A stretch of DNA of 64,000 nucleotides. Source: a virus. The notes below the pieces were generated by a model. It saw nothing but the letters and a program-made list of their open reading frames with translations. It searched no databases and was not told the DNA's origin. The stretch lies in the IMG/VR virus record IMGVR_UViG_3300046787_000130, positions 64,001-128,000 of that record. One strand, 5' to 3'. Below, piece by piece: positions 1 to 64,000 of the stretch (positions are counted from its first letter, which is position 1; each line of letters begins with the position of its first letter). A program made the position numbers and the translations under genes.

Positions 1-2034
1 GGACCACAGGGACCACAAGGATTACAAGGTCTAACTGGACCAACTGGTAATAACATTATTGTTACTGATACCAGAGCCGGCACTACAACACCAGAAACTT
101 TTGCAAGTCCAAGACTTGCTGTAGACTTTAAACAACTTTCAGCAGAAAGTTTAACTGATTCTGGTACATATTTTGGTGAGATTAGTTTTCGTCCATATGG
201 CAGCACTACAGATTGGACTGGTGGACCTGCTCACCAATTAGGTTTTCCCGGCAGCGGTAATGTTTGGCATCGTTGGGGTTCAAGTACCACTTGGGGTTCT
301 TGGACAAGAATGCTTGATACGCAAGACTTTAGCAGAGGTATGTCACTAACTGGTCCATTGACCGTATCTGCAAATGTTACTGCAACAAGCAACATCTTTG
401 ACCTGCCTGTATTAACTGTAACTACAAATACTACCGTAGCCGACAATGTAGCAGGTAAGATTATCGTAGTTAACAACGGCGTATCTGATGTTACAATAAC
501 ATTTGCTACTGCGTTAACTTCTGGTTTTGCAACTAGCGTATTCCGTAAGGGTACTGGTAATGTTATTATTGCTGCCGGTTCTGGCGTCACTAAAACCAAC
601 TCAGCATCATTCATTAGCGGTAATATTGCAATTTCTAATGCTACTGCAACTGTTGTATATTCATCAACTAGCGAAATTTTATTGCTTGGTGATATTCAAA
701 CTAATGGTATTACTGGTCCGCAAGGTGTTCAAGGAATTGCAGGAAGTAGTGCCGGTCAGGGAACGCAAGGTGCTCAGGGACCACAGGGTGCATTAGGTGT
801 TACTGGTAACCAAGGCGCTCAGGGTGCGCAGGGTCTTCAAGGGCTACAGGGATTACAAGGTCGCCAAGGTCCACAGGGTCCACAAGGATTGCAAGGCTTA
901 ACAGGTACAACTGGTAACCAAGGCGCTCAAGGCGCTAATGGCGCTCAGGGTACTAATGGCGCCCAAGGTACTACTGGTACAACTGGCAACCAAGGCGCTC
1001 AAGGTGCTCAAGGACCACAGGGTCTACAAGGCTTACAAGGATTAATTGGTTCTCAAGGTGCCCAAGGTGCTCAAGGACCACAGGGTCTACAAGGCTTACA
1101 AGGATTAATTGGTTCTCAAGGTGCCCAAGGCGCTCAGGGTTTACAAGGACTCCAAGGTTTACAAGGTTTACAAGGTCTTCAGGGTCGTCAAGGACCACAG
1201 GGACCACAAGGATTACAAGGTCTAACAGGCACTACGGGTTCTCAGGGTTCCCAAGGCGCTCAAGGTAATCAGGGACTACAAGGTTCAGGTTCTCAAGGTA
1301 CTACTGGTACTACGGGTTCTCAGGGAGCACAAGGCGCACAAGGTCTTAATGGCGCCCAAGGCGCTACGGGTACAACAGGTTCTCAGGGTTCCCAAGGCGC
1401 TCAAGGTAATCAGGGGCTTCAAGGCTTACAAGGTCTTCAAGGACGACAGGGACCACAAGGACCACAAGGGTTGCAAGGACTAACAGGCACAACTGGTTCT
1501 CAAGGCGCTCAAGGCTTACAAGGCGCTCAAGGTTCCGGCTCTCAGGGCACTACTGGTACAACTGGTAGCCAAGGTGCTCAAGGCGCTAATGGCGCTCAGG
1601 GCACTACTGGCGCCCAAGGTACTACAGGCACAACTGGCTCTCAAGGTTCCCAAGGCGCTCAAGGTAATCAGGGACTACAAGGTCTACAGGGTCGCCAAGG
1701 ACCACAAGGTTCGCAAGGCACTCTAGGTCCACAAGGACCAACTGTAGTTCCGCGCTCATCGACTACATCAACTCTAGTTGTAGGAGATTCCGGAAAATGC
1801 GTAGACTTAACGGCTGGCATTACAGTTCCTGCCTCAATCTTTACGTCAGGAGACATTGTAAGCCTATACAATAACTCAGCATCAACAATTACTATTACTC
1901 AAGGTGCATCATTATCATTAAGACTTGCTGGAACAGCAACTAACGGTAGCAGAACCCTAGCGCAAAATGGAATCTGCACTATTTGGTTTGCAAATGCAAC
2001 AACGGCAATTATATCAGGAGCAGGTATTGCATGA
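1..2034 (+). CDS. Collagen-like tail/whisker fibre protein (5' truncated; frame is open from base 1)
   Basis: Frame 1 reads [16 protein letters not shown] from base 1 with no stop before the ORF-track Met at 310; ~340 aa of G-X-Q/G-X-T triplets; beta-rich flanking domains; lies upstream of the neck genes. Confidence 0.85.
712..1743 (+). repeat. Collagen Gly-X-Y triplet repeat region, including a 63-nt tandem duplication at about 1000-1125
   Basis: [15 protein letters not shown] triplets; caaggtgctcaaggaccacag...ggtgcc occurs twice in tandem. Confidence 0.9.
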
Positions 2035-2609
2035 GTGCGCATCAAACTATGGTTTGGATGAAATATTATAACAGAAGAACATTACAAACTGCTGCTACTA
2101 ATCAAACTGAAACTGTGCCAGCTGGTGCACAAAGTTTGCTAGTGAAGGTTTGGGGTGCTGGCGGCGGCGGCGGTAAAGATGGCAGTGCTTCTGGTCTAGC
2201 CCAAGGTGGTGGCGGTGGTGGTTACATTCAAAAAACTATAACTGTAACTCCAGGTCAAACTATTGGTTACAATGTTGGTGCTGGCGGAACAGGTGCTACA
2301 GGTGGTGCTGGCGGTGATGGTTTAAATGGACGTTCATCTAATGTAACCATTAGCGGTACATTGTATAATGCTGGCGGTGGTGATGGCGGTTCTCAAGATG
2401 GGTTAAATACTCCCGCAGGTGCTGGCGGCACAACTTCCGGAAATGGTGATGTTAATACTAATGGCGATGATGGTCTTATGCCTGATGGTGGTGCTCCAGG
2501 AAATGCAACTGAAATTGTAGGAACTAATGCTCGCGGTGGTGCTGGCGCCGATACTCCTTCTAACGGCACTAATGGTACAGCTGGTGAAATTATTTTTATC
2601 TATACCTAA
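2031..2609 (+). CDS. Glycine-rich virion/fibre-associated protein
   Basis: [11 protein letters not shown] and GGGGGY motifs typical of phage glycine-rich domains; ATG overlaps the upstream stop (ATGA). Confidence 0.7.
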
Positions 2610-2612
2610 ATA
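2606..2612 (+). promoter_or_regulatory. T4-type late promoter (CTAAATA variant)
   Basis: CTAAATA just upstream of gp13; the motif recurs before other late genes. Confidence 0.6.
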
Positions 2613-2636
2613 CAATAAATTGTCTAGGAATCTATA

Positions 2637-3398
2637 ATGGCAAAACCAACATCAAAAACAGAACTAAAAGACTACTGCTTGCGCAGACTAGGCTTTCCTG
2701 TAATTGACATCAATGTCGATGACGACCAAGTTGACGACAGAGTTGATGATGCTATACAGCTTTTTCACGATTTCCATTTTGATGGCTTAAGCCGCGAATA
2801 TCTTGCGATTGCAATACAAGCAGGTGATAAGGCAAACACCTACGTCACGTTACCAGATGATGTTGTTGGTGTAACCAGAATTTTCCGTATTGGTAGCGAG
2901 ACTACTAATAGCAATGGCACTAACTTTAATATGTTTGATATCAACTATCAACTTAGACTTAATGAGTTGTATGACTTTACATCCTCGTCATACATGTACT
3001 ATTGGATTGCAAGAACTCATATTGAAATGCTTGACCAGATTTTAATTGGTCAGAATCCAATTCGCTTTAACAAGAAGATGAATCGTCTATATGTTGATAT
3101 GAACTGGGCTGATGATGAGATTGCTCCTGGCAACTATATGATGGTTGAATGTACTCGCGCACTTGATGCGGATACTTACCCTAAAGTATACAATGATGAT
3201 TGGCTCAAAGAGTATACTACCCAACTCATTAAAAAGCAGTGGGGCGAGAACATGAAGAAGTATAGCAACTATACTCTTCCTGGTGGTATGGTTATTAATG
3301 GACAGCAAATTTACGATGAGGCTGTTGCTGAAATTGCAAAACTGGAAATTAAGTTGAGAGATACTTACGAAGAACCTCCAGAATTTTTGGTAGGCTAA
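2637..3398 (+). CDS. gp13: Neck protein
   Basis: LKDYCLRRLGFPVIDINV...KKQWGEN...LPGG..NGQQIY; T4 synteny. Confidence 0.95.
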   Translation: MAKPTSKTELKDYCLRRLGFPVIDINVDDDQVDDRVDDAIQLFHDFHFDGLSREYLAIAIQAGDKANTYVTLPDDVVGVTRIFRIGSETTNSNGTNFNMFDINYQLRLNELYDFTSSSYMYYWIARTHIEMLDQILIGQNPIRFNKKMNRLYVDMNWADDEIAPGNYMMVECTRALDADTYPKVYNDDWLKEYTTQLIKKQWGENMKKYSNYTLPGGMVINGQQIYDEAVAEIAKLEIKLRDTYEEPPEFLVG

Positions 3399-3399
3399 G

Positions 3400-4275
3400 A
3401 TGCCAGTTAGCGTATACTTTAACAACCAAGGCGCTACAAGAGAGCAGTTTCTTGTAGAAGATTTAACCATAGAATCTATTCGGAATCATGGAATAGACAT
3501 CTATTATCTTCCAAGAACATCCCAAAGTACTCTTGATGTTCTCTTTGGCGATGACCCCGTAAAGTATTACAATGTTGCGTACAAAATAGACATGTACCTA
3601 GAGACATTTAATGACTTTGAAGGTCAACAAGAGTTTTTTTCTAAGTTTGGTTTACAGATAGACAAGACCGCAAAGGTTGCTGTTGCCCGTAGAACTTTTG
3701 AAAAATTAGTTCCTTCTGCCATACGCAGAATACCTAAAGAGGGAGATTTAATCTTCCTTCCTGTTCAACAAAAAGTAATGGAAGTACGTTTTGTTGAGGA
3801 AGAAAAGAACTTCTTCCAGTTGGGCAAGATGCAACCTTACATGTTTAGTCTGTCTCTTGAAACCTTTAAGTACAATGGTGAATTGTTTGATACTGGTATT
3901 CAAGAAATTGACCAACTACAAGATGATGTATCCTTTGCTACTGAATTTACTATGGATGATAATGGTCAAACCATATCGTATCAACGCGGAGAAGTTGTGT
4001 ACCAAGGCGTCAGTCTAGAGTTAGCAGTAAATCTAGGTATTGTTGCAAGTTTTGATAGAACCACATTAAAACTTCGCTTGCGCAATATTAAGGGCGATTT
4101 CCACAGCGATGACCCGGTAGAAGGTTCAGAAAGCGGCGCATCCTATAATATCATACCTAACGCGCATGATGAGAGAGATAATGCTGTTACAGTATTTGAT
4201 GATAACAGTTATCTTGAATCACAAGCCGTTAATATTCTAGACTTTTCTGAAACTAATCCTTTTGGTGAACCATAA
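3400..4275 (+). CDS. gp14: Neck protein / head closure
   Basis: EQFLVEDL..ESI...G.DIYYLPR, FSKFG, EGDLI, DFSETNPFG. Confidence 0.95.
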   Translation: MPVSVYFNNQGATREQFLVEDLTIESIRNHGIDIYYLPRTSQSTLDVLFGDDPVKYYNVAYKIDMYLETFNDFEGQQEFFSKFGLQIDKTAKVAVARRTFEKLVPSAIRRIPKEGDLIFLPVQQKVMEVRFVEEEKNFFQLGKMQPYMFSLSLETFKYNGELFDTGIQEIDQLQDDVSFATEFTMDDNGQTISYQRGEVVYQGVSLELAVNLGIVASFDRTTLKLRLRNIKGDFHSDDPVEGSESGASYNIIPNAHDERDNAVTVFDDNSYLESQAVNILDFSETNPFGEP

Positions 4276-5264
4276 TGCTATCTGATACACACTACTATCA
4301 CCGAATTGTTCGTAAAATGGTTATTGGGTTTGGTACCATTTTCAACAACGTTAAGATGTATCGTTACGCTGCGGATGGTACAACAGAAATTGAACGTATT
4401 AACGTGCCACTAACTTACGCGCCAAAAGAAAAGTTCTACACTCGTATAACTGAAGACCCATCATTGGCTAAGACTGTACAAATTACTTTGCCTAGAATGG
4501 CATTTGAAATGACGGGAATTACATATGACCCATTAAGAAAGATTTCGTCAAACATTGATTTGTATAAGAATATGTCTCCTAACAGCGTTAATCGAGTTAA
4601 GGGAACACCATATAATTTTGATTTTAACTTGTATGCGTTTGTTCGTAATACTGAAGATGGTATGCAGATTGTTGAGCAAATTCTCCCATACTTCAATCCA
4701 GACTACACTATTACTGTAGACCTAATGGGATTTGACAGTCTCAAACTTGATATTCCTATTGTGTTTAATAGTGTTACATACGAAACTGATTATGAGGGCA
4801 GTCCTGATTCTACTCGCATCATCACGTGGAATATGAACTTTACGGCTAAGGGATACTTGTTTGGACCAATCACAACATCTAAGGTCATTCGCAAATCAAC
4901 TGCAAATGTATTCAGTTATGTTGGAGAAACTAACAACAAGGGACTAACTCTTGTTAATGGTAATGGTGAGGAGTATCGTCTTGGTGAACTAGTATACCAA
5001 GGTGCTAGCATTGAAGAGGCTACTGCAAAAGCCTACGTCAAGCAATGGGACACTACTGCCAACACGCTCATTTTATGTGATGTTGCCGGTAATCTTGCTG
5101 CCAATAGCATTCTTGTTGGCGCAATTTCAGGGGCTAAATATAACGTCAGCACATTTGCGGTTAGCCCGGCTCAACTCATTAACATTGAAGTTGACCCAAA
5201 TCCATCAACTGCTAATGCTAATACTGATTTTGGATTTACTACAACGGTAACTGAGTTATTCTAA
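4275..5264 (+). CDS. gp15: Tail sheath stabiliser / tail terminator
   Basis: FGTIFN, VPLTYAPKEK, LPRMAFE, QIVEQILPYFNP. Confidence 0.95.
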   Translation: MLSDTHYYHRIVRKMVIGFGTIFNNVKMYRYAADGTTEIERINVPLTYAPKEKFYTRITEDPSLAKTVQITLPRMAFEMTGITYDPLRKISSNIDLYKNMSPNSVNRVKGTPYNFDFNLYAFVRNTEDGMQIVEQILPYFNPDYTITVDLMGFDSLKLDIPIVFNSVTYETDYEGSPDSTRIITWNMNFTAKGYLFGPITTSKVIRKSTANVFSYVGETNNKGLTLVNGNGEEYRLGELVYQGASIEEATAKAYVKQWDTTANTLILCDVAGNLAANSILVGAISGAKYNVSTFAVSPAQLINIEVDPNPSTANANTDFGFTTTVTELF

Positions 5265-5267
5265 TTT

Positions 5268-5678
5268 ATGTCTAATGTTGATAAGAACCTAAGTGAAATT
5301 CTTGAAACTGAATATGAGGTTCAAGAAACTCCAAAAAATCTTCCTGTAGCAGCTGTTCCGGAAACAACTACACAGGATTACGATTACTCACGCATGAATC
5401 ATTATAGTTTGATTGAGCGCGGTAGTGAAGCATTAGATGGTATTCTTGCTGTTGCTAGAGAATCACAACACCCAAGAGCATATGAAGTTGCTGCCACTAT
5501 GATGAAGAATCTTAGTGACATGACAGATAAACTTATCCAACTTCAAAAGCAAAAACAAGAAATGGAAAGGATTGCTAATCCAACTCCAACGCAAGTGACT
5601 GTTGACAAAGCAGTATTTGTAGGTTCTACAACTGACCTGTTGCGAAAGATAAAGAATGAATCAGCAAATAATCAGTAA
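5268..5678 (+). CDS. gp16: Terminase small subunit
   Basis: DYDYSR.N, ESQHPRAYEV, VFVGSTTDL. Confidence 0.93.
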   Translation: MSNVDKNLSEILETEYEVQETPKNLPVAAVPETTTQDYDYSRMNHYSLIERGSEALDGILAVARESQHPRAYEVAATMMKNLSDMTDKLIQLQKQKQEMERIANPTPTQVTVDKAVFVGSTTDLLRKIKNESANNQ

Positions 5679-7290
5679 ACTTAAGACATACCTTGGCAAT
5701 CCTAAACTAAAGAAAGTTGGGGTTCCTGTTCAACTTGATGCTGAGCGAGTTGAGGAGTACGTCAAGTGTGCACAGAATCCAATCTACTTTATTGAAAACT
5801 ACGTCAAGATTATCACGCTTGACAAGGGTTTTGTTAAGATTGAGTTGTACCCGTTTCAGCAAAAAGCAATTACCGAAATTAACGACAATCGTCGGGTAAT
5901 TGTAAAAGCAGGTCGTCAGGTTGGTAAGACAACAATGGTTGTTGGTTACATTTTGTGGTACATTCTATTTAATGAAGATAAGACTGTTGCAATTCTTGCT
6001 AACAAGGCTGCTACCTCTCGCGAAATTCTTGCGCGCATCAAGATTGCATATGAAGCACTACCGATGTGGTTACAGCAAGGTGTGCGTACTTGGAATAAAG
6101 GCGACATTGAATTAGAGAACAACTGTCGTATTATGGCAACATCTACTGCTTCAAGTGCGATTCGCGGTTTCTCTATCTCATTGTTGTATCTTGACGAATT
6201 TGCTTTCGTTCCTAGCAACATTGCTGAAGAGTTTTTCACTTCGGTATATCCAACCATTTCTTCTGGTACAAGTTCAAAGATTCTAATCTCATCTACGCCT
6301 AATGGTATGAACCACTATTATAAAATGTGGACTGATGCTGTAGAAAAACGTAATGGGTTTATTGCTATTGAAGCCAACTGGCGCCAGGTTCCCGGCAGAG
6401 ACCAAAGATGGGCTGATGACCAACGTTCTGTTCTTGGTGAGGAGAAATACCTACAAGAAATGGAATGCGAGTTTATGGGCAGTGCTGGTACACTTATCAG
6501 CGGCATGGTGCTTAAATCATTGGTCTTTAGAACTCCAGTTGCACAACCTAACAATATTGTTGGTCTCAAGATACATCAAGAGCCTATTCCAGGCAACAAG
6601 TATGCTATGACTGTAGACACTTCTCGCGGTAAGGGGCTAGACTATTCGGCATTTGTTGTTGTTGATGTTACTGAGATTCCATATAGAGTTGTCTGCACAT
6701 ATAAAGACAATGATATCTCTCCTGTCATATACCCATCTATCATTAAGCGTATTGGCACATATTACAATGAAGCCTTTATACTTGTAGAAATTAACGACAA
6801 TGGTGCGCAGATATCATATAGTCTGTTTGATGACTATGAGTATGAAAATTTACTCTCTACAGTTGAGGCTAGCAAAAAAGTAACTTTGACTTGGGCTAAC
6901 AATAAAGCCGAAAGAGGAATTCGTACAACAAAATCTGTAAAAAGATTAGGTTGTTCATTGATGAAGACTTTGATTGAATCCTATAAACTAATTGTTGAAG
7001 ATTTTGATATTATTGCTGAACTTTCAACATTTATAAATAAGGGTACTAGTTATGAGGCTGATGACGGGTCGCATGATGACCTTGTAATGTGTTTGGTGTT
7101 ATTTGCATGGATGACAAATCAACAGTTTTTTTCTGAACTTTGCAACACGGATATCAGAGAAAAATTGTATAGAGAGCAGATGAATCAGATTGAAGATGAA
7201 TCTCTCCCGATGCCATACTTTGGTCCTGAATATACTGAAGAAGAGCGATTTGTTTCGAATGGAGCCGTCTGGAGTGTTGTAAAACCATAA
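5656..7290 (+). CDS. gp17: Terminase large subunit
   Basis: RQVGKT Walker A, LLYLDEFAF Walker B, STPNG, HDDLVM nuclease motif. Confidence 0.97.
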   Translation: MNQQIISKLKTYLGNPKLKKVGVPVQLDAERVEEYVKCAQNPIYFIENYVKIITLDKGFVKIELYPFQQKAITEINDNRRVIVKAGRQVGKTTMVVGYILWYILFNEDKTVAILANKAATSREILARIKIAYEALPMWLQQGVRTWNKGDIELENNCRIMATSTASSAIRGFSISLLYLDEFAFVPSNIAEEFFTSVYPTISSGTSSKILISSTPNGMNHYYKMWTDAVEKRNGFIAIEANWRQVPGRDQRWADDQRSVLGEEKYLQEMECEFMGSAGTLISGMVLKSLVFRTPVAQPNNIVGLKIHQEPIPGNKYAMTVDTSRGKGLDYSAFVVVDVTEIPYRVVCTYKDNDISPVIYPSIIKRIGTYYNEAFILVEINDNGAQISYSLFDDYEYENLLSTVEASKKVTLTWANNKAERGIRTTKSVKRLGCSLMKTLIESYKLIVEDFDIIAELSTFINKGTSYEADDGSHDDLVMCLVLFAWMTNQQFFSELCNTDIREKLYREQMNQIEDESLPMPYFGPEYTEEERFVSNGAVWSVVKP

Positions 7291-7294
7291 ATTA

Positions 7295-7301
7295 CTAAAT
7301 A
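7295..7301 (+). promoter_or_regulatory. T4-type late promoter
   Basis: CTAAATA upstream of gp18. Confidence 0.65.
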
Positions 7302-7337
7302 GAATAACGGATTCTGTCCTTAACAGGAGTATTAAAG

Positions 7338-9068
7338 ATGCCATTTCAAGTATCACCAGGCGTGAACGTAACCGAATATGACCTGACGTCATCCATTCCA
7401 TCTGCTGCTGGCACCTTTGGTGCTATTGCTGGTGAGTTTGACTGGGGTCCAGTAGGTATTGCTCAGCCTATTTCAAGCGAACTAAAACTTGTTGACCGTT
7501 TCGGTAAACCACCGTACTCGTCTTCAAGCAATACAATCACTGATTTCTTTACTGCCGCAAGTTTCTTGCAGTATTCAGGAAGTCTAATTGTATCTCGCGC
7601 TGCACACGGTCAGTCAAATAACGCTGTTTCAAATAACTGGACAGCAGCTGCCGCAACACCTCGCCAAGTAAAGAATTCTAGCGATTACATTGGTAATCCT
7701 ACAATTTCTGGCGGTGTATTTGCTGCTCGTTATCCAGGAACAGTGGGTAATAACCTACAAGTTTCTATGTTTGCAAATACCGTTACCGGTTCTCTTGCAA
7801 ATTGGGCATATGGTTCACTCTTTGATAAGGAACCAGGCACATCTGACTTTATCAAGTTAAATGTAAACACCAATGCTAATGACGAAGTTTACATTGCAGT
7901 TATTGACCGTACTGGTGCAATTTCTGGTGCAGCAAATACAGTTCTAGAGAAGTTTATTGCTTCAAAGGCAACTAATGCTCGTGACCCAAACAACAATAGC
8001 ATGTACTACAAGGACGTTCTATTGAACAAGTCCAAGTATGTATACATGGTTGGTCACCCAAGCAGTTCATACAAGGGCACATTTAGCGCCAATGCATGGG
8101 GTGTTGCTGCTAACTCAACATACATCTTTGCCGACCACGATAGCGCAAACACTTCGTATCCTCTAGCCAACGGTTCTTATGTTGCCGTAACTTCAGGTAA
8201 CGTAACTTCTGCTCTTGACATTCTAAATGACCCAACAGTAGACGTTTCTCTAATCATGACAAGCGCGCACTCTTCAGCTGTCGTACAGTATGCTATTAAT
8301 AGCGTTGCCGAATACCGTAAGGATTGCTTGGTATTTGCTTCGCCAACATACGCAAACTGCACATCAACTCAACCAGAAGTAGACATTCCTGCTTGGAGAA
8401 CTGCAATTGGCGCATACAGTTCATACGCTGTAATGGACTCTGGCTGGAAGTATATCTATGACAAGTATTACGACACCTATCGTTGGGTTCCGCTAAACGG
8501 CGACGTTGCCGGTATGTGCGCAAAGACCGACGCAGAAAGAGAGCCATGGTTCTCACCTGCTGGTCCAGTACGTGGTCAGGTAAAGAACATTGTCAAACTT
8601 GCCTATAATCCAGACAAGAGTGACCGCGACATTCTTTACAAGGCAGACATTAACCCTGTTGTATCTTTTAATGGTGAAGGTACTTACCTATATGGTGACA
8701 AGACAATGCTAGGTCGCGCAAGCGCATTTAGCCGTATCAATGTTCGCCGTCTGTTTATGATTCTAGAAAAGACAATCTCTCGTGCTGCTAAGGCAAGCCT
8801 CTTTGAGTTCAATGATGAATTTACACGCTCACAGTTTGTAAGCATTGTTGACCCATACTTGCGCTCCGTAATGGCAGGTCGCGGTATCTATGACTACCGT
8901 GTAATCTGCGATGAGAGAAACAATCCACCAGACCTCATTGACCGTAATGAGTTTGTTGGCGACATCTACATCAAGCCATCAAAGAGCATTAACTTCATCC
9001 AACTCAACTTCGTTGCTATCCGCACCGGAGTACAGTTTGAAGAAGTAATTGGTCGTGCAACAGTCTAA
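7338..9068 (+). CDS. gp18: Tail sheath protein
   Basis: SPGV.V.E.DL, WFSPAG..RG, RINVRRLF, FEFNDEFTR, KSINFIQLNFVA. Confidence 0.97.
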   Translation: MPFQVSPGVNVTEYDLTSSIPSAAGTFGAIAGEFDWGPVGIAQPISSELKLVDRFGKPPYSSSSNTITDFFTAASFLQYSGSLIVSRAAHGQSNNAVSNNWTAAAATPRQVKNSSDYIGNPTISGGVFAARYPGTVGNNLQVSMFANTVTGSLANWAYGSLFDKEPGTSDFIKLNVNTNANDEVYIAVIDRTGAISGAANTVLEKFIASKATNARDPNNNSMYYKDVLLNKSKYVYMVGHPSSSYKGTFSANAWGVAANSTYIFADHDSANTSYPLANGSYVAVTSGNVTSALDILNDPTVDVSLIMTSAHSSAVVQYAINSVAEYRKDCLVFASPTYANCTSTQPEVDIPAWRTAIGAYSSYAVMDSGWKYIYDKYYDTYRWVPLNGDVAGMCAKTDAEREPWFSPAGPVRGQVKNIVKLAYNPDKSDRDILYKADINPVVSFNGEGTYLYGDKTMLGRASAFSRINVRRLFMILEKTISRAAKASLFEFNDEFTRSQFVSIVDPYLRSVMAGRGIYDYRVICDERNNPPDLIDRNEFVGDIYIKPSKSINFIQLNFVAIRTGVQFEEVIGRATV

Positions 9069-9071
9069 ATA
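9065..9071 (+). promoter_or_regulatory. T4-type late promoter
   Basis: CTAAATA upstream of gp19. Confidence 0.65.
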
Positions 9072-9095
9072 ACCTTATAGGTTCAGGAGAATCAA

Positions 9096-9734
9096 ATGAG
9101 TTTTAATGTAGATGAATTTAGAAAAAATCTAAGATGGGATGGTGCGCGCCCAAATCTATTTGAAGTTGAGGTGCCGTTTATGGACGGCACCATCGACCGT
9201 TCATTCAGATTTATGTGTAAGGCAGCATCAATTCCTGGTTCAAACCTTGGTGTGGTAGAAGTACCATACTTCGGTCGTCAGGTTAAGGTTGCTGGTAACA
9301 GAACATATGATGAGTGGACTGTTACAATCATCAATGACGAAACCTTTGACTTGCGCAACAAGTTTGAAGAATGGCACAAGCGTCTAAATGCTCCAGTTGA
9401 GAATACCCGCGCTGCTCTTAATAGCCTGTTCTATACAAGAGATGCAAAGGTAACTCACTACCGCAAAAATGGCTCAGTCATCAAGACATATAGTCTAGTT
9501 GGCGCCTTCCCTTCAAACATTGCACCAATCGACCTAGATTGGGGTTCAAATGATACGATTGAAGAATTCACCGTAACATTTGCATACCAGTACTGGATTG
9601 ATAGCAAGTTGAGCAAGTCTACGGCTCCTGAACAGCGTCCGTCAAATCAGGAAGTTCCTCAGTCTAATGCTCTACCAGCTGGTCCGACAGGAGATACAAC
9701 TCTTGACGGTCTGACAGCAGCCACTACAGTCTAA
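9096..9734 (+). CDS. gp19: Tail tube protein
   Basis: GARPNLFEV, GR..KVAG.RT..W.VT..ND, IEEFTVTFAYQYW. Confidence 0.95.
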   Translation: MSFNVDEFRKNLRWDGARPNLFEVEVPFMDGTIDRSFRFMCKAASIPGSNLGVVEVPYFGRQVKVAGNRTYDEWTVTIINDETFDLRNKFEEWHKRLNAPVENTRAALNSLFYTRDAKVTHYRKNGSVIKTYSLVGAFPSNIAPIDLDWGSNDTIEEFTVTFAYQYWIDSKLSKSTAPEQRPSNQEVPQSNALPAGPTGDTTLDGLTAATTV

Positions 9735-9753
9735 TATATAATTAGACTTTGTT

Positions 9754-9780
9754 GAGGGGAGGGTTTTCCTCCCCTCTTTT
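9754..9780 (+). terminator. Rho-independent terminator
   Basis: GAGGGGAGG-GTTTT-CCTCCCCTC-TTTT; preceded by the hairpin AGTCTAAT/ATTAGACT at 9728-9748. Confidence 0.85.
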
Positions 9781-9794
9781 GATATGAGGTACAC

Positions 9795-11408
9795 ATGGCA
9801 GGATTCAATCTATTTGGCTTTGAACTGGTACGCAGTTCTGAATTAGAAAAAATTCAGCAGTCCCAGCAGCCACCAATCGCGCCCCCACTAAACGATGACG
9901 GTGCAATCAGCATTAATGCTAGTGCTGTTGGTGGATATTATGGCACATACTTAAATCTAGAAACAGCATTTAAAGATGAGAATGACCTCATCTCGCGTTA
10001 TCGTGCTATGGCTATGCAGCCTGAAATTGAACAAGCCGTTGATGAAGTAGTTAATGAAGCAATTGTTCATGATGAGAATGGTAAGTCTGTAGAAATTATC
10101 CTAGATGAACTACAGCAACCTGATACAATCAAAGAAATGATTCGTAACGAATTTAAAGAGGTACTGAAGTTATTGGACTTCGGTAATAGCGGCGCTGACA
10201 TATTCCGCCGCTGGTATGTTGATGGAAGATTGTTCTATCAAGTACAAATTAATAATGCAAACCCTAAACTTGGTGTAACTGGACTTGTGTACCTTGACCC
10301 ACGAAAGATTCGTAAGGTTCGTACAGTACAGAAGAGCAAAGACCCAAGAACAGGTATTGAGGTTGTTTCGGCTGATGAAGAGTTTTTCCTTTACAGCGAG
10401 AAGATTCTCAATACAAATAACAACATTGTAACCAATCCTATTGATGCTGCTCTAAAGATTGCTCCAGACGCAGTTGTTAACATCAATTCTGGTTTGATGG
10501 ATGTCACTAAGAATATTGTATTGTCTTATCTTCATAAGGCAATCAAGCCAATGAACCAGTTGCGTATGATTGAAGACGCAGTTGTCATCTATCGATTATC
10601 ACGTGCGCCAGAACGTCGAGTATTCTATATTGACGTTGGCAATCTGCCTAAGCAGAAAGCAGACCAGTATCTACAAAATGTTATGACAAAGTTTCGTAAC
10701 AAGATTGTATATGACTCGAATACTGGCGAAGTGCGCGATGACCGTCGCTTTATGTCGATGATTGAAGACTTCTGGTTGCCTCGTCGCGGTGAAGGTAAGT
10801 CAACTGAAATTACCACTCTGCCTCCTGGTCAGAACCTTGGTGAACTATCAGACGTCAAGTACTTTGAACAAAAACTATACAAGTCGCTTGGCGTACCTAT
10901 TTCACGTCTTGATTCATCAACAACGTCATTCTCTCTTGGTCGCACTAATGAGATTACTCGCGATGAATTAAGATTCTCTAAGTTTGTAGAGAGACTCCGC
11001 AATCGCTTCAGCACTATGTTTGATGAGTTGATGAAGCGTCAACTTGCTCTTAAGGGAATTGCTTCTCCTGAAGAGTGGGATGATATGAAGGAAAGCATTC
11101 ACTATGATTTCCTCAAAGACAATAACTTTGCTGAACTTAAGGACGCTGAACTCCTAACCAATCGTGTTTTGTTACTTAATAGCATGGTTCCTTTTGTTGG
11201 TTCATATTACTCAATGAATTGGGTCAAGAAGAATGTTCTACACTTGACTGAAGATGAAATTAAGCAGATGGACCAAGAGATGGTAGACGAACAAGAGAAG
11301 ATGGCGCAGATTAATCTAATGCAGCAAGCGCAAGCAGCTGCTCTAGGTGCTGCACCTACATCCGGTATAAATACAGGAAGCGCGCCAACTAGCGCACCAC
11401 CACAGTAA
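9795..11408 (+). CDS. gp20: Portal protein
   Basis: WYVDGR, IYRLSRAPERRVFYIDVGNLP, EDFWLPRR, ITRDE..F.KF..RLR. Confidence 0.97.
   Translation: MAGFNLFGFELVRSSELEKIQQSQQPPIAPPLNDDGAISINASAVGGYYGTYLNLETAFKDENDLISRYRAMAMQPEIEQAVDEVVNEAIVHDENGKSVEIILDELQQPDTIKEMIRNEFKEVLKLLDFGNSGADIFRRWYVDGRLFYQVQINNANPKLGVTGLVYLDPRKIRKVRTVQKSKDPRTGIEVVSADEEFFLYSEKILNTNNNIVTNPIDAALKIAPDAVVNINSGLMDVTKNIVLSYLHKAIKPMNQLRMIEDAVVIYRLSRAPERRVFYIDVGNLPKQKADQYLQNVMTKFRNKIVYDSNTGEVRDDRRFMSMIEDFWLPRRGEGKSTEITTLPPGQNLGELSDVKYFEQKLYKSLGVPISRLDSSTTSFSLGRTNEITRDELRFSKFVERLRNRFSTMFDELMKRQLALKGIASPEEWDDMKESIHYDFLKDNNFAELKDAELLTNRVLLLNSMVPFVGSYYSMNWVKKNVLHLTEDEIKQMDQEMVDEQEKMAQINLMQQAQAAALGAAPTSGINTGSAPTSAPPQ
11366..11373 (+). 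promoter_or_regulatory. T4 late promoter
   Basis: TATAAATA inside the portal 3' end, upstream of the core genes. Confidence 0.6.
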
Positions 11409-11417
11409 GGAACTAGC

Positions 11418-11786
11418 ATGAACACTAGAGATTTAATTGATATGATTGCTGATGAAAATGCAGATGGTGCTAATGCTGCGTTTGAAGCATTGTTAAGTGC
11501 AAAACTAGCCGATTCAATTGACGTAAAGAAGATTGAAGTTGCTTCTGCTATGTTCAATGGTCCAGAATCTGTAGCGGAGTCAATGACTAATCGTCAACTT
11601 GTTGCTGCTCTGGGCGCCGACCAACAAGCCAAAACATCTCTTGACAAGATGAACAAGTATGGTGTTGAAAAACTTCCAATGCGCGATAGAACCAATCTAA
11701 TGAAGATTCTTCCCTCATTGCTAAGAGCCAATCAGAAAGTTCTGCCTACAAGTTCAGTGCGCAAAGCACTCAAGGTCGCAGAATAA
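11418..11786 (+). CDS. Prohead core protein (gp67-like)
   Basis: Position after the portal; N-terminal acidic helical segment (A..AFEALL..K..D.ID.KKIEVA..MF). Confidence 0.6.
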   Translation: MNTRDLIDMIADENADGANAAFEALLSAKLADSIDVKKIEVASAMFNGPESVAESMTNRQLVAALGADQQAKTSLDKMNKYGVEKLPMRDRTNLMKILPSLLRANQKVLPTSSVRKALKVAE

Positions 11787-12238
11787 TGGATTTTAAAGAG
11801 TTACGCGAACAACTAACTGAAGGACAAGATGTAGCAAATCCTGCTGCAATGCTAGTTCTGAAGAGAAGAGGAATCAGAGTATTTCCTGATGGTCAACGTG
11901 TTGCTCTGTATACTAACGACAAGTATAACCTAACATTTATGGTGCCATATGGTAAGGGTGTTGAACACAACACTGTTATCAATCCAGTTCCAACTAATGA
12001 AGCGTTTGTTAATGTAATGGGTAGATTGGCTTCTGCTGTTGCTAATATTCCTAAGAATCTTGCTGCAAAAAAGCAGGCTGAATTAAAAGCAGCTGCTGAT
12101 AAGGCTAAAGCCGACAGAGAGAAAGCATCTCAACAGCATAAAGCAAGGCGCCAAAGACAACTTAAGAGAGCAGTACAGAATCGCAGAAAGCGTCAAGTTG
12201 CTGCGATTGTAGCCGCACGGAGTGGTAACCAACCATGA
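11786..12238 (+). CDS. Hypothetical head-associated protein
   Basis: In the head module; P..LVLKR..IR.FP.GQRVALY motif; N-terminus resembles a capsid targeting sequence. Confidence 0.65.
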   Translation: MDFKELREQLTEGQDVANPAAMLVLKRRGIRVFPDGQRVALYTNDKYNLTFMVPYGKGVEHNTVINPVPTNEAFVNVMGRLASAVANIPKNLAAKKQAELKAAADKAKADREKASQQHKARRQRQLKRAVQNRRKRQVAAIVAARSGNQP

Positions 12239-12513
12239 ACGAAGAAGCAATCATAGAATCATTTCTATCTGAAGCAAGAGTGCGTGTTGTCAAGGCTAGA
12301 ATTCGTGGCGGCAAGGTTCAACGTCGCAAGAAAGTATCTAATGTTGCTGGTTACAAGATTGCTGGTGGCAAACTACAACGCATGTCTGCTGCTGAAAAGA
12401 TGAAGAGAAAGCGTGCTGGTAAGGTTGCTGCTCGCAAGAGTAAGTCCAAGCAGGCTAGAGCAATGCTTAAGCGTAAGCGTTCACTACAAAAAAGAAAATC
12501 ACTAGGACTATAA
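12235..12513 (+). CDS. Basic prohead core protein (gp68-like)
   Basis: Lys/Arg-rich, ends KRKRSLQKRKSLGL, immediately before gp21. Confidence 0.7.
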   Translation: MNEEAIIESFLSEARVRVVKARIRGGKVQRRKKVSNVAGYKIAGGKLQRMSAAEKMKRKRAGKVAARKSKSKQARAMLKRKRSLQKRKSLGL

Positions 12514-12516
12514 GCC

Positions 12517-13161
12517 ATGAAACTAATCACGGAAATGCTAGACCAAGTTCAGTACATTACTGAAGAAAAGAATGGTGTTAAGTCTCTGTTCATTCAGGGT
12601 CCATTCCTAGTTGCTGAGACAAAGAACAAAAACGGTCGCGTATATCAAGCAGATATTATGGACCGCGAAGTAAATCGTTACATGGAAGAATACGTTGGTA
12701 AGAACCGCGCATTTGGTGAACTTGGACATCCAGATGGTCCTTCTATCAACCTAGATAGAGTATCACATCTAATTACTGGTCTTCAGCGTGAAGGCAATAT
12801 CTGGATTGGTAAAGCAAAGATTCTAGAAACTCCAATGGGTAAGATTGCTAAGAGCCTTATGGAAGGTGGCGCAACCCTTGGTGTTTCTTCAAGAGGTATG
12901 GGTTCACTCAAAGAAGTAAATGGAGTGAATGTAGTACAAGATGACTTTTATCTAGCCACAGCGGCTGATATTGTTGCCGACCCTTCTGCTCCTGGAGCAT
13001 TCGTACAAGGCATTATGGAAGGTAAAGAGTGGGTATGGGATAATGGTATCGTGAAAGAAGTGAATGTAGTAGAAATGTACGAAGAAATTAAGATGGCAAA
13101 GCAAAAGCAAATTGAGGAAGTGTCTCTCAAGATATTTGAGAATTTCCTCTCCAAACTTTAA
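12517..13161 (+). CDS. gp21: Prohead core protease
   Basis: MKLITE, N.NGRVY, GELGHP, GVSSRGMGSL, DIVADPSAP.AFV. Confidence 0.97.
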   Translation: MKLITEMLDQVQYITEEKNGVKSLFIQGPFLVAETKNKNGRVYQADIMDREVNRYMEEYVGKNRAFGELGHPDGPSINLDRVSHLITGLQREGNIWIGKAKILETPMGKIAKSLMEGGATLGVSSRGMGSLKEVNGVNVVQDDFYLATAADIVADPSAPGAFVQGIMEGKEWVWDNGIVKEVNVVEMYEEIKMAKQKQIEEVSLKIFENFLSKL

Positions 13162-13165
13162 AATT

Positions 13166-13173
13166 TATAAATA
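13166..13173 (+). promoter_or_regulatory. T4 late promoter
   Basis: TATAAATA upstream of gp22. Confidence 0.75.
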
Positions 13174-13199
13174 AGAATAATCTCTACAGGAGTTTTCAA

Positions 13200-14459
13200 A
13201 TGGGTAAGACATTAGCAGAATCTGCCGCTGAAATTCTAGCCGCATCTGTTGGCAAAAATCAAGAGCCAACAAAGAAGTTGCCTGGCGAAGCAAATGACCT
13301 CGGCGGCGCAACAACAGAAAATCCTGGTGCTGAAGGCGTAGGCAAGAAAGCCTCTGCTGTAAATTCAGAAGCACCTAAGCCAGCCGCCAAGGGTGATGCT
13401 AAGTCAGCAAAGACCCCAAATATGGCTGAAGAAACTTCAGAAGAAGGTGTCAATCTAGAAGACCTTTCTGAAGAAGAACTAGATGAACTTCTAGCATCTC
13501 TATCAGAAGAAGAGATGGCAGAACTAGAAGCATCTCTAGAAGTCTCTGATGAAGACGCAATTAATGAACTTTCTGAAGAAGAACTAGATGAACTTCTAGC
13601 ATCTCTATCAGAAGAAGAGATTGCTGCTCTGGAAGAAGAGATGAAGGAAATGGAAGAGCCTAAGAGCAAGAAGAGCAAAAAGGCAATGCCTACTGCTGAA
13701 GCAATTGACGTCAAGGAATTGGTAAAGGCAAACATGGTCTCCATGAAGGAAGACGTTGATGCCCTATTCAATGGCGAATCGCTATCAGAAGAGTTCCGCA
13801 CAAAGGCAACAACAATCTTTGAAGCAGCTGTACAGGCTCGTGTAGAAGCAGTTGTCGCAACTGTTGTTGCTAAGAACAATGACTACCTATCTGAAGCATC
13901 TGACGCACTACGCGACAATCTTGCAGAACAGGTTGATAGTTACCTAAACTATGTTGTTGAAGAGTGGATGACAGCAAACCAAGTAGCCGTTGAATCTGGT
14001 CTACGTGGCGAGATTGCTGAAGGCTTTATCAAGGGTCTTAAGGGTCTATTTGCTGAACACTACATTGAAGTTCCGGAAGACAAGATTGACCTTGTTGATG
14101 AACTAGCAACAACAGTTAATACTCTAGAAAATGACCTAGCAGAAGAAGTTGCTGCTAAGGCTGTTCTCCAGAAGTCATTAAACGAATCAAAGGCTCAGGA
14201 AGCACTCCGCAAGATTTGCGAAGGTCTAACTGAGGTACAAATTCAGAAGATTAAGACACTCGCAGAGGGCGTCGAATTCACCACAGCAGGTGAGTACACT
14301 GAGAAACTCACGGTAATCCGTGAAAACTACTTCCCAACAAAGAATGCTAAGAGCGAGGCTCCAGCTGCTATTGTTGAGACAGCAGATGCATCTGCTGAAA
14401 ACGTCGCACCAAGAATGGACTTGTACGTCAAGGCAATTACCAAGACACTACCAGTCTAA
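13200..14459 (+). CDS. gp22: Prohead core scaffolding protein
   Basis: LSEEF..KATTIFEAAV, VDSYLNYVVEEW...N..AVE.G, LF.EHYI.VP. Confidence 0.93.
   Translation: MGKTLAESAAEILAASVGKNQEPTKKLPGEANDLGGATTENPGAEGVGKKASAVNSEAPKPAAKGDAKSAKTPNMAEETSEEGVNLEDLSEEELDELLASLSEEEMAELEASLEVSDEDAINELSEEELDELLASLSEEEIAALEEEMKEMEEPKSKKSKKAMPTAEAIDVKELVKANMVSMKEDVDALFNGESLSEEFRTKATTIFEAAVQARVEAVVATVVAKNNDYLSEASDALRDNLAEQVDSYLNYVVEEWMTANQVAVESGLRGEIAEGFIKGLKGLFAEHYIEVPEDKIDLVDELATTVNTLENDLAEEVAAKAVLQKSLNESKAQEALRKICEGLTEVQIQKIKTLAEGVEFTTAGEYTEKLTVIRENYFPTKNAKSEAPAAIVETADASAENVAPRMDLYVKAITKTLPV
13464..13621 (+). repeat. 53-nt perfect direct repeat inside gp22 (13464-13516 and 13569-13621)
   Basis: ctttctgaagaagaactagatgaacttctagcatctctatcagaagaagagat twice, encoding LSEEELDELLASLSEEE. 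Confidence 0.9.
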
Positions 14460-14485
14460 TTTAAATTTTAACGGAGATTAACCAA

Positions 14486-15826
14486 ATGTATCTATCAGAA
14501 ACTCATGGTAAGAAGTGGGCTCCAGTATTGGACCACTCTGACCTACCTGCAATTAAAGACCCATACAAGCGTGCAGTTACAGCTGTTGTTCTTGAGAACC
14601 AAGAGCGCGCAATTATGGAAGATGCGCAGAATATGCGTAATCTTTTCGAAGCAACACCTGTTAACGTTGCTCCAACATCACCAACAAGCGGCAACCTTCA
14701 GGGTTTTGACCCAATTCTAATCGGATTGGTCCGTCGCGCACTTCCAAACCTAATGGCATACGACATCTGCGGCGTTCAGCCAATGACTGGTCCAACAGGT
14801 TTGATTTTCGCAATGCGCACACGTTACTCTGCACCAAACGGTACAGAAGCATTCTACGGCGAAGCAAATACCACATTCTCTGGTAATACTGCTACTGCTC
14901 TAACTGCTAACGTTGACGTTGCTCTAGATGTTGGTACACCAAGCGGTAACATTGCTCGCTTTGGCACAGCAAACACCGGCGTACCTATTTCAACGGCAGT
15001 TGGTGAAACCCTCGGTCTAGCAAACATGGCATTCTCAATTGAGCGTGTATCTGTAACTGCTCAGACACGTGGTCTACAGGCTTCCTACACAATGGAACTT
15101 GCACAAGACCTCAAGGCAATCCACGGTCTAGACGCAGAAACAGAGTTGACAAACATTTTGTCAACTGAAATTCTTGCTGAAATCAATCGTGAAGTTGTCC
15201 GTACAGTCTATGCAACTGCAAACGTTGGCGTTGTTGGCGTAAGCACAGCATCAATCAACGTAGCAAACGCTGGTACAGTCTCTGACGGTCTATCAGGTCG
15301 TTGGCAGGTAGAAAAGTACAAGGGTCTATTGTTCCAGATTGAACGTGCTGCTAACAAGATTGCTAAGGATACCCGTCGCGGTAAGGGCAACATGCTAATC
15401 GTCTCTACAGACGTAGCATCTGCACTTGCAATGTCAGGTCTTCTTGACTATAACTCAGCATTGTCTGGCAACACAAACCTAAATGTTGACGACACTGGCA
15501 ACACCTTTGCAGGTATGCTATTCGGTCGCATCAAGGTCTACGTTGACCCATACTCAGTAACAGGCAGCGACTTCGTTGTTGTTGGTTATAAGGGTACAAA
15601 TCCTTACGATGCTGGTCTATTCTACTGCCCATATGTACCTCTACAGATGGTCCGTGCAATCGACCCAGACAACTATCAGCCAAAGGTTGGATTCAAGACT
15701 CGCTACGGCATGGTCGCAAATCCATTCGCAGGTGGCACAAATACGGCTCTCGCTGGTGCAATTACAACAAACACCAACGTTTACTACCGTAAGTTTGCTA
15801 TCTACAACCTAACATCAACTCCTTAA
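14486..15826 (+). CDS. gp23: Major capsid protein
   Basis: KW.P.L, LENQE, GVQPMTGPTGLIFAMR, ELAQDLKAIHGLDAE.EL, GFKTRYG. Confidence 0.98.
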   Translation: MYLSETHGKKWAPVLDHSDLPAIKDPYKRAVTAVVLENQERAIMEDAQNMRNLFEATPVNVAPTSPTSGNLQGFDPILIGLVRRALPNLMAYDICGVQPMTGPTGLIFAMRTRYSAPNGTEAFYGEANTTFSGNTATALTANVDVALDVGTPSGNIARFGTANTGVPISTAVGETLGLANMAFSIERVSVTAQTRGLQASYTMELAQDLKAIHGLDAETELTNILSTEILAEINREVVRTVYATANVGVVGVSTASINVANAGTVSDGLSGRWQVEKYKGLLFQIERAANKIAKDTRRGKGNMLIVSTDVASALAMSGLLDYNSALSGNTNLNVDDTGNTFAGMLFGRIKVYVDPYSVTGSDFVVVGYKGTNPYDAGLFYCPYVPLQMVRAIDPDNYQPKVGFKTRYGMVANPFAGGTNTALAGAITTNTNVYYRKFAIYNLTSTP

Positions 15827-15881
15827 TAGGGTTTGATGCTGGTAATTTGAAGCGACAGACTACAATAATAATAGTCGAATT

Positions 15882-15910
15882 GAGGGGGCTGAAAAGCCCC
15901 CTCTTTTTTT
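15882..15910 (+). terminator. Rho-independent terminator after gp23
   Basis: GAGGGGGCT-GAAA-AGCCCCCTC-T7. Confidence 0.92.
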
Positions 15911-15913
15911 ATC

Positions 15914-15920
15914 CTAAATA
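15914..15920 (+). promoter_or_regulatory. T4-type late promoter
   Basis: CTAAATA upstream of gp3. Confidence 0.65.
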
Positions 15921-15936
15921 AAGCAGGAGGACTACC

Positions 15937-16479
15937 ATGACAATTATCAACAGAAATCCTACAAACAAAGACTTGTTGCAGACTACCAAGTTTATGCTGA
16001 CTTTTAGTCGGCTACCTAACTTGTCTTTCTTCTGTCAATCTGCTAATCTTCCTGGCGTATCCCTAAGTGAAGTTCCTTTCAATACACCATTTATTGATTT
16101 GTATGTTCCTGGTGAGAAACTAGCCTATGATATGTTTAACACTACATTTCTTGTAGATGAAGATATCAGTGGCTGGAAACAAATTCACGATTGGATTCGT
16201 GCAATGACCTTCCCAGTTGAATTTAAAGAGTACATGAACCGCGAAAGCCTCTCTGCTGTATCTAATCTGAGAATGAACTCCAGTTTGCCACCGCAGTACT
16301 CAGATGCTATCCTTACAATCTATACAAACAAGAACAATGCAAATTTCAGAGTGCATTTTAAAAACTTGTTTCCTGTAACTCTTGGCAGCATCCTTTTCAA
16401 TACATCAGACAATGCTGAATACATTGCTACATCTGATGTATCATTCCGCTTTGACTACTATGAGATTGAAAAGATTTGA
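15937..16479 (+). CDS. gp3: Tail tube terminator / tail completion protein
   Basis: FFCQSANLPG.SL, FLVDED...W..IHDW, SDA.L.I, F..LFP..L. Confidence 0.88.
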   Translation: MTIINRNPTNKDLLQTTKFMLTFSRLPNLSFFCQSANLPGVSLSEVPFNTPFIDLYVPGEKLAYDMFNTTFLVDEDISGWKQIHDWIRAMTFPVEFKEYMNRESLSAVSNLRMNSSLPPQYSDAILTIYTNKNNANFRVHFKNLFPVTLGSILFNTSDNAEYIATSDVSFRFDYYEIEKI

Positions 16480-16504
16480 CTTTTGAAGTTAGATAGGATA
16501 TACT
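16476..16504 (+). promoter_or_regulatory. Sigma70-type promoter for uvsY
   Basis: TTGACT-17 nt-TATACT. Confidence 0.7.
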
Positions 16505-16532
16505 ATCCTGTCTCTCTTTATAATGGTGATGT

Positions 16533-16988
16533 ATGGCTAATAAACTTGAAACTCCTCCTTTGGAGCAGATTATTGAGCATTGGACCAAGGATTCTGAAGT
16601 AGACTCTACAGAACCTGGCAAGGAAATTCTCCGTATTCCTTTGCTACACAACAAGTACAACAAGTTTCTAACTCTTCATAACCTTTCAGCCAAGAAAGCA
16701 GGTTATGATTATGCCAAAATGAAAAAGACCAAGTGGGCATACTATAGTGGTAGAATGTCGCAGGAAGAGTTGGATAAGTATGGTTGGGAGCCATTTCAAT
16801 TTGTTCTCAAGACCGATATCAATCTCTATCTTGATGGAGATGATGACCTGAATAAGTTAGCCCGAAAGAAAGCCTATCATGAAGAAGCCTCATCTTTCTG
16901 TACTAATGTTATGAAGGAATTAAACAATCGTACTTGGCAGCTGAAGGAATTTATGGCATGGGAGCGATTCATCAGCGGACAATTCTAA
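16533..16988 (+). CDS. uvsY: Recombination mediator
   Basis: W..DS..D...P..E...IP.LH.KY, YYSG, RTWQLK...W.RF..G. Confidence 0.9.
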   Translation: MANKLETPPLEQIIEHWTKDSEVDSTEPGKEILRIPLLHNKYNKFLTLHNLSAKKAGYDYAKMKKTKWAYYSGRMSQEELDKYGWEPFQFVLKTDINLYLDGDDDLNKLARKKAYHEEASSFCTNVMKELNNRTWQLKEFMAWERFISGQF

Positions 16989-18443
16989 ATGGTTGATATA
17001 GAGATACACCAACTTAATAACAGTTACATAAAGGTTATTTGCGAACCATCTATTAGTCAGGAACTATGTGATTTCTTTACGTTTGATGTTCCTGGCGCAC
17101 AGTTCTCTCCTCAATACAAGAGTAGATACTGGGATGGTAAAATTAGACTCTATTCAATAAAGACTAATCAAGTATACGCAGGTTTGGCTTCTCATGTAGA
17201 AGCCTTTGCTGAATTGCAGGGTTATACTTGCAGTAAAACAATGCTTAATGATACTCCGGTAACATTACCCAACAAAGAGTTCATTAGCAAACTTAATTTA
17301 CCTGTTGAACCTAGAGATTACCAGATTGCTGCTTTCTTGTACTCACTAACCAAGAAGCGCACTGTTCTACTGTCTCCAACAGCATCTGGTAAGTCTCTAA
17401 TCATCTATCTGATAGCAAGTTGGTTGTTATCTCACGGCAAGAAGCAAGGATTGCTAATTGTCCCAACTGTATCTCTTGTTGAGCAGATGTATAGTGACTT
17501 TAAGTCATATGGGCTAGATGTAGACAAGTACTGTCAGAAAATCTATCAGGGTCAGGATAAAGCCCCATCTGCTCCCCTAGTAATCTCAACTTGGCAATCA
17601 ATCTTTGAAATGCCAAAATCATATTTCGCTAAGTTTGATTTCGTTATTGGAGATGAAGCCCATACATTCGCGGCTAAGTCTTTGACGGCAATTATGACCC
17701 GTCTTGTTAATTGTGACTATCGCATTGGTACAACTGGTACACTTGATGGTACTAAGGTCAACAAACTAGTGCTTGAAGGTCTGTTTGGTCCTGTAAAGAA
17801 GTTTATCTCTACCAAGGAACTAATTGACAGAGGGCAACTAGCTGACTTTGGTATCAAGTGTTTAATTCTACAGTATGCTGAGCAAGTGTGCAAAGAATTA
17901 AAAGGAAAGACCTATCAGGAAGAGATTGAATTTCTAATAGGTTGTGATAACAGAAATAAATTCATTACAAATTTGACTTTATCGCTGAAAGGTAATACAC
18001 TAGTACTTTATAGTTACGTTGAGAAGCATGGCAAGGTGCTTTTTGAGTTGATACAACAACAAGTAACTGAAGGTCGCAAAGTGTTCTTTATTCACGGTGG
18101 AGTTGATGCGTTAGACCGTGAAGCAGTTAGAGCAATCACCGAAAAGGAAACTGATGCCATCATCGTTGCTTCCTACGGCACGTTCTCTACTGGCATTAAT
18201 ATACGCAACCTACATAATATAGTCTTTGCATCTCCTACTAAGAGCAAGATTCGTACACTACAATCGATTGGTCGTGGTCTACGATTAGGAGAGAATAAAG
18301 ATAAGGCTATGTTGTATGATATATCTGATGATTTAAGATACAAGACAAACGTAAACTTTACGCTACGTCATTTTGAAGAACGAGTGAAGATGTATAGTGA
18401 AGAGAAGTTTACATTCACTACAAATACGATAAGGATAGCATAA
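16989..18443 (+). CDS. uvsW: SF2 DNA/RNA helicase
   Basis: WDGKIRL, PTASGKS, DEAH, GTTGT, QSIGRGLR. Confidence 0.96.
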   Translation: MVDIEIHQLNNSYIKVICEPSISQELCDFFTFDVPGAQFSPQYKSRYWDGKIRLYSIKTNQVYAGLASHVEAFAELQGYTCSKTMLNDTPVTLPNKEFISKLNLPVEPRDYQIAAFLYSLTKKRTVLLSPTASGKSLIIYLIASWLLSHGKKQGLLIVPTVSLVEQMYSDFKSYGLDVDKYCQKIYQGQDKAPSAPLVISTWQSIFEMPKSYFAKFDFVIGDEAHTFAAKSLTAIMTRLVNCDYRIGTTGTLDGTKVNKLVLEGLFGPVKKFISTKELIDRGQLADFGIKCLILQYAEQVCKELKGKTYQEEIEFLIGCDNRNKFITNLTLSLKGNTLVLYSYVEKHGKVLFELIQQQVTEGRKVFFIHGGVDALDREAVRAITEKETDAIIVASYGTFSTGINIRNLHNIVFASPTKSKIRTLQSIGRGLRLGENKDKAMLYDISDDLRYKTNVNFTLRHFEERVKMYSEEKFTFTTNTIRIA

Positions 18444-18835
18444 TGACACAACAAATCGAGTTTATGCGCCTAACTACAGGCGAAGAGATTGTTGCTTCTG
18501 TAACACATAATGGCGACAAGATTCGTATTGACAATCCGCTTATTGTTGAAGTTGAAACCTTTATGGAAGAAGGTAAGCAGCTGCTATACATGAAGGAATA
18601 TCTCCCACAGTCTATCGTTGATATCAAGAGCGTTGAGATTCCTTCAGATATGGTAATCATTGCTGTTAAGGTCAGCGAAGAATTTCTTGACCAGTACAAT
18701 CAAGCAACTGAGTATTTTTATAACTCAGAAATTAAAAAGCCTTCTAAAAAGAAGGCTAATAAAGTTGATGAGACAGGAAAGGTAGTTGCTTTATTTGAAG
18801 CACTATTGGAGAAGAAGGATAAAACAGTTCATTGA
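18443..18835 (+). CDS. Conserved T4-like hypothetical protein (Sm-like fold)
   Basis: RL.TGEEI.A N-terminus; usual position between uvsW and gp55. Confidence 0.7.
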   Translation: MTQQIEFMRLTTGEEIVASVTHNGDKIRIDNPLIVEVETFMEEGKQLLYMKEYLPQSIVDIKSVEIPSDMVIIAVKVSEEFLDQYNQATEYFYNSEIKKPSKKKANKVDETGKVVALFEALLEKKDKTVH

Positions 18836-18840
18836 TACTA

Positions 18841-18906
18841 TTAACTAACGAATCAGTGATTGTTAACTAACGACTTGCTTACTAGTAACTAAAGAATCAC
18901 TTCACA
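18841..18906. repeat. Three ~22-bp tandem repeats with core TAACTAA(C/A)GA
   Basis: Units start at 18841, 18863 and 18885. Confidence 0.75.
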
Positions 18907-18918
18907 GCGGACATACTG

Positions 18919-18947
18919 ATTATATACCCTACAGAGAGAAAAGTAAA
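18919..18947 (-). promoter_or_regulatory. Antisense sigma70-type promoter upstream of gp55
   Basis: Minus strand TTTACT-17 nt-TATAAT. Confidence 0.6.
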
Positions 18948-18954
18948 GTAAATT

Positions 18955-19479
18955 ATGGCAAAGAATCACTACATTGATAACAAACTATTTCTAGTACACA
19001 TGACTGAATACCGTGCTGCGGTAGATGTTGCTAAGGCTGAAGATAAGAAAAAGCCTCAGATTCCAAGATATGTTGCTGAAGCATTTATGAAGATTGCGGA
19101 GAACCTTTCACACAAACCCAACTTCCTATCCTATTCATTCAGAGATGAAATGGTTGCTGATGCGATTGAAAATTGTGTAATGTATGCTAGCAACTTTGAC
19201 CCGAAAAAGTCATCAAATCCGTTTGCCTATTTCACTCAAATAGCGTATTATGCTTTCTTGAGGCGCATCCATCGCGAGAAGAAGCAGCTGTACGTTAAGT
19301 ACAAGTCTACTGAACAGGCTGGTATCATGGATGAGTTTGAACAACTTGAGTCTGATGATGGTCAGACAAGACAGTTTGAAATGTATGAGAACATCTCTGA
19401 GTTTATTGAAAACTTTGAAACAGCAAAGAAGAACAAGAAACTTAAGAAGATGAATCTGGAGAAGTTTGTAGAGGAATAG
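18955..19479 (+). CDS. gp55: Late transcription sigma factor
   Basis: HYIDNK.F, KIAENLSHKPNF..Y, NFDP.KS.NPFAYFTQI.YYAFLRRI..EKKQ. Confidence 0.96.
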   Translation: MAKNHYIDNKLFLVHMTEYRAAVDVAKAEDKKKPQIPRYVAEAFMKIAENLSHKPNFLSYSFRDEMVADAIENCVMYASNFDPKKSSNPFAYFTQIAYYAFLRRIHREKKQLYVKYKSTEQAGIMDEFEQLESDDGQTRQFEMYENISEFIENFETAKKNKKLKKMNLEKFVEE

Positions 19480-19480
19480 T

Positions 19481-20545
19481 ATGAAATTATGTATAATCGG
19501 GGACTTGCATTTCGGAATGCGAAATGATAGCCCTATCTTTCATGAACTGTATAAGAACTTCTATCAAAACACCTTGTTCCCCTATTTGGATGAGCATAAC
19601 ATCAATGCCATCTTCCAATTAGGGGACTTGTTTGATAGACGCAAGTTCATCAACTTCCATACACTTGAGCAAGTCAAGTCATACTTCTTTGATGAACTAG
19701 AATCAAGAGGCATTACGTTACATACGCTTCTTGGTAATCATGATGTTTACTGGAAGAATACGTTACAAGTAAACTCTACGTCTCTAGTATTGGGGGAGTA
19801 TGGCAACGTTGTTGTTTATGACACTCCTACTACAGTAGATTTTGGAGGTTTAGCAATAGACGTGATTCCGTGGATTTGCGAAAGTAACGAAGCCCAAGTA
19901 AAGACATTCATATCAGAAACTAGGTCTGAGGTCTGCTTAGGTCATTTCGAGTTGATAGGCTTTGAAATGGACAGAGGAAACGTCTGTCACGAAGGATTTG
20001 ACCCTTCAATGTTGTCTCGCTATGAAACAGTAATGACTGGACACTTCCATCATCCATCATCGAAGAATAACATTGTTTATGTCGGTGCGCCTGGAGAGAT
20101 GACTTGGGCTGATTACAATGACCCAAGAGGCTTCTACATCTATGATACTGATACACGAGAACTAGAATTCATCGTCAATCCGTATACAATCTTCCGTAAG
20201 ATTTTCTATAACGATGATGACTTGTTCCTTAATGATGTACAGAACAAAGACTATTCTGAGTTCAAGGGCAAGTATGTTAAGTTGGTTGTATCAAAGAAGT
20301 CTAATGTATTCTTGTTTGAAACTTTTCTCGACAACCTAACAAAGTCTGGCGCCATAGATGTTTCTGTGGTTGAAGACTTTACGGATGTCAATACATCGGA
20401 TACAATAGGAGAGGTAGACCAAGCAGATGATACTACTACCATCCTTGATAAGTATATTGATGGCATTGAGATTGATTTGAACAAGGTCAAACTGAAGAAC
20501 ATTATTAGAGATATCTACACGGAAGCATTGACTATAGAATCATGA
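19481..20545 (+). CDS. gp47: Recombination endonuclease subunit (Mre11/SbcD-like)
   Basis: D.HFG, GDLFDRR, GNHD, GHFH. Confidence 0.96.
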   Translation: MKLCIIGDLHFGMRNDSPIFHELYKNFYQNTLFPYLDEHNINAIFQLGDLFDRRKFINFHTLEQVKSYFFDELESRGITLHTLLGNHDVYWKNTLQVNSTSLVLGEYGNVVVYDTPTTVDFGGLAIDVIPWICESNEAQVKTFISETRSEVCLGHFELIGFEMDRGNVCHEGFDPSMLSRYETVMTGHFHHPSSKNNIVYVGAPGEMTWADYNDPRGFYIYDTDTRELEFIVNPYTIFRKIFYNDDDLFLNDVQNKDYSEFKGKYVKLVVSKKSNVFLFETFLDNLTKSGAIDVSVVEDFTDVNTSDTIGEVDQADDTTTILDKYIDGIEIDLNKVKLKNIIRDIYTEALTIES

Positions 20546-22254
20546 TTATATTCCAAAACATTCGATGGAAGAATTTCCTGTCTACAGGAAATGTCTTTAC
20601 TGAGTTAGCACTTAACAAGCATAGCAATACGCTGATTGTCGGTGAGAATGGCGCAGGCAAGTCTACGCTACTTGACGCTGTCACGTTTGCTTTGTTTGGT
20701 AAGCCATACCGCAACATTAACAAGCCTCAACTAGTTAACTCTATCAATAACAAGGATTGTCTTGTTGAACTAGAGTTTCAACTAGGCGAGAAGCAGTATC
20801 AGATTCGTAGAGGCATCAAGCCTAACGTGTTTGAGATTAAGTTAGATGGCGAGTTGCTTAACCAAGACTCAAAGGCTAAAGACTATCAGGACATGCTTGA
20901 GCGGTTAATCCTCAAGATGAACCATAAGTCATTTACGCAGATTGTAATCCTTGGTAGTGCTTCATTCACTCCATTTATGCAACTCAACGCAGCTGACCGT
21001 CGTGCTGTTATTGAAGACTTGCTTGACATCCAAATCTTTTCTAACATGAACTCAATCGTGAAAGATAAGGTGAATGGACTCAAGTCTGAAATTAATGAAC
21101 TCAAGATTCGACTTGATAACGTGAAAGAGAAGATTGAACTTCATAAGAAGCATATTGAGGAGATGAAGAAGAATAATCAAGAGATGATTGATGCTAAGCA
21201 GACTGAGTTTGAACAAAACATTACTGCGGTCAAGGCATATCAGGAAGACCAAGAGAAGATTCAGTCTGAAATTGAAGCACTGGTTGAGCAAGTATCTGAC
21301 CTTGTTGCCGTTAGAAGCAAGAACAACAAGTTGATTAGTTTTGAGGCTAAGATTCAACAGAACATTAGCAAAACAGAAAAAGAGTTTGAGTTCTATCACG
21401 ATAACGATAACTGCCCGACTTGTAAGCAGGTGCTAGAGTCTACCTTTAAAGGCGAAAAGATTGTTGAATGCGAACGCAAGTTTGAAGAATACAATAAGGG
21501 TCTTGAGAAGTTAAAGGCAGAGCAAGAGACTGTTACTGCAAGAATCGCAGAGATTGAAGTGGTTAATAAGACCATTTCAAGTCATCAAGCCAATGTTGCT
21601 AGGACTAGTGTTTCTGTTTCTCACCTTCAGAAGTATAATATCAACCTTCAGAAAGAAATTGAAAGGCTAAGTGAAAGCAAGAGCATTAGTGCTGATACCA
21701 AGGAAGAGTCAAAGAAACTTGTTGAAGAGTATACAGGTTACTTAGAACGTCGCAAGGTAGCAACAGAAGAGAAGCAATACTATGACATTGCTGCTCAACT
21801 ACTGAAGGATGGTGGCATCAAGGCTAAGATTATCAAGCAGTACTTGCCTGTCATCAATAAACTGGTAAATAAGTATCTTGCGTCTATGGACTTCTTTGTC
21901 AACTTTAACATTGATGAAGAGTTCAAAGAGACTATCAAGTCAAGACATCGTGATGATTTCAGTTATGAAAACTTTTCAGAAGGTGAGAAGCAGAAGATTG
22001 ACTTATCGCTACTCTTGACTTGGCGCGCGATTGCGCGTATGAAGAACAGCGTCAATACCAACTTGCTCATCCTAGATGAGACATTTGACTCAAGTCTAGA
22101 TGGTAAGGGTACTGACTCATTGCTACAGATTCTTCAGACTCTACCAGATAACACTAATGTTTTTGTTATCTCGCACAAAGACCAACTGTTTGATAAATTT
22201 GCTAACGCTATTCGCTTTGAGAAAAAGCAAAACTTTTCGAGGATTGCCCCATGA
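20542..22254 (+). CDS. gp46: Recombination endonuclease ATPase (Rad50/SbcC-like)
   Basis: GENGAGKST, CPTC hook, FSEGEK, LDE.FD. Confidence 0.96.
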   Translation: MIIFQNIRWKNFLSTGNVFTELALNKHSNTLIVGENGAGKSTLLDAVTFALFGKPYRNINKPQLVNSINNKDCLVELEFQLGEKQYQIRRGIKPNVFEIKLDGELLNQDSKAKDYQDMLERLILKMNHKSFTQIVILGSASFTPFMQLNAADRRAVIEDLLDIQIFSNMNSIVKDKVNGLKSEINELKIRLDNVKEKIELHKKHIEEMKKNNQEMIDAKQTEFEQNITAVKAYQEDQEKIQSEIEALVEQVSDLVAVRSKNNKLISFEAKIQQNISKTEKEFEFYHDNDNCPTCKQVLESTFKGEKIVECERKFEEYNKGLEKLKAEQETVTARIAEIEVVNKTISSHQANVARTSVSVSHLQKYNINLQKEIERLSESKSISADTKEESKKLVEEYTGYLERRKVATEEKQYYDIAAQLLKDGGIKAKIIKQYLPVINKLVNKYLASMDFFVNFNIDEEFKETIKSRHRDDFSYENFSEGEKQKIDLSLLLTWRAIARMKNSVNTNLLILDETFDSSLDGKGTDSLLQILQTLPDNTNVFVISHKDQLFDKFANAIRFEKKQNFSRIAP

Positions 22255-22838
22255 GTAAGATGGTTAAGTTTGTTAATGGTCATATGATTTCGTATGAAGT
22301 ACTAAAACTAGTTGATAAGTATGACCCTATCCTACATAAGCCAACAATCCCTGTTGACTTTAACAACTTACAAGAGCAGCAAATAGACACAGCTGAATTG
22401 GCTTATTCGCTTGTAGAAACTATGAATAAGTTAGGTGGTCTGGGTTTATCTGCTAATCAGGTTGGCATCCCTTATCGCGTATGTGCTATTAATGTCGGTA
22501 AGGAAGCACACATACTTTTCAACCCAAGAGTAGTCATGATTTCTGGTAATGTATCTAAGTTAAAGGAAGGCTGTTTGTCATTTCCTGGGCTTTATCTAGA
22601 AGTTGGTAGACCTGAACTGGTAACTGTTGAGTTTTACGGTATTGATGGTGCTAAGCAAATTCAAACTTATGAGGGAGTCCATGCTATTTGTGTACAGCAT
22701 GAGATTGACCACCTAGATGGTATTTGCTACACGAAGAAAGTTTCTCCATTAGTTCTTGAACGTGAGAAGAAAAAGGTCAAAAAGAACATGCGCAAAATCA
22801 AGGAAGCAGCGCAAAGAATAGCCCGAAATTCTAACTAA
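22251..22838 (+). CDS. def: Peptide deformylase
   Basis: GLGLSANQVG, EGCLS, QHEIDHLDG. Confidence 0.95.
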   Translation: MSKMVKFVNGHMISYEVLKLVDKYDPILHKPTIPVDFNNLQEQQIDTAELAYSLVETMNKLGGLGLSANQVGIPYRVCAINVGKEAHILFNPRVVMISGNVSKLKEGCLSFPGLYLEVGRPELVTVEFYGIDGAKQIQTYEGVHAICVQHEIDHLDGICYTKKVSPLVLEREKKKVKKNMRKIKEAAQRIARNSN

Positions 22839-22890
22839 TTGATTTTACAGAAGTTTTCTGCATCGACTTTTTATCAGAATCCGGTATTAT
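22832..22890 (+). promoter_or_regulatory. Early promoter P1 with upstream IHF box
   Basis: TAACTAATTGATT-18 nt-TCGACT-16 nt-TATTAT. Confidence 0.75.
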
Positions 22891-22943
22891 ATACCTATGA
22901 TGAAAACTTATGAAGTGCTGACGTGGGCGCATGCGCATAATCG

Positions 22944-23002
22944 TAAGTCATTGATTCTTAACGCTTTTTTGACATTGACTTTTACGCAGTTTCCCGTATA
23001 CT
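22944..23002 (+). promoter_or_regulatory. Early promoter P2 with upstream IHF box
   Basis: TAAGTCATTGATT-18 nt-TTGACT-16 nt-TATACT. Confidence 0.8.
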
Positions 23003-23026
23003 TTAAGGGTAACTGAGGAAAACATT

Positions 23027-25234
23027 ATGGAATTAATTCAAAGCAAATCTGTTCTTGCGCGCCTCATGGCTGCTGAGAACATCAACATTCACCACCAGAA
23101 TGTGCCCACGGCATATTTTGACCTCAAGAATCGTTCGCTTGTCCTGCCCATGTGGGGTGAGATGGACGGTTACATGTATGACCTGCTCTGCGGTCATGAG
23201 GTTGGTCACGCGCTGTACACGCCGTTTGATGGCTGGCATCACAATACGCATAGCAATCCTGCTATGAAGCCATTCCTCAATGTGATTGAGGATGCGCGCA
23301 TTGAGAAGCGCATCAAGTCAAAGTTTCCTGGGCTGTCCAAGTCATTTGCTCAGGCTTATGCTGACCTGTATGAGCGTGATTTCTTTGGCATCAAGAAGAT
23401 TGATGACCTCAATACACTGAACCTCATTGACCGCATTAACTTGTATTTCAAGTTGGGCGCGCACGTCATCGTGCCGTTCACCGATGCTGAACGTGTGTTT
23501 GTTCGTGATACCAGCAACGCTGAAACGTGGGATGACGTGGTTGAGATTGCCAACCGCGTGTATGCCTATGTCAAGCAGAATGAATCCGACAAACTGAACA
23601 GCGTTCAGGATTTGATGGACAAGTTGGCTGACATGCTACAAGATGACCTTAATGATGTTGAGTCTGATGGTCAATCTGACGATTCTATGGAGTATGATGA
23701 CGCCGAATCTGATGACAGTGAGGATGATGGCGCGTCTGGCGGCATGTCTGACGAATCTGATGGTGATGGCGACGATGATTCTGACGCTGCTGGTTCTACC
23801 GGTGACGATGAAGATTCTGAAAATAGCGAGACTCCCAGCAGCACTACCGGCATGAATGGCGGCGTCAGCGATGACAAGACGCAGACTGAACCGTCATCCA
23901 TCACGGATGATATTTTCCGTCAGCGTGAATCTGAGTTGGTGTCCAACGGCAAGGGCAACGTGTATATGTTTGACCTGCCAATCCCCAACCTGAAGAACAT
24001 TATTGTTCCTGTTGAAACCACGCTCAAAAAGTTTGAGGCTGAGGCTAATCGTTTCAATCTTGATGAGATGACGCGCCAGTCTGTTTCTGAGTTCAACTCG
24101 CGCAACAGCAAGTACATTGCTATGCTGGTCAAGGAATTTGAGATGCGCAAGAATGCCACAGAATATGCCCGTGCGCAAGTTTCTCGCAGTGGTCAACTTG
24201 ACACCAGCAAACTCCATCAGTTCAAGTTGAAGAATGACCTGTTCAAGCGGGTCACTACTATCGGCAAGGGCAAGTCTCACGGCATGCAACTGGTGTTTGA
24301 CATGTCTGGTTCGATGTATGAAATCTTCAAGGAGACTGTTGAGCAGATTCTTGTGCTTTCGGTGTTCTGTAAGCGCGTCAACATTCCGTTTGAGGTGTAT
24401 GGCTTTACTGACATTCGGCGTCTGAACCCTCATGCTGGTCAGCGTTGGACACGCGGTTATGGTGAATCTGAGGCTGCGCGTAATGCCAAGCCTACCATGT
24501 ATGGTGACCCGCATTTTAGCCTCATCAAGTACCTGTCGTCAGATATGTCGGCTAGCACATACCGTCGTGCGTTTAACATGCTTGCCACCGTTGCCATGAA
24601 GTACAACAAGCACAACAACTATTTTGGTGCTGCTATGAGTTGGGATACTGCTGGCTTTGAACTTGGTGGCACGCCACTGGCTGAGACCATGATAACCATG
24701 CGCACGCTGGCTGAACAGTTTAAGCATCGCACGGGTGTTGACCACGTCAATCTGGTCATCATGACTGACGGTGAAGGGCACGGCAACAGCACCAGTCACT
24801 CTTATAACTACGCACAAGACACTGCTTATGTTGTTGACCCGCAGAACAAGGAACGTCAGAAGATATACGGCAACCAATATGGCATAAATGAAGCCGTTGA
24901 GAAACTTGTACACAAGTCGCTGTCTCAACTAGGCATCAAGGTGATTGGCTACTACATTGCCAAGCATGCTCGCCATCTCGCGTATGCTTGCCGTAGCGTC
25001 AATGCTACTGCTATGAAGGCTGCTATCAAGAAGCAGGGATTCTTTGTTGAAACCAATCGAATTGGTTTTGACAAGTATTTCCTGCTCCCGATTGGTGAGG
25101 CTCAGGCTGAAACTATGGGTGACGTTGACGCCACAAATAAGAATGCGCTGCGCACTGCCTTCAAGCAGATGCAAAAGGGCAAGCAAGCCAACCGTGCACT
25201 CGCAACCAACTTTGCCAAGGAGATTGCACTGTAA
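23027..25234 (+). CDS. CobT-like protein: HExxH peptidase-like domain, acidic linker, VWA domain
   Basis: HEVGH, NVIEDARIE, D/E-rich linker, DMSGS MIDAS, GGTPL, TDGE. Confidence 0.85.
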   Translation: MELIQSKSVLARLMAAENINIHHQNVPTAYFDLKNRSLVLPMWGEMDGYMYDLLCGHEVGHALYTPFDGWHHNTHSNPAMKPFLNVIEDARIEKRIKSKFPGLSKSFAQAYADLYERDFFGIKKIDDLNTLNLIDRINLYFKLGAHVIVPFTDAERVFVRDTSNAETWDDVVEIANRVYAYVKQNESDKLNSVQDLMDKLADMLQDDLNDVESDGQSDDSMEYDDAESDDSEDDGASGGMSDESDGDGDDDSDAAGSTGDDEDSENSETPSSTTGMNGGVSDDKTQTEPSSITDDIFRQRESELVSNGKGNVYMFDLPIPNLKNIIVPVETTLKKFEAEANRFNLDEMTRQSVSEFNSRNSKYIAMLVKEFEMRKNATEYARAQVSRSGQLDTSKLHQFKLKNDLFKRVTTIGKGKSHGMQLVFDMSGSMYEIFKETVEQILVLSVFCKRVNIPFEVYGFTDIRRLNPHAGQRWTRGYGESEAARNAKPTMYGDPHFSLIKYLSSDMSASTYRRAFNMLATVAMKYNKHNNYFGAAMSWDTAGFELGGTPLAETMITMRTLAEQFKHRTGVDHVNLVIMTDGEGHGNSTSHSYNYAQDTAYVVDPQNKERQKIYGNQYGINEAVEKLVHKSLSQLGIKVIGYYIAKHARHLAYACRSVNATAMKAAIKKQGFFVETNRIGFDKYFLLPIGEAQAETMGDVDATNKNALRTAFKQMQKGKQANRALATNFAKEIAL

Positions 25235-25245
25235 TGGTGAAAACG

Positions 25246-25304
25246 TAAGTGATTGATTCTACAAAAGAATTTCCCATCGACTTTTTCGCAGATTCCAGTA
25301 TACT
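25246..25304 (+). promoter_or_regulatory. Early promoter P3 with upstream IHF box
   Basis: TAAGTGATTGATT-18 nt-TCGACT-16 nt-TATACT. Confidence 0.8.
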
Positions 25305-25341
25305 TTATATATGATGAATAATTCAAGTGAGGTTTGATAGT

Positions 25342-26574
25342 ATGTACGCTCCCAATTTTACTGCTGCTGAGCAGATTGCTCTGCTGGATAAACTTGCCAA
25401 GCACTACAAGAGCAGCGAGTTGACCACCAAGCAGATTCTGGACTATGCTGATGCCAACGGCATCAAGATTCCATACTTCATTTTGAATAGCAAGACTCGC
25501 AAGGTTGGTCGTGGCTTGTTTGACGTATCCACCAGTGGCGCTGCGGCTGCTGGTTCGCGCAAGCCCAAGGCAGACGCTGCGGCATCCCCTGCCGCACCTG
25601 CCCCTGCTGCTGAGGCTCAGGTTGCGATGGTCGCGCAGGTGGTTTCTCTGCCCACCAAGCGTGCTGCCAACGTGACTGAATCCTATGTGCCTGAACTGAA
25701 TCGCACGTATGTGCCGTTTGGTTTCTTCAATGACCTGAAGAACATTATCAAGTCTGGTGTGTTCTATCCGGTGTACATCACTGGCTTGTCCGGCAACGGC
25801 AAGACATTCATGGTGGAGCAGATTTGCGCGCAACTCAAGCGTGAACTCATCCGCGTGAACATCACCAAGCGCAGCGATGAGGATGCCCTGATTGGTTCCT
25901 ATGAACTGATTGACGGCAACACCGTGCGCCGTGAAGGTCCAGTGCTGACTGCGATGCGTCGTGGTGCGGTGCTGCTGCTTGACGAAACGGACTATGGCAC
26001 TGAGGATTTGCTGTGCCTTCAGCCCATCCTTGAGGGCAAGCCATACTTCGACAAGAAGACTGGTGAGGTGATTCACCCTGCCAAGGGTTTCACCGTGCTG
26101 GCTACTGCCAACACCAAGGGCAAGGGTTCAGATGATGGTCGGTTCATCGGTGCTAACACGCTGAATGAAGCATTCCTTGAGCGTTTTGCCATCACCGTTG
26201 AGCAGGAGTACCCGCCTGTTGCGACTGAGCGCAAGATTCTGAGCAAGAATTTTGCTGAACTTAACATCAATGACGACAAGTTCATTGACCATCTCATCAC
26301 CTGGGCTGAGGTCATTCGCAAGACTTTCAATGAGGGTGGTGTTGAGGAAGTCATCAGCACGCGCCGTCTGGTTCACATTGCCAAGGCATACAGCATCTTC
26401 AAGAGCCGCAAGAAGGCTGTTGAACTCTGCCTAAACCGCTTTGACAATGAAACCAAGACGGGTTTTCTTGACCTGTACACCAAGGTTGACCCTGAAGTGA
26501 GCAGCGCAAACACCGCAGCCCCTGAAACGGCGCAGACTGAAGAACACCAGATGGATAGTGACATCCCGTTCTAA
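25342..26574 (+). CDS. MoxR/CobS-like AAA+ ATPase
   Basis: GLSGNGKT, LLLDE, ATANTKGKGS.DGRF, NEAFLERF, STRRL; GAGG RBS before ATG 25342. Confidence 0.92.
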   Translation: MYAPNFTAAEQIALLDKLAKHYKSSELTTKQILDYADANGIKIPYFILNSKTRKVGRGLFDVSTSGAAAAGSRKPKADAAASPAAPAPAAEAQVAMVAQVVSLPTKRAANVTESYVPELNRTYVPFGFFNDLKNIIKSGVFYPVYITGLSGNGKTFMVEQICAQLKRELIRVNITKRSDEDALIGSYELIDGNTVRREGPVLTAMRRGAVLLLDETDYGTEDLLCLQPILEGKPYFDKKTGEVIHPAKGFTVLATANTKGKGSDDGRFIGANTLNEAFLERFAITVEQEYPPVATERKILSKNFAELNINDDKFIDHLITWAEVIRKTFNEGGVEEVISTRRLVHIAKAYSIFKSRKKAVELCLNRFDNETKTGFLDLYTKVDPEVSSANTAAPETAQTEEHQMDSDIPF

Positions 26575-26576
26575 GT

Positions 26577-26605
26577 TTGCCTTTTCAAGCATTCAGGCGT
26601 ATAAT
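26577..26605 (+). promoter_or_regulatory. Sigma70-type promoter
   Basis: TTGCCT-17 nt-TATAAT. Confidence 0.65.
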
Positions 26606-26673
26606 AATCTTGTTGGATGTAAATGTCACCGCATCCAACAAGGCTTTTTCTTGGTGACAAATTGGAGTTGATT

Positions 26674-26955
26674 ATGTCCGCAGTTGAATCGTTTTATACT
26701 TACCTTGCTGAAGGCAATACCGTAACCACTCGCGCTGCCCGCGCAATGTTCAAGGTTGAGCACGTCAGCACTCTAGTGTACCGTTTGCGCAATGCTGGTG
26801 TTCCGGTTTACACCAACCGCTACACGACCAGCCGTGGTGAGCGCACCTTTGCCTATCGCATTGGTCAGCCATCTGAAGCATTTGAGAATGCTCTCAGCAC
26901 TCGTCATAAGGCACGTGCTCGCAAGGCACTCTACCGTCAGGCTGTTGGCGCATAA
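26674..26955 (+). CDS. Putative winged-helix DNA-binding protein
   Basis: T...AR..F.V..VS..VY.LR..G..VY.N pattern; GGAG RBS. Confidence 0.6.
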   Translation: MSAVESFYTYLAEGNTVTTRAARAMFKVEHVSTLVYRLRNAGVPVYTNRYTTSRGERTFAYRIGQPSEAFENALSTRHKARARKALYRQAVGA

Positions 26956-26981
26956 GTATAAGTCACCTTGCTTGTGACTTT

Positions 26982-27007
26982 GGGGGAGCAGAAATGCTCC
27001 CCTTTTT
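26982..27007 (+). terminator. Rho-independent terminator
   Basis: GGGGAGCA-GAAA-TGCTCCCC-TTTTT. Confidence 0.9.
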
Positions 27008-27063
27008 ATTTTGTATTCCACATATATAATCTATAATAAGGCTATGTGTAATGGAGATGCTGT

Positions 27064-28404
27064 ATGGTAACTGTAATTGTAGCAAAATCAAAATTGGATT
27101 GTGAACAACTGCTTGGACAGTTTGTAGATGAATCGCATTATGATGTCGTTGTAGATATGGATGTTGATTGCTACATGCCCCGTAACTGTAATGCTGCTGA
27201 GATTCTAGATTGTAACCAAGATTGCAATAATTGCGATAAAGGGCAAGATGAGAGCCGTATTGCTTTCAAGTTCAGAAAGAATTGGTTCACTAAGGAAGAA
27301 CAAGAGCAAGCCTATGAAGGGTTGCGAGATGCCGCTACACCATCAAACAATCGCGGTATTGCTGCTGGACCAAGAGGCAGTTATTCAGGCTCACGTTGGT
27401 ATGTTACTGACTATCAGCAGAAGATTCTAGACTACATTGAACAGGAACCTGAAACATCTTTCACGCCATTCAAAGATATTCTAAAAGAGATTGATGCTAA
27501 AGAATCAAAGGAGCATAGCACTCATGGCGCTGTTTGGCTCACTGCTCAGATTGAAGAAGACAAGTTTGATTTTGATAAGTGGGTCAAGCAAACTATTAAA
27601 ATGACTGTTGCTGAACGCAAAGCAGCGGCTGCTGATGTAGTCAAGAATTATATCTCAGGCACTCACTATGCTAACAAAGTCAATTCAGGTATTGCCGGAT
27701 GGTATGACCGTTATCCCCGCGCACCTTTTGGTCGCGCAACAGCATACACGCAGCATCACTATAGTAAGTTTGAAAAGTCATTTCCATTCCTACAGTCTCT
27801 GAATAGAGGTTTCAAAGAGTTGATGCCACAGCGTTGGAGCAACCAACGTAAAGCCGCTGATACACTTGACCAACGGTTCCTAGTTCCTGACACCGTGTTT
27901 ACAACCATTACAGTAAACAAGACTTTCAGAACGGCTTGCCATCGTGACGCAGGCGACTTCAATGATGGGTTGAGCAACTTGCTTGTACTGTCTAACAACG
28001 GCAAGTACAGAGGCGGCTATCTAGTGTTTCCTGAATACCGAATCGCAGTAGATGTTCGTCCCGGTGACTTATTGCTAGTTAACAATCATGAAATTATTCA
28101 CGGCAATACTCCCATTGAAACATATGATGATGGTGAGCGTATTAGCCTAGTTTGCTATTTGCGTGAAGGGATGCTTGAGTTGGGTTCTAAGGAATATGAA
28201 GATGCGCGGTTCAACTTCGTAGAAGAGCGCAAGCGTAACAAGGAACATCCTGACTGGCGCAAAGGCTGGAATGGCATCAGTCCAGGAATGTGGACACATC
28301 ATGAATGGTATGACTATCTGCGAGAGTTAGATGAGACAATGCTAGCAAAGTATCATCCTGAAGTAATAGCAACTACATCAGCATTAGATTCACTCTGGGA
28401 TTGA
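27064..28404 (+). CDS. TET/JBP-family 2OG-Fe(II) dioxygenase (nucleic-acid base hydroxylase)
   Basis: FTTITVN..FRTACHRDAGD (HxD), GGYLVFP, GDLLL.N.H..IHGNT (distal H), RISLVCY.R (2OG-binding Arg). Confidence 0.8.
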   Translation: MVTVIVAKSKLDCEQLLGQFVDESHYDVVVDMDVDCYMPRNCNAAEILDCNQDCNNCDKGQDESRIAFKFRKNWFTKEEQEQAYEGLRDAATPSNNRGIAAGPRGSYSGSRWYVTDYQQKILDYIEQEPETSFTPFKDILKEIDAKESKEHSTHGAVWLTAQIEEDKFDFDKWVKQTIKMTVAERKAAAADVVKNYISGTHYANKVNSGIAGWYDRYPRAPFGRATAYTQHHYSKFEKSFPFLQSLNRGFKELMPQRWSNQRKAADTLDQRFLVPDTVFTTITVNKTFRTACHRDAGDFNDGLSNLLVLSNNGKYRGGYLVFPEYRIAVDVRPGDLLLVNNHEIIHGNTPIETYDDGERISLVCYLREGMLELGSKEYEDARFNFVEERKRNKEHPDWRKGWNGISPGMWTHHEWYDYLRELDETMLAKYHPEVIATTSALDSLWD

Positions 28405-28405
28405 T

Positions 28406-29038
28406 ATGTGCGCAGTAATTGGAGTTGACCTCAAGAATCCTTCAATGGATGACTTGCATCTTGTTATGAATGTCTTCCTTGAATCTAAGATTCGTGGAAT
28501 GCACGCAACAGGCTTAACCTTTCTATGTGATAACAAACTAATAACATTGATTGCGCCATTGCCGGCAGATAAGTTTTCTCCGATTGAAAACCTATTAGAT
28601 ATGGTAGACAACAACGCGCTTAAACTAATTGGTCATTGTCGGTATAGCACTAGTGACCTTGAATATAATCAACCGCTATACAATAATGATGTTGCCATCG
28701 TTCATAATGGCGTTATCTCTCAGGAACTACCTGAGAACTGGGAGAAGTTGTATGGGATTACTACAAAGACTAAAAACGATAGTGAACTGTTATTGCACAC
28801 AGTCGCTGATAGTCCTCTTATGCTATGGTCTAACGCTAGCATTGCTGCTATTGAGTTGCATCGCAGCGGTGTAATGAAGGCTTATCGAAATGGTAAGCGA
28901 CCGCTGTATGTAACTGAACTAGATAATGGTGTTATCTATACGTCAACTGCTGATATCATGTACAGAGCATCTAAAGGCAGGTATGTTGCCAAGCGGCTTG
29001 ATTTTGAAGGAAAGGATTTACAGTGGACTATCGCTTAA
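28406..29038 (+). CDS. Stand-alone class II (Ntn) glutamine amidotransferase
   Basis: N-terminal M-C nucleophile, RG.HATG, GHCRYST, QP, HNGVI, DSE; no synthase domain. Confidence 0.85.
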   Translation: MCAVIGVDLKNPSMDDLHLVMNVFLESKIRGMHATGLTFLCDNKLITLIAPLPADKFSPIENLLDMVDNNALKLIGHCRYSTSDLEYNQPLYNNDVAIVHNGVISQELPENWEKLYGITTKTKNDSELLLHTVADSPLMLWSNASIAAIELHRSGVMKAYRNGKRPLYVTELDNGVIYTSTADIMYRASKGRYVAKRLDFEGKDLQWTIA

Positions 29039-30042
29039 AAGAAAATCGACGTGAAGCATTCATCCGTTGGTATGCTTGGGCATTAGAGTACAAAGACTGC
29101 GACCCTGCTGTTTGGCTTACAAACTACCTCAACAAGCGTTATGAACATAATGATGAAGAACGTATTTGGTTATGTTGGTTGTATGGTAATACTTACCAGT
29201 TGCCTACAGCATGGGTACTCAAGAATGAATTTCCAGACTATGAACTTGCTACAGTAGATAGAATCACTGCTTGGAACACTACTAACTATAAGAGACTGCG
29301 ATATCAAACTGACACCAAGTGGAACAAGGGTCATCTGCCTGCGATGTTCGCATCATATCAAGAACTAATCGGCAATCGCAGCCAACGTGAAGTGATGGAG
29401 AGTTATTATGAGGGAACACCTGAAACTAATTTTAATAGCATATGGAATCTATTTCAGAGCAGTCTCCATAAGTTTGGTCGTTATTCTTGCTGGTTCTATC
29501 TACAACATCTTCATCACACTGCTGGTCTTGATGTTGTACCTACTAATCTCATGCTCTCTGATTATAGTGGCTCCCGTTCACATCGTAACGGCTTGCTTTT
29601 CGCCCTTGGACAAGATGACAGTGTCGATGAGCGCCTTTCAAGCGCGAAATATAATAGTCTTGAGTCAGCTGCGGCAGATATTCTCATCGAAATGAAAATT
29701 CGATTCCCTAAGATACGGGATGAGATTAATTTCTTTACGATGGAAACCTGCTTGTGTTCATTCAAGAAACTATTCAGAGAGAAGCATGGACGATATCTTG
29801 GGTATTATCTTGACAGGCAATCTGAAGAGATAGTACAAGCAGAGCAAGATGGTTGGCATGGCATTGATTGGAGTGTACTATGGCAAGCGCGAAATGAGAC
29901 ACTAGACAATCGGTTGGTAGGCAGAAAAGAAATTGAGGATGAAAGGTTTACTTTTTTCCTCCGTTCAGGTAGAATAGACCGATTGGAATGGATGTTTGAT
30001 GATTCCGCTTTGCCTGTAGGCTTGGAGGCATTTTATGATTAG
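29023..30042 (+). CDS. aGPT-Pplase2-type amino acid:DNA transferase (HhH-like)
   Basis: D.DP, WLYGNTY, KFGRYSCW.YL (HhH-like), GS.SHRNGL, ETCLC.FKK, RY.GYY.DRQ. Confidence 0.75.
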   Translation: MDYRLKENRREAFIRWYAWALEYKDCDPAVWLTNYLNKRYEHNDEERIWLCWLYGNTYQLPTAWVLKNEFPDYELATVDRITAWNTTNYKRLRYQTDTKWNKGHLPAMFASYQELIGNRSQREVMESYYEGTPETNFNSIWNLFQSSLHKFGRYSCWFYLQHLHHTAGLDVVPTNLMLSDYSGSRSHRNGLLFALGQDDSVDERLSSAKYNSLESAAADILIEMKIRFPKIRDEINFFTMETCLCSFKKLFREKHGRYLGYYLDRQSEEIVQAEQDGWHGIDWSVLWQARNETLDNRLVGRKEIEDERFTFFLRSGRIDRLEWMFDDSALPVGLEAFYD

Positions 30043-30616
30043 AGTGATTGCTGTCGGGGGTGAACCTGCTACTGGCAAGACAACCCTGATGTTTAAGTTG
30101 ATTGATATGGCTGATGATTGGGTTACTTGTAAGCCTGAAAAACTTCTTGATGCCTTGTATAGCAAGACATTAAACACTTACATTCTTGGTAAGTATGAAA
30201 AGGGAAGTACATTTCAAGGTACTGATAGGTTGAGCATGGCAGTTCAGCCTGATGCCGAAAAGTTTATCAGTAGCCTTAACTATGAAGACTCTGATGTCAA
30301 TGTAATCTTTGAAGGTGATAGGTTATTCAACAGTAAATTTCTTGAGCACTGCTCCAAGAACACTAAGCGGTTTAATATCATACTGTTGCAAGTTGCCGCT
30401 GATATTGTAAAGCAGCGACACATTAACCGCAATGATACGCAAACCGAAAAATTTATAAATGGTCGCAAGACTAAACTAGACAATATCAGTAGTTCCCTAG
30501 TGTTGATGGACTATATAAGTGTAAGGGAAAACAACACTGTTGTTGACCAGCAGAAGATTATTAGTGATATTGTTAATTACTTTAAGTGGAGTGAGAATAA
30601 TGCAACTGGAATTTAA
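30035..30616 (+). CDS. P-loop nucleotide kinase (5-hydroxymethyluracil DNA kinase-like)
   Basis: GGEPATGKT, LGKY...F.GTDRLS, EGDRL; adjacent to aGPT-Pplase2. Confidence 0.75.
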   Translation: MIRVIAVGGEPATGKTTLMFKLIDMADDWVTCKPEKLLDALYSKTLNTYILGKYEKGSTFQGTDRLSMAVQPDAEKFISSLNYEDSDVNVIFEGDRLFNSKFLEHCSKNTKRFNIILLQVAADIVKQRHINRNDTQTEKFINGRKTKLDNISSSLVLMDYISVRENNTVVDQQKIISDIVNYFKWSENNATGI

Positions 30617-31397
30617 GGTTGAAGATTTGAAGAAGAAGAAATTGTTTATTGCTACGCCAATGTATGGCGGGCAGTGCTTTGGTATGTATGCAAAGTCTAC
30701 GCTAGATTTACAGGCACTTTGCATTCAGCATGGAATTGATGTTAGGTTCTCATTTATCTTTAATGAATCCCTAATCACCCGCGCAAGAAACTATCTTGTT
30801 GATGAATTCCTACGTTCAGGGTTCACTCATATGTTGTTCCTTGATGCTGATATCCATTTTGACCCGCGTGACGTTATTGCCATGCTTGGTCTTGACCGTG
30901 ATATCATTGGTGCGCCATATCCTAAGAAGAGCGTTAAGTGGTCTTCTGTAAAGGAAGCAATCAAGCGCAATCCTGATATTACTCATGCTGAACTTGAAAA
31001 GGTTACAGGTGACTTTGTGTTCAATCCAGTTCCTGGTACTGAACGCTTTCAGGTTAATCAGCCTGTTGAGGTACTTGAACTTGGAACTGGCTTCATGATG
31101 ATTAAGCGTGAAGTGTTTGAAAAGTTTGAGAAGCAGTATCCTGAACTTCGCTACAAGCCAGACCACGTTGGTCAGGCTAACTTTGATGGCGCACGTTACA
31201 TTCACGCATACTTTGACACCGTGATTGACCGTGGTAAGTCAGACCGCTATCTCTCTGAAGACTATATGTTCTGTCAGTGGTGGCGTAACATGGGTGGTCA
31301 GATTTGGCTCTGCCCGTGGATGCGTACACATCACATCGGAACCTACGCCTTCACTGGCGACTTGGCTGCTGTAGCAAACTACGTCGGCACTCTATGA
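30600..31397 (+). CDS. GT-A fold glycosyltransferase-like protein
   Basis: IATPMYGG, SLITRARN, THMLFLDADI (DxD), GTGFM.I.R.VF, SEDY.FC. Confidence 0.75.
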   Translation: MQLEFKVEDLKKKKLFIATPMYGGQCFGMYAKSTLDLQALCIQHGIDVRFSFIFNESLITRARNYLVDEFLRSGFTHMLFLDADIHFDPRDVIAMLGLDRDIIGAPYPKKSVKWSSVKEAIKRNPDITHAELEKVTGDFVFNPVPGTERFQVNQPVEVLELGTGFMMIKREVFEKFEKQYPELRYKPDHVGQANFDGARYIHAYFDTVIDRGKSDRYLSEDYMFCQWWRNMGGQIWLCPWMRTHHIGTYAFTGDLAAVANYVGTL

Positions 31398-32044
31398 TTG
31401 TAGGGCTTGTTGGCTTTATTGGGGCTGGTAAAGGTAGTGTGGCGGACATTCTTGTTGAACGCCACGACTACTTTAAAGAAAGTTTTGCCAATAGCGTCAA
31501 GGATGCGGTTTCAGCTGTATTTGGCTGGAACCGCGCTCTTCTTGAAGGTGATACACCCGAGTCACGCGCATGGAGAGAGCAGGATGATGAATTCTGGTCC
31601 AAGAAACTAGGCAAGCCATTCTCCCCAAGACTAGCCTTACAACTTATGGGCACAGAGGCAGGTCGCGATGTATTTCACCCTGACCTCTGGGTTCATACTG
31701 TTCTACGTCGGTGTGAGAATGCACCTTGGAACAACTATGTAATTGCTGATGTTCGTTTCCCTAATGAAGTCAAAGCAATTCATGACGCAGGTGGTATTAT
31801 TGTAAGAGTTAGGCGTGGTCCAGAACCTGAATGGTATAATACTGCGCTTAAAACTAATAAAAAAATTAACTACTATGGTATGGCTGAAAACTATCCTGAT
31901 GTTCACTTTAGCGAATGGGCATGGATTGGTTCTGAAATTGATTTTGAGATTAACAACAACCGTACACTAGATGACCTAATAGAAAGAGTTGACTCTTTGG
32001 TCAAACTAGTATATAATAATGACTTGACAATTGAACGAGGTTAA
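31394..32044 (+). CDS. gp1: Deoxynucleoside monophosphate kinase
   Basis: G.IGAGK, SFA..VKD, PR..LQ..GTE..R, DVRF.NE, H.SE. Confidence 0.92.
   Translation: MIVGLVGFIGAGKGSVADILVERHDYFKESFANSVKDAVSAVFGWNRALLEGDTPESRAWREQDDEFWSKKLGKPFSPRLALQLMGTEAGRDVFHPDLWVHTVLRRCENAPWNNYVIADVRFPNEVKAIHDAGGIIVRVRRGPEPEWYNTALKTNKKINYYGMAENYPDVHFSEWAWIGSEIDFEINNNRTLDDLIERVDSLVKLVYNNDLTIERG
31989..32017 (+). promoter_or_regulatory. Sigma70-type promoter for gp45
   Basis: TTGACT-17 nt-TATAAT. Confidence 0.7.
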
Positions 32045-32046
32045 TT

Positions 32047-32724
32047 ATGAAACTGTCGAATGATACTGTTGAAATTTTGAAGAACTTCTCTGCCATTAAT
32101 CAGAGCATTCAGTTCAAGCAGGGTACGGTCATCAAGACCATTTCCCCGTTGCGTACAATCTATGTTGAAGCAGTTGTTGCTGAGCAGTTCCCGCAGGAAT
32201 TTGCTTTGTATGACTTGAACAAGTTGCTTGCTAAGATGTCTTTGTACAAAGAAGCAGACCTAAGTTTTGCTGCTGACCGAATCAACATTGCCACGGACAA
32301 CCGCAAGAAGAATGACAATATCAAGTATTGCTCCCCTTCTGTTATTGTTGTTCCGCCAGAGAAGCCTATCAACTTTGGTGCTGCTGATTGCGAGTTTACC
32401 CTCAACAAGGAAGACTTGGATTGGATGAAGAAGAGTGCTGGCATCTCTGGTTCACCCAACTTTGTTTTTGAGAGTGATGGTGAGAAGGTCTACTTGATTG
32501 CTACTGACGTCAAGGATGACTCCGCTGACCAGTCTAAGATTGAGATTGGTGATAGCGACGGTGACAAGTATCGCGTAGTCATGAAGGTTGAAAACTTTAA
32601 GTTGGTTGATGGTTCATACAATGTAAAGATTGCCAAGAAGGGTCTTGCGTTGTTCCAGCACACTACTAAGAACATCAAGTACTTCATTGCTATTGAATCG
32701 GCACAGAGCAAGTTTGGGGAGTAA
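32047..32724 (+). CDS. gp45: Sliding clamp
   Basis: MKLS..T..ILKNFS.INQSI, F..YDL..L, ENFKL..G.Y, Y.IA.E. Confidence 0.95.
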   Translation: MKLSNDTVEILKNFSAINQSIQFKQGTVIKTISPLRTIYVEAVVAEQFPQEFALYDLNKLLAKMSLYKEADLSFAADRINIATDNRKKNDNIKYCSPSVIVVPPEKPINFGAADCEFTLNKEDLDWMKKSAGISGSPNFVFESDGEKVYLIATDVKDDSADQSKIEIGDSDGDKYRVVMKVENFKLVDGSYNVKIAKKGLALFQHTTKNIKYFIAIESAQSKFGE

Positions 32725-32727
32725 TAG

Positions 32728-32991
32728 ATGATTATCAATACTCGCACCAAGCAGGACATTCTCAACTGCCTTCAGGAAATGTCCAACTCTATGATTCGAA
32801 TTGAAGCAGAACGTGACCATATGAAGTCCATTCTAGAAAAGATGAAGGATGAATATGAAATTCCTCCCAAGATTGGTCGGCGTCTAGCAAAGACCTTCCA
32901 CAAGCGTTCTTATGAGGAAGAAGTTGCTTCTAATCAAGAGTTTAGTGATGCTTATGGCGCACTCGCAGGAAGTGAAGCCATCTCTGATTGA
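32728..32991 (+). CDS. dsbA: DsbA-like double-stranded DNA-binding protein
   Basis: Aligns by eye with T4 DsbA (E.S.S...I......K.I....K.E......RRLAK.FHK). Confidence 0.6.
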   Translation: MIINTRTKQDILNCLQEMSNSMIRIEAERDHMKSILEKMKDEYEIPPKIGRRLAKTFHKRSYEEEVASNQEFSDAYGALAGSEAISD

Positions 32992-33003
32992 CCTATATAA
33001 TAC

Positions 33004-33075
33004 GGGGCGTGCGTAAGCAACGAAAACTTCCGCCAGACTGCTCTTCGTGGATTCACCCTCCCGCCCCACTTTTTT
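33004..33075 (+). ncRNA. Putative small structured RNA
   Basis: GC-rich intergenic segment closed by GGGGCG/CGCCCC, internal TGC-GTAA-GCA and ACGAA/TTCGT stems, followed by a T-tract; CTATATA late-like promoter immediately upstream. Confidence 0.45.
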
Positions 33076-33090
33076 ATTATGGAGTATATT

Positions 33091-34029
33091 ATGAATGAAG
33101 CCCTTTGGGTTGAAAAGTATCGTCCGCATACTATTGCTGACTGTATCCTGCCGGAATCGTATAAAAATACATTCCAAGAATATGTAAATAAAAAAGATAT
33201 TCCACATCTGCTGCTTTGCGGCAGTGCTGGCGTTGGTAAGACCACCGTTGCTAAGGCTCTCTGTGAAGAGATTGGGTGCGACTATCTTGTCATCAATGGT
33301 TCTGATGAATCAGGCATTGATACCTTCCGTATGAAGATTAAGAATTACGCCAGTGCTATGTCGTTGACTGGTGGTAAGAAAGTCATCATCATTGATGAGG
33401 CTGACTATCTCAATGCTAACTCTACTCAGCCAGCCATGCGTGCTGCTATGGAAGAGTTTGCCCATAATTGTACGTTTATCATGACGTGTAATTATAAGAA
33501 TCGTATCATTGACCCTCTACACTCACGCTGCGCGGTCATTGAGTTTAAACTTAAGAATGTTGACAAGCCTATCATTGCCAAGCAGTTCATGCAGCGTGTT
33601 ATCAACATTCTGACTAATGAGAAGGTTAACTTCGACAAGCAGGTTGTTGTTGAGGTAATTAAGAAATATTTTCCTGACTTTAGGCGCACCCTGAATGAAC
33701 TACAAAGGTATTCGGTATCTGGACATATTGATTCTGGTATTCTATCTTCTGTTGTTGATGTATCTCTTGCCGGTTTGGTAAAGTCTCTCAGAGACCAAAA
33801 CTTTACTGAAATGCGCAAGTGGGTTGCTGAGAATGGCGGTGATGACCCTGTTCGTATGTACCGTCGTATCTATGATTCACTCTATGATGTTATGGACAAA
33901 ACAACTATCCCTAACGCAGTAATCATCCTAGCCCGATATCAGTACCAAGCAGCGTTTGTTGCTGACCAAGAACTGAACCTCACGGCATGCCTTACTGAAA
34001 TGATGGTTGAGTGTAAGTTTAATGGCTGA
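33091..34029 (+). CDS. gp44: Clamp loader large subunit
   Basis: WVEKYRP, GSAGVGKTT, IIDEAD, SRC, PDFRR..NELQ. Confidence 0.97.
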   Translation: MNEALWVEKYRPHTIADCILPESYKNTFQEYVNKKDIPHLLLCGSAGVGKTTVAKALCEEIGCDYLVINGSDESGIDTFRMKIKNYASAMSLTGGKKVIIIDEADYLNANSTQPAMRAAMEEFAHNCTFIMTCNYKNRIIDPLHSRCAVIEFKLKNVDKPIIAKQFMQRVINILTNEKVNFDKQVVVEVIKKYFPDFRRTLNELQRYSVSGHIDSGILSSVVDVSLAGLVKSLRDQNFTEMRKWVAENGGDDPVRMYRRIYDSLYDVMDKTTIPNAVIILARYQYQAAFVADQELNLTACLTEMMVECKFNG

Positions 34030-34402
34030 CCTATTCAAGGAGATTATTCCTAGCATCCTACAAACAAAGGAATATGCCCTGCTGACAGAGCAGGATGAAA
34101 AGGGTTACAGTTCATTTATGGTTAACAAGGCATTGTCATTTCATCGTGACACTGCTTTGATTGCTAATGCCATCAACGTGTATCCAAATCTTGACAATAA
34201 GTTGAAATACGACTTTCTTATAAATATGGTACGTGCTCAAAAACGCCCCTATTCAAAGTGGTTTAAGAGAGCCGAAAGTAGTGATTTGCTTGCTGTCAAA
34301 GAATATTATGGCTACTCGGATGCCAAAGCATATGAAGCCCTTCGGGTGCTTGATGATGAGCAAGTCACCATGATTAAAACAAGAATCAATAAAGGTGACT
34401 GA
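34022..34402 (+). CDS. gp62: Clamp loader small subunit
   Basis: Y..FMVN.ALS, YDFL.N..R..KR..KW, VKEYYGYS..KA. Confidence 0.94.
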   Translation: MADLFKEIIPSILQTKEYALLTEQDEKGYSSFMVNKALSFHRDTALIANAINVYPNLDNKLKYDFLINMVRAQKRPYSKWFKRAESSDLLAVKEYYGYSDAKAYEALRVLDDEQVTMIKTRINKGD

Positions 34403-34403
34403 T

Positions 34404-34817
34404 ATGACTTTGGAAAAATTAGTAGAGGTAACTCTGGCAAAGGAAGATGACTTTCTCAAGGTGCGTGAGACGCTAACTCGGATTGGCGTTGCCGCAAAGA
34501 AAGATAACATCCTGTATCAATCATGCCACATCCTGCACAAGCAGGGTAAGTACTACATCGTACACTTCAAAGAATTGTTTGAACTTGATGGCAAGCCTAG
34601 CAGCATGACAGAGAATGACGTTGCTAGACGCAATACCATTGCAAATCTAATCGCAGAGTGGGGACTTGTAAAGTTACTTGACCCTGCCAAGACTAAAGAC
34701 AATCTAGCCCCAATTAGCCAAATCAAGATTCTTCCGCACAAAGAGAAAGCAGAATGGCAGTTGGTTAGCAAGTACACTATTGGAAAGAAGCGCCGCGATA
34801 TCCCTGAAATGGAGTAA
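34404..34817 (+). CDS. regA: Translational repressor
   Basis: DDFLKVRETLTRIG, LYQSCHILHKQG.YYIVHFKELF.LDG. Confidence 0.97.
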   Translation: MTLEKLVEVTLAKEDDFLKVRETLTRIGVAAKKDNILYQSCHILHKQGKYYIVHFKELFELDGKPSSMTENDVARRNTIANLIAEWGLVKLLDPAKTKDNLAPISQIKILPHKEKAEWQLVSKYTIGKKRRDIPEME

Positions 34818-34820
34818 ATT

Positions 34821-35339
34821 ATGTACATTGAGATTTATAGAATGAACGCAGATGTCAGACTGCCTAAGTGGGGTACTGACTACGCAAACTGTTTTGATAT
34901 TGAGTATTGCCCGGTAAATGATATTGTTCACGGCTACAATGACTCTAATATTACGGTAGAGCGTTGGATTGAAAAGGATACGCATGACGTTGTCATCTAT
35001 CCAGGTGAACGTCTTCTCATTCCCACAGGGTTAATCTTCAAGTTTCCAGACACTGTTGAGCATACTTATTCTTTGCGTCTCCATTCACGGTCTGGTCTTG
35101 CGTTGAAGCGCGGATTGGTTCTTGCTAATGGTACTGGAATTGTAGATGTAGACTACCGTATGCAGGTGTTTGCATTGATTGCTAACGTATCCTCAGTTGC
35201 GCAAACTATTGCCAAGCATGAACGTATCTGTCAGGGTGAGATTGTTCGTAATGAGCAATTCAAATTTGTGGAAACGGCAGATAAGCCTGACTTGTTAGGC
35301 AATCGCGCTGGCGGTTTTGGTTCAACTGGAACAAAGTGA
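34821..35339 (+). CDS. dut: dUTPase
   Basis: RSGLA, GIVDVDYR, RICQ, R.GGFGSTG. Confidence 0.93.
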   Translation: MYIEIYRMNADVRLPKWGTDYANCFDIEYCPVNDIVHGYNDSNITVERWIEKDTHDVVIYPGERLLIPTGLIFKFPDTVEHTYSLRLHSRSGLALKRGLVLANGTGIVDVDYRMQVFALIANVSSVAQTIAKHERICQGEIVRNEQFKFVETADKPDLLGNRAGGFGSTGTK

Positions 35340-35767
35340 TGTTAGATGTGTTTGGTGATGCAGTGGTTGAGAATCCGTTTCTTAACTACCTGACATATGA
35401 AAACCACCTGCGTAACCTAGTGTTGAATAGACACGCTGGAGTTTTTATGCAGTACTGCGTAGGAACAAAACCAGGTGGCACCAAACATATCATTGATGTT
35501 GTTTCAGTTGATTCTAAGATTCTTGTTTCTGCAAAGTTGCAAAATATTGCGGGTACTGCGGAAGAGAAGATTCCATATGAGCAGTTAATGCTTCAGCATG
35601 CTTGTGATACCTACGGGTACAACAAAGCCTACATCGTATGCGCTGGAACTGGTTGGCGTCTGCTCAACTACTTCACCTCAGAAGAATACAAGAATCTCAT
35701 CAAGACTCCAAAAGTTGAACTGCTAAAGTACGAAGATTTTGCTAGAATTATTGATGAAGTTGGCTAA
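35336..35767 (+). CDS. PD-(D/E)XK restriction-like nuclease
   Basis: ID.....ILVSAK.QN..GTAEEK.PYE...IV..G.GW pattern. Confidence 0.6.
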   Translation: MMLDVFGDAVVENPFLNYLTYENHLRNLVLNRHAGVFMQYCVGTKPGGTKHIIDVVSVDSKILVSAKLQNIAGTAEEKIPYEQLMLQHACDTYGYNKAYIVCAGTGWRLLNYFTSEEYKNLIKTPKVELLKYEDFARIIDEVG

Positions 35768-35829
35768 ATAAGAAACTGGATGCCCAATCGGGGTCCAGGT
35801 TTTTAACTTGCTTTTAAAGGAGTACAATC
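35764..35829 (+). promoter_or_regulatory. Late promoter plus ROSE-like RNA thermometer leader of hsp20
   Basis: CTAAATA; hairpin CTGGA..TCCAG; ACTTGCT pairs with the SD AGGAGT with a bulged G. Confidence 0.55.
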
Positions 35830-36255
35830 ATGACCAATAGTCTATTTGACCGTTATCTACCATCTGCTCTTGGATTTGACCGCGTGTTTGATGTTCTTGA
35901 CCACGCCTCTGATGTTGTCAATTCAAGCAATCTAGCCTTTCCTCCAGTAAATATTGTAAAGATTGACGACACTAACTATGCCGTTGAACTTGCTATTGCT
36001 GGTTACACAGAAGAAGAAGTCAACGTAGAAACCGAAAAGAATCTACTGAAGATTTCTGGAAAGAAATTGGAAAAAGATGAACGCAATTATGTCCTTAGAG
36101 GAATTGCAGGACGTTCATTCTATCGCCAGTTTATTCTGACTGATACGATGGTAGTGCGAGATGCGGCTCTCAAGAATGGCGTTCTTACAGTTTCTCTTGA
36201 GAATGTTATTCCAGAAGCCCAGAAGCCAAGAAAGATTGCTGTTCTAGCAACCTAG
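35830..36255 (+). CDS. hsp20: Small heat-shock protein (Hsp20/IbpA family)
   Basis: FPP.NI, ELA.AG, RGIA.R.F.RQF.L, A.L.NGVL.V.L. Confidence 0.95.
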   Translation: MTNSLFDRYLPSALGFDRVFDVLDHASDVVNSSNLAFPPVNIVKIDDTNYAVELAIAGYTEEEVNVETEKNLLKISGKKLEKDERNYVLRGIAGRSFYRQFILTDTMVVRDAALKNGVLTVSLENVIPEAQKPRKIAVLAT

Positions 36256-36281
36256 TAAAACAGACAACTTTTCTTGTAACG

Positions 36282-36308
36282 GTGCGGTGGTGAAAATCAC
36301 CGCACTTT
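36282..36308 (+). terminator. Rho-independent terminator
   Basis: GTGCGGTGGT-GAAA-ATCACCGCAC-TTT. Confidence 0.8.
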
Positions 36309-36317
36309 GCGTTTTTG

Positions 36318-36376
36318 TAAGTGATTGATTTTACAGAAATTTTTCCTATCGACTTTTTTCTGGATTTCAGTACAAT
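36318..36376 (+). promoter_or_regulatory. Early promoter P4 with upstream IHF box
   Basis: TAAGTGATTGATT-18 nt-TCGACT-16 nt-TACAAT. Confidence 0.8.
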
Positions 36377-36403
36377 ATAGGTATAGTGAAAGTTAAGGGA
36401 AAA

Positions 36404-36586
36404 ATGATGAAGACTGAAAAGCAGATTTTGGCTGAAATTGCGCGCCTGCAGGCTCAACTTGATAGCATGAAAAAGCCCAAGATGAGCAAAGTGCGTCCGC
36501 TGTTTTCTGACAAGGACATCTGGATTGAGTCTGACAAAGTTGGCGGTTGCTGCGACCCGTCCACCGAAACTTACTGGTCAATGTAA
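36404..36586 (+). CDS. Hypothetical early protein
   Basis: Downstream of P4, AAGGGA RBS; ends CCDPSTETYWSM. Confidence 0.65.
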   Translation: MMKTEKQILAEIARLQAQLDSMKKPKMSKVRPLFSDKDIWIESDKVGGCCDPSTETYWSM

Positions 36587-36642
36587 GTGATTGATTTTAC
36601 AAAAGAAAATCGCATTGACTTTTTCCTAGAATCCGGTATTAT
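36584..36642 (+). promoter_or_regulatory. Early promoter P5 with upstream IHF box
   Basis: TAAGTGATTGATT-18 nt-TTGACT-16 nt-TATTAT. Confidence 0.8.
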
Positions 36643-36648
36643 ATAAGT

Positions 36649-36948
36649 ATGAAAAGCAAGTTCAAGCCGCTGCCGCGCAGCACCCGCCTCATCGTGGAAT
36701 TCCACGATGGTATCCACAGCACCTACACCACCAAGGGTGACATCCTCAAGCAGAATGTCTTCAACCCGCGTGCCATGAGCCTGTCGCTCATCAACGCGCT
36801 GGCTGACTTGGAGGCAGACCGCAAGGCTGACTTTGACAAGATAGGCACCATTGTGACCACCAACGCGATTGGTTACGTCACTGGTGTTGATGGCAAGCAG
36901 CACACCTACACTCTGGACATTTCCGCATACCGCATTGGGGGCAAGTAA
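36649..36948 (+). CDS. Hypothetical early protein (probably leaderless)
   Basis: ATG 6 nt after the P5 -10 box; no SD. Confidence 0.7.
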   Translation: MKSKFKPLPRSTRLIVEFHDGIHSTYTTKGDILKQNVFNPRAMSLSLINALADLEADRKADFDKIGTIVTTNAIGYVTGVDGKQHTYTLDISAYRIGGK

Positions 36949-36949
36949 G

Positions 36950-37234
36950 ATGAGCCACATGAAGGATTTTCTTGAGGATGTTCGCGCCATGATTCTGCAT
37001 GGCGCTTCCGTTGAGTACATCGCAAGTTGTAATGACGTGCCGGTGGAAATGGTCGAGGGTGCGCTTGACATTCTCATGGAAGATGCTGACTTCTGTAAAC
37101 TGGCTGGCTTTGATGCGCCTGAGCCGCTGTATGACGTGGACGATGAGCCGCTGAGTGCAGAGGATGATGGCTACATCTATGGCACGGATGATGGCTATGG
37201 TGTGGATTTCTATGATGGGGAGTATGCGACATGA
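36950..37234 (+). CDS. Hypothetical acidic early protein
   Basis: MSHMKDFLEDV start; coupled to its neighbours. Confidence 0.65.
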   Translation: MSHMKDFLEDVRAMILHGASVEYIASCNDVPVEMVEGALDILMEDADFCKLAGFDAPEPLYDVDDEPLSAEDDGYIYGTDDGYGVDFYDGEYAT

Positions 37235-37362
37235 GCAAGTTGTATAAGGGTAATGGCGTGGCGCGTGATTTGCGCAGCCCCAAGTATGCGATGCGTGTTG
37301 TGCCGACGCACAAGCAGTATCGTCGCGCCAAGGCAAAGCGGGATTGGTCTAATGATATCTGA
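37231..37362 (+). CDS. Small basic protein, ArfA-like motif (43 aa, absent from the ORF track)
   Basis: MSKLYKGNGVARDLRSPKYAMRVVPTHKQYRRAKAKRDWSNDI; GGGGAG RBS, ATGA overlap. Confidence 0.55.
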   Translation: MSKLYKGNGVARDLRSPKYAMRVVPTHKQYRRAKAKRDWSNDI

Positions 37363-37588
37363 TGGAGTTGTTGCTGTGTATCGTGAACGTGCATATGTTG
37401 TAAAGCCGCGAGTCAATTTCAATCCTGCAAACAAGCAGCATAGGCTTGACTATGCGCAGTTTATCAAGTATAATAACTGGAAGACAGGTTGCCAATATCT
37501 GTTGGAAGAGCCATACATGGACATTCCGACAATGATTCAGGACAAGTTGGTTCGTTATTATCTCAAGCCGATGATGGAGAAAGCGTGA
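37352..37588 (+). CDS. Hypothetical protein
   Basis: F.P.NK.HR..Y..F.....W...C.Y.LE.PY pattern; start uncertain. Confidence 0.6.
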   Translation: MISDGVVAVYRERAYVVKPRVNFNPANKQHRLDYAQFIKYNNWKTGCQYLLEEPYMDIPTMIQDKLVRYYLKPMMEKA

Positions 37589-37815
37589 TGCCTTATCAGT
37601 GGGTTGAACATGATTTGGGTGTTTACACCGATGAAGACCTGGTTGAAGAACTGGAACATCGTCACTATAACTTCAAGAATCTCATAAAAGATGAGATAAA
37701 AGAAGACATTGATGCTGCCCTATATGAGTTGGCTGATTGTAAGCGTTACAATCCTGAGAAGTTTGATGAGATGTTTTCCCAGTTTGTTTGGGACACCATT
37801 GGAAAGAGTATCTGA
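37588..37815 (+). CDS. Hypothetical protein
   Basis: GGAG RBS, TGATG coupling. Confidence 0.6.
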   Translation: MPYQWVEHDLGVYTDEDLVEELEHRHYNFKNLIKDEIKEDIDAALYELADCKRYNPEKFDEMFSQFVWDTIGKSI

Positions 37816-37817
37816 AA

Positions 37818-38153
37818 ATGTATCGTTGGTCTAAAAAGCGCAAGCCAAAGGGTGAGATTGCTCGCAAACTTGACACCCGAAAGTTGCGTGGCGTTGATGT
37901 AGTGTTCGGCAGTAACCGCGCACTGCGTCCTGGTTCTGACGTTGCGTTGAGCATCCAGTCTCACGTGACATCAACGCAGTTTCTTCCTGCGCGCAACAGC
38001 GTAATGGATGCGGCTCAACTTGCCAAGGAAGCACCTGAAGTGCGTGATGCCATCATTGCCAAAAGCAAGCGACTGGCTCCTGCCTATAGCAAGGGCGCAG
38101 TGCAGTATGTTACTGATGATGCTGATGTACAGTCACTGGGGAGAAAGCGGTGA
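37818..38153 (+). CDS. Conserved phage hypothetical protein
   Basis: APAYSKGA.QY motif seen in T4-like phage early proteins. Confidence 0.65.
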   Translation: MYRWSKKRKPKGEIARKLDTRKLRGVDVVFGSNRALRPGSDVALSIQSHVTSTQFLPARNSVMDAAQLAKEAPEVRDAIIAKSKRLAPAYSKGAVQYVTDDADVQSLGRKR

Positions 38154-38437
38154 ACAAACTAACGAAAGAATATCTGGCTGAGTTGGGATTGGCACTTAAG
38201 CGATTTGGCACTTATCAATATGATGATAAGGGTGCGCATGAGGTAATGAATCTTGAACCACTAATCTCTAAATTGCAAGAATTATCTGCAATAGAAGCAG
38301 CAGAAGTCTTGCGGGAAATTGCAGCGTCTCCAAAGTATGACAACCGAGGCAGTCTCTTAACGGAAACACTGCTTGCTTACATGGAAGACTGGGAAGAGTT
38401 GTGGGCGCAGCCTGGAATTGAAGACTTGGCATATTAG
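38150..38437 (+). CDS. Hypothetical protein
   Basis: GGGGAG RBS, GTGA overlap. Confidence 0.6.
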   Translation: MNKLTKEYLAELGLALKRFGTYQYDDKGAHEVMNLEPLISKLQELSAIEAAEVLREIAASPKYDNRGSLLTETLLAYMEDWEELWAQPGIEDLAY

Positions 38438-38447
38438 GAGTTGAAGA

Positions 38448-38666
38448 ATGAAAGTACGATTGATGAAGCGATATATGAAAGATGTTGAAGACCCATATTA
38501 TGAAGTGGACAAATGGATTCATCTGTTAGGGCAAATTGGGTATTGGAGTACTCAGGCAAGAACAATGGATTACAATTATGCAGTTTCCGTGTTTGAAGAC
38601 TATAAGCACAATAAGCGCGGCGGACCAGAACGCAAGGCAGAAGTACTTTTAATTCACCATGAGTGA
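38448..38666 (+). CDS. Hypothetical protein
   Basis: AGGAG RBS. Confidence 0.6.
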   Translation: MKVRLMKRYMKDVEDPYYEVDKWIHLLGQIGYWSTQARTMDYNYAVSVFEDYKHNKRGGPERKAEVLLIHHE

Positions 38667-38793
38667 ACTTGACTTTTTCATTTTAATCTTTTATACTATA
38701 TCTTTCGTATGGTTAGTGGGTATCCTGCTAGCCATGCTTTTCTTTTTAGGACTATTGTATGAAGTTACATTTACTAAGCGACCTCCATCTTGA
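38659..38793 (+). CDS. Possible small membrane protein (44 aa)
   Basis: MSELDFFILIFYTISFVWLVGILLAMLFFLGLLYEV..., long hydrophobic stretch filling the gap. Confidence 0.4.
   Translation: MSELDFFILIFYTISFVWLVGILLAMLFFLGLLYEVTFTKRPPS
38669..38697 (+). promoter_or_regulatory. Sigma70-type promoter
   Basis: TTGACT-17 nt-TATACT. Confidence 0.6.
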
Positions 38794-39568
38794 GTTTGCC
38801 CCAATAGATTTGCCCGGCGGCGATGTACTTCTGCTTGCTGGCGATATTTTTGTTGCTAGCAACAAGCGTCTTAATGATACGTTTCATGGAGAAGAAGCCA
38901 AATATTTCTTTGAAGATGCGTGCGCCAAGTACAACAAGGTAATCTGCATTGCCGGCAACCATGAACACTATGGTAACTATTATAACACGACACACGAAAA
39001 CATTCGTAACTTTTTCCATAAGCATGACTTGAAGGTTGTGTTCTTAGAGAACAGTTGCTTTGAATTAAATGATGAATACGTGTTGTTTGGTTCTACCTTC
39101 TGGACAGACTTTAACAACAATGACTTTGTTGCGGTACAAGCAGCAAAGAACGGCATGAATGACTTCCGTATGATTTCCTATGAGAATGATAATAAGAGCG
39201 GAAGTCTCTCGCCATTTGACACTACCGAATTTAATTTGACGGCGCGCAATTCACTAAAGATGGCACTAGAGTTTTATTCAACCAAGAAGTTTATCGTGAT
39301 GACGCATCATCTACCTGACATGCTCAGTGTTGATGCTAAGTATGGTAATGACCCGTTGAATTATGCCTATGCTAACACGGGTCTCAAACAATTCATATTG
39401 GACAATCCCCGTATAAAGTACTGGATGCATGGGCACACCCATACCAGCCGTGACTATATAATTGGAGATTGTCGAGTGATGTGCAATCCAAGAGGATACG
39501 CCAAACCGTATCGTCCTGAAGAATGCGAAAATATTTTGTTTAACGTGAATCATACACTGGAGATTTAA
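38759..39568 (+). CDS. Calcineurin-like metallophosphoesterase
   Basis: SDLHLE, LAGDI, GNHE, THH, HGHTH, NPRGY. Confidence 0.92.
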   Translation: MKLHLLSDLHLEFAPIDLPGGDVLLLAGDIFVASNKRLNDTFHGEEAKYFFEDACAKYNKVICIAGNHEHYGNYYNTTHENIRNFFHKHDLKVVFLENSCFELNDEYVLFGSTFWTDFNNNDFVAVQAAKNGMNDFRMISYENDNKSGSLSPFDTTEFNLTARNSLKMALEFYSTKKFIVMTHHLPDMLSVDAKYGNDPLNYAYANTGLKQFILDNPRIKYWMHGHTHTSRDYIIGDCRVMCNPRGYAKPYRPEECENILFNVNHTLEI

Positions 39569-39569
39569 T

Positions 39570-39776
39570 ATGCAAAACTTTAATTTTACCCTACACGAAG
39601 ATGGTAGCAATCAACTAGATGGTTCGCATCCTGTAATTCCATCTGTGCGCAATACCCTAAGCGTTCATGGCGATTTGAACCTAACCATGTTGATTGAACA
39701 CTTCCAGCAGTTTGTTGTTGGTTGCGGATATGTTCTTCCTGAGAATACTTCGATTGGTCTTGTTGAGGACTATTAA
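39570..39776 (+). CDS. Hypothetical protein
   Basis: GGAG RBS; L......F..F..GCGY motif. Confidence 0.6.
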   Translation: MQNFNFTLHEDGSNQLDGSHPVIPSVRNTLSVHGDLNLTMLIEHFQQFVVGCGYVLPENTSIGLVEDY

Positions 39777-39779
39777 TCT

Positions 39780-40520
39780 ATGAAAGTAACCGTAATCACG
39801 GCTACTACAGGCAACCCGCTTCTTGCGGGTTGTTTGCGTTCTGTGGCAGCACAAACCCATAGAGATGTCACCCATGTTGTAGTTGGAGATGGTCCAGAAC
39901 ATTGGGAGAAGATTGACGCAATCTTTACAGATGCTGGATTTCCTAATGGGACAAATCAGTTCTATCTTGAGATTCCTTACCCTATCGGAAAAGACCGCTG
40001 GAATGCACATCGCATCTATCCAGCAGTAACCTATATGGCAGAGGGTGACTTCATCATGTATCTTGATGAGGACAATGTTCTTGAGCCTGACCATATTGAA
40101 TCCCTAATCAAGTTGGTTACAGAAAAGAATCTACATTGGGCTTATTCGCTCCGTAAGATTATTGACAAGGATGGTAACTATCTCTGTCATGATGATTGCG
40201 AGAGTCTGGGCAAGTGGGCTTCTGTACTTGACCCACGAGACTTCTTTGTAGATGTAAATTGCTACTTTGTGCGAAGGGATGTTGCTGTTGCGATTACACC
40301 TGCTTGGTACAGAAAATTCAGAGAACCGGGACAGCCTGAAGTTGACCGCGTGTTAGCGCACGTGCTGATGAATAACTTCCCACAGTATGATTGCACTTAC
40401 AATTATTCGTTGCTATATAGAGTAGGCAACACGCAGCACTCAGTGCAGAAAGAATTCTTTGAGCGTGGCAATGCCGCTATGTTGCAACGATATGATGGCA
40501 AACTTCCTTGGAAGATTTAA
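39780..40520 (+). CDS. Glycosyltransferase family 2
   Basis: SV.AQT, VVVGDG, YLDEDN (DxD). Confidence 0.88.
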   Translation: MKVTVITATTGNPLLAGCLRSVAAQTHRDVTHVVVGDGPEHWEKIDAIFTDAGFPNGTNQFYLEIPYPIGKDRWNAHRIYPAVTYMAEGDFIMYLDEDNVLEPDHIESLIKLVTEKNLHWAYSLRKIIDKDGNYLCHDDCESLGKWASVLDPRDFFVDVNCYFVRRDVAVAITPAWYRKFREPGQPEVDRVLAHVLMNNFPQYDCTYNYSLLYRVGNTQHSVQKEFFERGNAAMLQRYDGKLPWKI

Positions 40521-40521
40521 T

Positions 40522-41475
40522 ATGGCAGAACAAAGAACCTTAGTTTGCGTTTTTGCGCAAACTCGCGAACATGAATTAGTATGGAAGAATTTCAAGAAGA
40601 ACGTATTAGATGCTCTCAATGCTGACTTGGCTCTTTGTATTGCTGTACCCGATGACTATGCTTACGCTAATCCATATTGGCAGCATGCTAAGTATAAATG
40701 GACTTGTCCAGAATATGAAAACTGGATGGATGCTTTTGAGTATGCCAAAAAAATTAGTTTCCCTCAAGTTGGTGATGATTGGAAAACTGCATTAACGGTT
40801 CCTGGTAATTGGATATCACCGCTAAATGGTAATCCTGCTGGCGGCGCACTTCAAATCTTTTTTAGATGGTTGCTTTGGCAGCATCTACAAAAAGATGACA
40901 TTTTTGCGCAATATGATAGGGTTGTCTTTACGCGCTCTGATTTTATGTTCCTCTCTCCGCATCCTCCAATGGACTTGTTAAGCCAAGAGCATATTTGGCT
41001 TCCTAATGGAGAGTACTACGGTGGCGTAACAGACCGTCATGCAGTTCTTTCGAGAAAGAACGCTGAAGGATATCTTATGGGCATTATGAAAAACATAATG
41101 ACAAATACGAGCCAATTTTGTGCATGTTTGCGGGAAGCGGGAAAAAACTACGATAGACATTATGCAACTGATACTGATGACCCTAATAAGGTAATTCCTG
41201 TTGGGCTAGAGATGTCTATCAAGGTTAATTTAGATTTTGAATTTCCGGTAGATACATGTAGATTCTTTCCATATATAATGTATACGGTAAGGTCAGCTGA
41301 CGGTAAATCGCGCCATAATTATGGAACATGGTACGAAGAATTAGGCTACTTCATAAAAAGTCCTGAAGAACTGTTTAGCGCAAAAACTTACCAAGCAATT
41401 TACGTGAAACCGCAAGATTGGTATACTGTGCCAAGAGTAGAAGCCCCGCCATATTGGAACTCTACTTGGCCATGA
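40522..41475 (+). CDS. Putative glycosyltransferase-like protein (paralog A)
   Basis: QTR, YD.VV.TRSDF, GE.YGG.TDR. Confidence 0.55.
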   Translation: MAEQRTLVCVFAQTREHELVWKNFKKNVLDALNADLALCIAVPDDYAYANPYWQHAKYKWTCPEYENWMDAFEYAKKISFPQVGDDWKTALTVPGNWISPLNGNPAGGALQIFFRWLLWQHLQKDDIFAQYDRVVFTRSDFMFLSPHPPMDLLSQEHIWLPNGEYYGGVTDRHAVLSRKNAEGYLMGIMKNIMTNTSQFCACLREAGKNYDRHYATDTDDPNKVIPVGLEMSIKVNLDFEFPVDTCRFFPYIMYTVRSADGKSRHNYGTWYEELGYFIKSPEELFSAKTYQAIYVKPQDWYTVPRVEAPPYWNSTWP

Positions 41476-41498
41476 CAATATAACAAAGGTGAATTGAT

Positions 41499-42377
41499 AT
41501 GCAACAACGAACGCTAGTTTGCGTAATCTCTCAAACAAGAGAACAAGAAATTGTTTGGGATAATTTCAAGAAGAATGTACTGGATACTTTAAACGCTGAC
41601 TTAGCGTTATGTATTGCTGTATCAGACGATTATGATTACTCTAATCCATATTGGCAGAACGCCAAATACAAGTGGACATGTCCAGAGTATAAAGATTGGA
41701 CTGATGCGTTTGAGTTTGCGAGGCAAACGGATTTTCCAGAAGCAACTGATGACTGGAAGAAAATTCTAACCATCCCAAGCAACTGGATGTCGCCAATTAA
41801 CGGGTATCCTGGCGCAGGGTCTATTCTGATTTTCTTCCGTTGGTTGTTATGGCACAACTTAAAGAAAGAAGACATCTTCAAGCACTATGACCGCATCATC
41901 ATAACTCGATCAGACTTTATGTTCCTCTGTCCGCATCCTCCAATGGAACTGCTCCATCCAAATTATATTTGGGTGCCTGATGGTGAACACTATGGCGGCA
42001 TTACTGACCGTTATGCCGTCTTGTCTGAAAAAAATGCTGATGGTTACTTCAGCATCATGAAGCATATCATGACCAACACGAACAATCTATATAATACTCT
42101 CAAGCAACTGCAAGATGAAATCCAAGATGAAATAAATCTGGAAAAGTCTGTTATGAAAGTTTTAGAGTTTGAGTTTGGTCCTAACATATGCAGATTCTTT
42201 CCATATATAATGTATTCCGTTAGGTCTAAGGAAGGAAAAACCCGATGGCAAAGTGGTTACTGGGTTGAGGAATTAGGTTACTACATTAAGTATCCCTCAG
42301 AATTCGAACGCGCACAATTCTTTCAACAAATTATCGTAAAGCCAGAAGATTGGTATCGTATAGCGAGGCAAGAATGA
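41499..42377 (+). CDS. Putative glycosyltransferase-like protein (paralog B)
   Basis: Collinear, highly similar to the preceding ORF. Confidence 0.55.
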   Translation: MQQRTLVCVISQTREQEIVWDNFKKNVLDTLNADLALCIAVSDDYDYSNPYWQNAKYKWTCPEYKDWTDAFEFARQTDFPEATDDWKKILTIPSNWMSPINGYPGAGSILIFFRWLLWHNLKKEDIFKHYDRIIITRSDFMFLCPHPPMELLHPNYIWVPDGEHYGGITDRYAVLSEKNADGYFSIMKHIMTNTNNLYNTLKQLQDEIQDEINLEKSVMKVLEFEFGPNICRFFPYIMYSVRSKEGKTRWQSGYWVEELGYYIKYPSEFERAQFFQQIIVKPEDWYRIARQE

Positions 42378-43600
42378 TTACAAAAAGTGAACACCTATCT
42401 ACCTGTTTAATTACTGGTAGCCCAGTACAGAAGATACTTGATTTAGGTCAGCATGCGTATGCAGATACCTTCATAGCAGAAAATCAACTTGATTTGTCTG
42501 AGCCAGTATTCCCACTACAATTGTTTATGAACTCAGATTCAGGTTCAATTCAACTTGGTTACGTTAGCAAGGCTGAAGACCGCTACAATCTATACGGATA
42601 CAGTTACACCTCAAGCAACTCTCAAACATCAAGAAATCATTGGACTGAATATGCTACGACAATACAGGAGAAGTATCCATCTCCTAAACTAGCAGTAGAG
42701 ATTGGAAGCAATGATGGATATCTAATCAATCAGTTTAAGTCAACAGCCAAGAGAGTGCTTGGAGTAGACTCATCTGAAGAAATGTGCAATCTTGCCAACG
42801 CAAATCATATTCCAACCATCTGCAATTTGTTTGATGAGACTGTTGCAGATAGTATTCGCGAAGAGTATGGTGAAGCCGATATTATCATGGCTAACAATGT
42901 TTTCAATCATGCTAACAATCCAGTTGGGTTTGCTAGAGGCGTATTGAAACTGTTGTCTGCTAATGGCGTGTTTGTATTTGAGGTTCCATCTTGGGCTGAG
43001 ATGGTTACTAGCAACCGATTTGTTGATATGGTATACCATGAACACATCAGTTACTTTACTGTGCGGAGTTGCTGGAATCTACTACAAGCCGCTGGTCTAG
43101 ACATCGTTGATTTTAATGTTGTAAATTATCATGGTGGTAGTCTTAGAATTGAAGCAAAGAAGTCTACTGGGACGGGCATCATGCCCAAGAAGGTTGCTGA
43201 TGCAATTCAAAAAGAAATTGAACTGGGGCTATTTGACGTTAACTTCTATACAACATTTCAGCAAAAGTTAGAGCGCGATAGAAATGCTTGGTTGAACAAG
43301 TTCTATCAGATTCTAAATGATGAACCAGATGCCGTAATAATCGGTGTTGGAGCAGCAGCAAAGGCTAACACTTGGCTCAACTGGCATCGACTAGATAAGA
43401 CATTACTGCGTTGTATTACTGATGCATCTCAGTTTAAGCAAGGTAAGTATACGCCACTAACCCGCATCCCTATTGTCGATGACTCTGAATTTGCTAAGTA
43501 TGATAAGCCATATGCGCTGGTTTTGAGTTGGAACATTGGAGATGCTCTAAAGGCTGCACTATTGAAAATTAATCCAAACGTGAGGTTCATTTCGCAATGA
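42374..43600 (+). CDS. NDP-sugar C-methyltransferase (TylCIII/TcaB9/NovU family)
   Basis: EIGSNDG, ANNVF.H, YHEH.SYF, HGGSLR, GAAAK, KQGKYTP..IPI, LSWN. Confidence 0.88.
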   Translation: MITKSEHLSTCLITGSPVQKILDLGQHAYADTFIAENQLDLSEPVFPLQLFMNSDSGSIQLGYVSKAEDRYNLYGYSYTSSNSQTSRNHWTEYATTIQEKYPSPKLAVEIGSNDGYLINQFKSTAKRVLGVDSSEEMCNLANANHIPTICNLFDETVADSIREEYGEADIIMANNVFNHANNPVGFARGVLKLLSANGVFVFEVPSWAEMVTSNRFVDMVYHEHISYFTVRSCWNLLQAAGLDIVDFNVVNYHGGSLRIEAKKSTGTGIMPKKVADAIQKEIELGLFDVNFYTTFQQKLERDRNAWLNKFYQILNDEPDAVIIGVGAAAKANTWLNWHRLDKTLLRCITDASQFKQGKYTPLTRIPIVDDSEFAKYDKPYALVLSWNIGDALKAALLKINPNVRFISQ

Positions 43601-44001
43601 AAGTCTATAACATCTATATGAATTTAGAAGAAGGTCTAAGTTCTTTTTCAGATAATCGCGGCAACATTACTGATATCTTCTTCAAGAAGTCTATCAATCA
43701 TGGTTGTATTATTACTAACAATCCCGGTGCTGTTCGCGGTAATCATTACCACAATCATACTACTCAATACACCTACATTCTTTCAGGTAGTTTAGAATAC
43801 TATTCATCTGAAGTTGATAGTAATCTCGTAGAACGTTATGTTGCTGTTCCTGGTGATATGATTATAAGCGAACCTCGTGAGATTCATGCAATGCGCGCAG
43901 GTGAGGATGGTTGCGTTTTTATTGCTTTTGCAGAAGGTCCACGCGGCGGCGCTGACTATGAGACTGATACGGTAAGAGTTGAATCAATCATCTATGACTA
44001 A
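43597..44001 (+). CDS. Cupin sugar isomerase/epimerase
   Basis: D.RG, RGNHYH, Y..SG, PREIHA. Confidence 0.75.
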   Translation: MKVYNIYMNLEEGLSSFSDNRGNITDIFFKKSINHGCIITNNPGAVRGNHYHNHTTQYTYILSGSLEYYSSEVDSNLVERYVAVPGDMIISEPREIHAMRAGEDGCVFIAFAEGPRGGADYETDTVRVESIIYD

Positions 44002-44581
44002 GGTTGCTGTAGTTTTTGGGGCAAGTGGCGGGATTGGAAACGCCACTTGCCTAGCATTGTCTGCTGAATATAAAGTCATTGCTATAACAAGAGAAGAAAT
44101 TGACTTATTTGACAATCTAAGTTATAATCAGATATGCGCTTTCCTTACTGCTATGCAACCAGACTTAGTTGTCAACTGCGCAGGACATTTTGCGGACAAT
44201 ACTGAAACGCATAATGCTACGATGGACATCAATGTTGGCTCTAACTGGAGCATCATTAAACACTACATTGACAATCCATCATCCAAACCTGTTAAAGTTA
44301 TCCTTGTTGGTTCAAGCGCATATCGTGAGGGCAGAAAGAACTACATGCTATATGCCGCAAGCAAAGCAGCACTATATAATTTGTGGCTAAGTTCTGCCGA
44401 ATACTTTCAGAGTAGCAATGTTGCGGTTTCACTAATTAATCCAGTGAAGACCAAAACTAAGATGATGGACCCAGCATCAACTAGATTCATACTTCCGGAA
44501 GATGTAGCGCAAAAAATATTAGCAATGTCATCAACAGCATTAAGTGAGTGTATTGATTTAGAATACCCGAAGGAGTCGTAA
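43994..44581 (+). CDS. Short-chain dehydrogenase/reductase
   Basis: GASGGIG, NCAG, YAASK. Confidence 0.88.
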   Translation: MTKVAVVFGASGGIGNATCLALSAEYKVIAITREEIDLFDNLSYNQICAFLTAMQPDLVVNCAGHFADNTETHNATMDINVGSNWSIIKHYIDNPSSKPVKVILVGSSAYREGRKNYMLYAASKAALYNLWLSSAEYFQSSNVAVSLINPVKTKTKMMDPASTRFILPEDVAQKILAMSSTALSECIDLEYPKES

Positions 44582-45358
44582 ATGAAAGTTGGCGTTATTG
44601 GAAAAGGCGTAGTTGGTACTGCCGTGTATGAGGGGCTAAAGCATCTTGGTCATACAGTAAGTTTCTTTGATAAGAAGTATGATGGTTCCAAGGTAGAGGA
44701 CATCCTAGACACCGATTGCGTTTTCGTATCAGTGCCTACAAATCAAGCATCTAACGGCGATTGCGATACCAGCATTGTTGAATCTGTTGTAGCCGAATTA
44801 AATGATAGAAACTACAAGGGATTGATTGCTATTAAAAGCACCGTAATCCCCGGCACATCTGACAAGTTAGCATCCGCATATCCAAATCTGCGAATCTGCT
44901 CAGTACCTGAATTCCTCCGCGCTAAGACAGCACTAGCAGATTTTATGTACAATCATGACCTGCTTATTATTGGTAGCCATAATGATGCGGACTTTGATAT
45001 AATTAAGAAGATTCATGGGCATCTACCAAAAGCAACATCTTGCGTTAAGCCTGTTGAAGCAGAGATTGTAAAGTATTTTAACAACGTTAATCACAGTGTA
45101 CAAATTATCTTTGCTAACATCTTCTATGATGTATGTAAAAAGGTTGGTGCTGATTACAATAATGTTTATGATGCTATCATCAAGAGAGAGTGCTTCAACT
45201 CATCATACCTAATGTGTAATGAAAACCTCAGAGGATTTGGCGGACACTGTTTGCCAAAGGATACTAGTGCTTGGGGCAACCTTGTTAAGAATCTTGGACT
45301 AGAGTATGCGACAATCCAAGCAGTTCTTTCAGACAATGAGAAGATTAACAATGAGTAA
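44582..45358 (+). CDS. UDP-glucose/GDP-mannose 6-dehydrogenase (short form)
   Basis: GKGVVG, VPT, IKST..PG, PEFLR, GFGGHCLPKD. Confidence 0.9.
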   Translation: MKVGVIGKGVVGTAVYEGLKHLGHTVSFFDKKYDGSKVEDILDTDCVFVSVPTNQASNGDCDTSIVESVVAELNDRNYKGLIAIKSTVIPGTSDKLASAYPNLRICSVPEFLRAKTALADFMYNHDLLIIGSHNDADFDIIKKIHGHLPKATSCVKPVEAEIVKYFNNVNHSVQIIFANIFYDVCKKVGADYNNVYDAIIKRECFNSSYLMCNENLRGFGGHCLPKDTSAWGNLVKNLGLEYATIQAVLSDNEKINNE

Positions 45359-46244
45359 AATTCTAGTGACTGGTGCCAGCGGTTTGCTGGGGACAGAATT
45401 CTGCCGACAACTTACTGAAGCAAATCATGAAGTTTGGGCTGTTGATAATCATTCACGTTCTAGTACTATTCCACCATGCAGTAAGTGGCTAAAGATTGAC
45501 TTGAATGATGTAGCAGAACTAAATGCTTTGCCTACTGATTTTGATTACATCTATCACTACAGTGCTATTAATGGTACAACAAACTTCTACAAGTATCCGA
45601 CAAAGGTGCTAACAAATAATTTTGTTTGTGACATTAACATATTTGAATTTGCATCACGTTGCGCTAACCTATCTAAGTTGGTATACGCATCAAGCAGCGA
45701 AATCGTAGCAGATGACCCAACCCGTCCAGTGCCTGAAAACACTGATGTGTTTATCAAGAACATTCATAATGCACGTTGGAGTTATCGTCTAGCCAAGATT
45801 ACAAGTGAAAACTTTTTGGCTAACAGCAATCTGCCTTGGGTTGTTCTTCGTTACTTTAACGTGTATGGCGAGAATAGCAAGCAAGGGCACTTTCTAGGTG
45901 ACCAGATTGCTAAGATTAAGAGTGGCGTATTTTCTGTTATTGGAAGCAACGAAACTAGGTCATTCTGTCATGTTCAGGATGCTATCTTAGCCAGCATCTA
46001 TGTAGCCGAGAATACTGTTAATCAAGTTGTTAACATTGGAAATGATAGAGAGATTAGCATTGGTGATGCTGTCAAGGTTATTGCTAAAGAACTTGGTCAT
46101 CCAGATGCTAACTTTGAAGAACTTCCTAGCATGCCTGGTTCAGTTGAAAATAGACGCCCCGACATCACCAAACTTAGAAGCATCATGCAACATTACACCC
46201 CAATGTCATTTGAAGATGGCATTAGAACAATACTCAAGAGGTAA
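45351..46244 (+). CDS. NAD-dependent sugar epimerase/dehydratase (UDP-glucuronate decarboxylase-like)
   Basis: TGASGLLG, YASSSE, Y...K (SYRLAK), RYFNVYG, TRSFC. Confidence 0.88.
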   Translation: MSKILVTGASGLLGTEFCRQLTEANHEVWAVDNHSRSSTIPPCSKWLKIDLNDVAELNALPTDFDYIYHYSAINGTTNFYKYPTKVLTNNFVCDINIFEFASRCANLSKLVYASSSEIVADDPTRPVPENTDVFIKNIHNARWSYRLAKITSENFLANSNLPWVVLRYFNVYGENSKQGHFLGDQIAKIKSGVFSVIGSNETRSFCHVQDAILASIYVAENTVNQVVNIGNDREISIGDAVKVIAKELGHPDANFEELPSMPGSVENRRPDITKLRSIMQHYTPMSFEDGIRTILKR

Positions 46245-46247
46245 TTT

Positions 46248-46961
46248 ATGAATCCGTGTATCGTATCATTTTTTATGAATAACATTGACCGTGAAACTGT
46301 AGACTTACAAGCAGCTGTTGTGCAGAAGTTTAACAAGAGCAATGTGAAGCATTACCTCATTAAGGTTGATGCTCCTCATGGAATTGCTATTGATTACTTC
46401 TGGGCAATGAATGGTCATAAACCGCATACGTTAGAAACATATGATATCAAAGCAACTCTAGACCATGATGTCATTCTGTTTCTAGACATTGATTGTATTC
46501 CTCTTCATGAAGATTCAATTGATACTTACCTTGAAGCAGCCGCAGCTGGAAAGATTATGGGTAATGCCCAACGGTCTAATCATATTGAAAACAATCAGCA
46601 TGTCTTTGCTGCGCCATCAGCTGCTGCCATCTCACTTGAGACATTTCTAAAACTTGAAAAGCCTTCAGGATTAGAAACAAAGCGCGGTGATGTTCTTGAA
46701 GAGTATACCTTTGCCGCCGAAAAGAGTGGCATCCAAGTTGACCTTTCAATGCCATTACGTTATGATAATCCTCCTAACCGTTACGATTGGGAAAAAGACC
46801 AGCCTCCATATTGGGCACTTGCTGATGGCATGCCTGTATATGGTATGGGAACAACTTATGGCGTTGACGGTAAGGAATTGTTCTTCCATAATTTCCAAAT
46901 TCGAATGGAAGGACAACAGGAAAAGTTTCAGACAAAGTGTAAGGAAATTCTAAATGGCTAA
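46248..46961 (+). CDS. Putative glycosyltransferase
   Basis: LFLDIDCIP (DxD); inside the sugar cluster. Confidence 0.6.
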   Translation: MNPCIVSFFMNNIDRETVDLQAAVVQKFNKSNVKHYLIKVDAPHGIAIDYFWAMNGHKPHTLETYDIKATLDHDVILFLDIDCIPLHEDSIDTYLEAAAAGKIMGNAQRSNHIENNQHVFAAPSAAAISLETFLKLEKPSGLETKRGDVLEEYTFAAEKSGIQVDLSMPLRYDNPPNRYDWEKDQPPYWALADGMPVYGMGTTYGVDGKELFFHNFQIRMEGQQEKFQTKCKEILNG

Positions 46962-47148
46962 TCGTAGTGATTTTCAGCGCGCAGTACTCCCCCGACAAAT
47001 CAAAAAGTTTTTGCTTGGTGGTAAGTTTAAAGATGCGCACGAGTATGGTTCAATGAAACGATTGTTTATTGAAGCCCACAGCATCAATCGTACTGCACGC
47101 AACCGTCGCACAACACTTCAACTAGAGACTTCTGACGCAGAAGGATGA
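46954..47148 (+). CDS. Conserved T4-like hypothetical protein
   Basis: LP..IK..L......H.....KR..I.A pattern. Confidence 0.6.
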   Translation: MANRSDFQRAVLPRQIKKFLLGGKFKDAHEYGSMKRLFIEAHSINRTARNRRTTLQLETSDAEG

Positions 47149-47396
47149 ACACTCTAGTTGAACTAAGGACTCTGTTCAGAGAGAACAGAGTTCCTGTAAC
47201 CGAATATGGTGGTTGGTATTTAAAATGCGGTAATGATTCTTGGGGCATAGTTGACGGAGAATACTATAAAAACTACGTCAAGGTTGACAAGAACTTTATC
47301 AAACAATATGTAATTGATAAGAGAATGCCTGCGAGAGCAAGAGCATTTAAAATTAATCCAAATAGGGGATATGAAGATGCCAGTGAGAGTGATTAA
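47145..47396 (+). CDS. Hypothetical protein
   Basis: ATGA coupling. Confidence 0.55.
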   Translation: MNTLVELRTLFRENRVPVTEYGGWYLKCGNDSWGIVDGEYYKNYVKVDKNFIKQYVIDKRMPARARAFKINPNRGYEDASESD

Positions 47397-47673
47397 ATCC
47401 GTAACCGGAGAAGAAGTGCTTGGCGATGTTGAAGAGATTCAAGGGGGATATCTAGTCTCCAATCCTGTAATTGTTATGCTGCGCGGAATGCCGCAAGGCG
47501 GACAGATGGGGCTTGAGTTTGTTCCATACATTGCTTATGCAGCAATCAAGTCTGTAGAGTTTGCTACGGATAAGGTAATTCACGTTTTAGAAGTAGACGA
47601 TTCAGTTAAAAACCAGTATAATACTATCTTTGGCGGCATTGTTGTGCCACCTAAGAATATTCTACTGGGGTAA
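47377..47673 (+). CDS. Conserved hypothetical protein (Sm-like) upstream of the polymerase
   Basis: K..TGEE..G, NQYN.IFG.I..P. Confidence 0.7.
   Translation: MPVRVIKSVTGEEVLGDVEEIQGGYLVSNPVIVMLRGMPQGGQMGLEFVPYIAYAAIKSVEFATDKVIHVLEVDDSVKNQYNTIFGGIVVPPKNILLG
47594..47622 (+). promoter_or_regulatory. Sigma70-type promoter for gp43, embedded in the upstream CDS
   Basis: TAGACG-17 nt-TATAAT. Confidence 0.5.
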
Positions 47674-47676
47674 AAC

Positions 47677-50205
47677 TTGAACTTCTATACTAATGTAGCC
47701 CTCTCAGGTCGAAACATCCTCCTGAGAGGGATTGAGAATGGACAGCGCATTCGCAGGAAGGTGGAGTATCAACCCACCTTCTTTTTGCCGTCTAAAGAAC
47801 CAACTGAATTTAAGACTCTGACAGGAGAGTACGTTGCTCCTGTTCAACCCGGCACTATTCCTGATTGCCGTGAGTTTGTTAACAAGTACAAAGATGTTGA
47901 CAACTTTGCCATCTATGGCAACACCCGATACAAGTATGCCTTCATTGGTGAAGAGTATCCTGGTCTAATTGATTGGGATATCTCTAAGATTCTTGTTGCA
48001 TATCTCGACATTGAGGTCGCATCTGATGACGGGTTTCCTGAACCTAAAGATGCTAACAAAGAAATCACCGCCATTACCATTAAACTTGGTAACAAGATTC
48101 ATACCTTTGGTTGCGGTGAATACAATAACACGCAAAGTCATGTAAAGTACCATAAGTGCGCTGATGAGTATTCATTGCTCAGTCAGTTCATTGACCTGTG
48201 GACTTTGTATTGCCCTGATGTTGTTACTGGTTGGAACGTCAATCTGTTTGACATCACTTACATCGTAAACCGTATCATCAACCTTATGGGTGAGAGTGAA
48301 GCAAAGAAACTCTCTCCATGGAATCAGGTTCATGCGCGAGAGACAACTATTCAGAATCGTACATTCCAAGTGTATGATATTGTTGGCGTGAGTGTACTTG
48401 ACTATCTTGATTTGTACAAGAAGTATCCGATGCCCAAGTCGCAAGAGTCTTGGAAGTTGGACCATATCGCATTTATTGAACTTGGTGAAAACAAGTTAGA
48501 CTACTCTGAGCATGGCTCTTTGTTTAGTCTATACAAGGAAGATTTTCAGAAGTTTATTGACTACAATATTCGTGACGTTGAACTTGTTGCTAAGTTGAAT
48601 GACAAGGGTCGATTGATTGACCTTGCTCTGACTCTAGCCTATGTTGCTAAGGTAAACTACGATGACGTGTTTGCTCAAGTGACAATGTGGGATGCTATTA
48701 CCTATAATCATATGCTTGAGAAAGGTATTGTTGTTCCGCAGCCAAAGGACAAGAGCAAGAAGGAACAATATGCCGGCGCGTATGTTAAGGAACCTGTTCC
48801 TGGCGCATATGATTACGTTGCATCCTTTGACTTGAACTCTCTGTATCCGCATCTAATCATGCAATACAATATCTCTATGGAGACTCTAATCCAGCCTGAT
48901 GCATATTCATTAGAGATGAAGGCTATCCGTCAGAGTGATATGTCTGTAGATGAGTTGCTATGTAAAGGCGTGTACACTGACTTCCTAGTTGGACAGGATG
49001 CTACGATGGCGGCTAATGGTCAGTTCTTCAAGCGTGATAGAATGGGCATGATGCCTGAGATTATGGACTTGATGTATAAGGATAGAACCAAGTACAAGAA
49101 CATGGCTCAGGATGCTAAGAAGAAGTTACAGACTGTTCTTGGTGATAAGAAGCAGGTTGAGTATCTTGAAAAGGAAGTCTCGCGATATAACAATCTACAG
49201 TTGGCAATGAAGGTTACTCTAAACTCCGCTTATGGCGCGATGGGTAACAACTACTTCCGATTCTTTGATTTGCGTATTGCTGAAGCCATTACCTACTCTG
49301 GTCAGTTGTCTATCCGTTGGATTATGAACAAAGTCAATCAGTACATGAATAGTGTGCTCAAGACAAACAAGGATTATATTGTTGCGTCTGATACTGACTC
49401 CATCTATATCCATCTTGGACCGCTAATTGAGAAGGTTGGCATCACGGATAAGAAGAAAGCCATTGACTTCATGAACAAGGTTTGTGAGGAGAAGATTCAG
49501 CCATACATCGACAAGTCATTCCAAGAACTGGCTGAGTATCTAAATGCTTATGACCAGAAGATGTTCATGAAGCGCGAATCTCTTGCTGACAAGGCTATCT
49601 GGACTGCGAAGAAGAATTATCTTCTTAATGTTTGGGATGATGAGGGTGTCGTATATAAGGAGCCTAAGATTAAGATTGTTGGCATGGCTGCGGTCAAGTC
49701 ATCAACTCCATCTGCTTGCCGGTCTAAGATTCGTGAAGCAATCAAGATTATGATTCAGCAAGATGAAGCCACAATGATTCAGTTCATTGATAAGTTTCGT
49801 AATGAATTTAAAACTCTGCCTCTTGAAGAGATATCATTCCCCCGTGGCGTGACTGGTCTTGCTGAATACTCTGATGGCTCTAACATCTACAAGAAGGGTA
49901 CTCCAATCCACGTCAAAGCCTCGCTGACCCATAATCATTTTATTGATGCGATGCGTCTTACCAAGAAGTATCAACTCATCAAGGAAGGTGAAAAGATTAA
50001 GTTCATCTATCTGAAGGAACCTAATCCATTTAGAAATAATACACTTGCGTTCATGAATGAAATGCCAAAAGAGTTTAATGCCGAGAGATACATAGATTAT
50101 GACCTCCAGTTTGAGACATCTTTCCTAAAGCCGTTGCGTATCATCCTTGATGCGATTGGTTGGAAGACTGAGCAGGTCAATTCAATCGACGACTTTTTCG
50201 GGTAA
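47677..50205 (+). CDS. gp43: DNA polymerase, family B
   Basis: DIE exonuclease motif, DLNSLYP, K..LNSAYG, DTDS; TTG start; no intein. Confidence 0.98.
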   Translation: MNFYTNVALSGRNILLRGIENGQRIRRKVEYQPTFFLPSKEPTEFKTLTGEYVAPVQPGTIPDCREFVNKYKDVDNFAIYGNTRYKYAFIGEEYPGLIDWDISKILVAYLDIEVASDDGFPEPKDANKEITAITIKLGNKIHTFGCGEYNNTQSHVKYHKCADEYSLLSQFIDLWTLYCPDVVTGWNVNLFDITYIVNRIINLMGESEAKKLSPWNQVHARETTIQNRTFQVYDIVGVSVLDYLDLYKKYPMPKSQESWKLDHIAFIELGENKLDYSEHGSLFSLYKEDFQKFIDYNIRDVELVAKLNDKGRLIDLALTLAYVAKVNYDDVFAQVTMWDAITYNHMLEKGIVVPQPKDKSKKEQYAGAYVKEPVPGAYDYVASFDLNSLYPHLIMQYNISMETLIQPDAYSLEMKAIRQSDMSVDELLCKGVYTDFLVGQDATMAANGQFFKRDRMGMMPEIMDLMYKDRTKYKNMAQDAKKKLQTVLGDKKQVEYLEKEVSRYNNLQLAMKVTLNSAYGAMGNNYFRFFDLRIAEAITYSGQLSIRWIMNKVNQYMNSVLKTNKDYIVASDTDSIYIHLGPLIEKVGITDKKKAIDFMNKVCEEKIQPYIDKSFQELAEYLNAYDQKMFMKRESLADKAIWTAKKNYLLNVWDDEGVVYKEPKIKIVGMAAVKSSTPSACRSKIREAIKIMIQQDEATMIQFIDKFRNEFKTLPLEEISFPRGVTGLAEYSDGSNIYKKGTPIHVKASLTHNHFIDAMRLTKKYQLIKEGEKIKFIYLKEPNPFRNNTLAFMNEMPKEFNAERYIDYDLQFETSFLKPLRIILDAIGWKTEQVNSIDDFFG

Positions 50206-50210
50206 CAAAA

Positions 50211-51068
50211 ATGGGATACTTAGCACTACTAGCAGGCTTGCTCCTTTCAGGAACTGCCGCATACTACTCTATTGTCGGCTTGATGGCAATCTTTCCCGGC
50301 TCAACTATTGCTATTGTTGCAATGGGCGCAAGTCTGGAGTTTGCCAAACTTGTCGTTGCATCATGGTTGTATCGTAATTGGAAAGCAGCCCCGCTGTTTT
50401 TGAAGAGTGTGTTTTGTACTGGTGTAGTGATTCTGATGTTCTTCACGTCAATGGGCATCTTTGGATTCTTATCCAAATCTCATCTTGAGCATACTGCTAG
50501 TATGGGTGCTGATACGTCTTATCAGATTGCTTCATATGAACAGCAGATTGGTTCCAAAGAGAAGACCATCAAGTTGATTGAGCGTCAGATTGATACTCTT
50601 GATAACTCAATGATTAAGTATCTGGAACAGGGTAAAGTCTCTACAGGATTACAGCAGCGTAATAAATTAAAAGCAGACCGAGGCGCACTTGAAAAGCAAC
50701 GCCAAGTTGCTGAGTCTGAATTGATTGATTTGAATACTAAGATGAATGCATTGAAGATTGATAATGCAAAACGTGAAGTTGAGGTTGGTCCGCTTAAATA
50801 CATTGCTGAATTGATTTATGGCAGTGATGCCAAGAACCACTTTGATTCTGCTGTACGGGCTGTAATCATCCTTATTGTTGCCGTGTTTGACCCACTGGCT
50901 GTATTGTTACTGATTGCAGCCAATATGAGTTTCATGGGAACCAATACAAAGAAAAAACCTTCCAAGAAGGTTGCCTCTACAAAGAAACCGAAGTATAATA
51001 ACGATAACCTTTACACCGTCATGATGAATGACGAATTTGGTATACAGCACAAAAAGGATATACAATGA
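50211..51068 (+). CDS. Membrane protein with coiled coil
   Basis: Three N-terminal TM segments, GIFGFLSK.H, EVGP.KYIAE, VFDPLA..L. Confidence 0.75.
   Translation: MGYLALLAGLLLSGTAAYYSIVGLMAIFPGSTIAIVAMGASLEFAKLVVASWLYRNWKAAPLFLKSVFCTGVVILMFFTSMGIFGFLSKSHLEHTASMGADTSYQIASYEQQIGSKEKTIKLIERQIDTLDNSMIKYLEQGKVSTGLQQRNKLKADRGALEKQRQVAESELIDLNTKMNALKIDNAKREVEVGPLKYIAELIYGSDAKNHFDSAVRAVIILIVAVFDPLAVLLLIAANMSFMGTNTKKKPSKKVASTKKPKYNNDNLYTVMMNDEFGIQHKKDIQ
50971..50999 (+). promoter_or_regulatory. Sigma70-type promoter for uvsX, embedded in the upstream CDS
   Basis: TTGCCT-17 nt-TATAAT. Confidence 0.6.
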
Positions 51069-52132
51069 GTTTGCTTGAAAAGTTAAAGAAGAATACCACT
51101 ATCAAGGATTCTGCCATCCTTGCTAAGTCTAAGTTTTTTGATGCTAAGGATATGATTCCCACTAGCATTCCTGCTCTCAATATTGCCTTGTCTGGCAGTC
51201 TTGATGGCGGCTTTGCTCCTGGTCTTACAATCTGGGCTGGTCCATCTAAGCACTTCAAGACTGCTTTCACCTTGCTTATGGTCAAGGCATATCAGGACAA
51301 GTATCCTGACTCTGTAGTTCTGTTCTATGACTCTGAGTTTGGTAGTCCGAAGAGTTACTTTGAATCTTTCGGTATTGATACTGACCGTATTGTTCATACT
51401 CCAATCACGGACATTGAACAGTTGAAGTTTGATATCATGAAGCAACTCAAGGAAATCAATCGCGGTGAGCGTATCATGATTGTACTTGACTCCATTGGTA
51501 ATCTTGCTTCCAAGAAGGAAGTTGATGACGCACTAGATGGTAAGTCTGTTGCTGATATGTCTCGCGCCAAGCAGATTAAGTCTCTGTTCCGTATGGTAAC
51601 ACCGCACCTCAATCTCAAGGACATTCCTATGATTGCTGTTGCACACATCTACATGACGCAGGAAATGTACTCTAAGCCTGTCGTGTCTGGTGGTACTGGT
51701 CCATACTACTCCGCTGATAACATCTACATTGTTGGTCGTCAGCAGGAAAAGGAAGGTACTGAACTTGTTGGTTACAGTTTCATCGTCAACGTTGAGAAGT
51801 CTCGTTGTGTTCGTGAGAAGGCTAAGATTCCTATCACTGTAACCTACGAAGGTGGAGTCAGCAAGTGGTCTGGTTTGCTTGATATGGCTGTTGAATCTGG
51901 TCACGTCATTAAGCCATCTATGGGTTGGTATGCTCGTGTTAACAAGGAAACTGGTGAAGTTGAACCCAAGAAGTATCGCATCAAGGATACTGATACCAAG
52001 GAATTTTGGACTCCTATTCTTGAGTCTGCGTCTTTCAAGGAATGGGTAAACACCAACTACCAGTTCTCTAATTCCGTTGCTGCAACATTGACAGAGGAGT
52101 CTGACGATGAGTATGAAGTCGATGATGAATGA
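51065..52132 (+). CDS. uvsX: RecA-like recombinase
   Basis: AGPSKHFKT, YDSEFG, DSIGNLASKKE, SGGTG. Confidence 0.97.
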   Translation: MSLLEKLKKNTTIKDSAILAKSKFFDAKDMIPTSIPALNIALSGSLDGGFAPGLTIWAGPSKHFKTAFTLLMVKAYQDKYPDSVVLFYDSEFGSPKSYFESFGIDTDRIVHTPITDIEQLKFDIMKQLKEINRGERIMIVLDSIGNLASKKEVDDALDGKSVADMSRAKQIKSLFRMVTPHLNLKDIPMIAVAHIYMTQEMYSKPVVSGGTGPYYSADNIYIVGRQQEKEGTELVGYSFIVNVEKSRCVREKAKIPITVTYEGGVSKWSGLLDMAVESGHVIKPSMGWYARVNKETGEVEPKKYRIKDTDTKEFWTPILESASFKEWVNTNYQFSNSVAATLTEESDDEYEVDDE

Positions 52133-52541
52133 TTTTATTGCTAAACTAGAGTTTAGGCGCGCAAGTCGAATTAAACTGGACAAAGACTATCAGTTTATGC
52201 TTGACATCAGTAACCCTACCGCATTTTCGGTTAGGGTTCTGAAGAAGAAGTTTGAAGGTGTTATCATTGAATACACCAACATAGAGTTTGGTGATGATGG
52301 ACAGTTTCACTTTGATGCTAATGTAATTGCTAACCCAAACCTAAAGAATGTCGAATCTAAAGCATTCAGAACCTTTACTTCTGACATTATGCGCGGTATA
52401 ATTACTGAGTCGGTTAGGCACGCGGAGAAGATTATTAATGAAAACGGAACACTTGATTCTGTCGAGTCTATTGAAGAACGAGCCGTTTATGCGGAAGACG
52501 ATTCCGTATCTGAAGAGCGAGTATCTAAGCGAAAGTCATGA
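52107..52541 (+). CDS. Hypothetical protein, gp40-like by position
   Basis: Between uvsX and gp41; GAGGAG RBS. Confidence 0.5.
   Translation: MSMKSMMNDFIAKLEFRRASRIKLDKDYQFMLDISNPTAFSVRVLKKKFEGVIIEYTNIEFGDDGQFHFDANVIANPNLKNVESKAFRTFTSDIMRGIITESVRHAEKIINENGTLDSVESIEERAVYAEDDSVSEERVSKRKS
52374..52402 (+). promoter_or_regulatory. Sigma70-type promoter for gp41
   Basis: TTTACT-17 nt-TATAAT. Confidence 0.55.
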
Positions 52542-53802
52542 GAAGAAAGTTTTTGAAGAAATTCAAAACTTCGTAACTAAATACAATACTCTTCCATCTC
52601 CTGCGGCAGTACACCTTGCGCTGAAAGCCCGTACTGATGTGACTGAGCCAGAACTGAAGCGAGCAGTTGAATTGCTCGCTGAGGCATCCAAAGACAAATC
52701 AGAACATCGTTTGGAATGGCTAATTGACGAAACTGAGAAGTTCTGTCAAGAGAAGGCAGTCTACAATGCAATCATGGATTCTATTCAAATCCTCGACGGC
52801 AAAGATACTAACAAAGGCAAAGGCGCCATTCCAACTCTGTTGTCTGATGCCCTTGGGGTTAGTTTTGACCCTAATGTTGGGCATGACTACATTGATAACA
52901 GTGATTCCCGCTATGATTTCTATCATCGCGTTGAGAAGCGTATCCCGCTTGACTTGGAATACTTTAACGTCATTACAAAAGGCGGGTTTCCTCAGAAGAC
53001 TCTAAATGTTGCGCTTGCCGGCACTGGTGTTGGTAAGTCAATGTTTATGTGTCATCTGTCCGCAAGTTGTTTGTTAAAGAACTACAATGTTCTCTACATT
53101 ACTCTGGAAATGGCGGAAGAGCGTATTGCTGAACGTATTGATGCTAACCTGCTTGATGTTACCCTAGATGACCTTGCTGTCATGCCAAAGGATGTTTTTG
53201 ACCGTAGAATGGAACGGTTGAAGAAAAACGTAAAGGGCAAACTCATCATCAAAGAGTATCCTACTGCTTCAGCAAATGCTGCTCACTTTCGTGCGCTGCT
53301 AAATGAACTTGAGTTAAAGAAAAACTTTAGACCTGATATTATCTGCATTGACTATCTAAACATCTGCGCATCAGCGCGAATCAAGGCTGGCGCTAATGTC
53401 AATTCATTTACTTACATCAAGGCAATCGCAGAAGAGTTGCGCGGATTAGCAATGGAACGCAAGGTTCCTATCATCACCGCTACTCAGACTACCCGTTCAG
53501 GCTTTACGAATTCTGACCCTGGTCTTGAAGATACCTCTGAATCATTTGGTCTGCCTGCGACAGCTGACTTTATGTTTGCTCTCATTTCTACTGAAGACTT
53601 AGAGAAGATGGGACAGATTATGGTCAAGCAACTGAAGAACCGATATGGTGACCCAAACAAGCACAAGCGGTTTGTTGTTGGTATTGATAGGGCTAAGATG
53701 CGCTTGTATGACCTAGAACTGAATGCACAGACTGATATTGTGCAGGAAACTCAGTCATCTCCGCAGAATTCTAAGGATAAATTTAAGAATCTCAAGATAT
53801 AA
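52438..53802 (+). CDS. gp41: Replicative DNA helicase
   Basis: AGTGVGKS, TLEMAEE, IDYLNI, AEELRG, SESFGLPATAD, QLKNRY. Confidence 0.97.
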   Translation: MKTEHLILSSLLKNEPFMRKTIPYLKSEYLSESHEKKVFEEIQNFVTKYNTLPSPAAVHLALKARTDVTEPELKRAVELLAEASKDKSEHRLEWLIDETEKFCQEKAVYNAIMDSIQILDGKDTNKGKGAIPTLLSDALGVSFDPNVGHDYIDNSDSRYDFYHRVEKRIPLDLEYFNVITKGGFPQKTLNVALAGTGVGKSMFMCHLSASCLLKNYNVLYITLEMAEERIAERIDANLLDVTLDDLAVMPKDVFDRRMERLKKNVKGKLIIKEYPTASANAAHFRALLNELELKKNFRPDIICIDYLNICASARIKAGANVNSFTYIKAIAEELRGLAMERKVPIITATQTTRSGFTNSDPGLEDTSESFGLPATADFMFALISTEDLEKMGQIMVKQLKNRYGDPNKHKRFVVGIDRAKMRLYDLELNAQTDIVQETQSSPQNSKDKFKNLKI

Positions 53803-53805
53803 ATA
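53798..53805 (+). promoter_or_regulatory. T4 late promoter
   Basis: TATAAATA. Confidence 0.7.
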
Positions 53806-53836
53806 GGATATCCGTGGAATTCTTAGAGAGCAAACA

Positions 53837-54577
53837 ATGGCTGGTACATCCGCAGAAAGACAGGAATCTGGCTTAATCCGTAAAATTAAAGCCGCTATCA
53901 AGGCTAATAAAAACAATCCTGTAACTATTGTTTTTGCTAACGGCAAGAAACTTACTGGCGTTACTGATGCTATGAAGTATAACGGGCGACAGACTTCTGG
54001 TTCAGAACCATATACTGATGTTATTATCCTCCAAGGCAAGAAGAAAGTTAATCTCTCTTTGAAAGGTGAATCAGCCCCATCTTTGGCTGGTGGCGGTCTT
54101 CGCGGAATTGAAATGGCGGCTCCTGGTCTTGGCGCTAAGTTTTTCAAAGCCGCTTATGACCACCTTAGAGATAACCTACAACTAAGTCCTGGTGATAAAG
54201 TACCAGATACATATGGTAAGATTCCAAGTCGTCTTGTTGAGGATATTGTCGTAGGTAATGCTAGCATGGGTGGACCAATTGACTATATGTACATTGGACC
54301 AATGACCGTTGGCGGTCCAGCCTATGACGCTAAGAAGAATATTCTTAAAGTTGATGGTAATCTATATGAAGCAAAAGAGTATGCCAAGAAGCATACGCTA
54401 TACTTCAGATTGCGCGCAAGAAGAGAAGACCAGCGTTTTGACCCTGGCGCTAAAGATAATAAGGGTGTACCTAAGATTTATGGCAAATCGCCATCAAGAG
54501 GCGATAGTGCTGGGCGCATTGTTGTAGTGAGCGGAGATTCTCTTCCTAATAATGCAGAGACAGTATCACTTAGATAG
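53837..54577 (+). CDS. Hypothetical protein, possible PD-(D/E)XK-like nuclease
   Basis: ERQE...TDV.......NLSLK pattern. Confidence 0.5.
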   Translation: MAGTSAERQESGLIRKIKAAIKANKNNPVTIVFANGKKLTGVTDAMKYNGRQTSGSEPYTDVIILQGKKKVNLSLKGESAPSLAGGGLRGIEMAAPGLGAKFFKAAYDHLRDNLQLSPGDKVPDTYGKIPSRLVEDIVVGNASMGGPIDYMYIGPMTVGGPAYDAKKNILKVDGNLYEAKEYAKKHTLYFRLRARREDQRFDPGAKDNKGVPKIYGKSPSRGDSAGRIVVVSGDSLPNNAETVSLR

Positions 54578-54584
54578 GTAATTT

Positions 54585-55520
54585 ATGACTGTACTTGTGA
54601 CTGGTGGATTGGGCTTCATTGGCTCAAATTTTGTTATTCGTCATCTTGAAAAGTATCCTGATGAACGAGTAGTTGTTGTAGATAATGAATCTTATGCTGC
54701 TTCTAGGACAAATTTGTCTTGTGTTGCAGATAAGGTAATCGTACACAAAGTTGACATTGCCGATAAAGATAGAATGAATAAGGTGATGGCAAAGTATATG
54801 CCGCACATCATCTACAACTTTGCGGCTGAATCTCACGTTGATAACTCTATTGCAGATGATTCTGTATTTTATCAGACTAATGTGATGGGTACACTTAACC
54901 TTTTACATCTGGTAAAAGAATATCAAATCAAGTTGCTTCACGTATCAACAGATGAAGTCTATGGCTCTTTGTCTCTAGATACAACTGATGTCTTTACTGA
55001 AAAGACTCCGTACAATCCGTTGAATCCATACTCTGCTAGCAAAGCCGCATCTGACCATATGGTGCGCGCATATGTCAATACGCATAAGATTAAAGCAGTT
55101 GTAACTAATTGCTCTAACAACTATGGACCAAGACAGCATAGCGAGAAATTAATTCCTACAATCATCCGTAGGGCTAAGGCTAATATGACCATTCCCATCT
55201 ATGGTAATGGCTCTAACGTTCGCGATTGGTTGTATGTAGATGACCACTGTGATGCGTTGTTGCGTATTAATGAAGCCTTTGTATATGGAGAACGATACAA
55301 CATTGGCGGTCATAATGAACTGACCAATCTGTCTCTTGCGCGATACATTCTTGACCTTATGGGCAAACCTCGCAGCCTAATTGAGTTTGTCAAAGACCGT
55401 CCCGGGCATGACGCTAGATATGCTATATCCACTAAGAAAATTGAAAAAGAACTTAAGTGGCGTCCTACAACAACCCTTGAAGTTGGTATGAAGAAGACAT
55501 TGGAGTATTATAATGCGTAA
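54585..55520 (+). CDS. rmlB: dTDP-glucose 4,6-dehydratase
   Basis: TGGLGFIGSNF, AAESHVD, STDEVYG, YSASKA, NCSNNYGP. Confidence 0.96.
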   Translation: MTVLVTGGLGFIGSNFVIRHLEKYPDERVVVVDNESYAASRTNLSCVADKVIVHKVDIADKDRMNKVMAKYMPHIIYNFAAESHVDNSIADDSVFYQTNVMGTLNLLHLVKEYQIKLLHVSTDEVYGSLSLDTTDVFTEKTPYNPLNPYSASKAASDHMVRAYVNTHKIKAVVTNCSNNYGPRQHSEKLIPTIIRRAKANMTIPIYGNGSNVRDWLYVDDHCDALLRINEAFVYGERYNIGGHNELTNLSLARYILDLMGKPRSLIEFVKDRPGHDARYAISTKKIEKELKWRPTTTLEVGMKKTLEYYNA

Positions 55521-56409
55521 AGGTATTGTTCTTTCTGGCGGTCTAGGAACCAGACTCTATCCATGCACAGAAGTTATCTCAAAGCAGCTGCTTCCTGTAT
55601 ATGACAAGCCATTAATCTATTATCCTATTGCTACGCTAATGTTGGCTGGCATTAGTGATATCATGGTCATTACCAATCCCGAAAACAATTTCCAGTTCCA
55701 GACTCTGTTGCGTGATGGTTCACAGTGGGGAATCAACATCTGTTATGCAACACAAAGAGAACCAAAAGGTATTGCTGACGCGTTGCTAATTGCTCAAGGA
55801 TTTATTGGTAAAGATGACTTTGCTCTAATCCTTGGAGATAACATCTACTACGGCAATGACCTTGTAAACCGTCTAGAGCGTTCAAATAGAGATGTTTGGG
55901 CTTCAACTTTGTTTGCTTATCATGTAAGTGACCCTGAACGTTTTGGTGTTCTTGAGTTTGGTGAGGATAACCAGCCAAAGCGTATTCTTGAAAAACCTGC
56001 TGTTGCCCCGTCTAATTACGCAGTGACAGGTCTATACTTTTACAAAAACATCGCACTACACTATGCAAATCAACTCAAGCCATCTCCTCGCGGTGAACTT
56101 GAAATTACAGACCTTAACAATCTGCTAATGCAAAACACTGAGGTTGAGATTGAGTTTATGAATCGCGGTATTGCTTGGATTGATACAGGCACGTTTGATT
56201 CTCTTGCTGAGGCATCAACCTTTGTCGCTTCTGTGCAGAAGCGCACTGGCACTATGATTTGTTGCCCTGAAGAGATTGCATTTAAGAATGGGTGGATTGA
56301 AAAGGCTGAGTTGCTAGAAGCAGCAACTAAGTACGGTAAATCTGATTATGGTACTTACTTGAGGAAGATTGCTGATGAACAAAGAGTTAGCCCAATACGT
56401 CGATATTAA
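55513..56409 (+). CDS. rmlA: Glucose-1-phosphate thymidylyltransferase
   Basis: GG.GTRLYP, KQLLPVYDKP, LGDN, EKP, RGELEITD, W.DTGT. Confidence 0.96.
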   Translation: MRKGIVLSGGLGTRLYPCTEVISKQLLPVYDKPLIYYPIATLMLAGISDIMVITNPENNFQFQTLLRDGSQWGINICYATQREPKGIADALLIAQGFIGKDDFALILGDNIYYGNDLVNRLERSNRDVWASTLFAYHVSDPERFGVLEFGEDNQPKRILEKPAVAPSNYAVTGLYFYKNIALHYANQLKPSPRGELEITDLNNLLMQNTEVEIEFMNRGIAWIDTGTFDSLAEASTFVASVQKRTGTMICCPEEIAFKNGWIEKAELLEAATKYGKSDYGTYLRKIADEQRVSPIRRY

Positions 56410-56905
56410 GTATTTCCAAGATGACCGTGGTTACTTCTGTGAGACATTAAATCTTTCTAAACCGCCATTTAATGAACTAACTTATGTGCAAAGCAATATG
56501 TCAGTTAACAATAATGGCGCGTTGCGAGGAATGCACTATCAGCATAAGTATCCTCAAGGCAAGTTCTGCTATGTAGCATCTGGGGCAGCATTTGATTTCG
56601 TAATTGATTTGCGAAAGGATTCTCCAGATTTTATGAAGTGTCGCACTTTCTTCATAGAGCCAAAAGGTCCAGCAGTCTGGGTTCCTCCTGGTTATGCTCA
56701 CGGGTTTTTCTCTTGCCGCGAAAACACCGTATTCTGCTACCATGTATTTGGTAATGCTTGGCACAAGGATGATGAGCACTCAATTAATCCATTAACCGTG
56801 CCTGATATCAAGCATATGGTAGATGTTAAACTTGACGTAATTGTTTCACCAAAGGATATTGCTGGTTATGACTATGCTGCATCAACTTGTCCCATCTATG
56901 AATAA
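56375..56905 (+). CDS. rmlC: dTDP-4-dehydrorhamnose 3,5-epimerase
   Basis: DDRGYF.E, LRGMHYQ, QGK, DLR..SP, PPGYAHGF. Confidence 0.93.
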   Translation: MNKELAQYVDIKYFQDDRGYFCETLNLSKPPFNELTYVQSNMSVNNNGALRGMHYQHKYPQGKFCYVASGAAFDFVIDLRKDSPDFMKCRTFFIEPKGPAVWVPPGYAHGFFSCRENTVFCYHVFGNAWHKDDEHSINPLTVPDIKHMVDVKLDVIVSPKDIAGYDYAASTCPIYE

Positions 56906-57764
56906 GAGAATTGTAATCCTTGGCGCTCGTGGTCAGATTGGTAGTGAGATTACCAAACTAGTCCGCGAGGGATTACATCAATGGTGGGCGCTAAATGGGA
57001 CAGCCATAGATTATAATGACCCAGACCGAATCCGTCGAATTATGGATGAGATTCAACCTGAAGTTATCATCAACTGCGCTGCATACACTAATGTTGCTGC
57101 GGCTGAAGAGGATGTTAATCATCGGTCAGTTAGTGCAATGAACATTCAATTACCTAAGAATCTAACTGATGCTGCCGTCGAACACAACGCTGAAATTATT
57201 CATTTCTCTACAGACTATGTGTATGACGGTAAGAAGAATGAGTATAGAGAAGACGACAGGGTCAAGCCATTAAATCATTATGGCTTGACCAAGAGCATTG
57301 GTGATAAGTTTGTACTTGAGTATCCTAAGTCTAAGGTGTTTCGAGTTCAAGCCGTTTACTCCAACCGCAACACCAATTTCTTCAAGAGCATTCAAGCCAA
57401 AGCCCTAGTCGATGAACCTGCTACTGTAGTCTCAGACCAGTTTACAACTCCAACATCAGCAAACTGGATTGCCAAGCAGGTCTATCGTACTCTGTTCATG
57501 CCTCAATATGGTTTGTATCATCTATCTCCTAATGGCTTTTGTTCATTTGCGGACTTTGCTGAGTTGATTTATGCTACCAATTACCCAACAATTTACAGTA
57601 AGTCAACTCCTCCTATCAAGAGAATCCATTACAAAGACCTAAACGCATCTGTAAATCGCCCTATGGTGACCATTTTAAACCATGAAAAGTTTGATAATGC
57701 GTTCTTTCCTATTACAGAAACATGGGAAGATGTGTATAGAGAGTTTATTAAAATACCTAAATAA
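56898..57764 (+). CDS. rmlD: dTDP-4-dehydrorhamnose reductase
   Basis: GARGQIG, NCAAYT.V..AE, STDYVYDG, YG.TK, DQ...PT. Confidence 0.93.
   Translation: MNKRIVILGARGQIGSEITKLVREGLHQWWALNGTAIDYNDPDRIRRIMDEIQPEVIINCAAYTNVAAAEEDVNHRSVSAMNIQLPKNLTDAAVEHNAEIIHFSTDYVYDGKKNEYREDDRVKPLNHYGLTKSIGDKFVLEYPKSKVFRVQAVYSNRNTNFFKSIQAKALVDEPATVVSDQFTTPTSANWIAKQVYRTLFMPQYGLYHLSPNGFCSFADFAELIYATNYPTIYSKSTPPIKRIHYKDLNASVNRPMVTILNHEKFDNAFFPITETWEDVYREFIKIPK
57757..57763 (+). promoter_or_regulatory. T4-type late promoter
   Basis: CTAAATA. Confidence 0.6.
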
Positions 57765-57794
57765 TAGACTATCCCACAGAGTGGACGGGTTTAA

Positions 57795-58952
57795 ATGTTA
57801 AAGTTTACGCAGTTTATTACAGAGTCGCTTGAGACAGAAAAACTAACTCACCTAGAGCACGCAGAAGACCATCATATCAATGCTGGTAAGGCTGGCTTTA
57901 ACCACGCAGTTAGAACTCTTGAAGCCGTACATAACAAACTATCTGGCAAGAAGTCAGAAGCCGCTTTGACAACCAAGTATGATGGTTCCCCGTCCATAGT
58001 ATTCGGACATCACCCAGAGAACGGAAAGTTCTTTGTAGCATCTAAGTCCGCATTCAATAAGAACCCTAAAATCAACTATACACCTAAAGACATTGACAAG
58101 AATCATGGTCATGCTCCTGGTCTAGTTGATAAGTTGAAGACTGCGCTCAAGCACCTACCCAAAGCAGCCCCTGGTCATGGCGTATATCAAGGCGACTTGA
58201 TGTATACTAAGGGTGACGTAGAAGAACATGGCGGGTCATACCATTTCAAGCCTAACACCATTACCTATTCCTCTAAGAAAGATTCTGATGAGGGCAAGAA
58301 GATTGGTAAGGCTAAGATTGGTGTTGTAGTTCATACCAAGTATGAAGGAAAGAACTTTGAAGATATGAAGGCAAAGTTTGCCCCTAAGTTGGGCGGATTT
58401 GCTGAACACAAAGATGTTCATATTATGGACCCTGAAACAGACCACGAGAAGGTTCATTATACATCTGAGCAAAAAGATAAGTTTAATCATCATATCGAAA
58501 AGGCTAAGGCACTTGATGCTAAGCATGATTATGCTCATCTAGAGGGTCATCAAGAGCATCTAAAGACCTATATCAACCAGACCGTCCGTACTGGTGATGC
58601 GCCTACTGTTGAAGGTCTAAAGGCTCATGTTACCGCACTTCACACAAAGGCTGCTGAAAAATTAAAGACAGCAGCATCAAAAAGTAAGATTACCGATAAG
58701 ATGAACAAGCATCTATCACATATTGATGCTAATGCTAAGGAGTTTAAGACAACCTTAGCAATTCATCACCACTTGCAAGCCGCCAAAGACCAACTGGTCA
58801 ATGGATTATCATCTCACAGCACCTATGGTCATAGTATCAAGGGTAAAGCGGCAAAACCAGAAGGATTTGTTGCCGTTATAGATAATAAGCCAACTAAGTT
58901 AGTTGACAGAGCAGAGTTCAGTAGAGAAAACTTTCTTGCGAGACCACGATGA
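57795..58952 (+). CDS. Conserved T4-like protein with RNA-ligase-like motifs (DUF6267-like), probable internal head protein
   Basis: MLKFTQFITE capsid-targeting-like start; HLEH.ED, KYDGSP, QGD, PEGFVA, KLVDR.EFS. Confidence 0.7.
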   Translation: MLKFTQFITESLETEKLTHLEHAEDHHINAGKAGFNHAVRTLEAVHNKLSGKKSEAALTTKYDGSPSIVFGHHPENGKFFVASKSAFNKNPKINYTPKDIDKNHGHAPGLVDKLKTALKHLPKAAPGHGVYQGDLMYTKGDVEEHGGSYHFKPNTITYSSKKDSDEGKKIGKAKIGVVVHTKYEGKNFEDMKAKFAPKLGGFAEHKDVHIMDPETDHEKVHYTSEQKDKFNHHIEKAKALDAKHDYAHLEGHQEHLKTYINQTVRTGDAPTVEGLKAHVTALHTKAAEKLKTAASKSKITDKMNKHLSHIDANAKEFKTTLAIHHHLQAAKDQLVNGLSSHSTYGHSIKGKAAKPEGFVAVIDNKPTKLVDRAEFSRENFLARPR

Positions 58953-60832
58953 AACACGCAGTCTTTACATTTGGTAGATTTAATCCTCCAACAGAAGCAG
59001 GACACGGCAAACTAGTAAATGCCGTTAAGTCTCATGCAGAATCAGTTGGCGGTGACCACTTCATCTTCCCATCCCATTCTCAGGATGCAAAAAAGAATCC
59101 TTTGTCTCATGAAGACAAGGTTTCTGCTATGCACAAAGTCTTCCCTAAGACAAACATTGTTAGCCATCCTGAAGTAAAGACTGCTATTCATGCAATGAAG
59201 CATCTTGAAAAGAAAGGATACACCCACGCAACAATGGTTGTTGGCTCTGACCGTGTTCCTGAGTTTAAGTCTTTGCTTGGCAAGTACAATGGCAAAGAGT
59301 ACAACTTTAAGAAGATTCATGTCAAGTCAGCTGGCAATCGTGACCCTGACGCAGAAGGCGCTGAGGGCATGTCAGCATCCAAACTTCGCGGTTTGGTATC
59401 AGCAGGAAAGCGTGATGAATTCATTAGTCATTACTCTAACAAGAAAGTTGGCGCTGAAATTCACGACAAGGTAAAGAAAGCAATGAAAGAACAAACAACT
59501 GCACCAATTGGTATCTTTTTGTTTGGTGGTCCTGGCAGCGGCAAGGATTATGTCCTCAAGAATATCTTCTCACGTTTTGACTTAACTGAAGTACAAGCCG
59601 ACCAGCTGCTACAAGGTTATGCTGGTATTCTACTAGAAGATAACGCAAATATTGTTATCAACTGCTCAGCAGAAAATTCTGAACAGATTGAGACTATCAA
59701 GTCTATGCTGGGAGGTTATGAGTTTGACCATGTATACGTTTCTGTATCAAACAAGGTCAGCCGTGAGCGTAATCAAGCCCGACTAAACCCACTACGGGAA
59801 GATGTTCGTATTGGCAAGATGCTCAAAGCCGAAAGACTTGCTAAGTCTATTCCAGAAACATTTACCTTTAACAACTCATTAAATTTATCAGAATCCAGTG
59901 AGATGGAAAAGGTATTTTTTGCGTCGCAGATTCAAAAACTGCTAGAGCGTGTAGTAGGAATGGGATTAGAGTTACAACAAACTCCCAGTCCAAAAAACTT
60001 TGCTAAGATAAGACAAGCATTAGGAGAAAATAATGTTCAAGTTTCTAAAAAAGGTATGGCATTGGCTGATGGGAAAGAAGGAGACTGTGCCTGCAGTGGA
60101 GGTGCCTCCGGCAGCCCCTGTGATTGTGGAGGCTCCTGTGGTTGCGCCGAGTGTGCAGGAACCAGTAAAGCCGTCAAAGAAGAAGCCAGCACAGTCAAAG
60201 TCCTCAACAGTCTCAAAAGCAAAATCAAAGCCAAAAAAGGTGTAGGACCAACAAACTATGATGGTAGACTTGGAATCAACATTGGATTGATTTCAGCTCC
60301 TACCGTTGTAGGCTCACCTACATCTACTTATGAGTCTATACAGTATCATCTCAAGAACAACATTTCCTTTACCAAGAACATTTATCGTCCTGGTTCAGAA
60401 AAGTTCTTTGAGATGATTGACCATGCCCGTCAGTTGTATCTTGAAGGCAAGTATCAGCCTGAAGATGAGTATGAACTTGAAGTCCTAGAAAGCAACATTG
60501 GCGAAATAGCCATGTATGAGGGCAAGCAAGTTGTACTTGATTTTCCTTTTGAAGTACTTGCTGAAGAGGGTTCTGACCCAACTAAGGGTCATGGAATTGG
60601 CAAGCCATTCCGTAAAGGTGGTGGCGGTGCAGTCTATGTCAAGAGCGGTGATGGCGTCAAACTAGTTAACTTTAGTCAGTCAGGCATGACCAAGAAGTAT
60701 AATGACCCAGGTCGTTTGAAGAGTTTTATGGCAAGACATCACTGCTTGACCAATAAGGACAAAACATCTGCGTCTTACTGGGCTTGCCGTTGGCCAAGAT
60801 ACTTCAGTTCAGGCGGTCAACAGTGGTGGTAA
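58949..60832 (+). CDS. Cytidyltransferase-like (HxGH) nucleotidyltransferase fused to a P-loop domain and further modules
   Basis: FGRFNPPT..GH, KNPL, VGSDR, MSASK.R; GGPGSGKD; C-terminal SF.ARH.C...YWAC..W. Confidence 0.8.
   Translation: MKHAVFTFGRFNPPTEAGHGKLVNAVKSHAESVGGDHFIFPSHSQDAKKNPLSHEDKVSAMHKVFPKTNIVSHPEVKTAIHAMKHLEKKGYTHATMVVGSDRVPEFKSLLGKYNGKEYNFKKIHVKSAGNRDPDAEGAEGMSASKLRGLVSAGKRDEFISHYSNKKVGAEIHDKVKKAMKEQTTAPIGIFLFGGPGSGKDYVLKNIFSRFDLTEVQADQLLQGYAGILLEDNANIVINCSAENSEQIETIKSMLGGYEFDHVYVSVSNKVSRERNQARLNPLREDVRIGKMLKAERLAKSIPETFTFNNSLNLSESSEMEKVFFASQIQKLLERVVGMGLELQQTPSPKNFAKIRQALGENNVQVSKKGMALADGKEGDCACSGGASGSPCDCGGSCGCAECAGTSKAVKEEASTVKVLNSLKSKIKAKKGVGPTNYDGRLGINIGLISAPTVVGSPTSTYESIQYHLKNNISFTKNIYRPGSEKFFEMIDHARQLYLEGKYQPEDEYELEVLESNIGEIAMYEGKQVVLDFPFEVLAEEGSDPTKGHGIGKPFRKGGGGAVYVKSGDGVKLVNFSQSGMTKKYNDPGRLKSFMARHHCLTNKDKTSASYWACRWPRYFSSGGQQWW
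60033..60245 (+). CDS. Nested +1-frame small protein (amphipathic N-terminus, Pro/Lys-rich)
   Basis: AGGAG SD at 60022-60026; MFKFLKKVWHWLMG...PKKV. Confidence 0.5.
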   Translation: MFKFLKKVWHWLMGKKETVPAVEVPPAAPVIVEAPVVAPSVQEPVKPSKKKPAQSKSSTVSKAKSKPKKV

Positions 60833-60835
60833 AAG

Positions 60836-61102
60836 GTGAAACCATACAGTGAAAAATTCCTAAATAATGGTATCATTGTACGGACATTTTCCAAGGATGT
60901 ATTATCTGAAGAATTAGTTTGGCACAGAGATAGAAATAATCGCGATGTTACTGTGATATCAGGAGAAGGTTGGCTTCTACAATTAGATGACAACCTCCCT
61001 ACTGAATTAAAAGAGGGATGCACATATCATATTCCGGCATATGTGTATCATAGAATAAAGCGCGGGAATACAGATTTGACAGTACAAATCAGAGAGACGT
61101 AA
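60836..61102 (+). CDS. Small cupin-like protein
   Basis: EL.WHRD...R, W..QLD..LP, IP...YHR..RG. Confidence 0.75.
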   Translation: MKPYSEKFLNNGIIVRTFSKDVLSEELVWHRDRNNRDVTVISGEGWLLQLDDNLPTELKEGCTYHIPAYVYHRIKRGNTDLTVQIRET

Positions 61103-61103
61103 C

Positions 61104-63614
61104 ATGGCATCAGCATCGGTACTACAGGCTTGGGAAAGAGCATTTAAGAGTGGCTCTAAATCCCTACAGCAAAAACTCAGAGCAGCCCATGGCAACAAGC
61201 CTGAGTTTAAGAAGTTTTTAAAAGACCAAGGTCTTGAAACTGAAACTAGCGTAAAGCAAGTATCCAAGTCACAAGTTGACAAGGTCAAGCAGAAAGCCCG
61301 TGAAAAACTAGCCGCAAAAGCCTATGGTGCTACCAAGGGAACCCGTATGGGTGCTGCTGATGGTTCAGGTGAAACGCTCCGTGACACCATTGCACCACTT
61401 TCTCCCGAGCAACATGCTGCTGTTAAGACCGCAGAAAGAACTGCGAAAGCCGCTGCTAAACCAGCCGCCAAACCTAAGAAAGAAAAGAAGCCAAAGGCTC
61501 CAAAACCAGAAGAATCTCGCCTAGACATGATTAAGCGTCTAGCATCAAGAAAGAAGATTAACAATCCTCCTGTATCTGCTAAGCAGTTACGCACTATTGC
61601 GGCTGTTGGCGGTCAAGAACATGACCATGGCGGATTTGATGACCTATCTGGAACAGGTTATGAGAATATGGGTGGTCGTTACAGCATGGATGAATCGCAC
61701 AAAGTTGGCGATTTAGTAAGTTACTTCCATCAAGGATTAGGCGACCATCTCTACGGTAGAGTACAGACAGTTGCTGATGACCATATTACTATGAAGAGCG
61801 GAGGAAAAACTTGGAAAGTGCCAATGCAGTTAGTCCATAAGGCTGATGAAAAGAAGGTTCCCAAGTACCGTTATGATGAGCAAGTTGAGCGGGTTGCTGA
61901 GAACATTATTGACAGATTTGTTGCTAACAAGATTGCTTCATATCACAGTGATAAGGTCAAAGGTTCTGTAGAGCAGTCCGATGCAGCCCGTGAAGCCGTC
62001 ACTAAGAAAATGGAGCCAATCAAGAGAAAGATTGAGCGCATCAAGGCTAGAGCATCATACAAAGATAAGTCTCACGCAAGACATGATGAAACCAAACTAG
62101 ACCTCAAGCATGCTAATGATGAACACGCAGCACTCAAAGCAGAGCGCGCAAAGCACTATGATGCCTTTAAAAATGCATCAGCAGAAAGAGATTCCAATAT
62201 TGCCTCAGACATGAAGACCTATGACAAGTATGGTCTTGTTGGTCTAGGTCTAAAACGTCTAAAGCAAAACATTCAGAAGGAAGAGACAATGAACGAAGGT
62301 ATCCTAAGCAAACTTCTAGGCAAGAAGAAAGAATTAGCCAAGCCAGCCCCAAAGAAGACTGGATACCAAGGTCTTCCTGCTGAGTGGAGCCAAGAGAAGC
62401 GCAGCAATGAATATGACGCCAACAAGTACATGGCTAAACTCAAGAATGAAGAATACAAAGAGCCTTTTGAAGGCGGTAAGACTCCTTCTAAGAACAAGGG
62501 TATTGTAGTAGGCAAGAGCCGTCCTGAAGGAATGTCTCGCGTTGCTCACCTAGCCCGTCTAGCCCTAAAGAAGAAGGCTATGAAGGAAGGTTACATGAAG
62601 GCAAACATGCCTGAAATGGATGATGATAATGGCAAATCAGATATGGCAAAATATGAGCGTCAGTCGAAGAAGAAAGGCGTTCGTGCATATGACAAGAATG
62701 GCAAACTAGTTGGCAACTATCGTAGCATGGAAGATGCTAAGAAGTTTAAGCCTGGTCATACATACAAAGAAGAAGTCGAGCAACTAGACGAAATTGGAGA
62801 TACTCAAAAAGGAAAAGATGCTCTCGCTTCTTACATCGGAAAAGCCGCTAAAGCACTCCGTAAACCAAATATGGATATCGCTTACGAAAAAGGTGGCGTC
62901 GATAATATGATGAAAAATATTAGAAAGGTCAACAACAGAGAGACAGGAATTGCCGTAGCAGCAAAGAAACTTGCAAAAGAAGAAGTTACGCCAACACCAG
63001 TCCACAAGTTAAATCCTGGTTTGCAAGCAAAAATTGATGCTGCTAGCAAGAAGCAGAAGCCTCGTCAAGCAGGAACACCTTCTATTGATAAAATCAAACT
63101 TATCACTAGAGAAGAAGTTGAACAGGTTGATGAAGTAAATTCACGTCACAGTTTTGATGCGGCACAGGCTAGACTAACGCCAAGAGCAAAGAACGTTAAG
63201 CAAGCCCTAAGCACCAAAAAGCGTGATGTTGCAGCAACCAACAAGTATGGCAGAGTTATTGGCAAAATTGCTGGTATGAAGCCAAAGGAAGTTGTTGCCA
63301 ATCTTAAGGATATGGGCGAAGAAACTGAACAGGTTGCTGAAGTACTAAAGCCATCTATGGGCGCATCAGCGTACATTAGCGATTTTGTTCGTTCAAAGAA
63401 TGCTAAGTTTGCCGGTAAGTCTAAAGCCGAACGTACCAAGATGGCTCTTGGTGCATACTATGGCGATAAGAAGGGCATGAAAGAAGGTCTAGACCCAGTT
63501 GGTCAAGAAGATGCAGATGTAAATAACGACGGCAAGCATGGTCATTCAACTGACAAGTACTTGCTAAAGCGTCGTGCTGCAATCTCTAAGGCTATGGCTA
63601 AGAAAGGCAAATAA
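61104..63614 (+). CDS. Large modular internal head protein
   Basis: Basic modules separated by EEVEQLDE-like linkers; C-terminal LDPVG.ED.D.NNDG...DKYL..RR.AI. Confidence 0.7.
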   Translation: MASASVLQAWERAFKSGSKSLQQKLRAAHGNKPEFKKFLKDQGLETETSVKQVSKSQVDKVKQKAREKLAAKAYGATKGTRMGAADGSGETLRDTIAPLSPEQHAAVKTAERTAKAAAKPAAKPKKEKKPKAPKPEESRLDMIKRLASRKKINNPPVSAKQLRTIAAVGGQEHDHGGFDDLSGTGYENMGGRYSMDESHKVGDLVSYFHQGLGDHLYGRVQTVADDHITMKSGGKTWKVPMQLVHKADEKKVPKYRYDEQVERVAENIIDRFVANKIASYHSDKVKGSVEQSDAAREAVTKKMEPIKRKIERIKARASYKDKSHARHDETKLDLKHANDEHAALKAERAKHYDAFKNASAERDSNIASDMKTYDKYGLVGLGLKRLKQNIQKEETMNEGILSKLLGKKKELAKPAPKKTGYQGLPAEWSQEKRSNEYDANKYMAKLKNEEYKEPFEGGKTPSKNKGIVVGKSRPEGMSRVAHLARLALKKKAMKEGYMKANMPEMDDDNGKSDMAKYERQSKKKGVRAYDKNGKLVGNYRSMEDAKKFKPGHTYKEEVEQLDEIGDTQKGKDALASYIGKAAKALRKPNMDIAYEKGGVDNMMKNIRKVNNRETGIAVAAKKLAKEEVTPTPVHKLNPGLQAKIDAASKKQKPRQAGTPSIDKIKLITREEVEQVDEVNSRHSFDAAQARLTPRAKNVKQALSTKKRDVAATNKYGRVIGKIAGMKPKEVVANLKDMGEETEQVAEVLKPSMGASAYISDFVRSKNAKFAGKSKAERTKMALGAYYGDKKGMKEGLDPVGQEDADVNNDGKHGHSTDKYLLKRRAAISKAMAKKGK

Positions 63615-63616
63615 GT

Positions 63617-63781
63617 ATGGATAAGGAACCTAAGAAAACTAAGTTCCGCCAGTTGCGCAAGAAGGTTCAAGCAAACAAAACTGTTAACCTTGAACCTTCT
63701 TTGTCAACAATGAAGTCTATGCCAACTACAGCGGCTTATGATACAACAAACCCAGGAAACGAAAATGTTAAAGTTCAGTGA
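63617..63781 (+). CDS. Small hypothetical protein (54 aa)
   Basis: Open frame between its neighbours: MDKEPKKTKFRQLRKK... Confidence 0.45.
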   Translation: MDKEPKKTKFRQLRKKVQANKTVNLEPSLSTMKSMPTTAAYDTTNPGNENVKVQ

Positions 63782-64000
63782 GTACTTTGCCGAGCAAGAT
63801 GGCACTCTAGACATTGACACCAAGCAACTTGAAGGTCAATTAGACTTTTTAAATGCTGACTTAGACAAATTAACAGAGAAGCCATTCCAAAACAGTGCAG
63901 TCTTTATGAATGCAATTCGCGGAACACTAGAGCGTTACAGCCTATTGATTCCTCCAATGGGATACGCATCTCTGTCTACTGATGCAGAACTAGTTTTCAA
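63765..64000 (+). CDS. Hypothetical internal head protein (3' truncated)
   Basis: MLKFSEYFAE capsid-targeting-like start; AGGA RBS; open to the window end. Confidence 0.6.
   Translation, partial: MLKFSEYFAEQDGTLDIDTKQLEGQLDFLNADLDKLTEKPFQNSAVFMNAIRGTLERYSLLIPPMGYASLSTDAELVF

Follow-up and report, generated by a model that had tools for sequence, protein, structure and literature searches.

The five genes at positions 27064-31397 of the 64,000-nucleotide stretch analysed here (the window) are best read, with moderate confidence, as containing a post-replicative thymidine hypermodification operon in its minimal form, in which T would be converted to 5-hydroxymethyluracil (5hmU), then to 5-phosphomethyl-U and finally, with glutamine-derived ammonia, to 5-aminomethyl-dU. 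The source record, from an uncultured T4-like phage, is 161 kb long and 96% complete. Protein families, catalytic residues, synteny, a natural fusion of the glutaminase (GATase) to the amino-acid:DNA transferase (AADT) and the absence from this genome of alternative origins for 5hmU or 5mC form the basis of this reading, and from them we infer what each enzyme does, that T is the substrate and NH3 the nucleophile, and which product is formed. The features of the region are as follows.

26982..27012, + strand: intrinsic terminator, a 9-bp GC-rich stem and T-run 3' of the upstream wHTH gene
27064..28404, + strand: TET/JBP dioxygenase, 446 aa, Pfam Tet_JBP
28406..29038, + strand: class-II (Ntn) GATase, 210 aa, Pfam GATase_6, 1-nt gap after TET
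29023..30042, + strand: AADT (aGPT-Pplase2), 339 aa, Pfam ADDT, GTG start, 16-nt overlap with GATase
30035..30616, + strand: P-loop kinase, 193 aa, Pfam Ploopntkinase3, 8-nt overlap with AADT
30600..31397, + strand: GT-A-like protein (GT), 265 aa, phrog_1574, 17-nt overlap with kinase
31394..32044, + strand: T4 gp1-like dNMP kinase, phrog_139 (1.1e-44) and Pfam DNMK, ATGA overlap with GT
31989..32017, + strand: sigma-70-like promoter, TTGACT-17-TATAAT, 11/12 positions, directly before the gp45 clamp gene

All five ORFs are present on the + strand and packed as the earlier note described, forming a translationally coupled run whose final gene is the dNMP kinase, a backbone gene that is only context for the pathway; the gp45 clamp gene then begins at 32047. 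The predicted terminator would bound the transcription unit on its 5' side; between it and the ATG at 27064 lie a TATAAT-like box and a ribosome site (GGAG). The predicted promoter before gp45 is likely the 3' limit of the transcript exclusive to the unit. The GTG at 29023 was taken as the AADT start because homologues begin at the same MDYR residues, and ATG 30600 was preferred to TTG 30540 for the GT because the phrog_1574 match starts at residue 21 of the longer ORF.

The family assignments made earlier for TET, GATase, AADT and kinase all hold, with catalytic residues intact, and the motifs named in these four proteins and in the GT are all there and do not vary across alignments of 20 sequences. 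The TET ORF matches Pfam Tet_JBP at 82.6 bits (curated cut-off 34.9; E 2.4e-23), and its iron triad H293/D295/H346 (H293-x-D295) and 2OG-binding R359 are invariant in 20 homologues. It is the only TET gene copy in the genome. In the protein, a variable loop rich in Cys lies at about residues 36-60, and a large insert of helices spans roughly residues 90-200. Its AF2 model (pLDDT 78.8) matches NgTET1 in Foldseek (E 1.3e-8), and residues 1-384 of the model give Z scores of 20.7 with hTET2, 18.0 with CcTet and 17.2 with NgTET1, against at most 13 for generic 2OG oxygenases. The GATase (GATase_6, 45.4 bits, cut-off 27; E 1e-11) is a stand-alone PurF-type Ntn domain lacking a synthase domain; its profile can be aligned with the glutaminase domains of PurF in the PDB, and the nucleophile Cys2, R30-G31, R79-Y-S-T, N101-G102 and D125, as well as the signatures RYST, HNG and NDSE, are invariant among 20 aligned sequences. 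The AADT (ADDT, 77.8 bits, cut-off 26.2; E 1.3e-21) is 30% identical to ViI-like AADTs, has an FGRY variant of the FGPW helix, and carries the catalytic motif E241-T242-C-L-C245-S-F-K248 with the spacing of E243/T244/C247 in PaMx11 gp46; E241-T242-x-x-C245 is invariant in two AADT alignments (A4 and A7). The kinase match to Ploopntkinase3 is marginal (28.3 bits, cut-off 27). This protein, with the Walker A motif GEPATGKTT, shares 42% identity with a Cr30 protein and resembles the proven kinase PaMx11 gp49 weakly (24%, E 8e-4); from its context alone, it is presumed to be a 5hmU-DNA kinase. Proven 5-hmdU kinases belong to PF18748 or PF18747, and this difference in family counts against the proposed route.

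In the proposed route, ordinary dTTP would be made with ThyX and T-containing DNA replicated, after which the TET/JBP dioxygenase (27064-28404) would hydroxylate a subset of DNA thymines to 5hmU, apparently without a ParB activator. The P-loop kinase (30035-30616) would phosphorylate the hydroxymethyl group to yield 5-phosphomethyl-dU, Cys245 of the AADT (29023-30042) would attack C6, driving out the phosphate and creating an exocyclic methylene, and the Ntn glutaminase (28406-29038) would hydrolyse glutamine to supply ammonia as the nucleophile, giving 5-aminomethyl-2'-deoxyuridine (5-NmdU). The core of the route outlined in the earlier note, namely TET hydroxylation, kinase activation and exchange for an N-nucleophile by the AADT, is supported computationally by families and catalytic residues, whereas its glycosylation step and its novelty hold up less well.

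About 80 independent IMG/VR loci on two T4-like backbones share the order TET-GATase-[insert]-AADT-kinase, so the arrangement is far from chance. Where the sequence extends far enough, TET and GATase precede the AADT in 23/23 loci and the kinase follows it in 61/61. The cassette occupies the gp46...gp45 slot in the window's lineage and the UvsX-gp41 slot in a second lineage, and so moves as a module. An insert separates GATase from AADT in 58/59 loci, the single-gene inserts tested being GNATs, and a GNAT acetyltransferase was found in 66 related loci; unlike nearly all of its relatives, the window phage has no GNAT between GATase and AADT. The free amine would therefore be its end product, and GNAT-bearing relatives would proceed to an N-acyl form such as 5-acetylaminomethyl-dU. 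The GNAT of these relatives mirrors PaMx11 gp48, which acetylates 5-NmdU (PMC8989533), supporting an amine product.

The gene set is less novel than the earlier note had claimed, since clusters of TET_JBP, kinase and AADT (with GATase in some) appear in PMC8989533 and PMC13229309. In metavirome contigs presented by Lee et al. (2021, NAR), TET_JBP, 5-HMUDK and aGPT-Pplase2 occur without a dUMP hydroxymethylase (Fig. 2, sequences 22-25; PMC8989533), and O'Toole et al. (2026, PNAS) describe GATases, P-loop kinases and AADTs as "consistently linked" to phage T-dioxygenases (PMC13229309). The combination is therefore already published; the GATase role and the end-product chemistry are not worked out, both papers leaving them open ("functions are not yet known"). 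The published clusters (PMC8989533; clade C1 5mYOX of PMC13229309) comprise the same families on the same kind of uncultured IMG/VR contigs and likewise lack a dUMP hydroxymethylase and a neighbouring C5-methyltransferase. Their TET is proposed to convert T in DNA to 5hmU, on which the kinase and AADT then act, and this conversion has been demonstrated for representatives. They differ in that GNAT and accessory genes accompany almost all relatives of the window but not the window itself, and in that the GATase-linked subclass comprises enzymes of about 290-300 aa requiring a ParB-like activator, whereas the window TET has 446 aa with an insert and ParB_N gave no match in the 96%-complete genome. 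The reported inactivity of ParB-less clade C1 members in E. coli assays (PMC13229309) would count against the proposed route if the long-form TET of the window belongs to that clade.

The GT, which the earlier note had included in the pathway, is probably a conserved backbone gene rather than a dedicated member. Its DxD motif (D82-A-D84, invariant among 20 sequences) and its coupling are present, but a dedicated role is doubtful because it lies between gp46 and gp45 in TET-less relatives and is absent from the second cassette lineage. The ORF matches phrog_1574 (3.7e-62); its match to Pfam Anp1 is below threshold (23.3 bits, cut-off 28.8), as in 13/13 homologues, the protein gives no match to the TET-associated GT family, and its model (pLDDT 54) is too poor for fold use. 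There is nevertheless some chance, though we consider it fairly small, that the GT truly glycosylates 5hmU, as in base J, or the amine, leaving a glycosylated derivative, or a mixture, as the base found in virions. Its 17-nt overlap with the kinase, its place behind the kinase at every locus of the window's lineage, the occurrence of TET and the same GT within 2 kb in DLP6 in the absence of an AADT, a nine-gene NDP-sugar operon 8 kb downstream, and the fact that phage 5mYOX enzymes have GTs as neighbours more often than any other gene (31%; PMC13229309) are consistent with this. However, GT homologues occur in 64 cultured phage records, mostly without TET, against 9 records with the TET; they include phiM12, with the order gp46-GT-gp45, a canonical ThyA and no TET, and cyanophage ACG-2014f, where the homologue lies among tail-collar and surface-protein genes; moreover, the 26/52 loci with the GT after the kinase are all from the window's lineage. 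Trypanosomatid base J synthesis (JBP1/2 and JGT) likewise begins with post-replicative T oxidation by the TET/JBP family followed by decoration of the hydroxymethyl group, but there the hydroxyl is glucosylated directly, whereas phosphorylation and replacement by nitrogen are proposed here and the GT-like gene nearby probably has no part in the pathway.

For the GATase, evidence comes from nine natural fusion proteins of 608-646 aa, in which an N-terminal GATase starting with Met-Cys precedes a C-terminal AADT; the window GATase is 34% identical to this N-terminal domain (E 5e-21). Amidotransferases that channel ammonia (PurF, GlmS, AsnB) classically have the glutaminase at the N-terminus and the acceptor domain at the C-terminus. 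These class-II enzymes share the N-terminal Cys nucleophile and the R-Y-S-T, H-N-G and D-S/T-E signatures and couple the glutaminase to an acceptor domain, as the fused GATase-AADT of some phages does; here, the proposed acceptor differs in being a base in double-stranded DNA held by the AADT, and no DNA-base acceptor for any amidotransferase is described in the literature searched. Ammonia addition to the C5 exocyclic methylene of uracil has a parallel in the ammonium pathway by which MnmEG forms nm5U in tRNA. This parallel is also discussed in PMC8989533. Two of the fusion loci (L086 and L088) adjoin genes for a 5-hmdU DNA kinase (PF18748), HMUDK_hel (PF18723), a ThyA-like enzyme and an HD protein; with a ThyA-like enzyme beside the fusion, the GATase-AADT unit would therefore act on 5hmU from either source.

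The GATase gene always adjoins TET and not AADT, with 0.6-3 kb between GATase and AADT in relatives, and this placement counts against the ammonia reading. A stand-alone Ntn domain could instead be a gamma-glutamyl amidohydrolase. The route to the AADT would then be the same, but an amino acid or gamma-glutamyl compound would be installed and the GATase would act later, trimming the adduct or deamidating an appended glutamine like EgtC/YafJ-type stand-alone class-II amidotransferases, so that the final base would be glutamyl-thymine, or 5-NmdU reached by another route. We regard this as unlikely. Every AADT characterised takes an amino acid or putrescine, and an Amidoligase_2-like gene is present in 36 related loci; this family reportedly pairs with Ntn amidohydrolases in gamma-glutamyl chemistry in other systems. 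The conserved glutamine-binding residues of the GATase are expected under either role. On the other hand, no amidoligase was found in the window, the fusion has the layout of an ammonia-transferring enzyme, and the PaMx11 gp46 residues holding the glycine carboxylate and amine are not kept in the window AADT (Tyr154 stands in place of Trp146, as in the PhiW-14 enzyme, which uses putrescine, and Phe158 in place of Lys150).

For the ammonia route, a close known counterpart is PaMx11 gp46-gp49 (Lee et al. 2021; structures in PMC11472151), which leads to 5-acetylaminomethyl-dU and has 5-aminomethyl-dU, the likely product here, as a known intermediate. The systems share the AADT motif E-T-x-L-C-x-aromatic-K, a P-loop kinase adjoining the AADT, the 5-NmdU intermediate and, in the window's relatives, an amine-acetylating GNAT. 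In PaMx11, however, 5hmU is made before replication by a ThyA-like hydroxymethylase, and the amine arises in two steps, glycine transfer and then an FAD-dependent lyase (gp47); in the window, 5hmU would come from TET and the glutaminase would deliver ammonia directly, with no FAD lyase. Similarity between the two AADTs is very low (hhalign E 0.19).

The lack of a hydroxymethylase and a C5-methyltransferase, first noted for the window, extends to the whole 96%-complete genome: the genome-wide search proposed in the earlier note found ThyX but no ThyA-family enzyme or hydroxymethylase, no C5-methyltransferase and no N6/N4-methyltransferase. This gene content favours oxidation of thymine in DNA over that of 5mC, and the TET is probably a thymine dioxygenase making 5hmU in DNA. 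Consistently, O'Toole et al. (2026) demonstrated phage T to 5hmU activity, and TET_JBP enzymes without an adjoining C5-methyltransferase perform this conversion in vivo and in vitro (PMC13229309). It seems very improbable that the TET instead acts on 5-methylcytosine from the host or an undetected methyltransferase, with the kinase and AADT building a cytosine hypermodification: characterised clade A/B phage TETs do use 5mC, P-loop kinases have been speculated to phosphorylate 5hmC in some contigs (Burke et al. 2021; PMC8256090) and 4% of the genome is unseen, but 5-phosphomethyl-U is the substrate of all characterised AADTs, the genes that accompany the GATase-AADT fusions are of the ThyA-like dUMP-hydroxymethylase type and not methyltransferases, and a C5-methyltransferase co-occurs with only 6% of 5mYOX pathways (PMC13229309).

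GATC, GGCC and AGCT are almost fully purged from the genome, which counts against the proposed route: any modification made gives no blanket protection and is probably partial. This heavy reliance on restriction-site avoidance, together with the loss of GNAT and other accessory genes only in the window phage and its 97% twin (L006), would also fit a decaying remnant without function here, or a target other than phage DNA, but such a reading is hard to credit given four intact ORFs with every catalytic residue conserved, the tight translational coupling that is kept, and the 86-97% protein identity to the twin across the gene set.

The five genes that the earlier note read as a post-replicative DNA hypermodification cluster lie on the + strand of a T4-like phage genome (source record 161,237 bp, estimated 96% complete; the window corresponds to its positions 64001-128000). 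ORF coordinates bear out the tight packing it described, with six genes between the terminator and the gp45 promoter and junctions that are either a 1-nt gap or overlaps of 4-17 nt. The fifth ORF is also real, but its start is most likely ATG 30600, not TTG 30540. On the 3' side, the cluster is followed by the dNMP kinase gene and then the gp45 clamp gene.

Features of the cluster and its surroundings, in window coordinates
20542-22254, gp46-like SMC/Rad50 gene
22251-22838, peptide deformylase gene
23027-25234, CobT-like gene, 735 aa (phrog_459)
25327-26574, CobS-like AAA gene, 415 aa (AAA_5/CbbQ_C)
26623-26955, small winged-helix (wHTH) protein gene, 110 aa, directly after the CobS-like gene
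26982-27012, strong terminator, 5' of the cluster
27064-28404, + strand, TET, a TET/JBP dioxygenase (Pfam Tet_JBP)
28406-29038, + strand, GATase, a stand-alone class-II (Ntn) glutaminase (GATase_6)
29023-30042, + strand, AADT, an amino-acid:DNA transferase (Pfam ADDT)
30035-30616, + strand, kinase (Walker A and Ploopntkinase3)
30600-31397, + strand, GT-like gene (DAD motif; Anp1 below cut-off)
31989-32017, near-consensus sigma-70-like promoter, 5' of gp45

A megablast search of the cluster against cultured phages gave no match. The CobT-like/CobS-like pair immediately 5' of the cluster is a common arrangement in marine and freshwater T4-like phages, and the 110-aa winged-helix protein next to TET is conserved throughout the window's lineage.

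The assignments of the first four genes, previously made from motifs, were upheld by profile searches and residue conservation. TET matched Tet_JBP (PF12851) at 82.6 bits (cut-off 34.9, E 2.4e-23) and at 85.4 bits in a six-frame search of the genome, and the residues of its HxD..H..R motif, the iron triad H293, D295 and H346 and the 2-oxoglutarate-binding R359, are invariant in 20 homologues. Its AF2 model (pLDDT 78.8) aligned with hTET2 at Z 20.7 (258 residues, rmsd 3.1), and with CcTet, CMD1 and NgTET1 at Z 18.0, 17.7 and 17.2, respectively, against Z 13.0 for the best non-TET match among generic 2OG oxygenases. Foldseek agreed on the fold (NgTET1, E 1.3e-8). Because the structural alignments to TET2 and NgTET1 cover residues 1-384 of the 446 aa, the N-terminal 200 residues belong to the TET-type fold, which here contains a large helical insert, and the reading of residues 1-200 as a fused ParB-like activator was rejected. 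A language-model lookup of residues 1-205 gave a weak pointer, to Tet_JBP clusters only. Residues ~36-60 form a Cys-rich loop (C-x4-C...C-x3-C-x2-C; pLDDT ~53) that only part of the homologues keep; those of the related loci L040, L051 and L043 have a clean deletion there. The loop may be an optional metal-binding insert.

GATase/kinase/AADT neighbourhoods have been linked to a ParB-dependent TET subclass of ~290-300 aa (O'Toole et al. 2026, PMC13229309). In this subclass of 5-methylpyrimidine dioxygenases (5mYOX) a ParB-like activator is co-located, whereas the window's phage has none: ParB_N (PF02195) was absent at E <=0.1 across the whole genome, and no ParB was seen in the cassette neighbourhoods of either lineage described below. 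The window's TET thus differs from the published ParB-dependent enzymes in lacking a ParB partner and in carrying the large insert. ParB-less enzymes of clade C1 were reported to be inactive in E. coli (O'Toole et al., PMC13229309).

The absence of a hydroxymethylase and a C5-methyltransferase, noted earlier for the window, holds genome-wide. The whole 96%-complete record contains no ThyA-family enzyme and hence neither a dUMP nor a dCMP hydroxymethylase; the genome likewise contains no match to C5-methyltransferases (PF00145) and no N6/N4-methyltransferase. It encodes ThyX and a single TET gene. With this gene content the phage synthesises ordinary T-containing DNA, and oxidation of T within DNA is the only visible route to 5-hydroxymethyluracil (5hmU). 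By gene context, the substrate of the predicted dioxygenase would be thymine rather than 5mC. The same reasoning, from a missing hydroxymethylase to TET as the source of 5hmU, was used for similar contigs by Lee et al. 2021 (PMC8989533), and conversion of T to 5hmU by phage TET_JBP enzymes has been shown in vivo and in vitro (O'Toole et al. 2026, PMC13229309).

The next step would fall to the kinase, which carries the Walker A motif GEPATGKTT at residues 9-17 and matches Ploopntkinase3 marginally (28.3 vs cut-off 27). Among proven 5-hmdU kinases, those of the ViI type belong to PF18747 and gp49 of Pseudomonas phage PaMx11 is a weak match to PF18748; since the window's kinase falls in another family, its putative role as a 5-hmdU DNA kinase rests on gene context. 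It lies 3' of AADT in all 61 related loci with >=1.3 kb of sequence, and pairwise comparison with gp49 gave 24% identity (E 8e-4).

AADT (ORF 29023, formerly of the aGPT-Pplase2 class) scored 77.8 bits on the ADDT model (PF18724, cut-off 26.2), on which the references PaMx11 gp46 and Det7 (ViI-like) scored 97.1 and 195.2, respectively. Single-sequence searches of the PDB with AADT and with TET gave no matches, and profiles from the AADT alignments A1 and A7 gave chance matches only (E 0.06-0.5), PaMx11 gp46 not being retrieved. As hhalign of the AADT profile to gp46 was too weak (E 0.19, with the catalytic motif outside the aligned part), the motifs were compared directly: M-E241-T242-C-L-C245-S-F-K in AADT and V-E243-T244-I-L-C247-K-W-K in the crystallised gp46 have identical spacing, and E241 and C245 are invariant, including in Caulobacter phage Cr30 and in the fusion proteins described below. 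In a low-confidence alignment, the FGPW helix of gp46 reads FGRY here, and its glycine-holding Trp146 and Lys150 are replaced by Tyr154 and Phe158. The putrescine-using AADT of PhiW-14 likewise has Tyr at the Trp146 position. These changes are weakly consistent with a nucleophile other than glycine, the argument being limited by the weak alignment.

GATase matched GATase_6 at 45.4 (cut-off 27). M1-C2, which includes the predicted nucleophile, R30-G31, R79-Y-S-T, H100-N101-G102 and N124-D125-S-E are invariant in 20 sequences and align to the glutaminase domains of PurF, which makes the protein a PurF-type Ntn domain standing alone. PurF, GlmS and AsnB deliver ammonia through a two-domain layout, with the Ntn glutaminase at the N-terminus and the acceptor domain at the C-terminus. 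In the window, the acceptor (synthase) domain would be a separate polypeptide; in nine homologues, recovered by a search for longer AADT relatives, AADT is fused C-terminally to an N-terminal GATase (608-646 aa). These proteins open with Met-Cys, and their N-terminal domain shares 34% identity with GATase of the window (E 5e-21). In IMG/VR, an alignment query found four fusion loci, whereas the single fusion protein P0004 as query found none.

GATase-AADT fusion genes on IMG/VR contigs, encoding ~620-660 aa
L086, 7944-9932
L087, 8001-9878
L088, 1909-3765
L089, 7488-9368

In L086 and L088 the fusion gene lies directly 5' of genes for a 5-hmdU DNA kinase (PF18748) and HMUDK_hel (PF18723), with genes for a ThyA-like enzyme and an HD phosphohydrolase also present in L086; this is the classical pre-replicative 5hmU context. 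The natural fusion, together with its occurrence in that context, indicates that GATase and AADT form one functional unit acting on 5hmU-derived DNA, whichever the source of 5hmU.

Standing alone, the Ntn domain could instead work as an amidohydrolase on an adduct, and no function is assigned to cassette-type GATases in the literature searched. Ammonia as the nucleophile would fit the near-constant GNAT acetyltransferase of the related loci, by analogy at family level only, as these proteins have no meaningful pairwise similarity to PaMx11 gp48; the latter, the only characterised GNAT in such pathways, acetylates the primary amine of 5-aminomethyl-dU (5-NmdU) (PMC8989533). Based on the fusion, the GNAT of the relatives and the altered glycine residues, we propose the route T to 5hmU to 5-phosphomethyl-U to 5-aminomethyl-dU, with the nitrogen supplied as glutamine-derived ammonia. 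In the window's phage the pathway would stop at the free amine, whereas most relatives would go on to N-acyl derivatives. We give an even chance to the full proposal, namely that the GATase-AADT pair, split or fused, is a glutamine-dependent DNA amidotransferase converting 5-phosphomethyl-U to 5-aminomethyl-U, that it is fed by a ParB-independent long-form TET, and that virion DNA bears amines on a subset of thymines.

To place the cluster among other phages, IMG/VR was scanned with AADT, yielding 220 relatives, of which 80 (69-97% identity) were kept and the window's proteins mapped onto them. TET and GATase lie 5' of AADT in 23/23 loci with enough sequence. The gene order is CobS-wHTH-TET-GATase-x-AADT-kinase-GT-dNMPK-gp45 in the window's lineage, and UvsX-gp41 helicase-TET-GATase-x-AADT-(141 aa)-kinase, without the GT-like gene, in a second lineage. 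Since the two lineages hold them in different backbone slots, the four genes travel as a module, a cassette that moves between two T4-like backbones. Accessory genes keep GATase and AADT 0.63-3.1 kb apart in 58 of 59 loci, most commonly a single GNAT and otherwise Amidoligase_2-like proteins, a GT1, an LMW phosphatase or a 433-aa protein; they overlap only in the window and in its 97% twin, L006. The genome of the window's phage contains none of these accessory genes at any position, and its four-gene set thus represents the minimal core of a cassette present in >=80 environmental phage loci.

Two of the long GATase-AADT inserts illustrate the accessory content. L007 (1584-4094) encodes a GT1, an Amidoligase_2 and an LMW phosphotyrosine-phosphatase-like protein, and L013 (3251-5944) an amidoligase-like protein, a GNAT and the 433-aa protein, which has no Pfam match and recurs in 22 loci. 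In the second lineage, a 2OG-Fe(II) oxygenase (PF13759) lies between TET and GATase in a single locus (L019, 4061-4657), and a 524-aa tryptophan-halogenase-like flavoprotein lies between AADT and the kinase in another (L036, 2724-4298). These extra redox enzymes hint at further undescribed decorations.

The fifth gene had been counted as the glycosyltransferase of the pathway. Its D82-A-D84 motif is present and invariant, and Anp1 was matched in 13/13 homologues, yet at a sub-threshold score for the window's protein (23.3 vs cut-off 28.8). A PDB search with the profile of the GT-like protein gave no matches, and its AF2 model (pLDDT 54) was too poor for a fold search. Among cultured phage records, 64 contain a homologue of this gene and nine contain TET. 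Stenotrophomonas phage DLP6 has TET and the GT-like gene but no other member of the cluster. In Sinorhizobium phage phiM12, which has the GT-like gene only, it lies between gp46 and gp45 in a genome with a canonical ThyA and without TET, and it is found in many cyanophages, in one of them among tail-collar and surface-protein genes; its occurrence in these phages is not tied to a source of hydroxymethylpyrimidine. Moreover, the second cassette-bearing lineage lacks it. A role as a DNA glycosyltransferase is thus doubtful, and its distribution best fits a backbone gene beside which the cassette was inserted. Elsewhere in the window, a nine-gene NDP-sugar operon (39780-46961) encodes a GT2, two unknowns, an NDP-hexose C-methyltransferase (Methyltransf_14), a cupin, an SDR, a UDP-glucose dehydrogenase, an NAD-dependent epimerase/dehydratase and one further unknown, and could feed DNA or surface glycosylation.

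Short palindromes were counted genome-wide against an order-2 Markov expectation. GATC was observed 2 times (580 expected), GGCC 9 times (272 expected) and AGCT 63 times (557 expected), with 57 of the 63 AGCT sites within CAGCTG. Survival of AGCT in CAGCTG as a sign of TG-specific thymine modification by the cassette was rejected, and the pattern is unusable as evidence for cassette specificity, because neither the purge of GATC nor the restriction of AGCT to CAGCTG is seen in 79 related loci that share the cassette. The avoidance reflects the phage's host and is no property of the cassette. It also suggests that protection by the modification is not complete, which fits the partial and sequence-selective oxidation of T described for phage enzymes (O'Toole et al. 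2026, PMC13229309).

Thymidine hypermodifications are a phage defence against both restriction and CRISPR nucleases; the enzymes that make them are in use for site-selective DNA functionalisation. If the proposed route is correct, the pair would be the first amidotransferase to use a base in polymerised DNA as ammonia acceptor, carrying amidotransferase chemistry over to DNA. 5-Aminomethyl-U would be formed directly, skipping the glycine and FAD-lyase detour of PaMx11, and a free primary amine would be installed on some thymines wholly after replication; such four-enzyme placement of an amine on thymine of ordinary DNA would serve DNA labelling. The gene set itself is not new: the combination of TET/JBP dioxygenase, kinase, AADT and GATase is already in print (PMC8989533; PMC13229309), its functions being given as 'not yet known' by Lee et al. 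2021 (PMC8989533), and homologues have been shown to carry out the T-dioxygenase step. What is added here is a testable assignment, from glutamine ammonia to 5-aminomethyl-dU, based on the natural fusion and the near-universal GNAT, together with the minimal four-gene core, the movement of the cassette between two backbones and a long-form TET without ParB.

Among cultured phages, Caulobacter phage Cr30 (L002, KF301602.1, 7001-13474) encodes a TET 45% identical to the window's. Within 5 kb of it are genes for a dGTP_diPhyd_N protein, a 409-aa AADT, a weak match to the TET-associated GT (TAGT) and an inositol-1-phosphate synthase. The Cr30 kinase (42% identical) lies 5 kb further along, at 51815-52321 of the record, and the phage has no GATase; Cr30 may make a different thymidine hypermodification.

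Follow-up and report, generated by a model that had tools for sequence, protein, structure and literature searches.

The cassette of a T4-like phage described here includes a gene at positions 28406–29038 (+ strand) encoding a stand-alone class II glutamine amidotransferase (GATase) which, together with the amino-acid:DNA transferase (ADDT) encoded by the overlapping gene, probably forms a glutamine:5-phosphomethyl-dU-DNA amidotransferase of two subunits with 5-aminomethyl-dU as its direct product, as suggested by sequence comparisons, structural models, and analogy with known enzymes. The 210-aa GATase would be the glutaminase subunit and the ADDT the acceptor subunit. We consider the chances slightly better than even that this would be the first case of an amidotransferase with a base within the DNA polymer as its acceptor, that the co-substrate of this ADDT subfamily is ammonia, and that the free aminomethyl base is the final product in this phage. 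Positions refer to the window, that is, the whole 64,000-nucleotide stretch of viral DNA that was analysed.

The glutamine amidotransferase and its glutamine site

The GATase protein matched the Pfam families GATase_6 (45.4 bits, cut-off 27) and GATase_7 (25.3 bits, cut-off 25), with the matches spanning residues 74–183. It begins with MCAVIG, and both M1 and C2, the predicted nucleophile, were invariant in 45 homologues. The protein is a single domain to which no acceptor (synthase) domain is covalently attached, as its 210 aa leave no room for a second one. The open reading frame, the Pfam scores, and the Met-Cys start thus bear out the earlier note, which had described a stand-alone 210-aa class II GATase with Cys2 and without a synthase domain; the protein is assigned here to the Ntn, PurF-type group. 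Relatives were found at over 590 places in IMG/VR, and a search of 1.8 billion proteins returned 222 clusters (50% identity) with E < 1e-30. In an alignment of 45 sequences with 46–87% identity, 43 columns were invariant. By these sequence comparisons, 28406–29038 is a genuine gene and no chance open reading frame.

A PDB sequence search with the GATase gave no true match, and only the fold search succeeded. The AF2 model (pLDDT 91, pTM 0.88) placed PurF on top of the Foldseek results (1ao0, E 8.5e-10, TM 0.67–0.71), and the Ntn alpha-beta-beta-alpha fold was present according to AF2, Foldseek, and VIA. In the VIA comparison, carried out with the fused homologue P0098, E. coli PurF reached a Z of 24.5 with 26% identity and GlmS a Z of 23.2, against 20.7 for EgtC (Foldseek E 3e-7), a gap too narrow to separate EgtC from the true amidotransferases. 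In the predicted structure, the nearest fold of the GATase appears to be that of PurF.

The residues invariant in the 45 homologues comprise C2, R30-G31, R79 (in HCRYSTSD), N101-G102 (in VHNGV), and D125 (in KNDSE). Going by motif and order, we take C2 to be Cys1 and R30-G31 to be the RG loop of PurF and GlmS, R79 presumably corresponds to their alpha-carboxylate-binding Arg, and N101-G102 and D125 are assumed to be the oxyanion Asn-Gly and the alpha-amino-binding Asp, respectively. Since the glutamine-site residues are intact, the substrate should carry a free alpha-amino acid end, like free glutamine.

The amino-acid:DNA transferase and the coupled operon

The gene at 29023–30042 (+ strand) encodes a 339-aa member of the ADDT family (also termed aGPT-Pplase2), which matched PF18724 with 77.8 bits (cut-off 26.2) over profile positions 15–231 of 232. 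Its product, read from a GTG at 29023, begins (M)DYRLKENRREAF, and 42 homologues share the consensus start MDYRLxENRREAF, with an ATG at that point in most of them; because the N-terminus fits this consensus, GTG 29023 is taken as the right start. A Shine-Dalgarno-like AAGGA is located approximately 9 nt 5′ of the GTG. With this start, the overlap with the GATase gene covers 29023–29038, and the 16 nt stated in the earlier note are confirmed. The motif E241-T242-x-x-C245 was invariant in 43 sequences and has the spacing of the catalytic E243-T244-x-x-C247 of PaMx11 gp46, a correspondence mapped by motif only. The two sequences are too distant for HMM detection: aligning the ADDT alignment with gp46 by hhalign gave a probability of 0.2 and left the glycine-binding Asp24, Trp146, and Lys150 of gp46 unmapped, so an amino acid may still be the co-substrate of the window ADDT. 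A PDB search with the ADDT profile gave no true match. For the fold comparison, the ADDT domain of the fusion P0098, to which the window ADDT is 41% identical, stands in for the latter, and it matched the gp46 structure 8z2m_A with a Z of 18.8 and an rmsd of 3.3 over 254 residues.

Both genes lie in a coupled operon in the order TET/JBP thymine dioxygenase, GATase, ADDT, 5-hydroxymethyluracil (5-hmU) DNA kinase, and GT-A, all on the + strand. The first gene (27064–28404) encodes a 446-aa TET/JBP Fe(II)/2OG dioxygenase, predicted to act on thymine post-replicatively to make 5-hmU in DNA (Pfam Tet_JBP 82.6 bits; phrog_24024 1.7e-159; HRD...H motif), which is 46% identical to its Cr30 homologue; its TGA stop (28402–28404) lies 1 nt before the GATase ATG. 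The P-loop 5-hmU DNA kinase (30035–30616, 193 aa; Pfam Ploopntkinase3 28.3 bits; Walker A GEPATGKT) starts within the ADDT gene, overlapping its stop by 8 nt, and comes after the ADDT in every related locus. It is followed by a GT-A-like glycosyltransferase candidate (30600–31397, 265 aa from ATG 30600; phrog_1574 2.8e-62) with a weak Anp1 (GT62) match and an LDAD motif. This candidate is part of the cassette only within the T4-like subset, where the kinase precedes it. Directly upstream of the TET/JBP gene, a small winged-helix protein is encoded at 26623–26955 (+ strand, 110 aa; Pfam HTH_39 7e-5), and its position is conserved in the T4-like subset (loci L002, L008, L069, L070, L078, L103, L107, L108, L110, and L124).

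Absences were scored over the 161-kb genome, which is 96% complete. Neither a C5-methyltransferase (PF00145) nor a dUMP hydroxymethylase/ThyA-like protein (PF00303) was found in it, and it encodes ThyX; the modified base would therefore be thymine, which narrows the generic pyrimidine target named in the earlier note. A ParB-like activator (PF02195) had no match across the whole genome, no amidoligase, ATP-grasp, or other ligase was present in the cassette or in the 161-kb genome, and no GNAT was found in the genome of this phage.

Fusions, conserved linkage, and co-evolution

At least five diverged natural fusions carry the GATase at the N-terminus and the ADDT at the C-terminus, every one starting with Met-Cys: P0098 (588 aa), P0157 (584 aa), P0153 (555 aa), P0175 (560 aa), and P0252 (625 aa), the last four being 32–47% identical to P0098 over 96–98% of its length. 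All class II amidotransferases have their domains in this order, with the GATase N-terminal and the acceptor C-terminal. The AF2 model of P0098 (pLDDT 89.7, pTM 0.89, 588 residues), in which only the linker 227–237 is disordered, implies a confident, fixed packing of both domains. This model was built from the clean alignment A6; the mixed fused/split MAFFT alignments A3–A5 were misaligned by 50–80 residues and were left unused. Searching the ESM-Atlas by shape with this model returned single-domain matches only and thus lends the domain packing no independent support. The 5-hmU DNA kinase gene adjoins the fusion gene in all four fusions that were looked up. Three of these are located on contigs of 5.7–8.7 kb that lack a TET and encode a ThyA-like dUMP hydroxymethylase; the fourth contig measures only 2.5 kb. 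Fusions in such TET-free contexts indicate that the GATase travels with the ADDT regardless of the source of 5-hmU. A single GATase–Amidoligase_2 fusion (P0034) was also found and hints at another possible GATase acceptor. Overlapping operon genes may fuse and persist without substrate channelling.

Linkage of the two genes in related genomes, a check suggested in the earlier note, was found throughout: both were present in all 74 viral loci with enough flank, 38 of 38 ascertained through the ADDT and 36 of 36 through the GATase. Three further, more divergent ADDTs have a GATase just upstream, and one of these cassettes is rearranged to GATase-x-ADDT-TET-kinase. Among the cultured phages in GenBank, none had the pair. 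The TET–GATase junction is the most conserved of the clade, with a 1-nt stop/start overlap in most loci and a distance of 120 nt or less in 57 of 61. The GATase and ADDT genes are separated by 0.5–3.6 kb in relatives, the exceptions being the window and a near-twin. Of 91 distinct relatives, 57 have a GNAT in the slot between the two genes and 47 have an Amidoligase_2 there, the latter directly after the GATase, and in at least 40 relatives the amidoligase is missing and GNAT occupies the slot alone. GNAT and amidoligase both act on amines. ADDT–GNAT fusion proteins also exist, and a stand-alone GATase overlaps their start. In this phage, the slot is empty. The earlier note had placed the GATase itself in the variable tailoring slot, and this has to be revised: across these loci, the GATase gene belongs to the invariant core that goes with this ADDT subfamily, and the slot lies between it and the ADDT. 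When the GNAT of the relatives was compared with GenBank phages by tblastn for kinship to the PaMx11 5-NmdU acetyltransferase, no match was obtained. Their amidoligase matched one in the phage Simon, where the same LMW phosphatase occurs but neither a GATase nor an ADDT lies in the vicinity, and one in a Vibrio jumbo phage, where it is located beside 7-deazaguanine genes. The amidoligase is a mobile module that does not depend on the GATase.

Distances between homologues suggest that the ADDT, rather than the adjacent TET, is the protein with which the GATase co-evolves. Partial Mantel tests on the distance matrices gave a correlation of 0.57 for GATase–ADDT (p = 0.0005, in a test that is liberal for related sequences) and of −0.01 for GATase–TET, despite adjacency and translational coupling of the latter pair.

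Proposed reaction, alternatives, and significance

The pathway would start with the TET/JBP enzyme hydroxylating thymine in finished DNA to 5-hmU, an assignment based on membership in a family whose activity has been demonstrated for other phage members and on the lack of any other source of 5-hmU or 5-mC in the genome. The P-loop kinase, belonging to the 5-hmU DNA kinases whose activity is established in the literature, would then produce 5-phosphomethyl-dU (5-PmdU). Cys245 of the ADDT would attack C6, and the phosphate would leave to give an electrophilic exocyclic methylene at C5, a mechanism demonstrated for M6 gp51 and PaMx11 gp46. NH3, and not an amino acid, would add to this methylene to yield 5-aminomethyl-2′-deoxyuridine (5-NmdU), with Cys1 of the docked GATase releasing the NH3 from L-glutamine. 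PurF offers a chemical parallel, as it uses NH3 from glutamine to displace the pyrophosphate of PRPP. The methylene intermediate of ADDTs is trapped by amines, hydroxyls, beta-mercaptoethanol, and borohydride (PMC8989533), and capture by such unrelated nucleophiles indicates that NH3 is chemically competent. Most relatives would go on to acylate the resulting primary amine by means of a GNAT or an amidoligase. As both enzymes are missing from this phage, it would stop at free 5-NmdU, perhaps accompanied by glycosylated 5-hmU from the GT-A candidate.

The earlier note had offered two roles for the GATase, the supply of NH3 for a 5-aminomethyl product and the hydrolysis of a Gln/Glu adduct already on the DNA. 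The fusions, the PurF-like fold, the glutamine pocket, the co-evolution, and the amine-acylating enzymes favour the first, and the second is disfavoured. In the unlikely event of EgtC-like adduct trimming, the ADDT would attach either glutamine or a compound with a gamma-glutamyl group to 5-PmdU, and the GATase would hydrolyse the DNA-bound gamma-amide; what remains would be alpha-glutamyl-thymine or else 5-aminomethyl-dU together with glutamate. Hydrolysis of gamma-glutamyl amides is known from stand-alone class II GATase domains, EgtC is a strong structural match, characterised ADDTs use amino acids, and distant phage relatives of the GATase (25% identical) occur in clusters with an amidoligase and a gamma-glutamyl cyclotransferase. 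However, PurF and GlmS outscore EgtC as fold matches, if only narrowly. With Arg79 and Asp125 invariant, the alpha-carboxylate and the alpha-amino group of the substrate both have to be free, which rules out glutamine linked to DNA through its alpha-nitrogen, so that the poorly nucleophilic amide nitrogen of glutamine would have to attack the methylene. Moreover, the GATase(N)–ADDT(C) fusions copy the amidotransferase architecture, and a gamma-glutamyl ligase is absent from this genome.

Two other readings direct the GATase to a different partner. The ADDT might install an ordinary amino acid, and NH3 from the GATase might amidate its carboxylate or another group with the help of an amidoligase in relatives and of some activating enzyme in this phage. 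The fusion P0034 and the position of Amidoligase_2 directly after the GATase in about half of the relatives agree with this, as does the grouping of amidoligases and amidotransferases as uncharacterised companions by Lee 2021 (PMC8989533). We nevertheless regard it as improbable, given that the GATase is always present while the amidoligase is missing from the GNAT-only relatives and from this genome, that fusions with the ADDT number five against one with an amidoligase, and that the GATase co-evolves with the ADDT. Very improbable, in our judgement, is a role with the dioxygenase, in which the GATase would activate or regulate TET/JBP in place of the missing ParB or feed glutamate toward 2-oxoglutarate. 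In most loci, the TET gene runs directly up to or slightly into the GATase start, the genome lacks ParB, and some ParB-less clade C1 enzymes are inactive alone (PMC13229309). On the other hand, the GATase–ADDT pairs looked up on contigs of at least 5.7 kb, both fused and stand-alone, sit in TET-free dUMP-hydroxymethylase clusters, Cr30 has the similar TET mentioned above and no GATase, the GATase–TET partial correlation is zero, the TET has moved off the GATase in one cassette, and the product of a glutaminase is glutamate, not 2-oxoglutarate.

Two further candidates were rejected. Amidation of 5-carboxy-U by the GATase was discarded because the TET-free clusters make 5-hmU only. Membership in a PaP3-type amidoligase system was discarded on account of different neighbours and an identity of approximately 25%; the PaP3 context comprises an amidoligase, a COOH-NH2 ligase, and a gamma-glutamyl cyclotransferase, none of which is found in the window.

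When compared to known systems, the proposed two-subunit amidotransferase comes close to the 5-AcNmdU pathway of PaMx11, which consists of the glycine:DNA transferase/PUGT gp46, the FAD lyase gp47, the acetyltransferase gp48, and the 5-hmU DNA kinase gp49 (PMC8989533, PMC11472151). Both have a kinase and an ADDT predicted or known to act on 5-PmdU in DNA and share the E-T-x-x-C motif, and 5-aminomethyl-dU, the proposed product in the window, is an intermediate in PaMx11, where GNAT acetylates exactly 5-NmdU (PMC8989533); a GNAT likewise comes next in most relatives. In PaMx11, 5-NmdU results from glycine transfer and a subsequent FAD-dependent cleavage, two steps in all, whereas the window has no FAD lyase and no GNAT and carries a glutamine amidotransferase instead, which suggests one-step amination. 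The source of 5-hmU also differs, being a dUMP hydroxymethylase in PaMx11 and the predicted post-replicative TET/JBP in the window. With PurF, the GATase appears to share the Cys1, Arg, Asn-Gly, and Asp glutamine site, and the fusions keep the PurF domain order; in both cases, glutamine-derived NH3 would replace a phosphate-type leaving group on a ring-adjacent carbon. The acceptor in PurF is a phosphoribosyltransferase, while that of the window would be an all-helical ADDT, a separate polypeptide acting on a DNA base. EgtC has the same stand-alone class II fold of about 230 aa with Cys1, but it hydrolyses a small-molecule gamma-glutamyl amide and passes NH3 to nothing, whereas several relatives have the GATase fused to its partner, and an enzyme that would form gamma-glutamyl compounds is missing here.

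The cassette itself belongs to a described type. Clusters of the metavirome TET_JBP/5mYOX clade C1 contain a GATase, a P-loop kinase, and an AADT (Lee 2021, PMC8989533; O'Toole 2026, PMC13229309), and the window is a member of this type, with TET/JBP, GATase, AADT, and P-loop kinase genes and with AAA+ and HTH genes nearby. It is a stripped-down version with neither a GNAT nor an amidoligase, and it lacks the ParB activator by which the 'ParB-dependent' subclass is defined. Both papers left the GATase without a function (PMC8989533; PMC13229309). Furthermore, Gat-QueC of phage 9g and Crenarchaeota uses a glutamine amidotransferase domain for deoxyarchaeosine and archaeosine (PMC6884629). There too, a Gat domain is joined to a nucleic-acid-modification enzyme and provides nitrogen for a hypermodified phage DNA base; the difference lies in the 7-deazaguanine pathway and in the acceptor QueC, which is unrelated to the ADDT and forms an amidine from a nitrile. 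Of the undescribed role claimed in the earlier note, the function itself is indeed undescribed, while the linkage had been published as uncharacterised and Gat-QueC is a precedent. What is new are the fusions, the PurF-like fold, the invariant glutamine site, the co-evolution with the ADDT, and the amine-acylating slot.

The group that defined thymidine hypermodification lists amidotransferases as companions without a function in two papers. If the proposed amidotransferase is correct, it would constitute a new reaction class, the glutamine-dependent amination of a nucleobase in polymeric DNA, in which a subunit devoted to generating the nucleophile can be paired with the ADDT electrophile. 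Ammonia would then replace the amino acid as co-substrate of a large, so far uncultured ADDT subfamily, and one-step synthesis of 5-aminomethyl-dU would be a convergent replacement for the route through glycine transfer and a flavin lyase. The reaction would also allow a reactive primary amine to be placed at DNA thymines in few enzymatic steps, which would be useful for labelling. For this phage, the free aminomethyl base would be positively charged, and for the family, several hundred metagenomic cassettes would be explained as a primary-amine core with variable decorating acylases.

Organization of the cassette and the base modified

The window holds a co-directional T4-like stretch encoding SbcCD, peptide deformylase, a CobS-like AAA+ protein, the gp45 clamp, and the gp44 loader, and the virus record containing it is 161 kb long and an estimated 96% complete. 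Five cassette genes are tightly packed at 27064-31397, with overlaps or 1-nt gaps: a TET/JBP dioxygenase (TET; 27064-28404, C-terminus ...SALDSLWD at 28370-28404), a class II glutamine amidotransferase (GATase; 28406-29038), an amino-acid:DNA transferase (ADDT, or aGPT-Pplase2; 29023-30042, GTG start, C-terminus ...GLEAFYD at 30010-30042), a P-loop nucleotide-kinase-3 protein (30035-30616), and a GT-A-like protein (30600-31397; phrog_1574, LDAD motif). The clamp is encoded 2 kb downstream, at 32047-32724. As the earlier note had described, the GATase is a stand-alone protein without a synthase domain (210 aa, Met-Cys start, one domain). The 16-nt overlap with the ADDT start that it reported is also real, since the ADDT N-terminus read from the GTG start agrees with the consensus N-terminus of 42 homologues. 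The GT-A-like protein is translationally coupled to the kinase, and among the cassettes only the T4-like subset keeps it in that position. Its candidate substrates are 5-hmU, as in base J, and the aminomethyl base; it may work on leftover 5-hmU or have no part in the pathway.

The 161-kb, 96%-complete genome encodes ThyX and has no ThyA-like dUMP hydroxymethylase, C5-cytosine methyltransferase, or ParB. Given ThyX and the lack of the hydroxymethylase and methyltransferase, hydroxymethyl-pyrimidine would arise solely through the action of the TET/JBP enzyme on thymine in finished DNA. The same T-dioxygenase route was recently demonstrated for phage '5mYOX' enzymes (PMC13229309).

Regarding the neighboring genes, a peptide deformylase is encoded at 22251-22838 (Pfam 2e-38). 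Exposing the Cys1 nucleophile of a GATase requires deformylation and Met removal, but peptide deformylase genes are common in marine phages, so their proximity here is probably a coincidence. A 735-aa protein (23027-25234; phrog_459 'peptidase', weakly CobT-like) and a CobS/MoxR-like AAA+ ATPase (25327-26574; AAA_5 and CbbQ_C) are located directly upstream of the HTH-TET cassette in T4-like relatives and directly downstream of the kinase in a rearranged cassette (the context of homologue P0218). 'AAA' and 'HTH' are also among the reported neighbors of these cassettes (O'Toole 2026, PMC13229309). The two proteins could assist the ParB-less dioxygenase by metal loading or remodelling, or the arrangement could be mere synteny.

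Conservation of the cassette and its variable slot

IMG/VR searches returned 59 loci with the GATase query, at least 80 with the ADDT alignment, and at least 80 more with the GATase alignment, each alignment search having at least about 590 relatives. The GATase–ADDT linkage, which the earlier note had proposed to look for across related viral genomes, was conserved: among the matches listed, both genes were present wherever the contig reached (38/38 ADDT-ascertained and 36/36 GATase-ascertained loci), and TET was upstream in 61/61. This linkage is already published and not new. Lee et al. (2021) listed 'amidoligases and amidotransferases' as companion genes with no assigned function (PMC8989533), and O'Toole et al. 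(2026) described clade C1 T-dioxygenases as 'consistently linked with' GATases, P-loop kinases, and AADTs (PMC13229309), a published type to which the window cassette belongs. The GATase and ADDT pair was found in no GenBank phage, and the GenBank genera matching one scarcely overlap those matching the other.

The usual order across related loci is TET, GATase, a variable slot, ADDT, and kinase. The slot spans 0.5-3.6 kb and contains a GNAT acetyltransferase in 57/91 and Amidoligase_2 in 47/91 distinct relatives, with LMW phosphatase, 2OG oxygenase, GT1, or unknown proteins in some. Among the relatives compared, it is empty only in the window and its 87-97%-identical twin L002, and no slot-gene homologues occur anywhere in this phage's genome, which carries a minimal form of the cassette. 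The GATase had been placed by the earlier note among interchangeable tailoring enzymes; because the slot contents vary and the window has none, it is instead an invariant core gene, and the slot lies between it and ADDT.

Outside these cassettes, the Amidoligase_2 and LMW phosphatase pair also occurs in the unannotated sewage phage Simon (PQ683277.1, 9001-10360), where neither GATase nor ADDT lies within 9 kb. In Vibrio jumbo phage 2.275.O (8001-12150), a 29%-identical amidoligase has 7-deazaguanine genes and another Ntn 'nucleophile aminohydrolase' as neighbors.

Structure and partner of the GATase

The AF2 model of the window GATase (pLDDT 91) was closest to PurF, followed by GlmS/GFAT, with EgtC lower. 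C2, R30-G31, R79, N101-G102, and D125 are invariant in its homologues; from PurF and GlmS, we take these to be the nucleophile, the RG loop, the arginine holding the alpha-carboxylate, the oxyanion Asn-Gly, and the aspartate holding the alpha-amino group, respectively. Because residues for both alpha groups are invariant, the substrate should have a free amino-acid end, like free glutamine, and the pocket would argue against glutamine tied to DNA via its alpha-amine. Stand-alone GATases have variable C-terminal tails of 10-45 residues (homologue alignment A1), and in every one a conserved D-(L/Y/F)-Q motif lies close to the C-terminus (Q206 invariant, D204 nearly so; KDLQWTIA in the window protein, about 29018-29026). 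A D/E-x-Q motif is kept in the inter-domain linker of 4/5 fusions to ADDT (P0098, P0157, P0153, P0175); it falls where the low-confidence linker of the AF2 fusion model begins, and it may be a docking peptide.

Four lines of evidence, namely fusions, context, co-evolution, and the fusion model, point to ADDT as the GATase partner. In a GATase profile search of 1.8 billion proteins, 222 clusters scored below 1e-30, and stand-alone proteins 200-250 aa long made up nearly all of them. Five were diverged GATase(N)-ADDT(C) fusions retaining the Met-Cys N-terminus, in which P0157, P0153, P0175, and P0252 showed 32-47% identity to P0098 across 96-98% of its length. The GATase-first order is also that of PurF, GlmS, and AsnB. 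In a fused homologue, the GATase half matched PurF (Z 24.5, 26% identity), GlmS (23.2), and EgtC (20.7), while the ADDT half matched the crystal structure of PaMx11 gp46, a glycine:DNA transferase (Z 18.8). AlphaFold2 of P0098 with a clean mixed alignment gave pLDDT 89.7 and pTM 0.89 over 588 residues, with only the linker disordered; such scores would be hard to obtain unless both domains were confidently placed against each other. In P0167, P0174, and P0173 (loci L146, L147), ADDT is the N-terminal part of further fusions, with GNAT or 5-hmU kinase as the C-terminal part; a multi-enzyme assembly on DNA seems to have ADDT as its hub.

TET, the neighbor with an overlapping stop/start, could itself be the partner, yet TET-free clusters with a GATase and the cultured phage Cr30 contradict this. 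A 5-hmU DNA kinase adjoins all four fusions looked up; three of these contigs (5.7-8.7 kb; the fourth is only 2.5 kb) have a ThyA-like dUMP hydroxymethylase and lack TET. In other TET-free clusters, a stand-alone GATase overlaps the start of ADDT or of an ADDT-GNAT fusion. Conversely, in Cr30 the TET is 46% identical and a distant ADDT (27%) is present, but there is no GATase. In one T4-like cassette, rearrangement has produced the order GATase-x-ADDT-TET-kinase. It is therefore a particular subfamily of ADDT, and not the dioxygenase, that the GATase accompanies. Partial Mantel correlations over distance matrices of 29 loci were 0.57 for GATase-ADDT (p=0.0005) and -0.01 for GATase-TET, taken only as supporting evidence because the test is liberal for related sequences. 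The GATase might also donate NH3 to an amidoligase, as one GATase-amidoligase fusion suggests, but this fails where the amidoligase is absent, as in this phage. An EgtC-like hydrolase trimming a glutamyl adduct on DNA is possible, with a poorer fit to the pocket, fusion architecture, and gene content.

In Cr30 (NC_025422.1, 35-8682), the TET homologue is annotated as 'putative SNF2 DNA repair protein', the 5-hmU kinase homologue as 'terminase small subunit', and ADDT as hypothetical; Cr30 may be a cultured phage with unrecognised T-dioxygenase-based thymidine hypermodification.

Proposed reaction and its implications

We consider it moderately probable that GATase and ADDT form an amidotransferase giving 5-aminomethyl-dU (5-NmdU) directly. 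In characterised ADDTs, a Cys attacks C6 of 5-phosphomethyl-dU (5-PmdU), the phosphate is expelled, and the resulting electrophilic exocyclic methylene is captured by a glycine amine or serine hydroxyl, or in vitro by beta-mercaptoethanol or borohydride (PMC8989533; PMC11472151). The window ADDT retains the E-T-x-x-C motif. In the proposed pathway, TET would make 5-hmU from thymine in finished DNA, the P-loop kinase would convert it to 5-PmdU, and the ADDT Cys would attack C6 and expel the phosphate to leave the methylene. NH3, which the docked GATase would release from glutamine, would then serve as the nucleophile, and a DNA base would undergo what is formally the PurF reaction. As this phage has no acylase, its pathway would stop at the free aminomethyl base. 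The first three steps rest on families of demonstrated activity; we infer the ammonia addition.

This reading would explain why the slot beside the GATase is filled by amine-acylating enzymes, and it would also account for the ADDT-GNAT and ADDT-kinase fusions, each linking consecutive steps. In PaMx11, a GNAT acetylates exactly 5-NmdU (PMC8989533), which fits an amine-making core with a GNAT slot in relatives. A GATase domain feeding phage DNA hypermodification already has a precedent in Gat-QueC (PMC6884629). The natural GATase-ADDT Rosetta-stone fusions are new, as are the assignment of ADDT as acceptor subunit with ammonia as its co-substrate and the recognition of a logic in which the core would make an amine and the slot enzymes decorate it.
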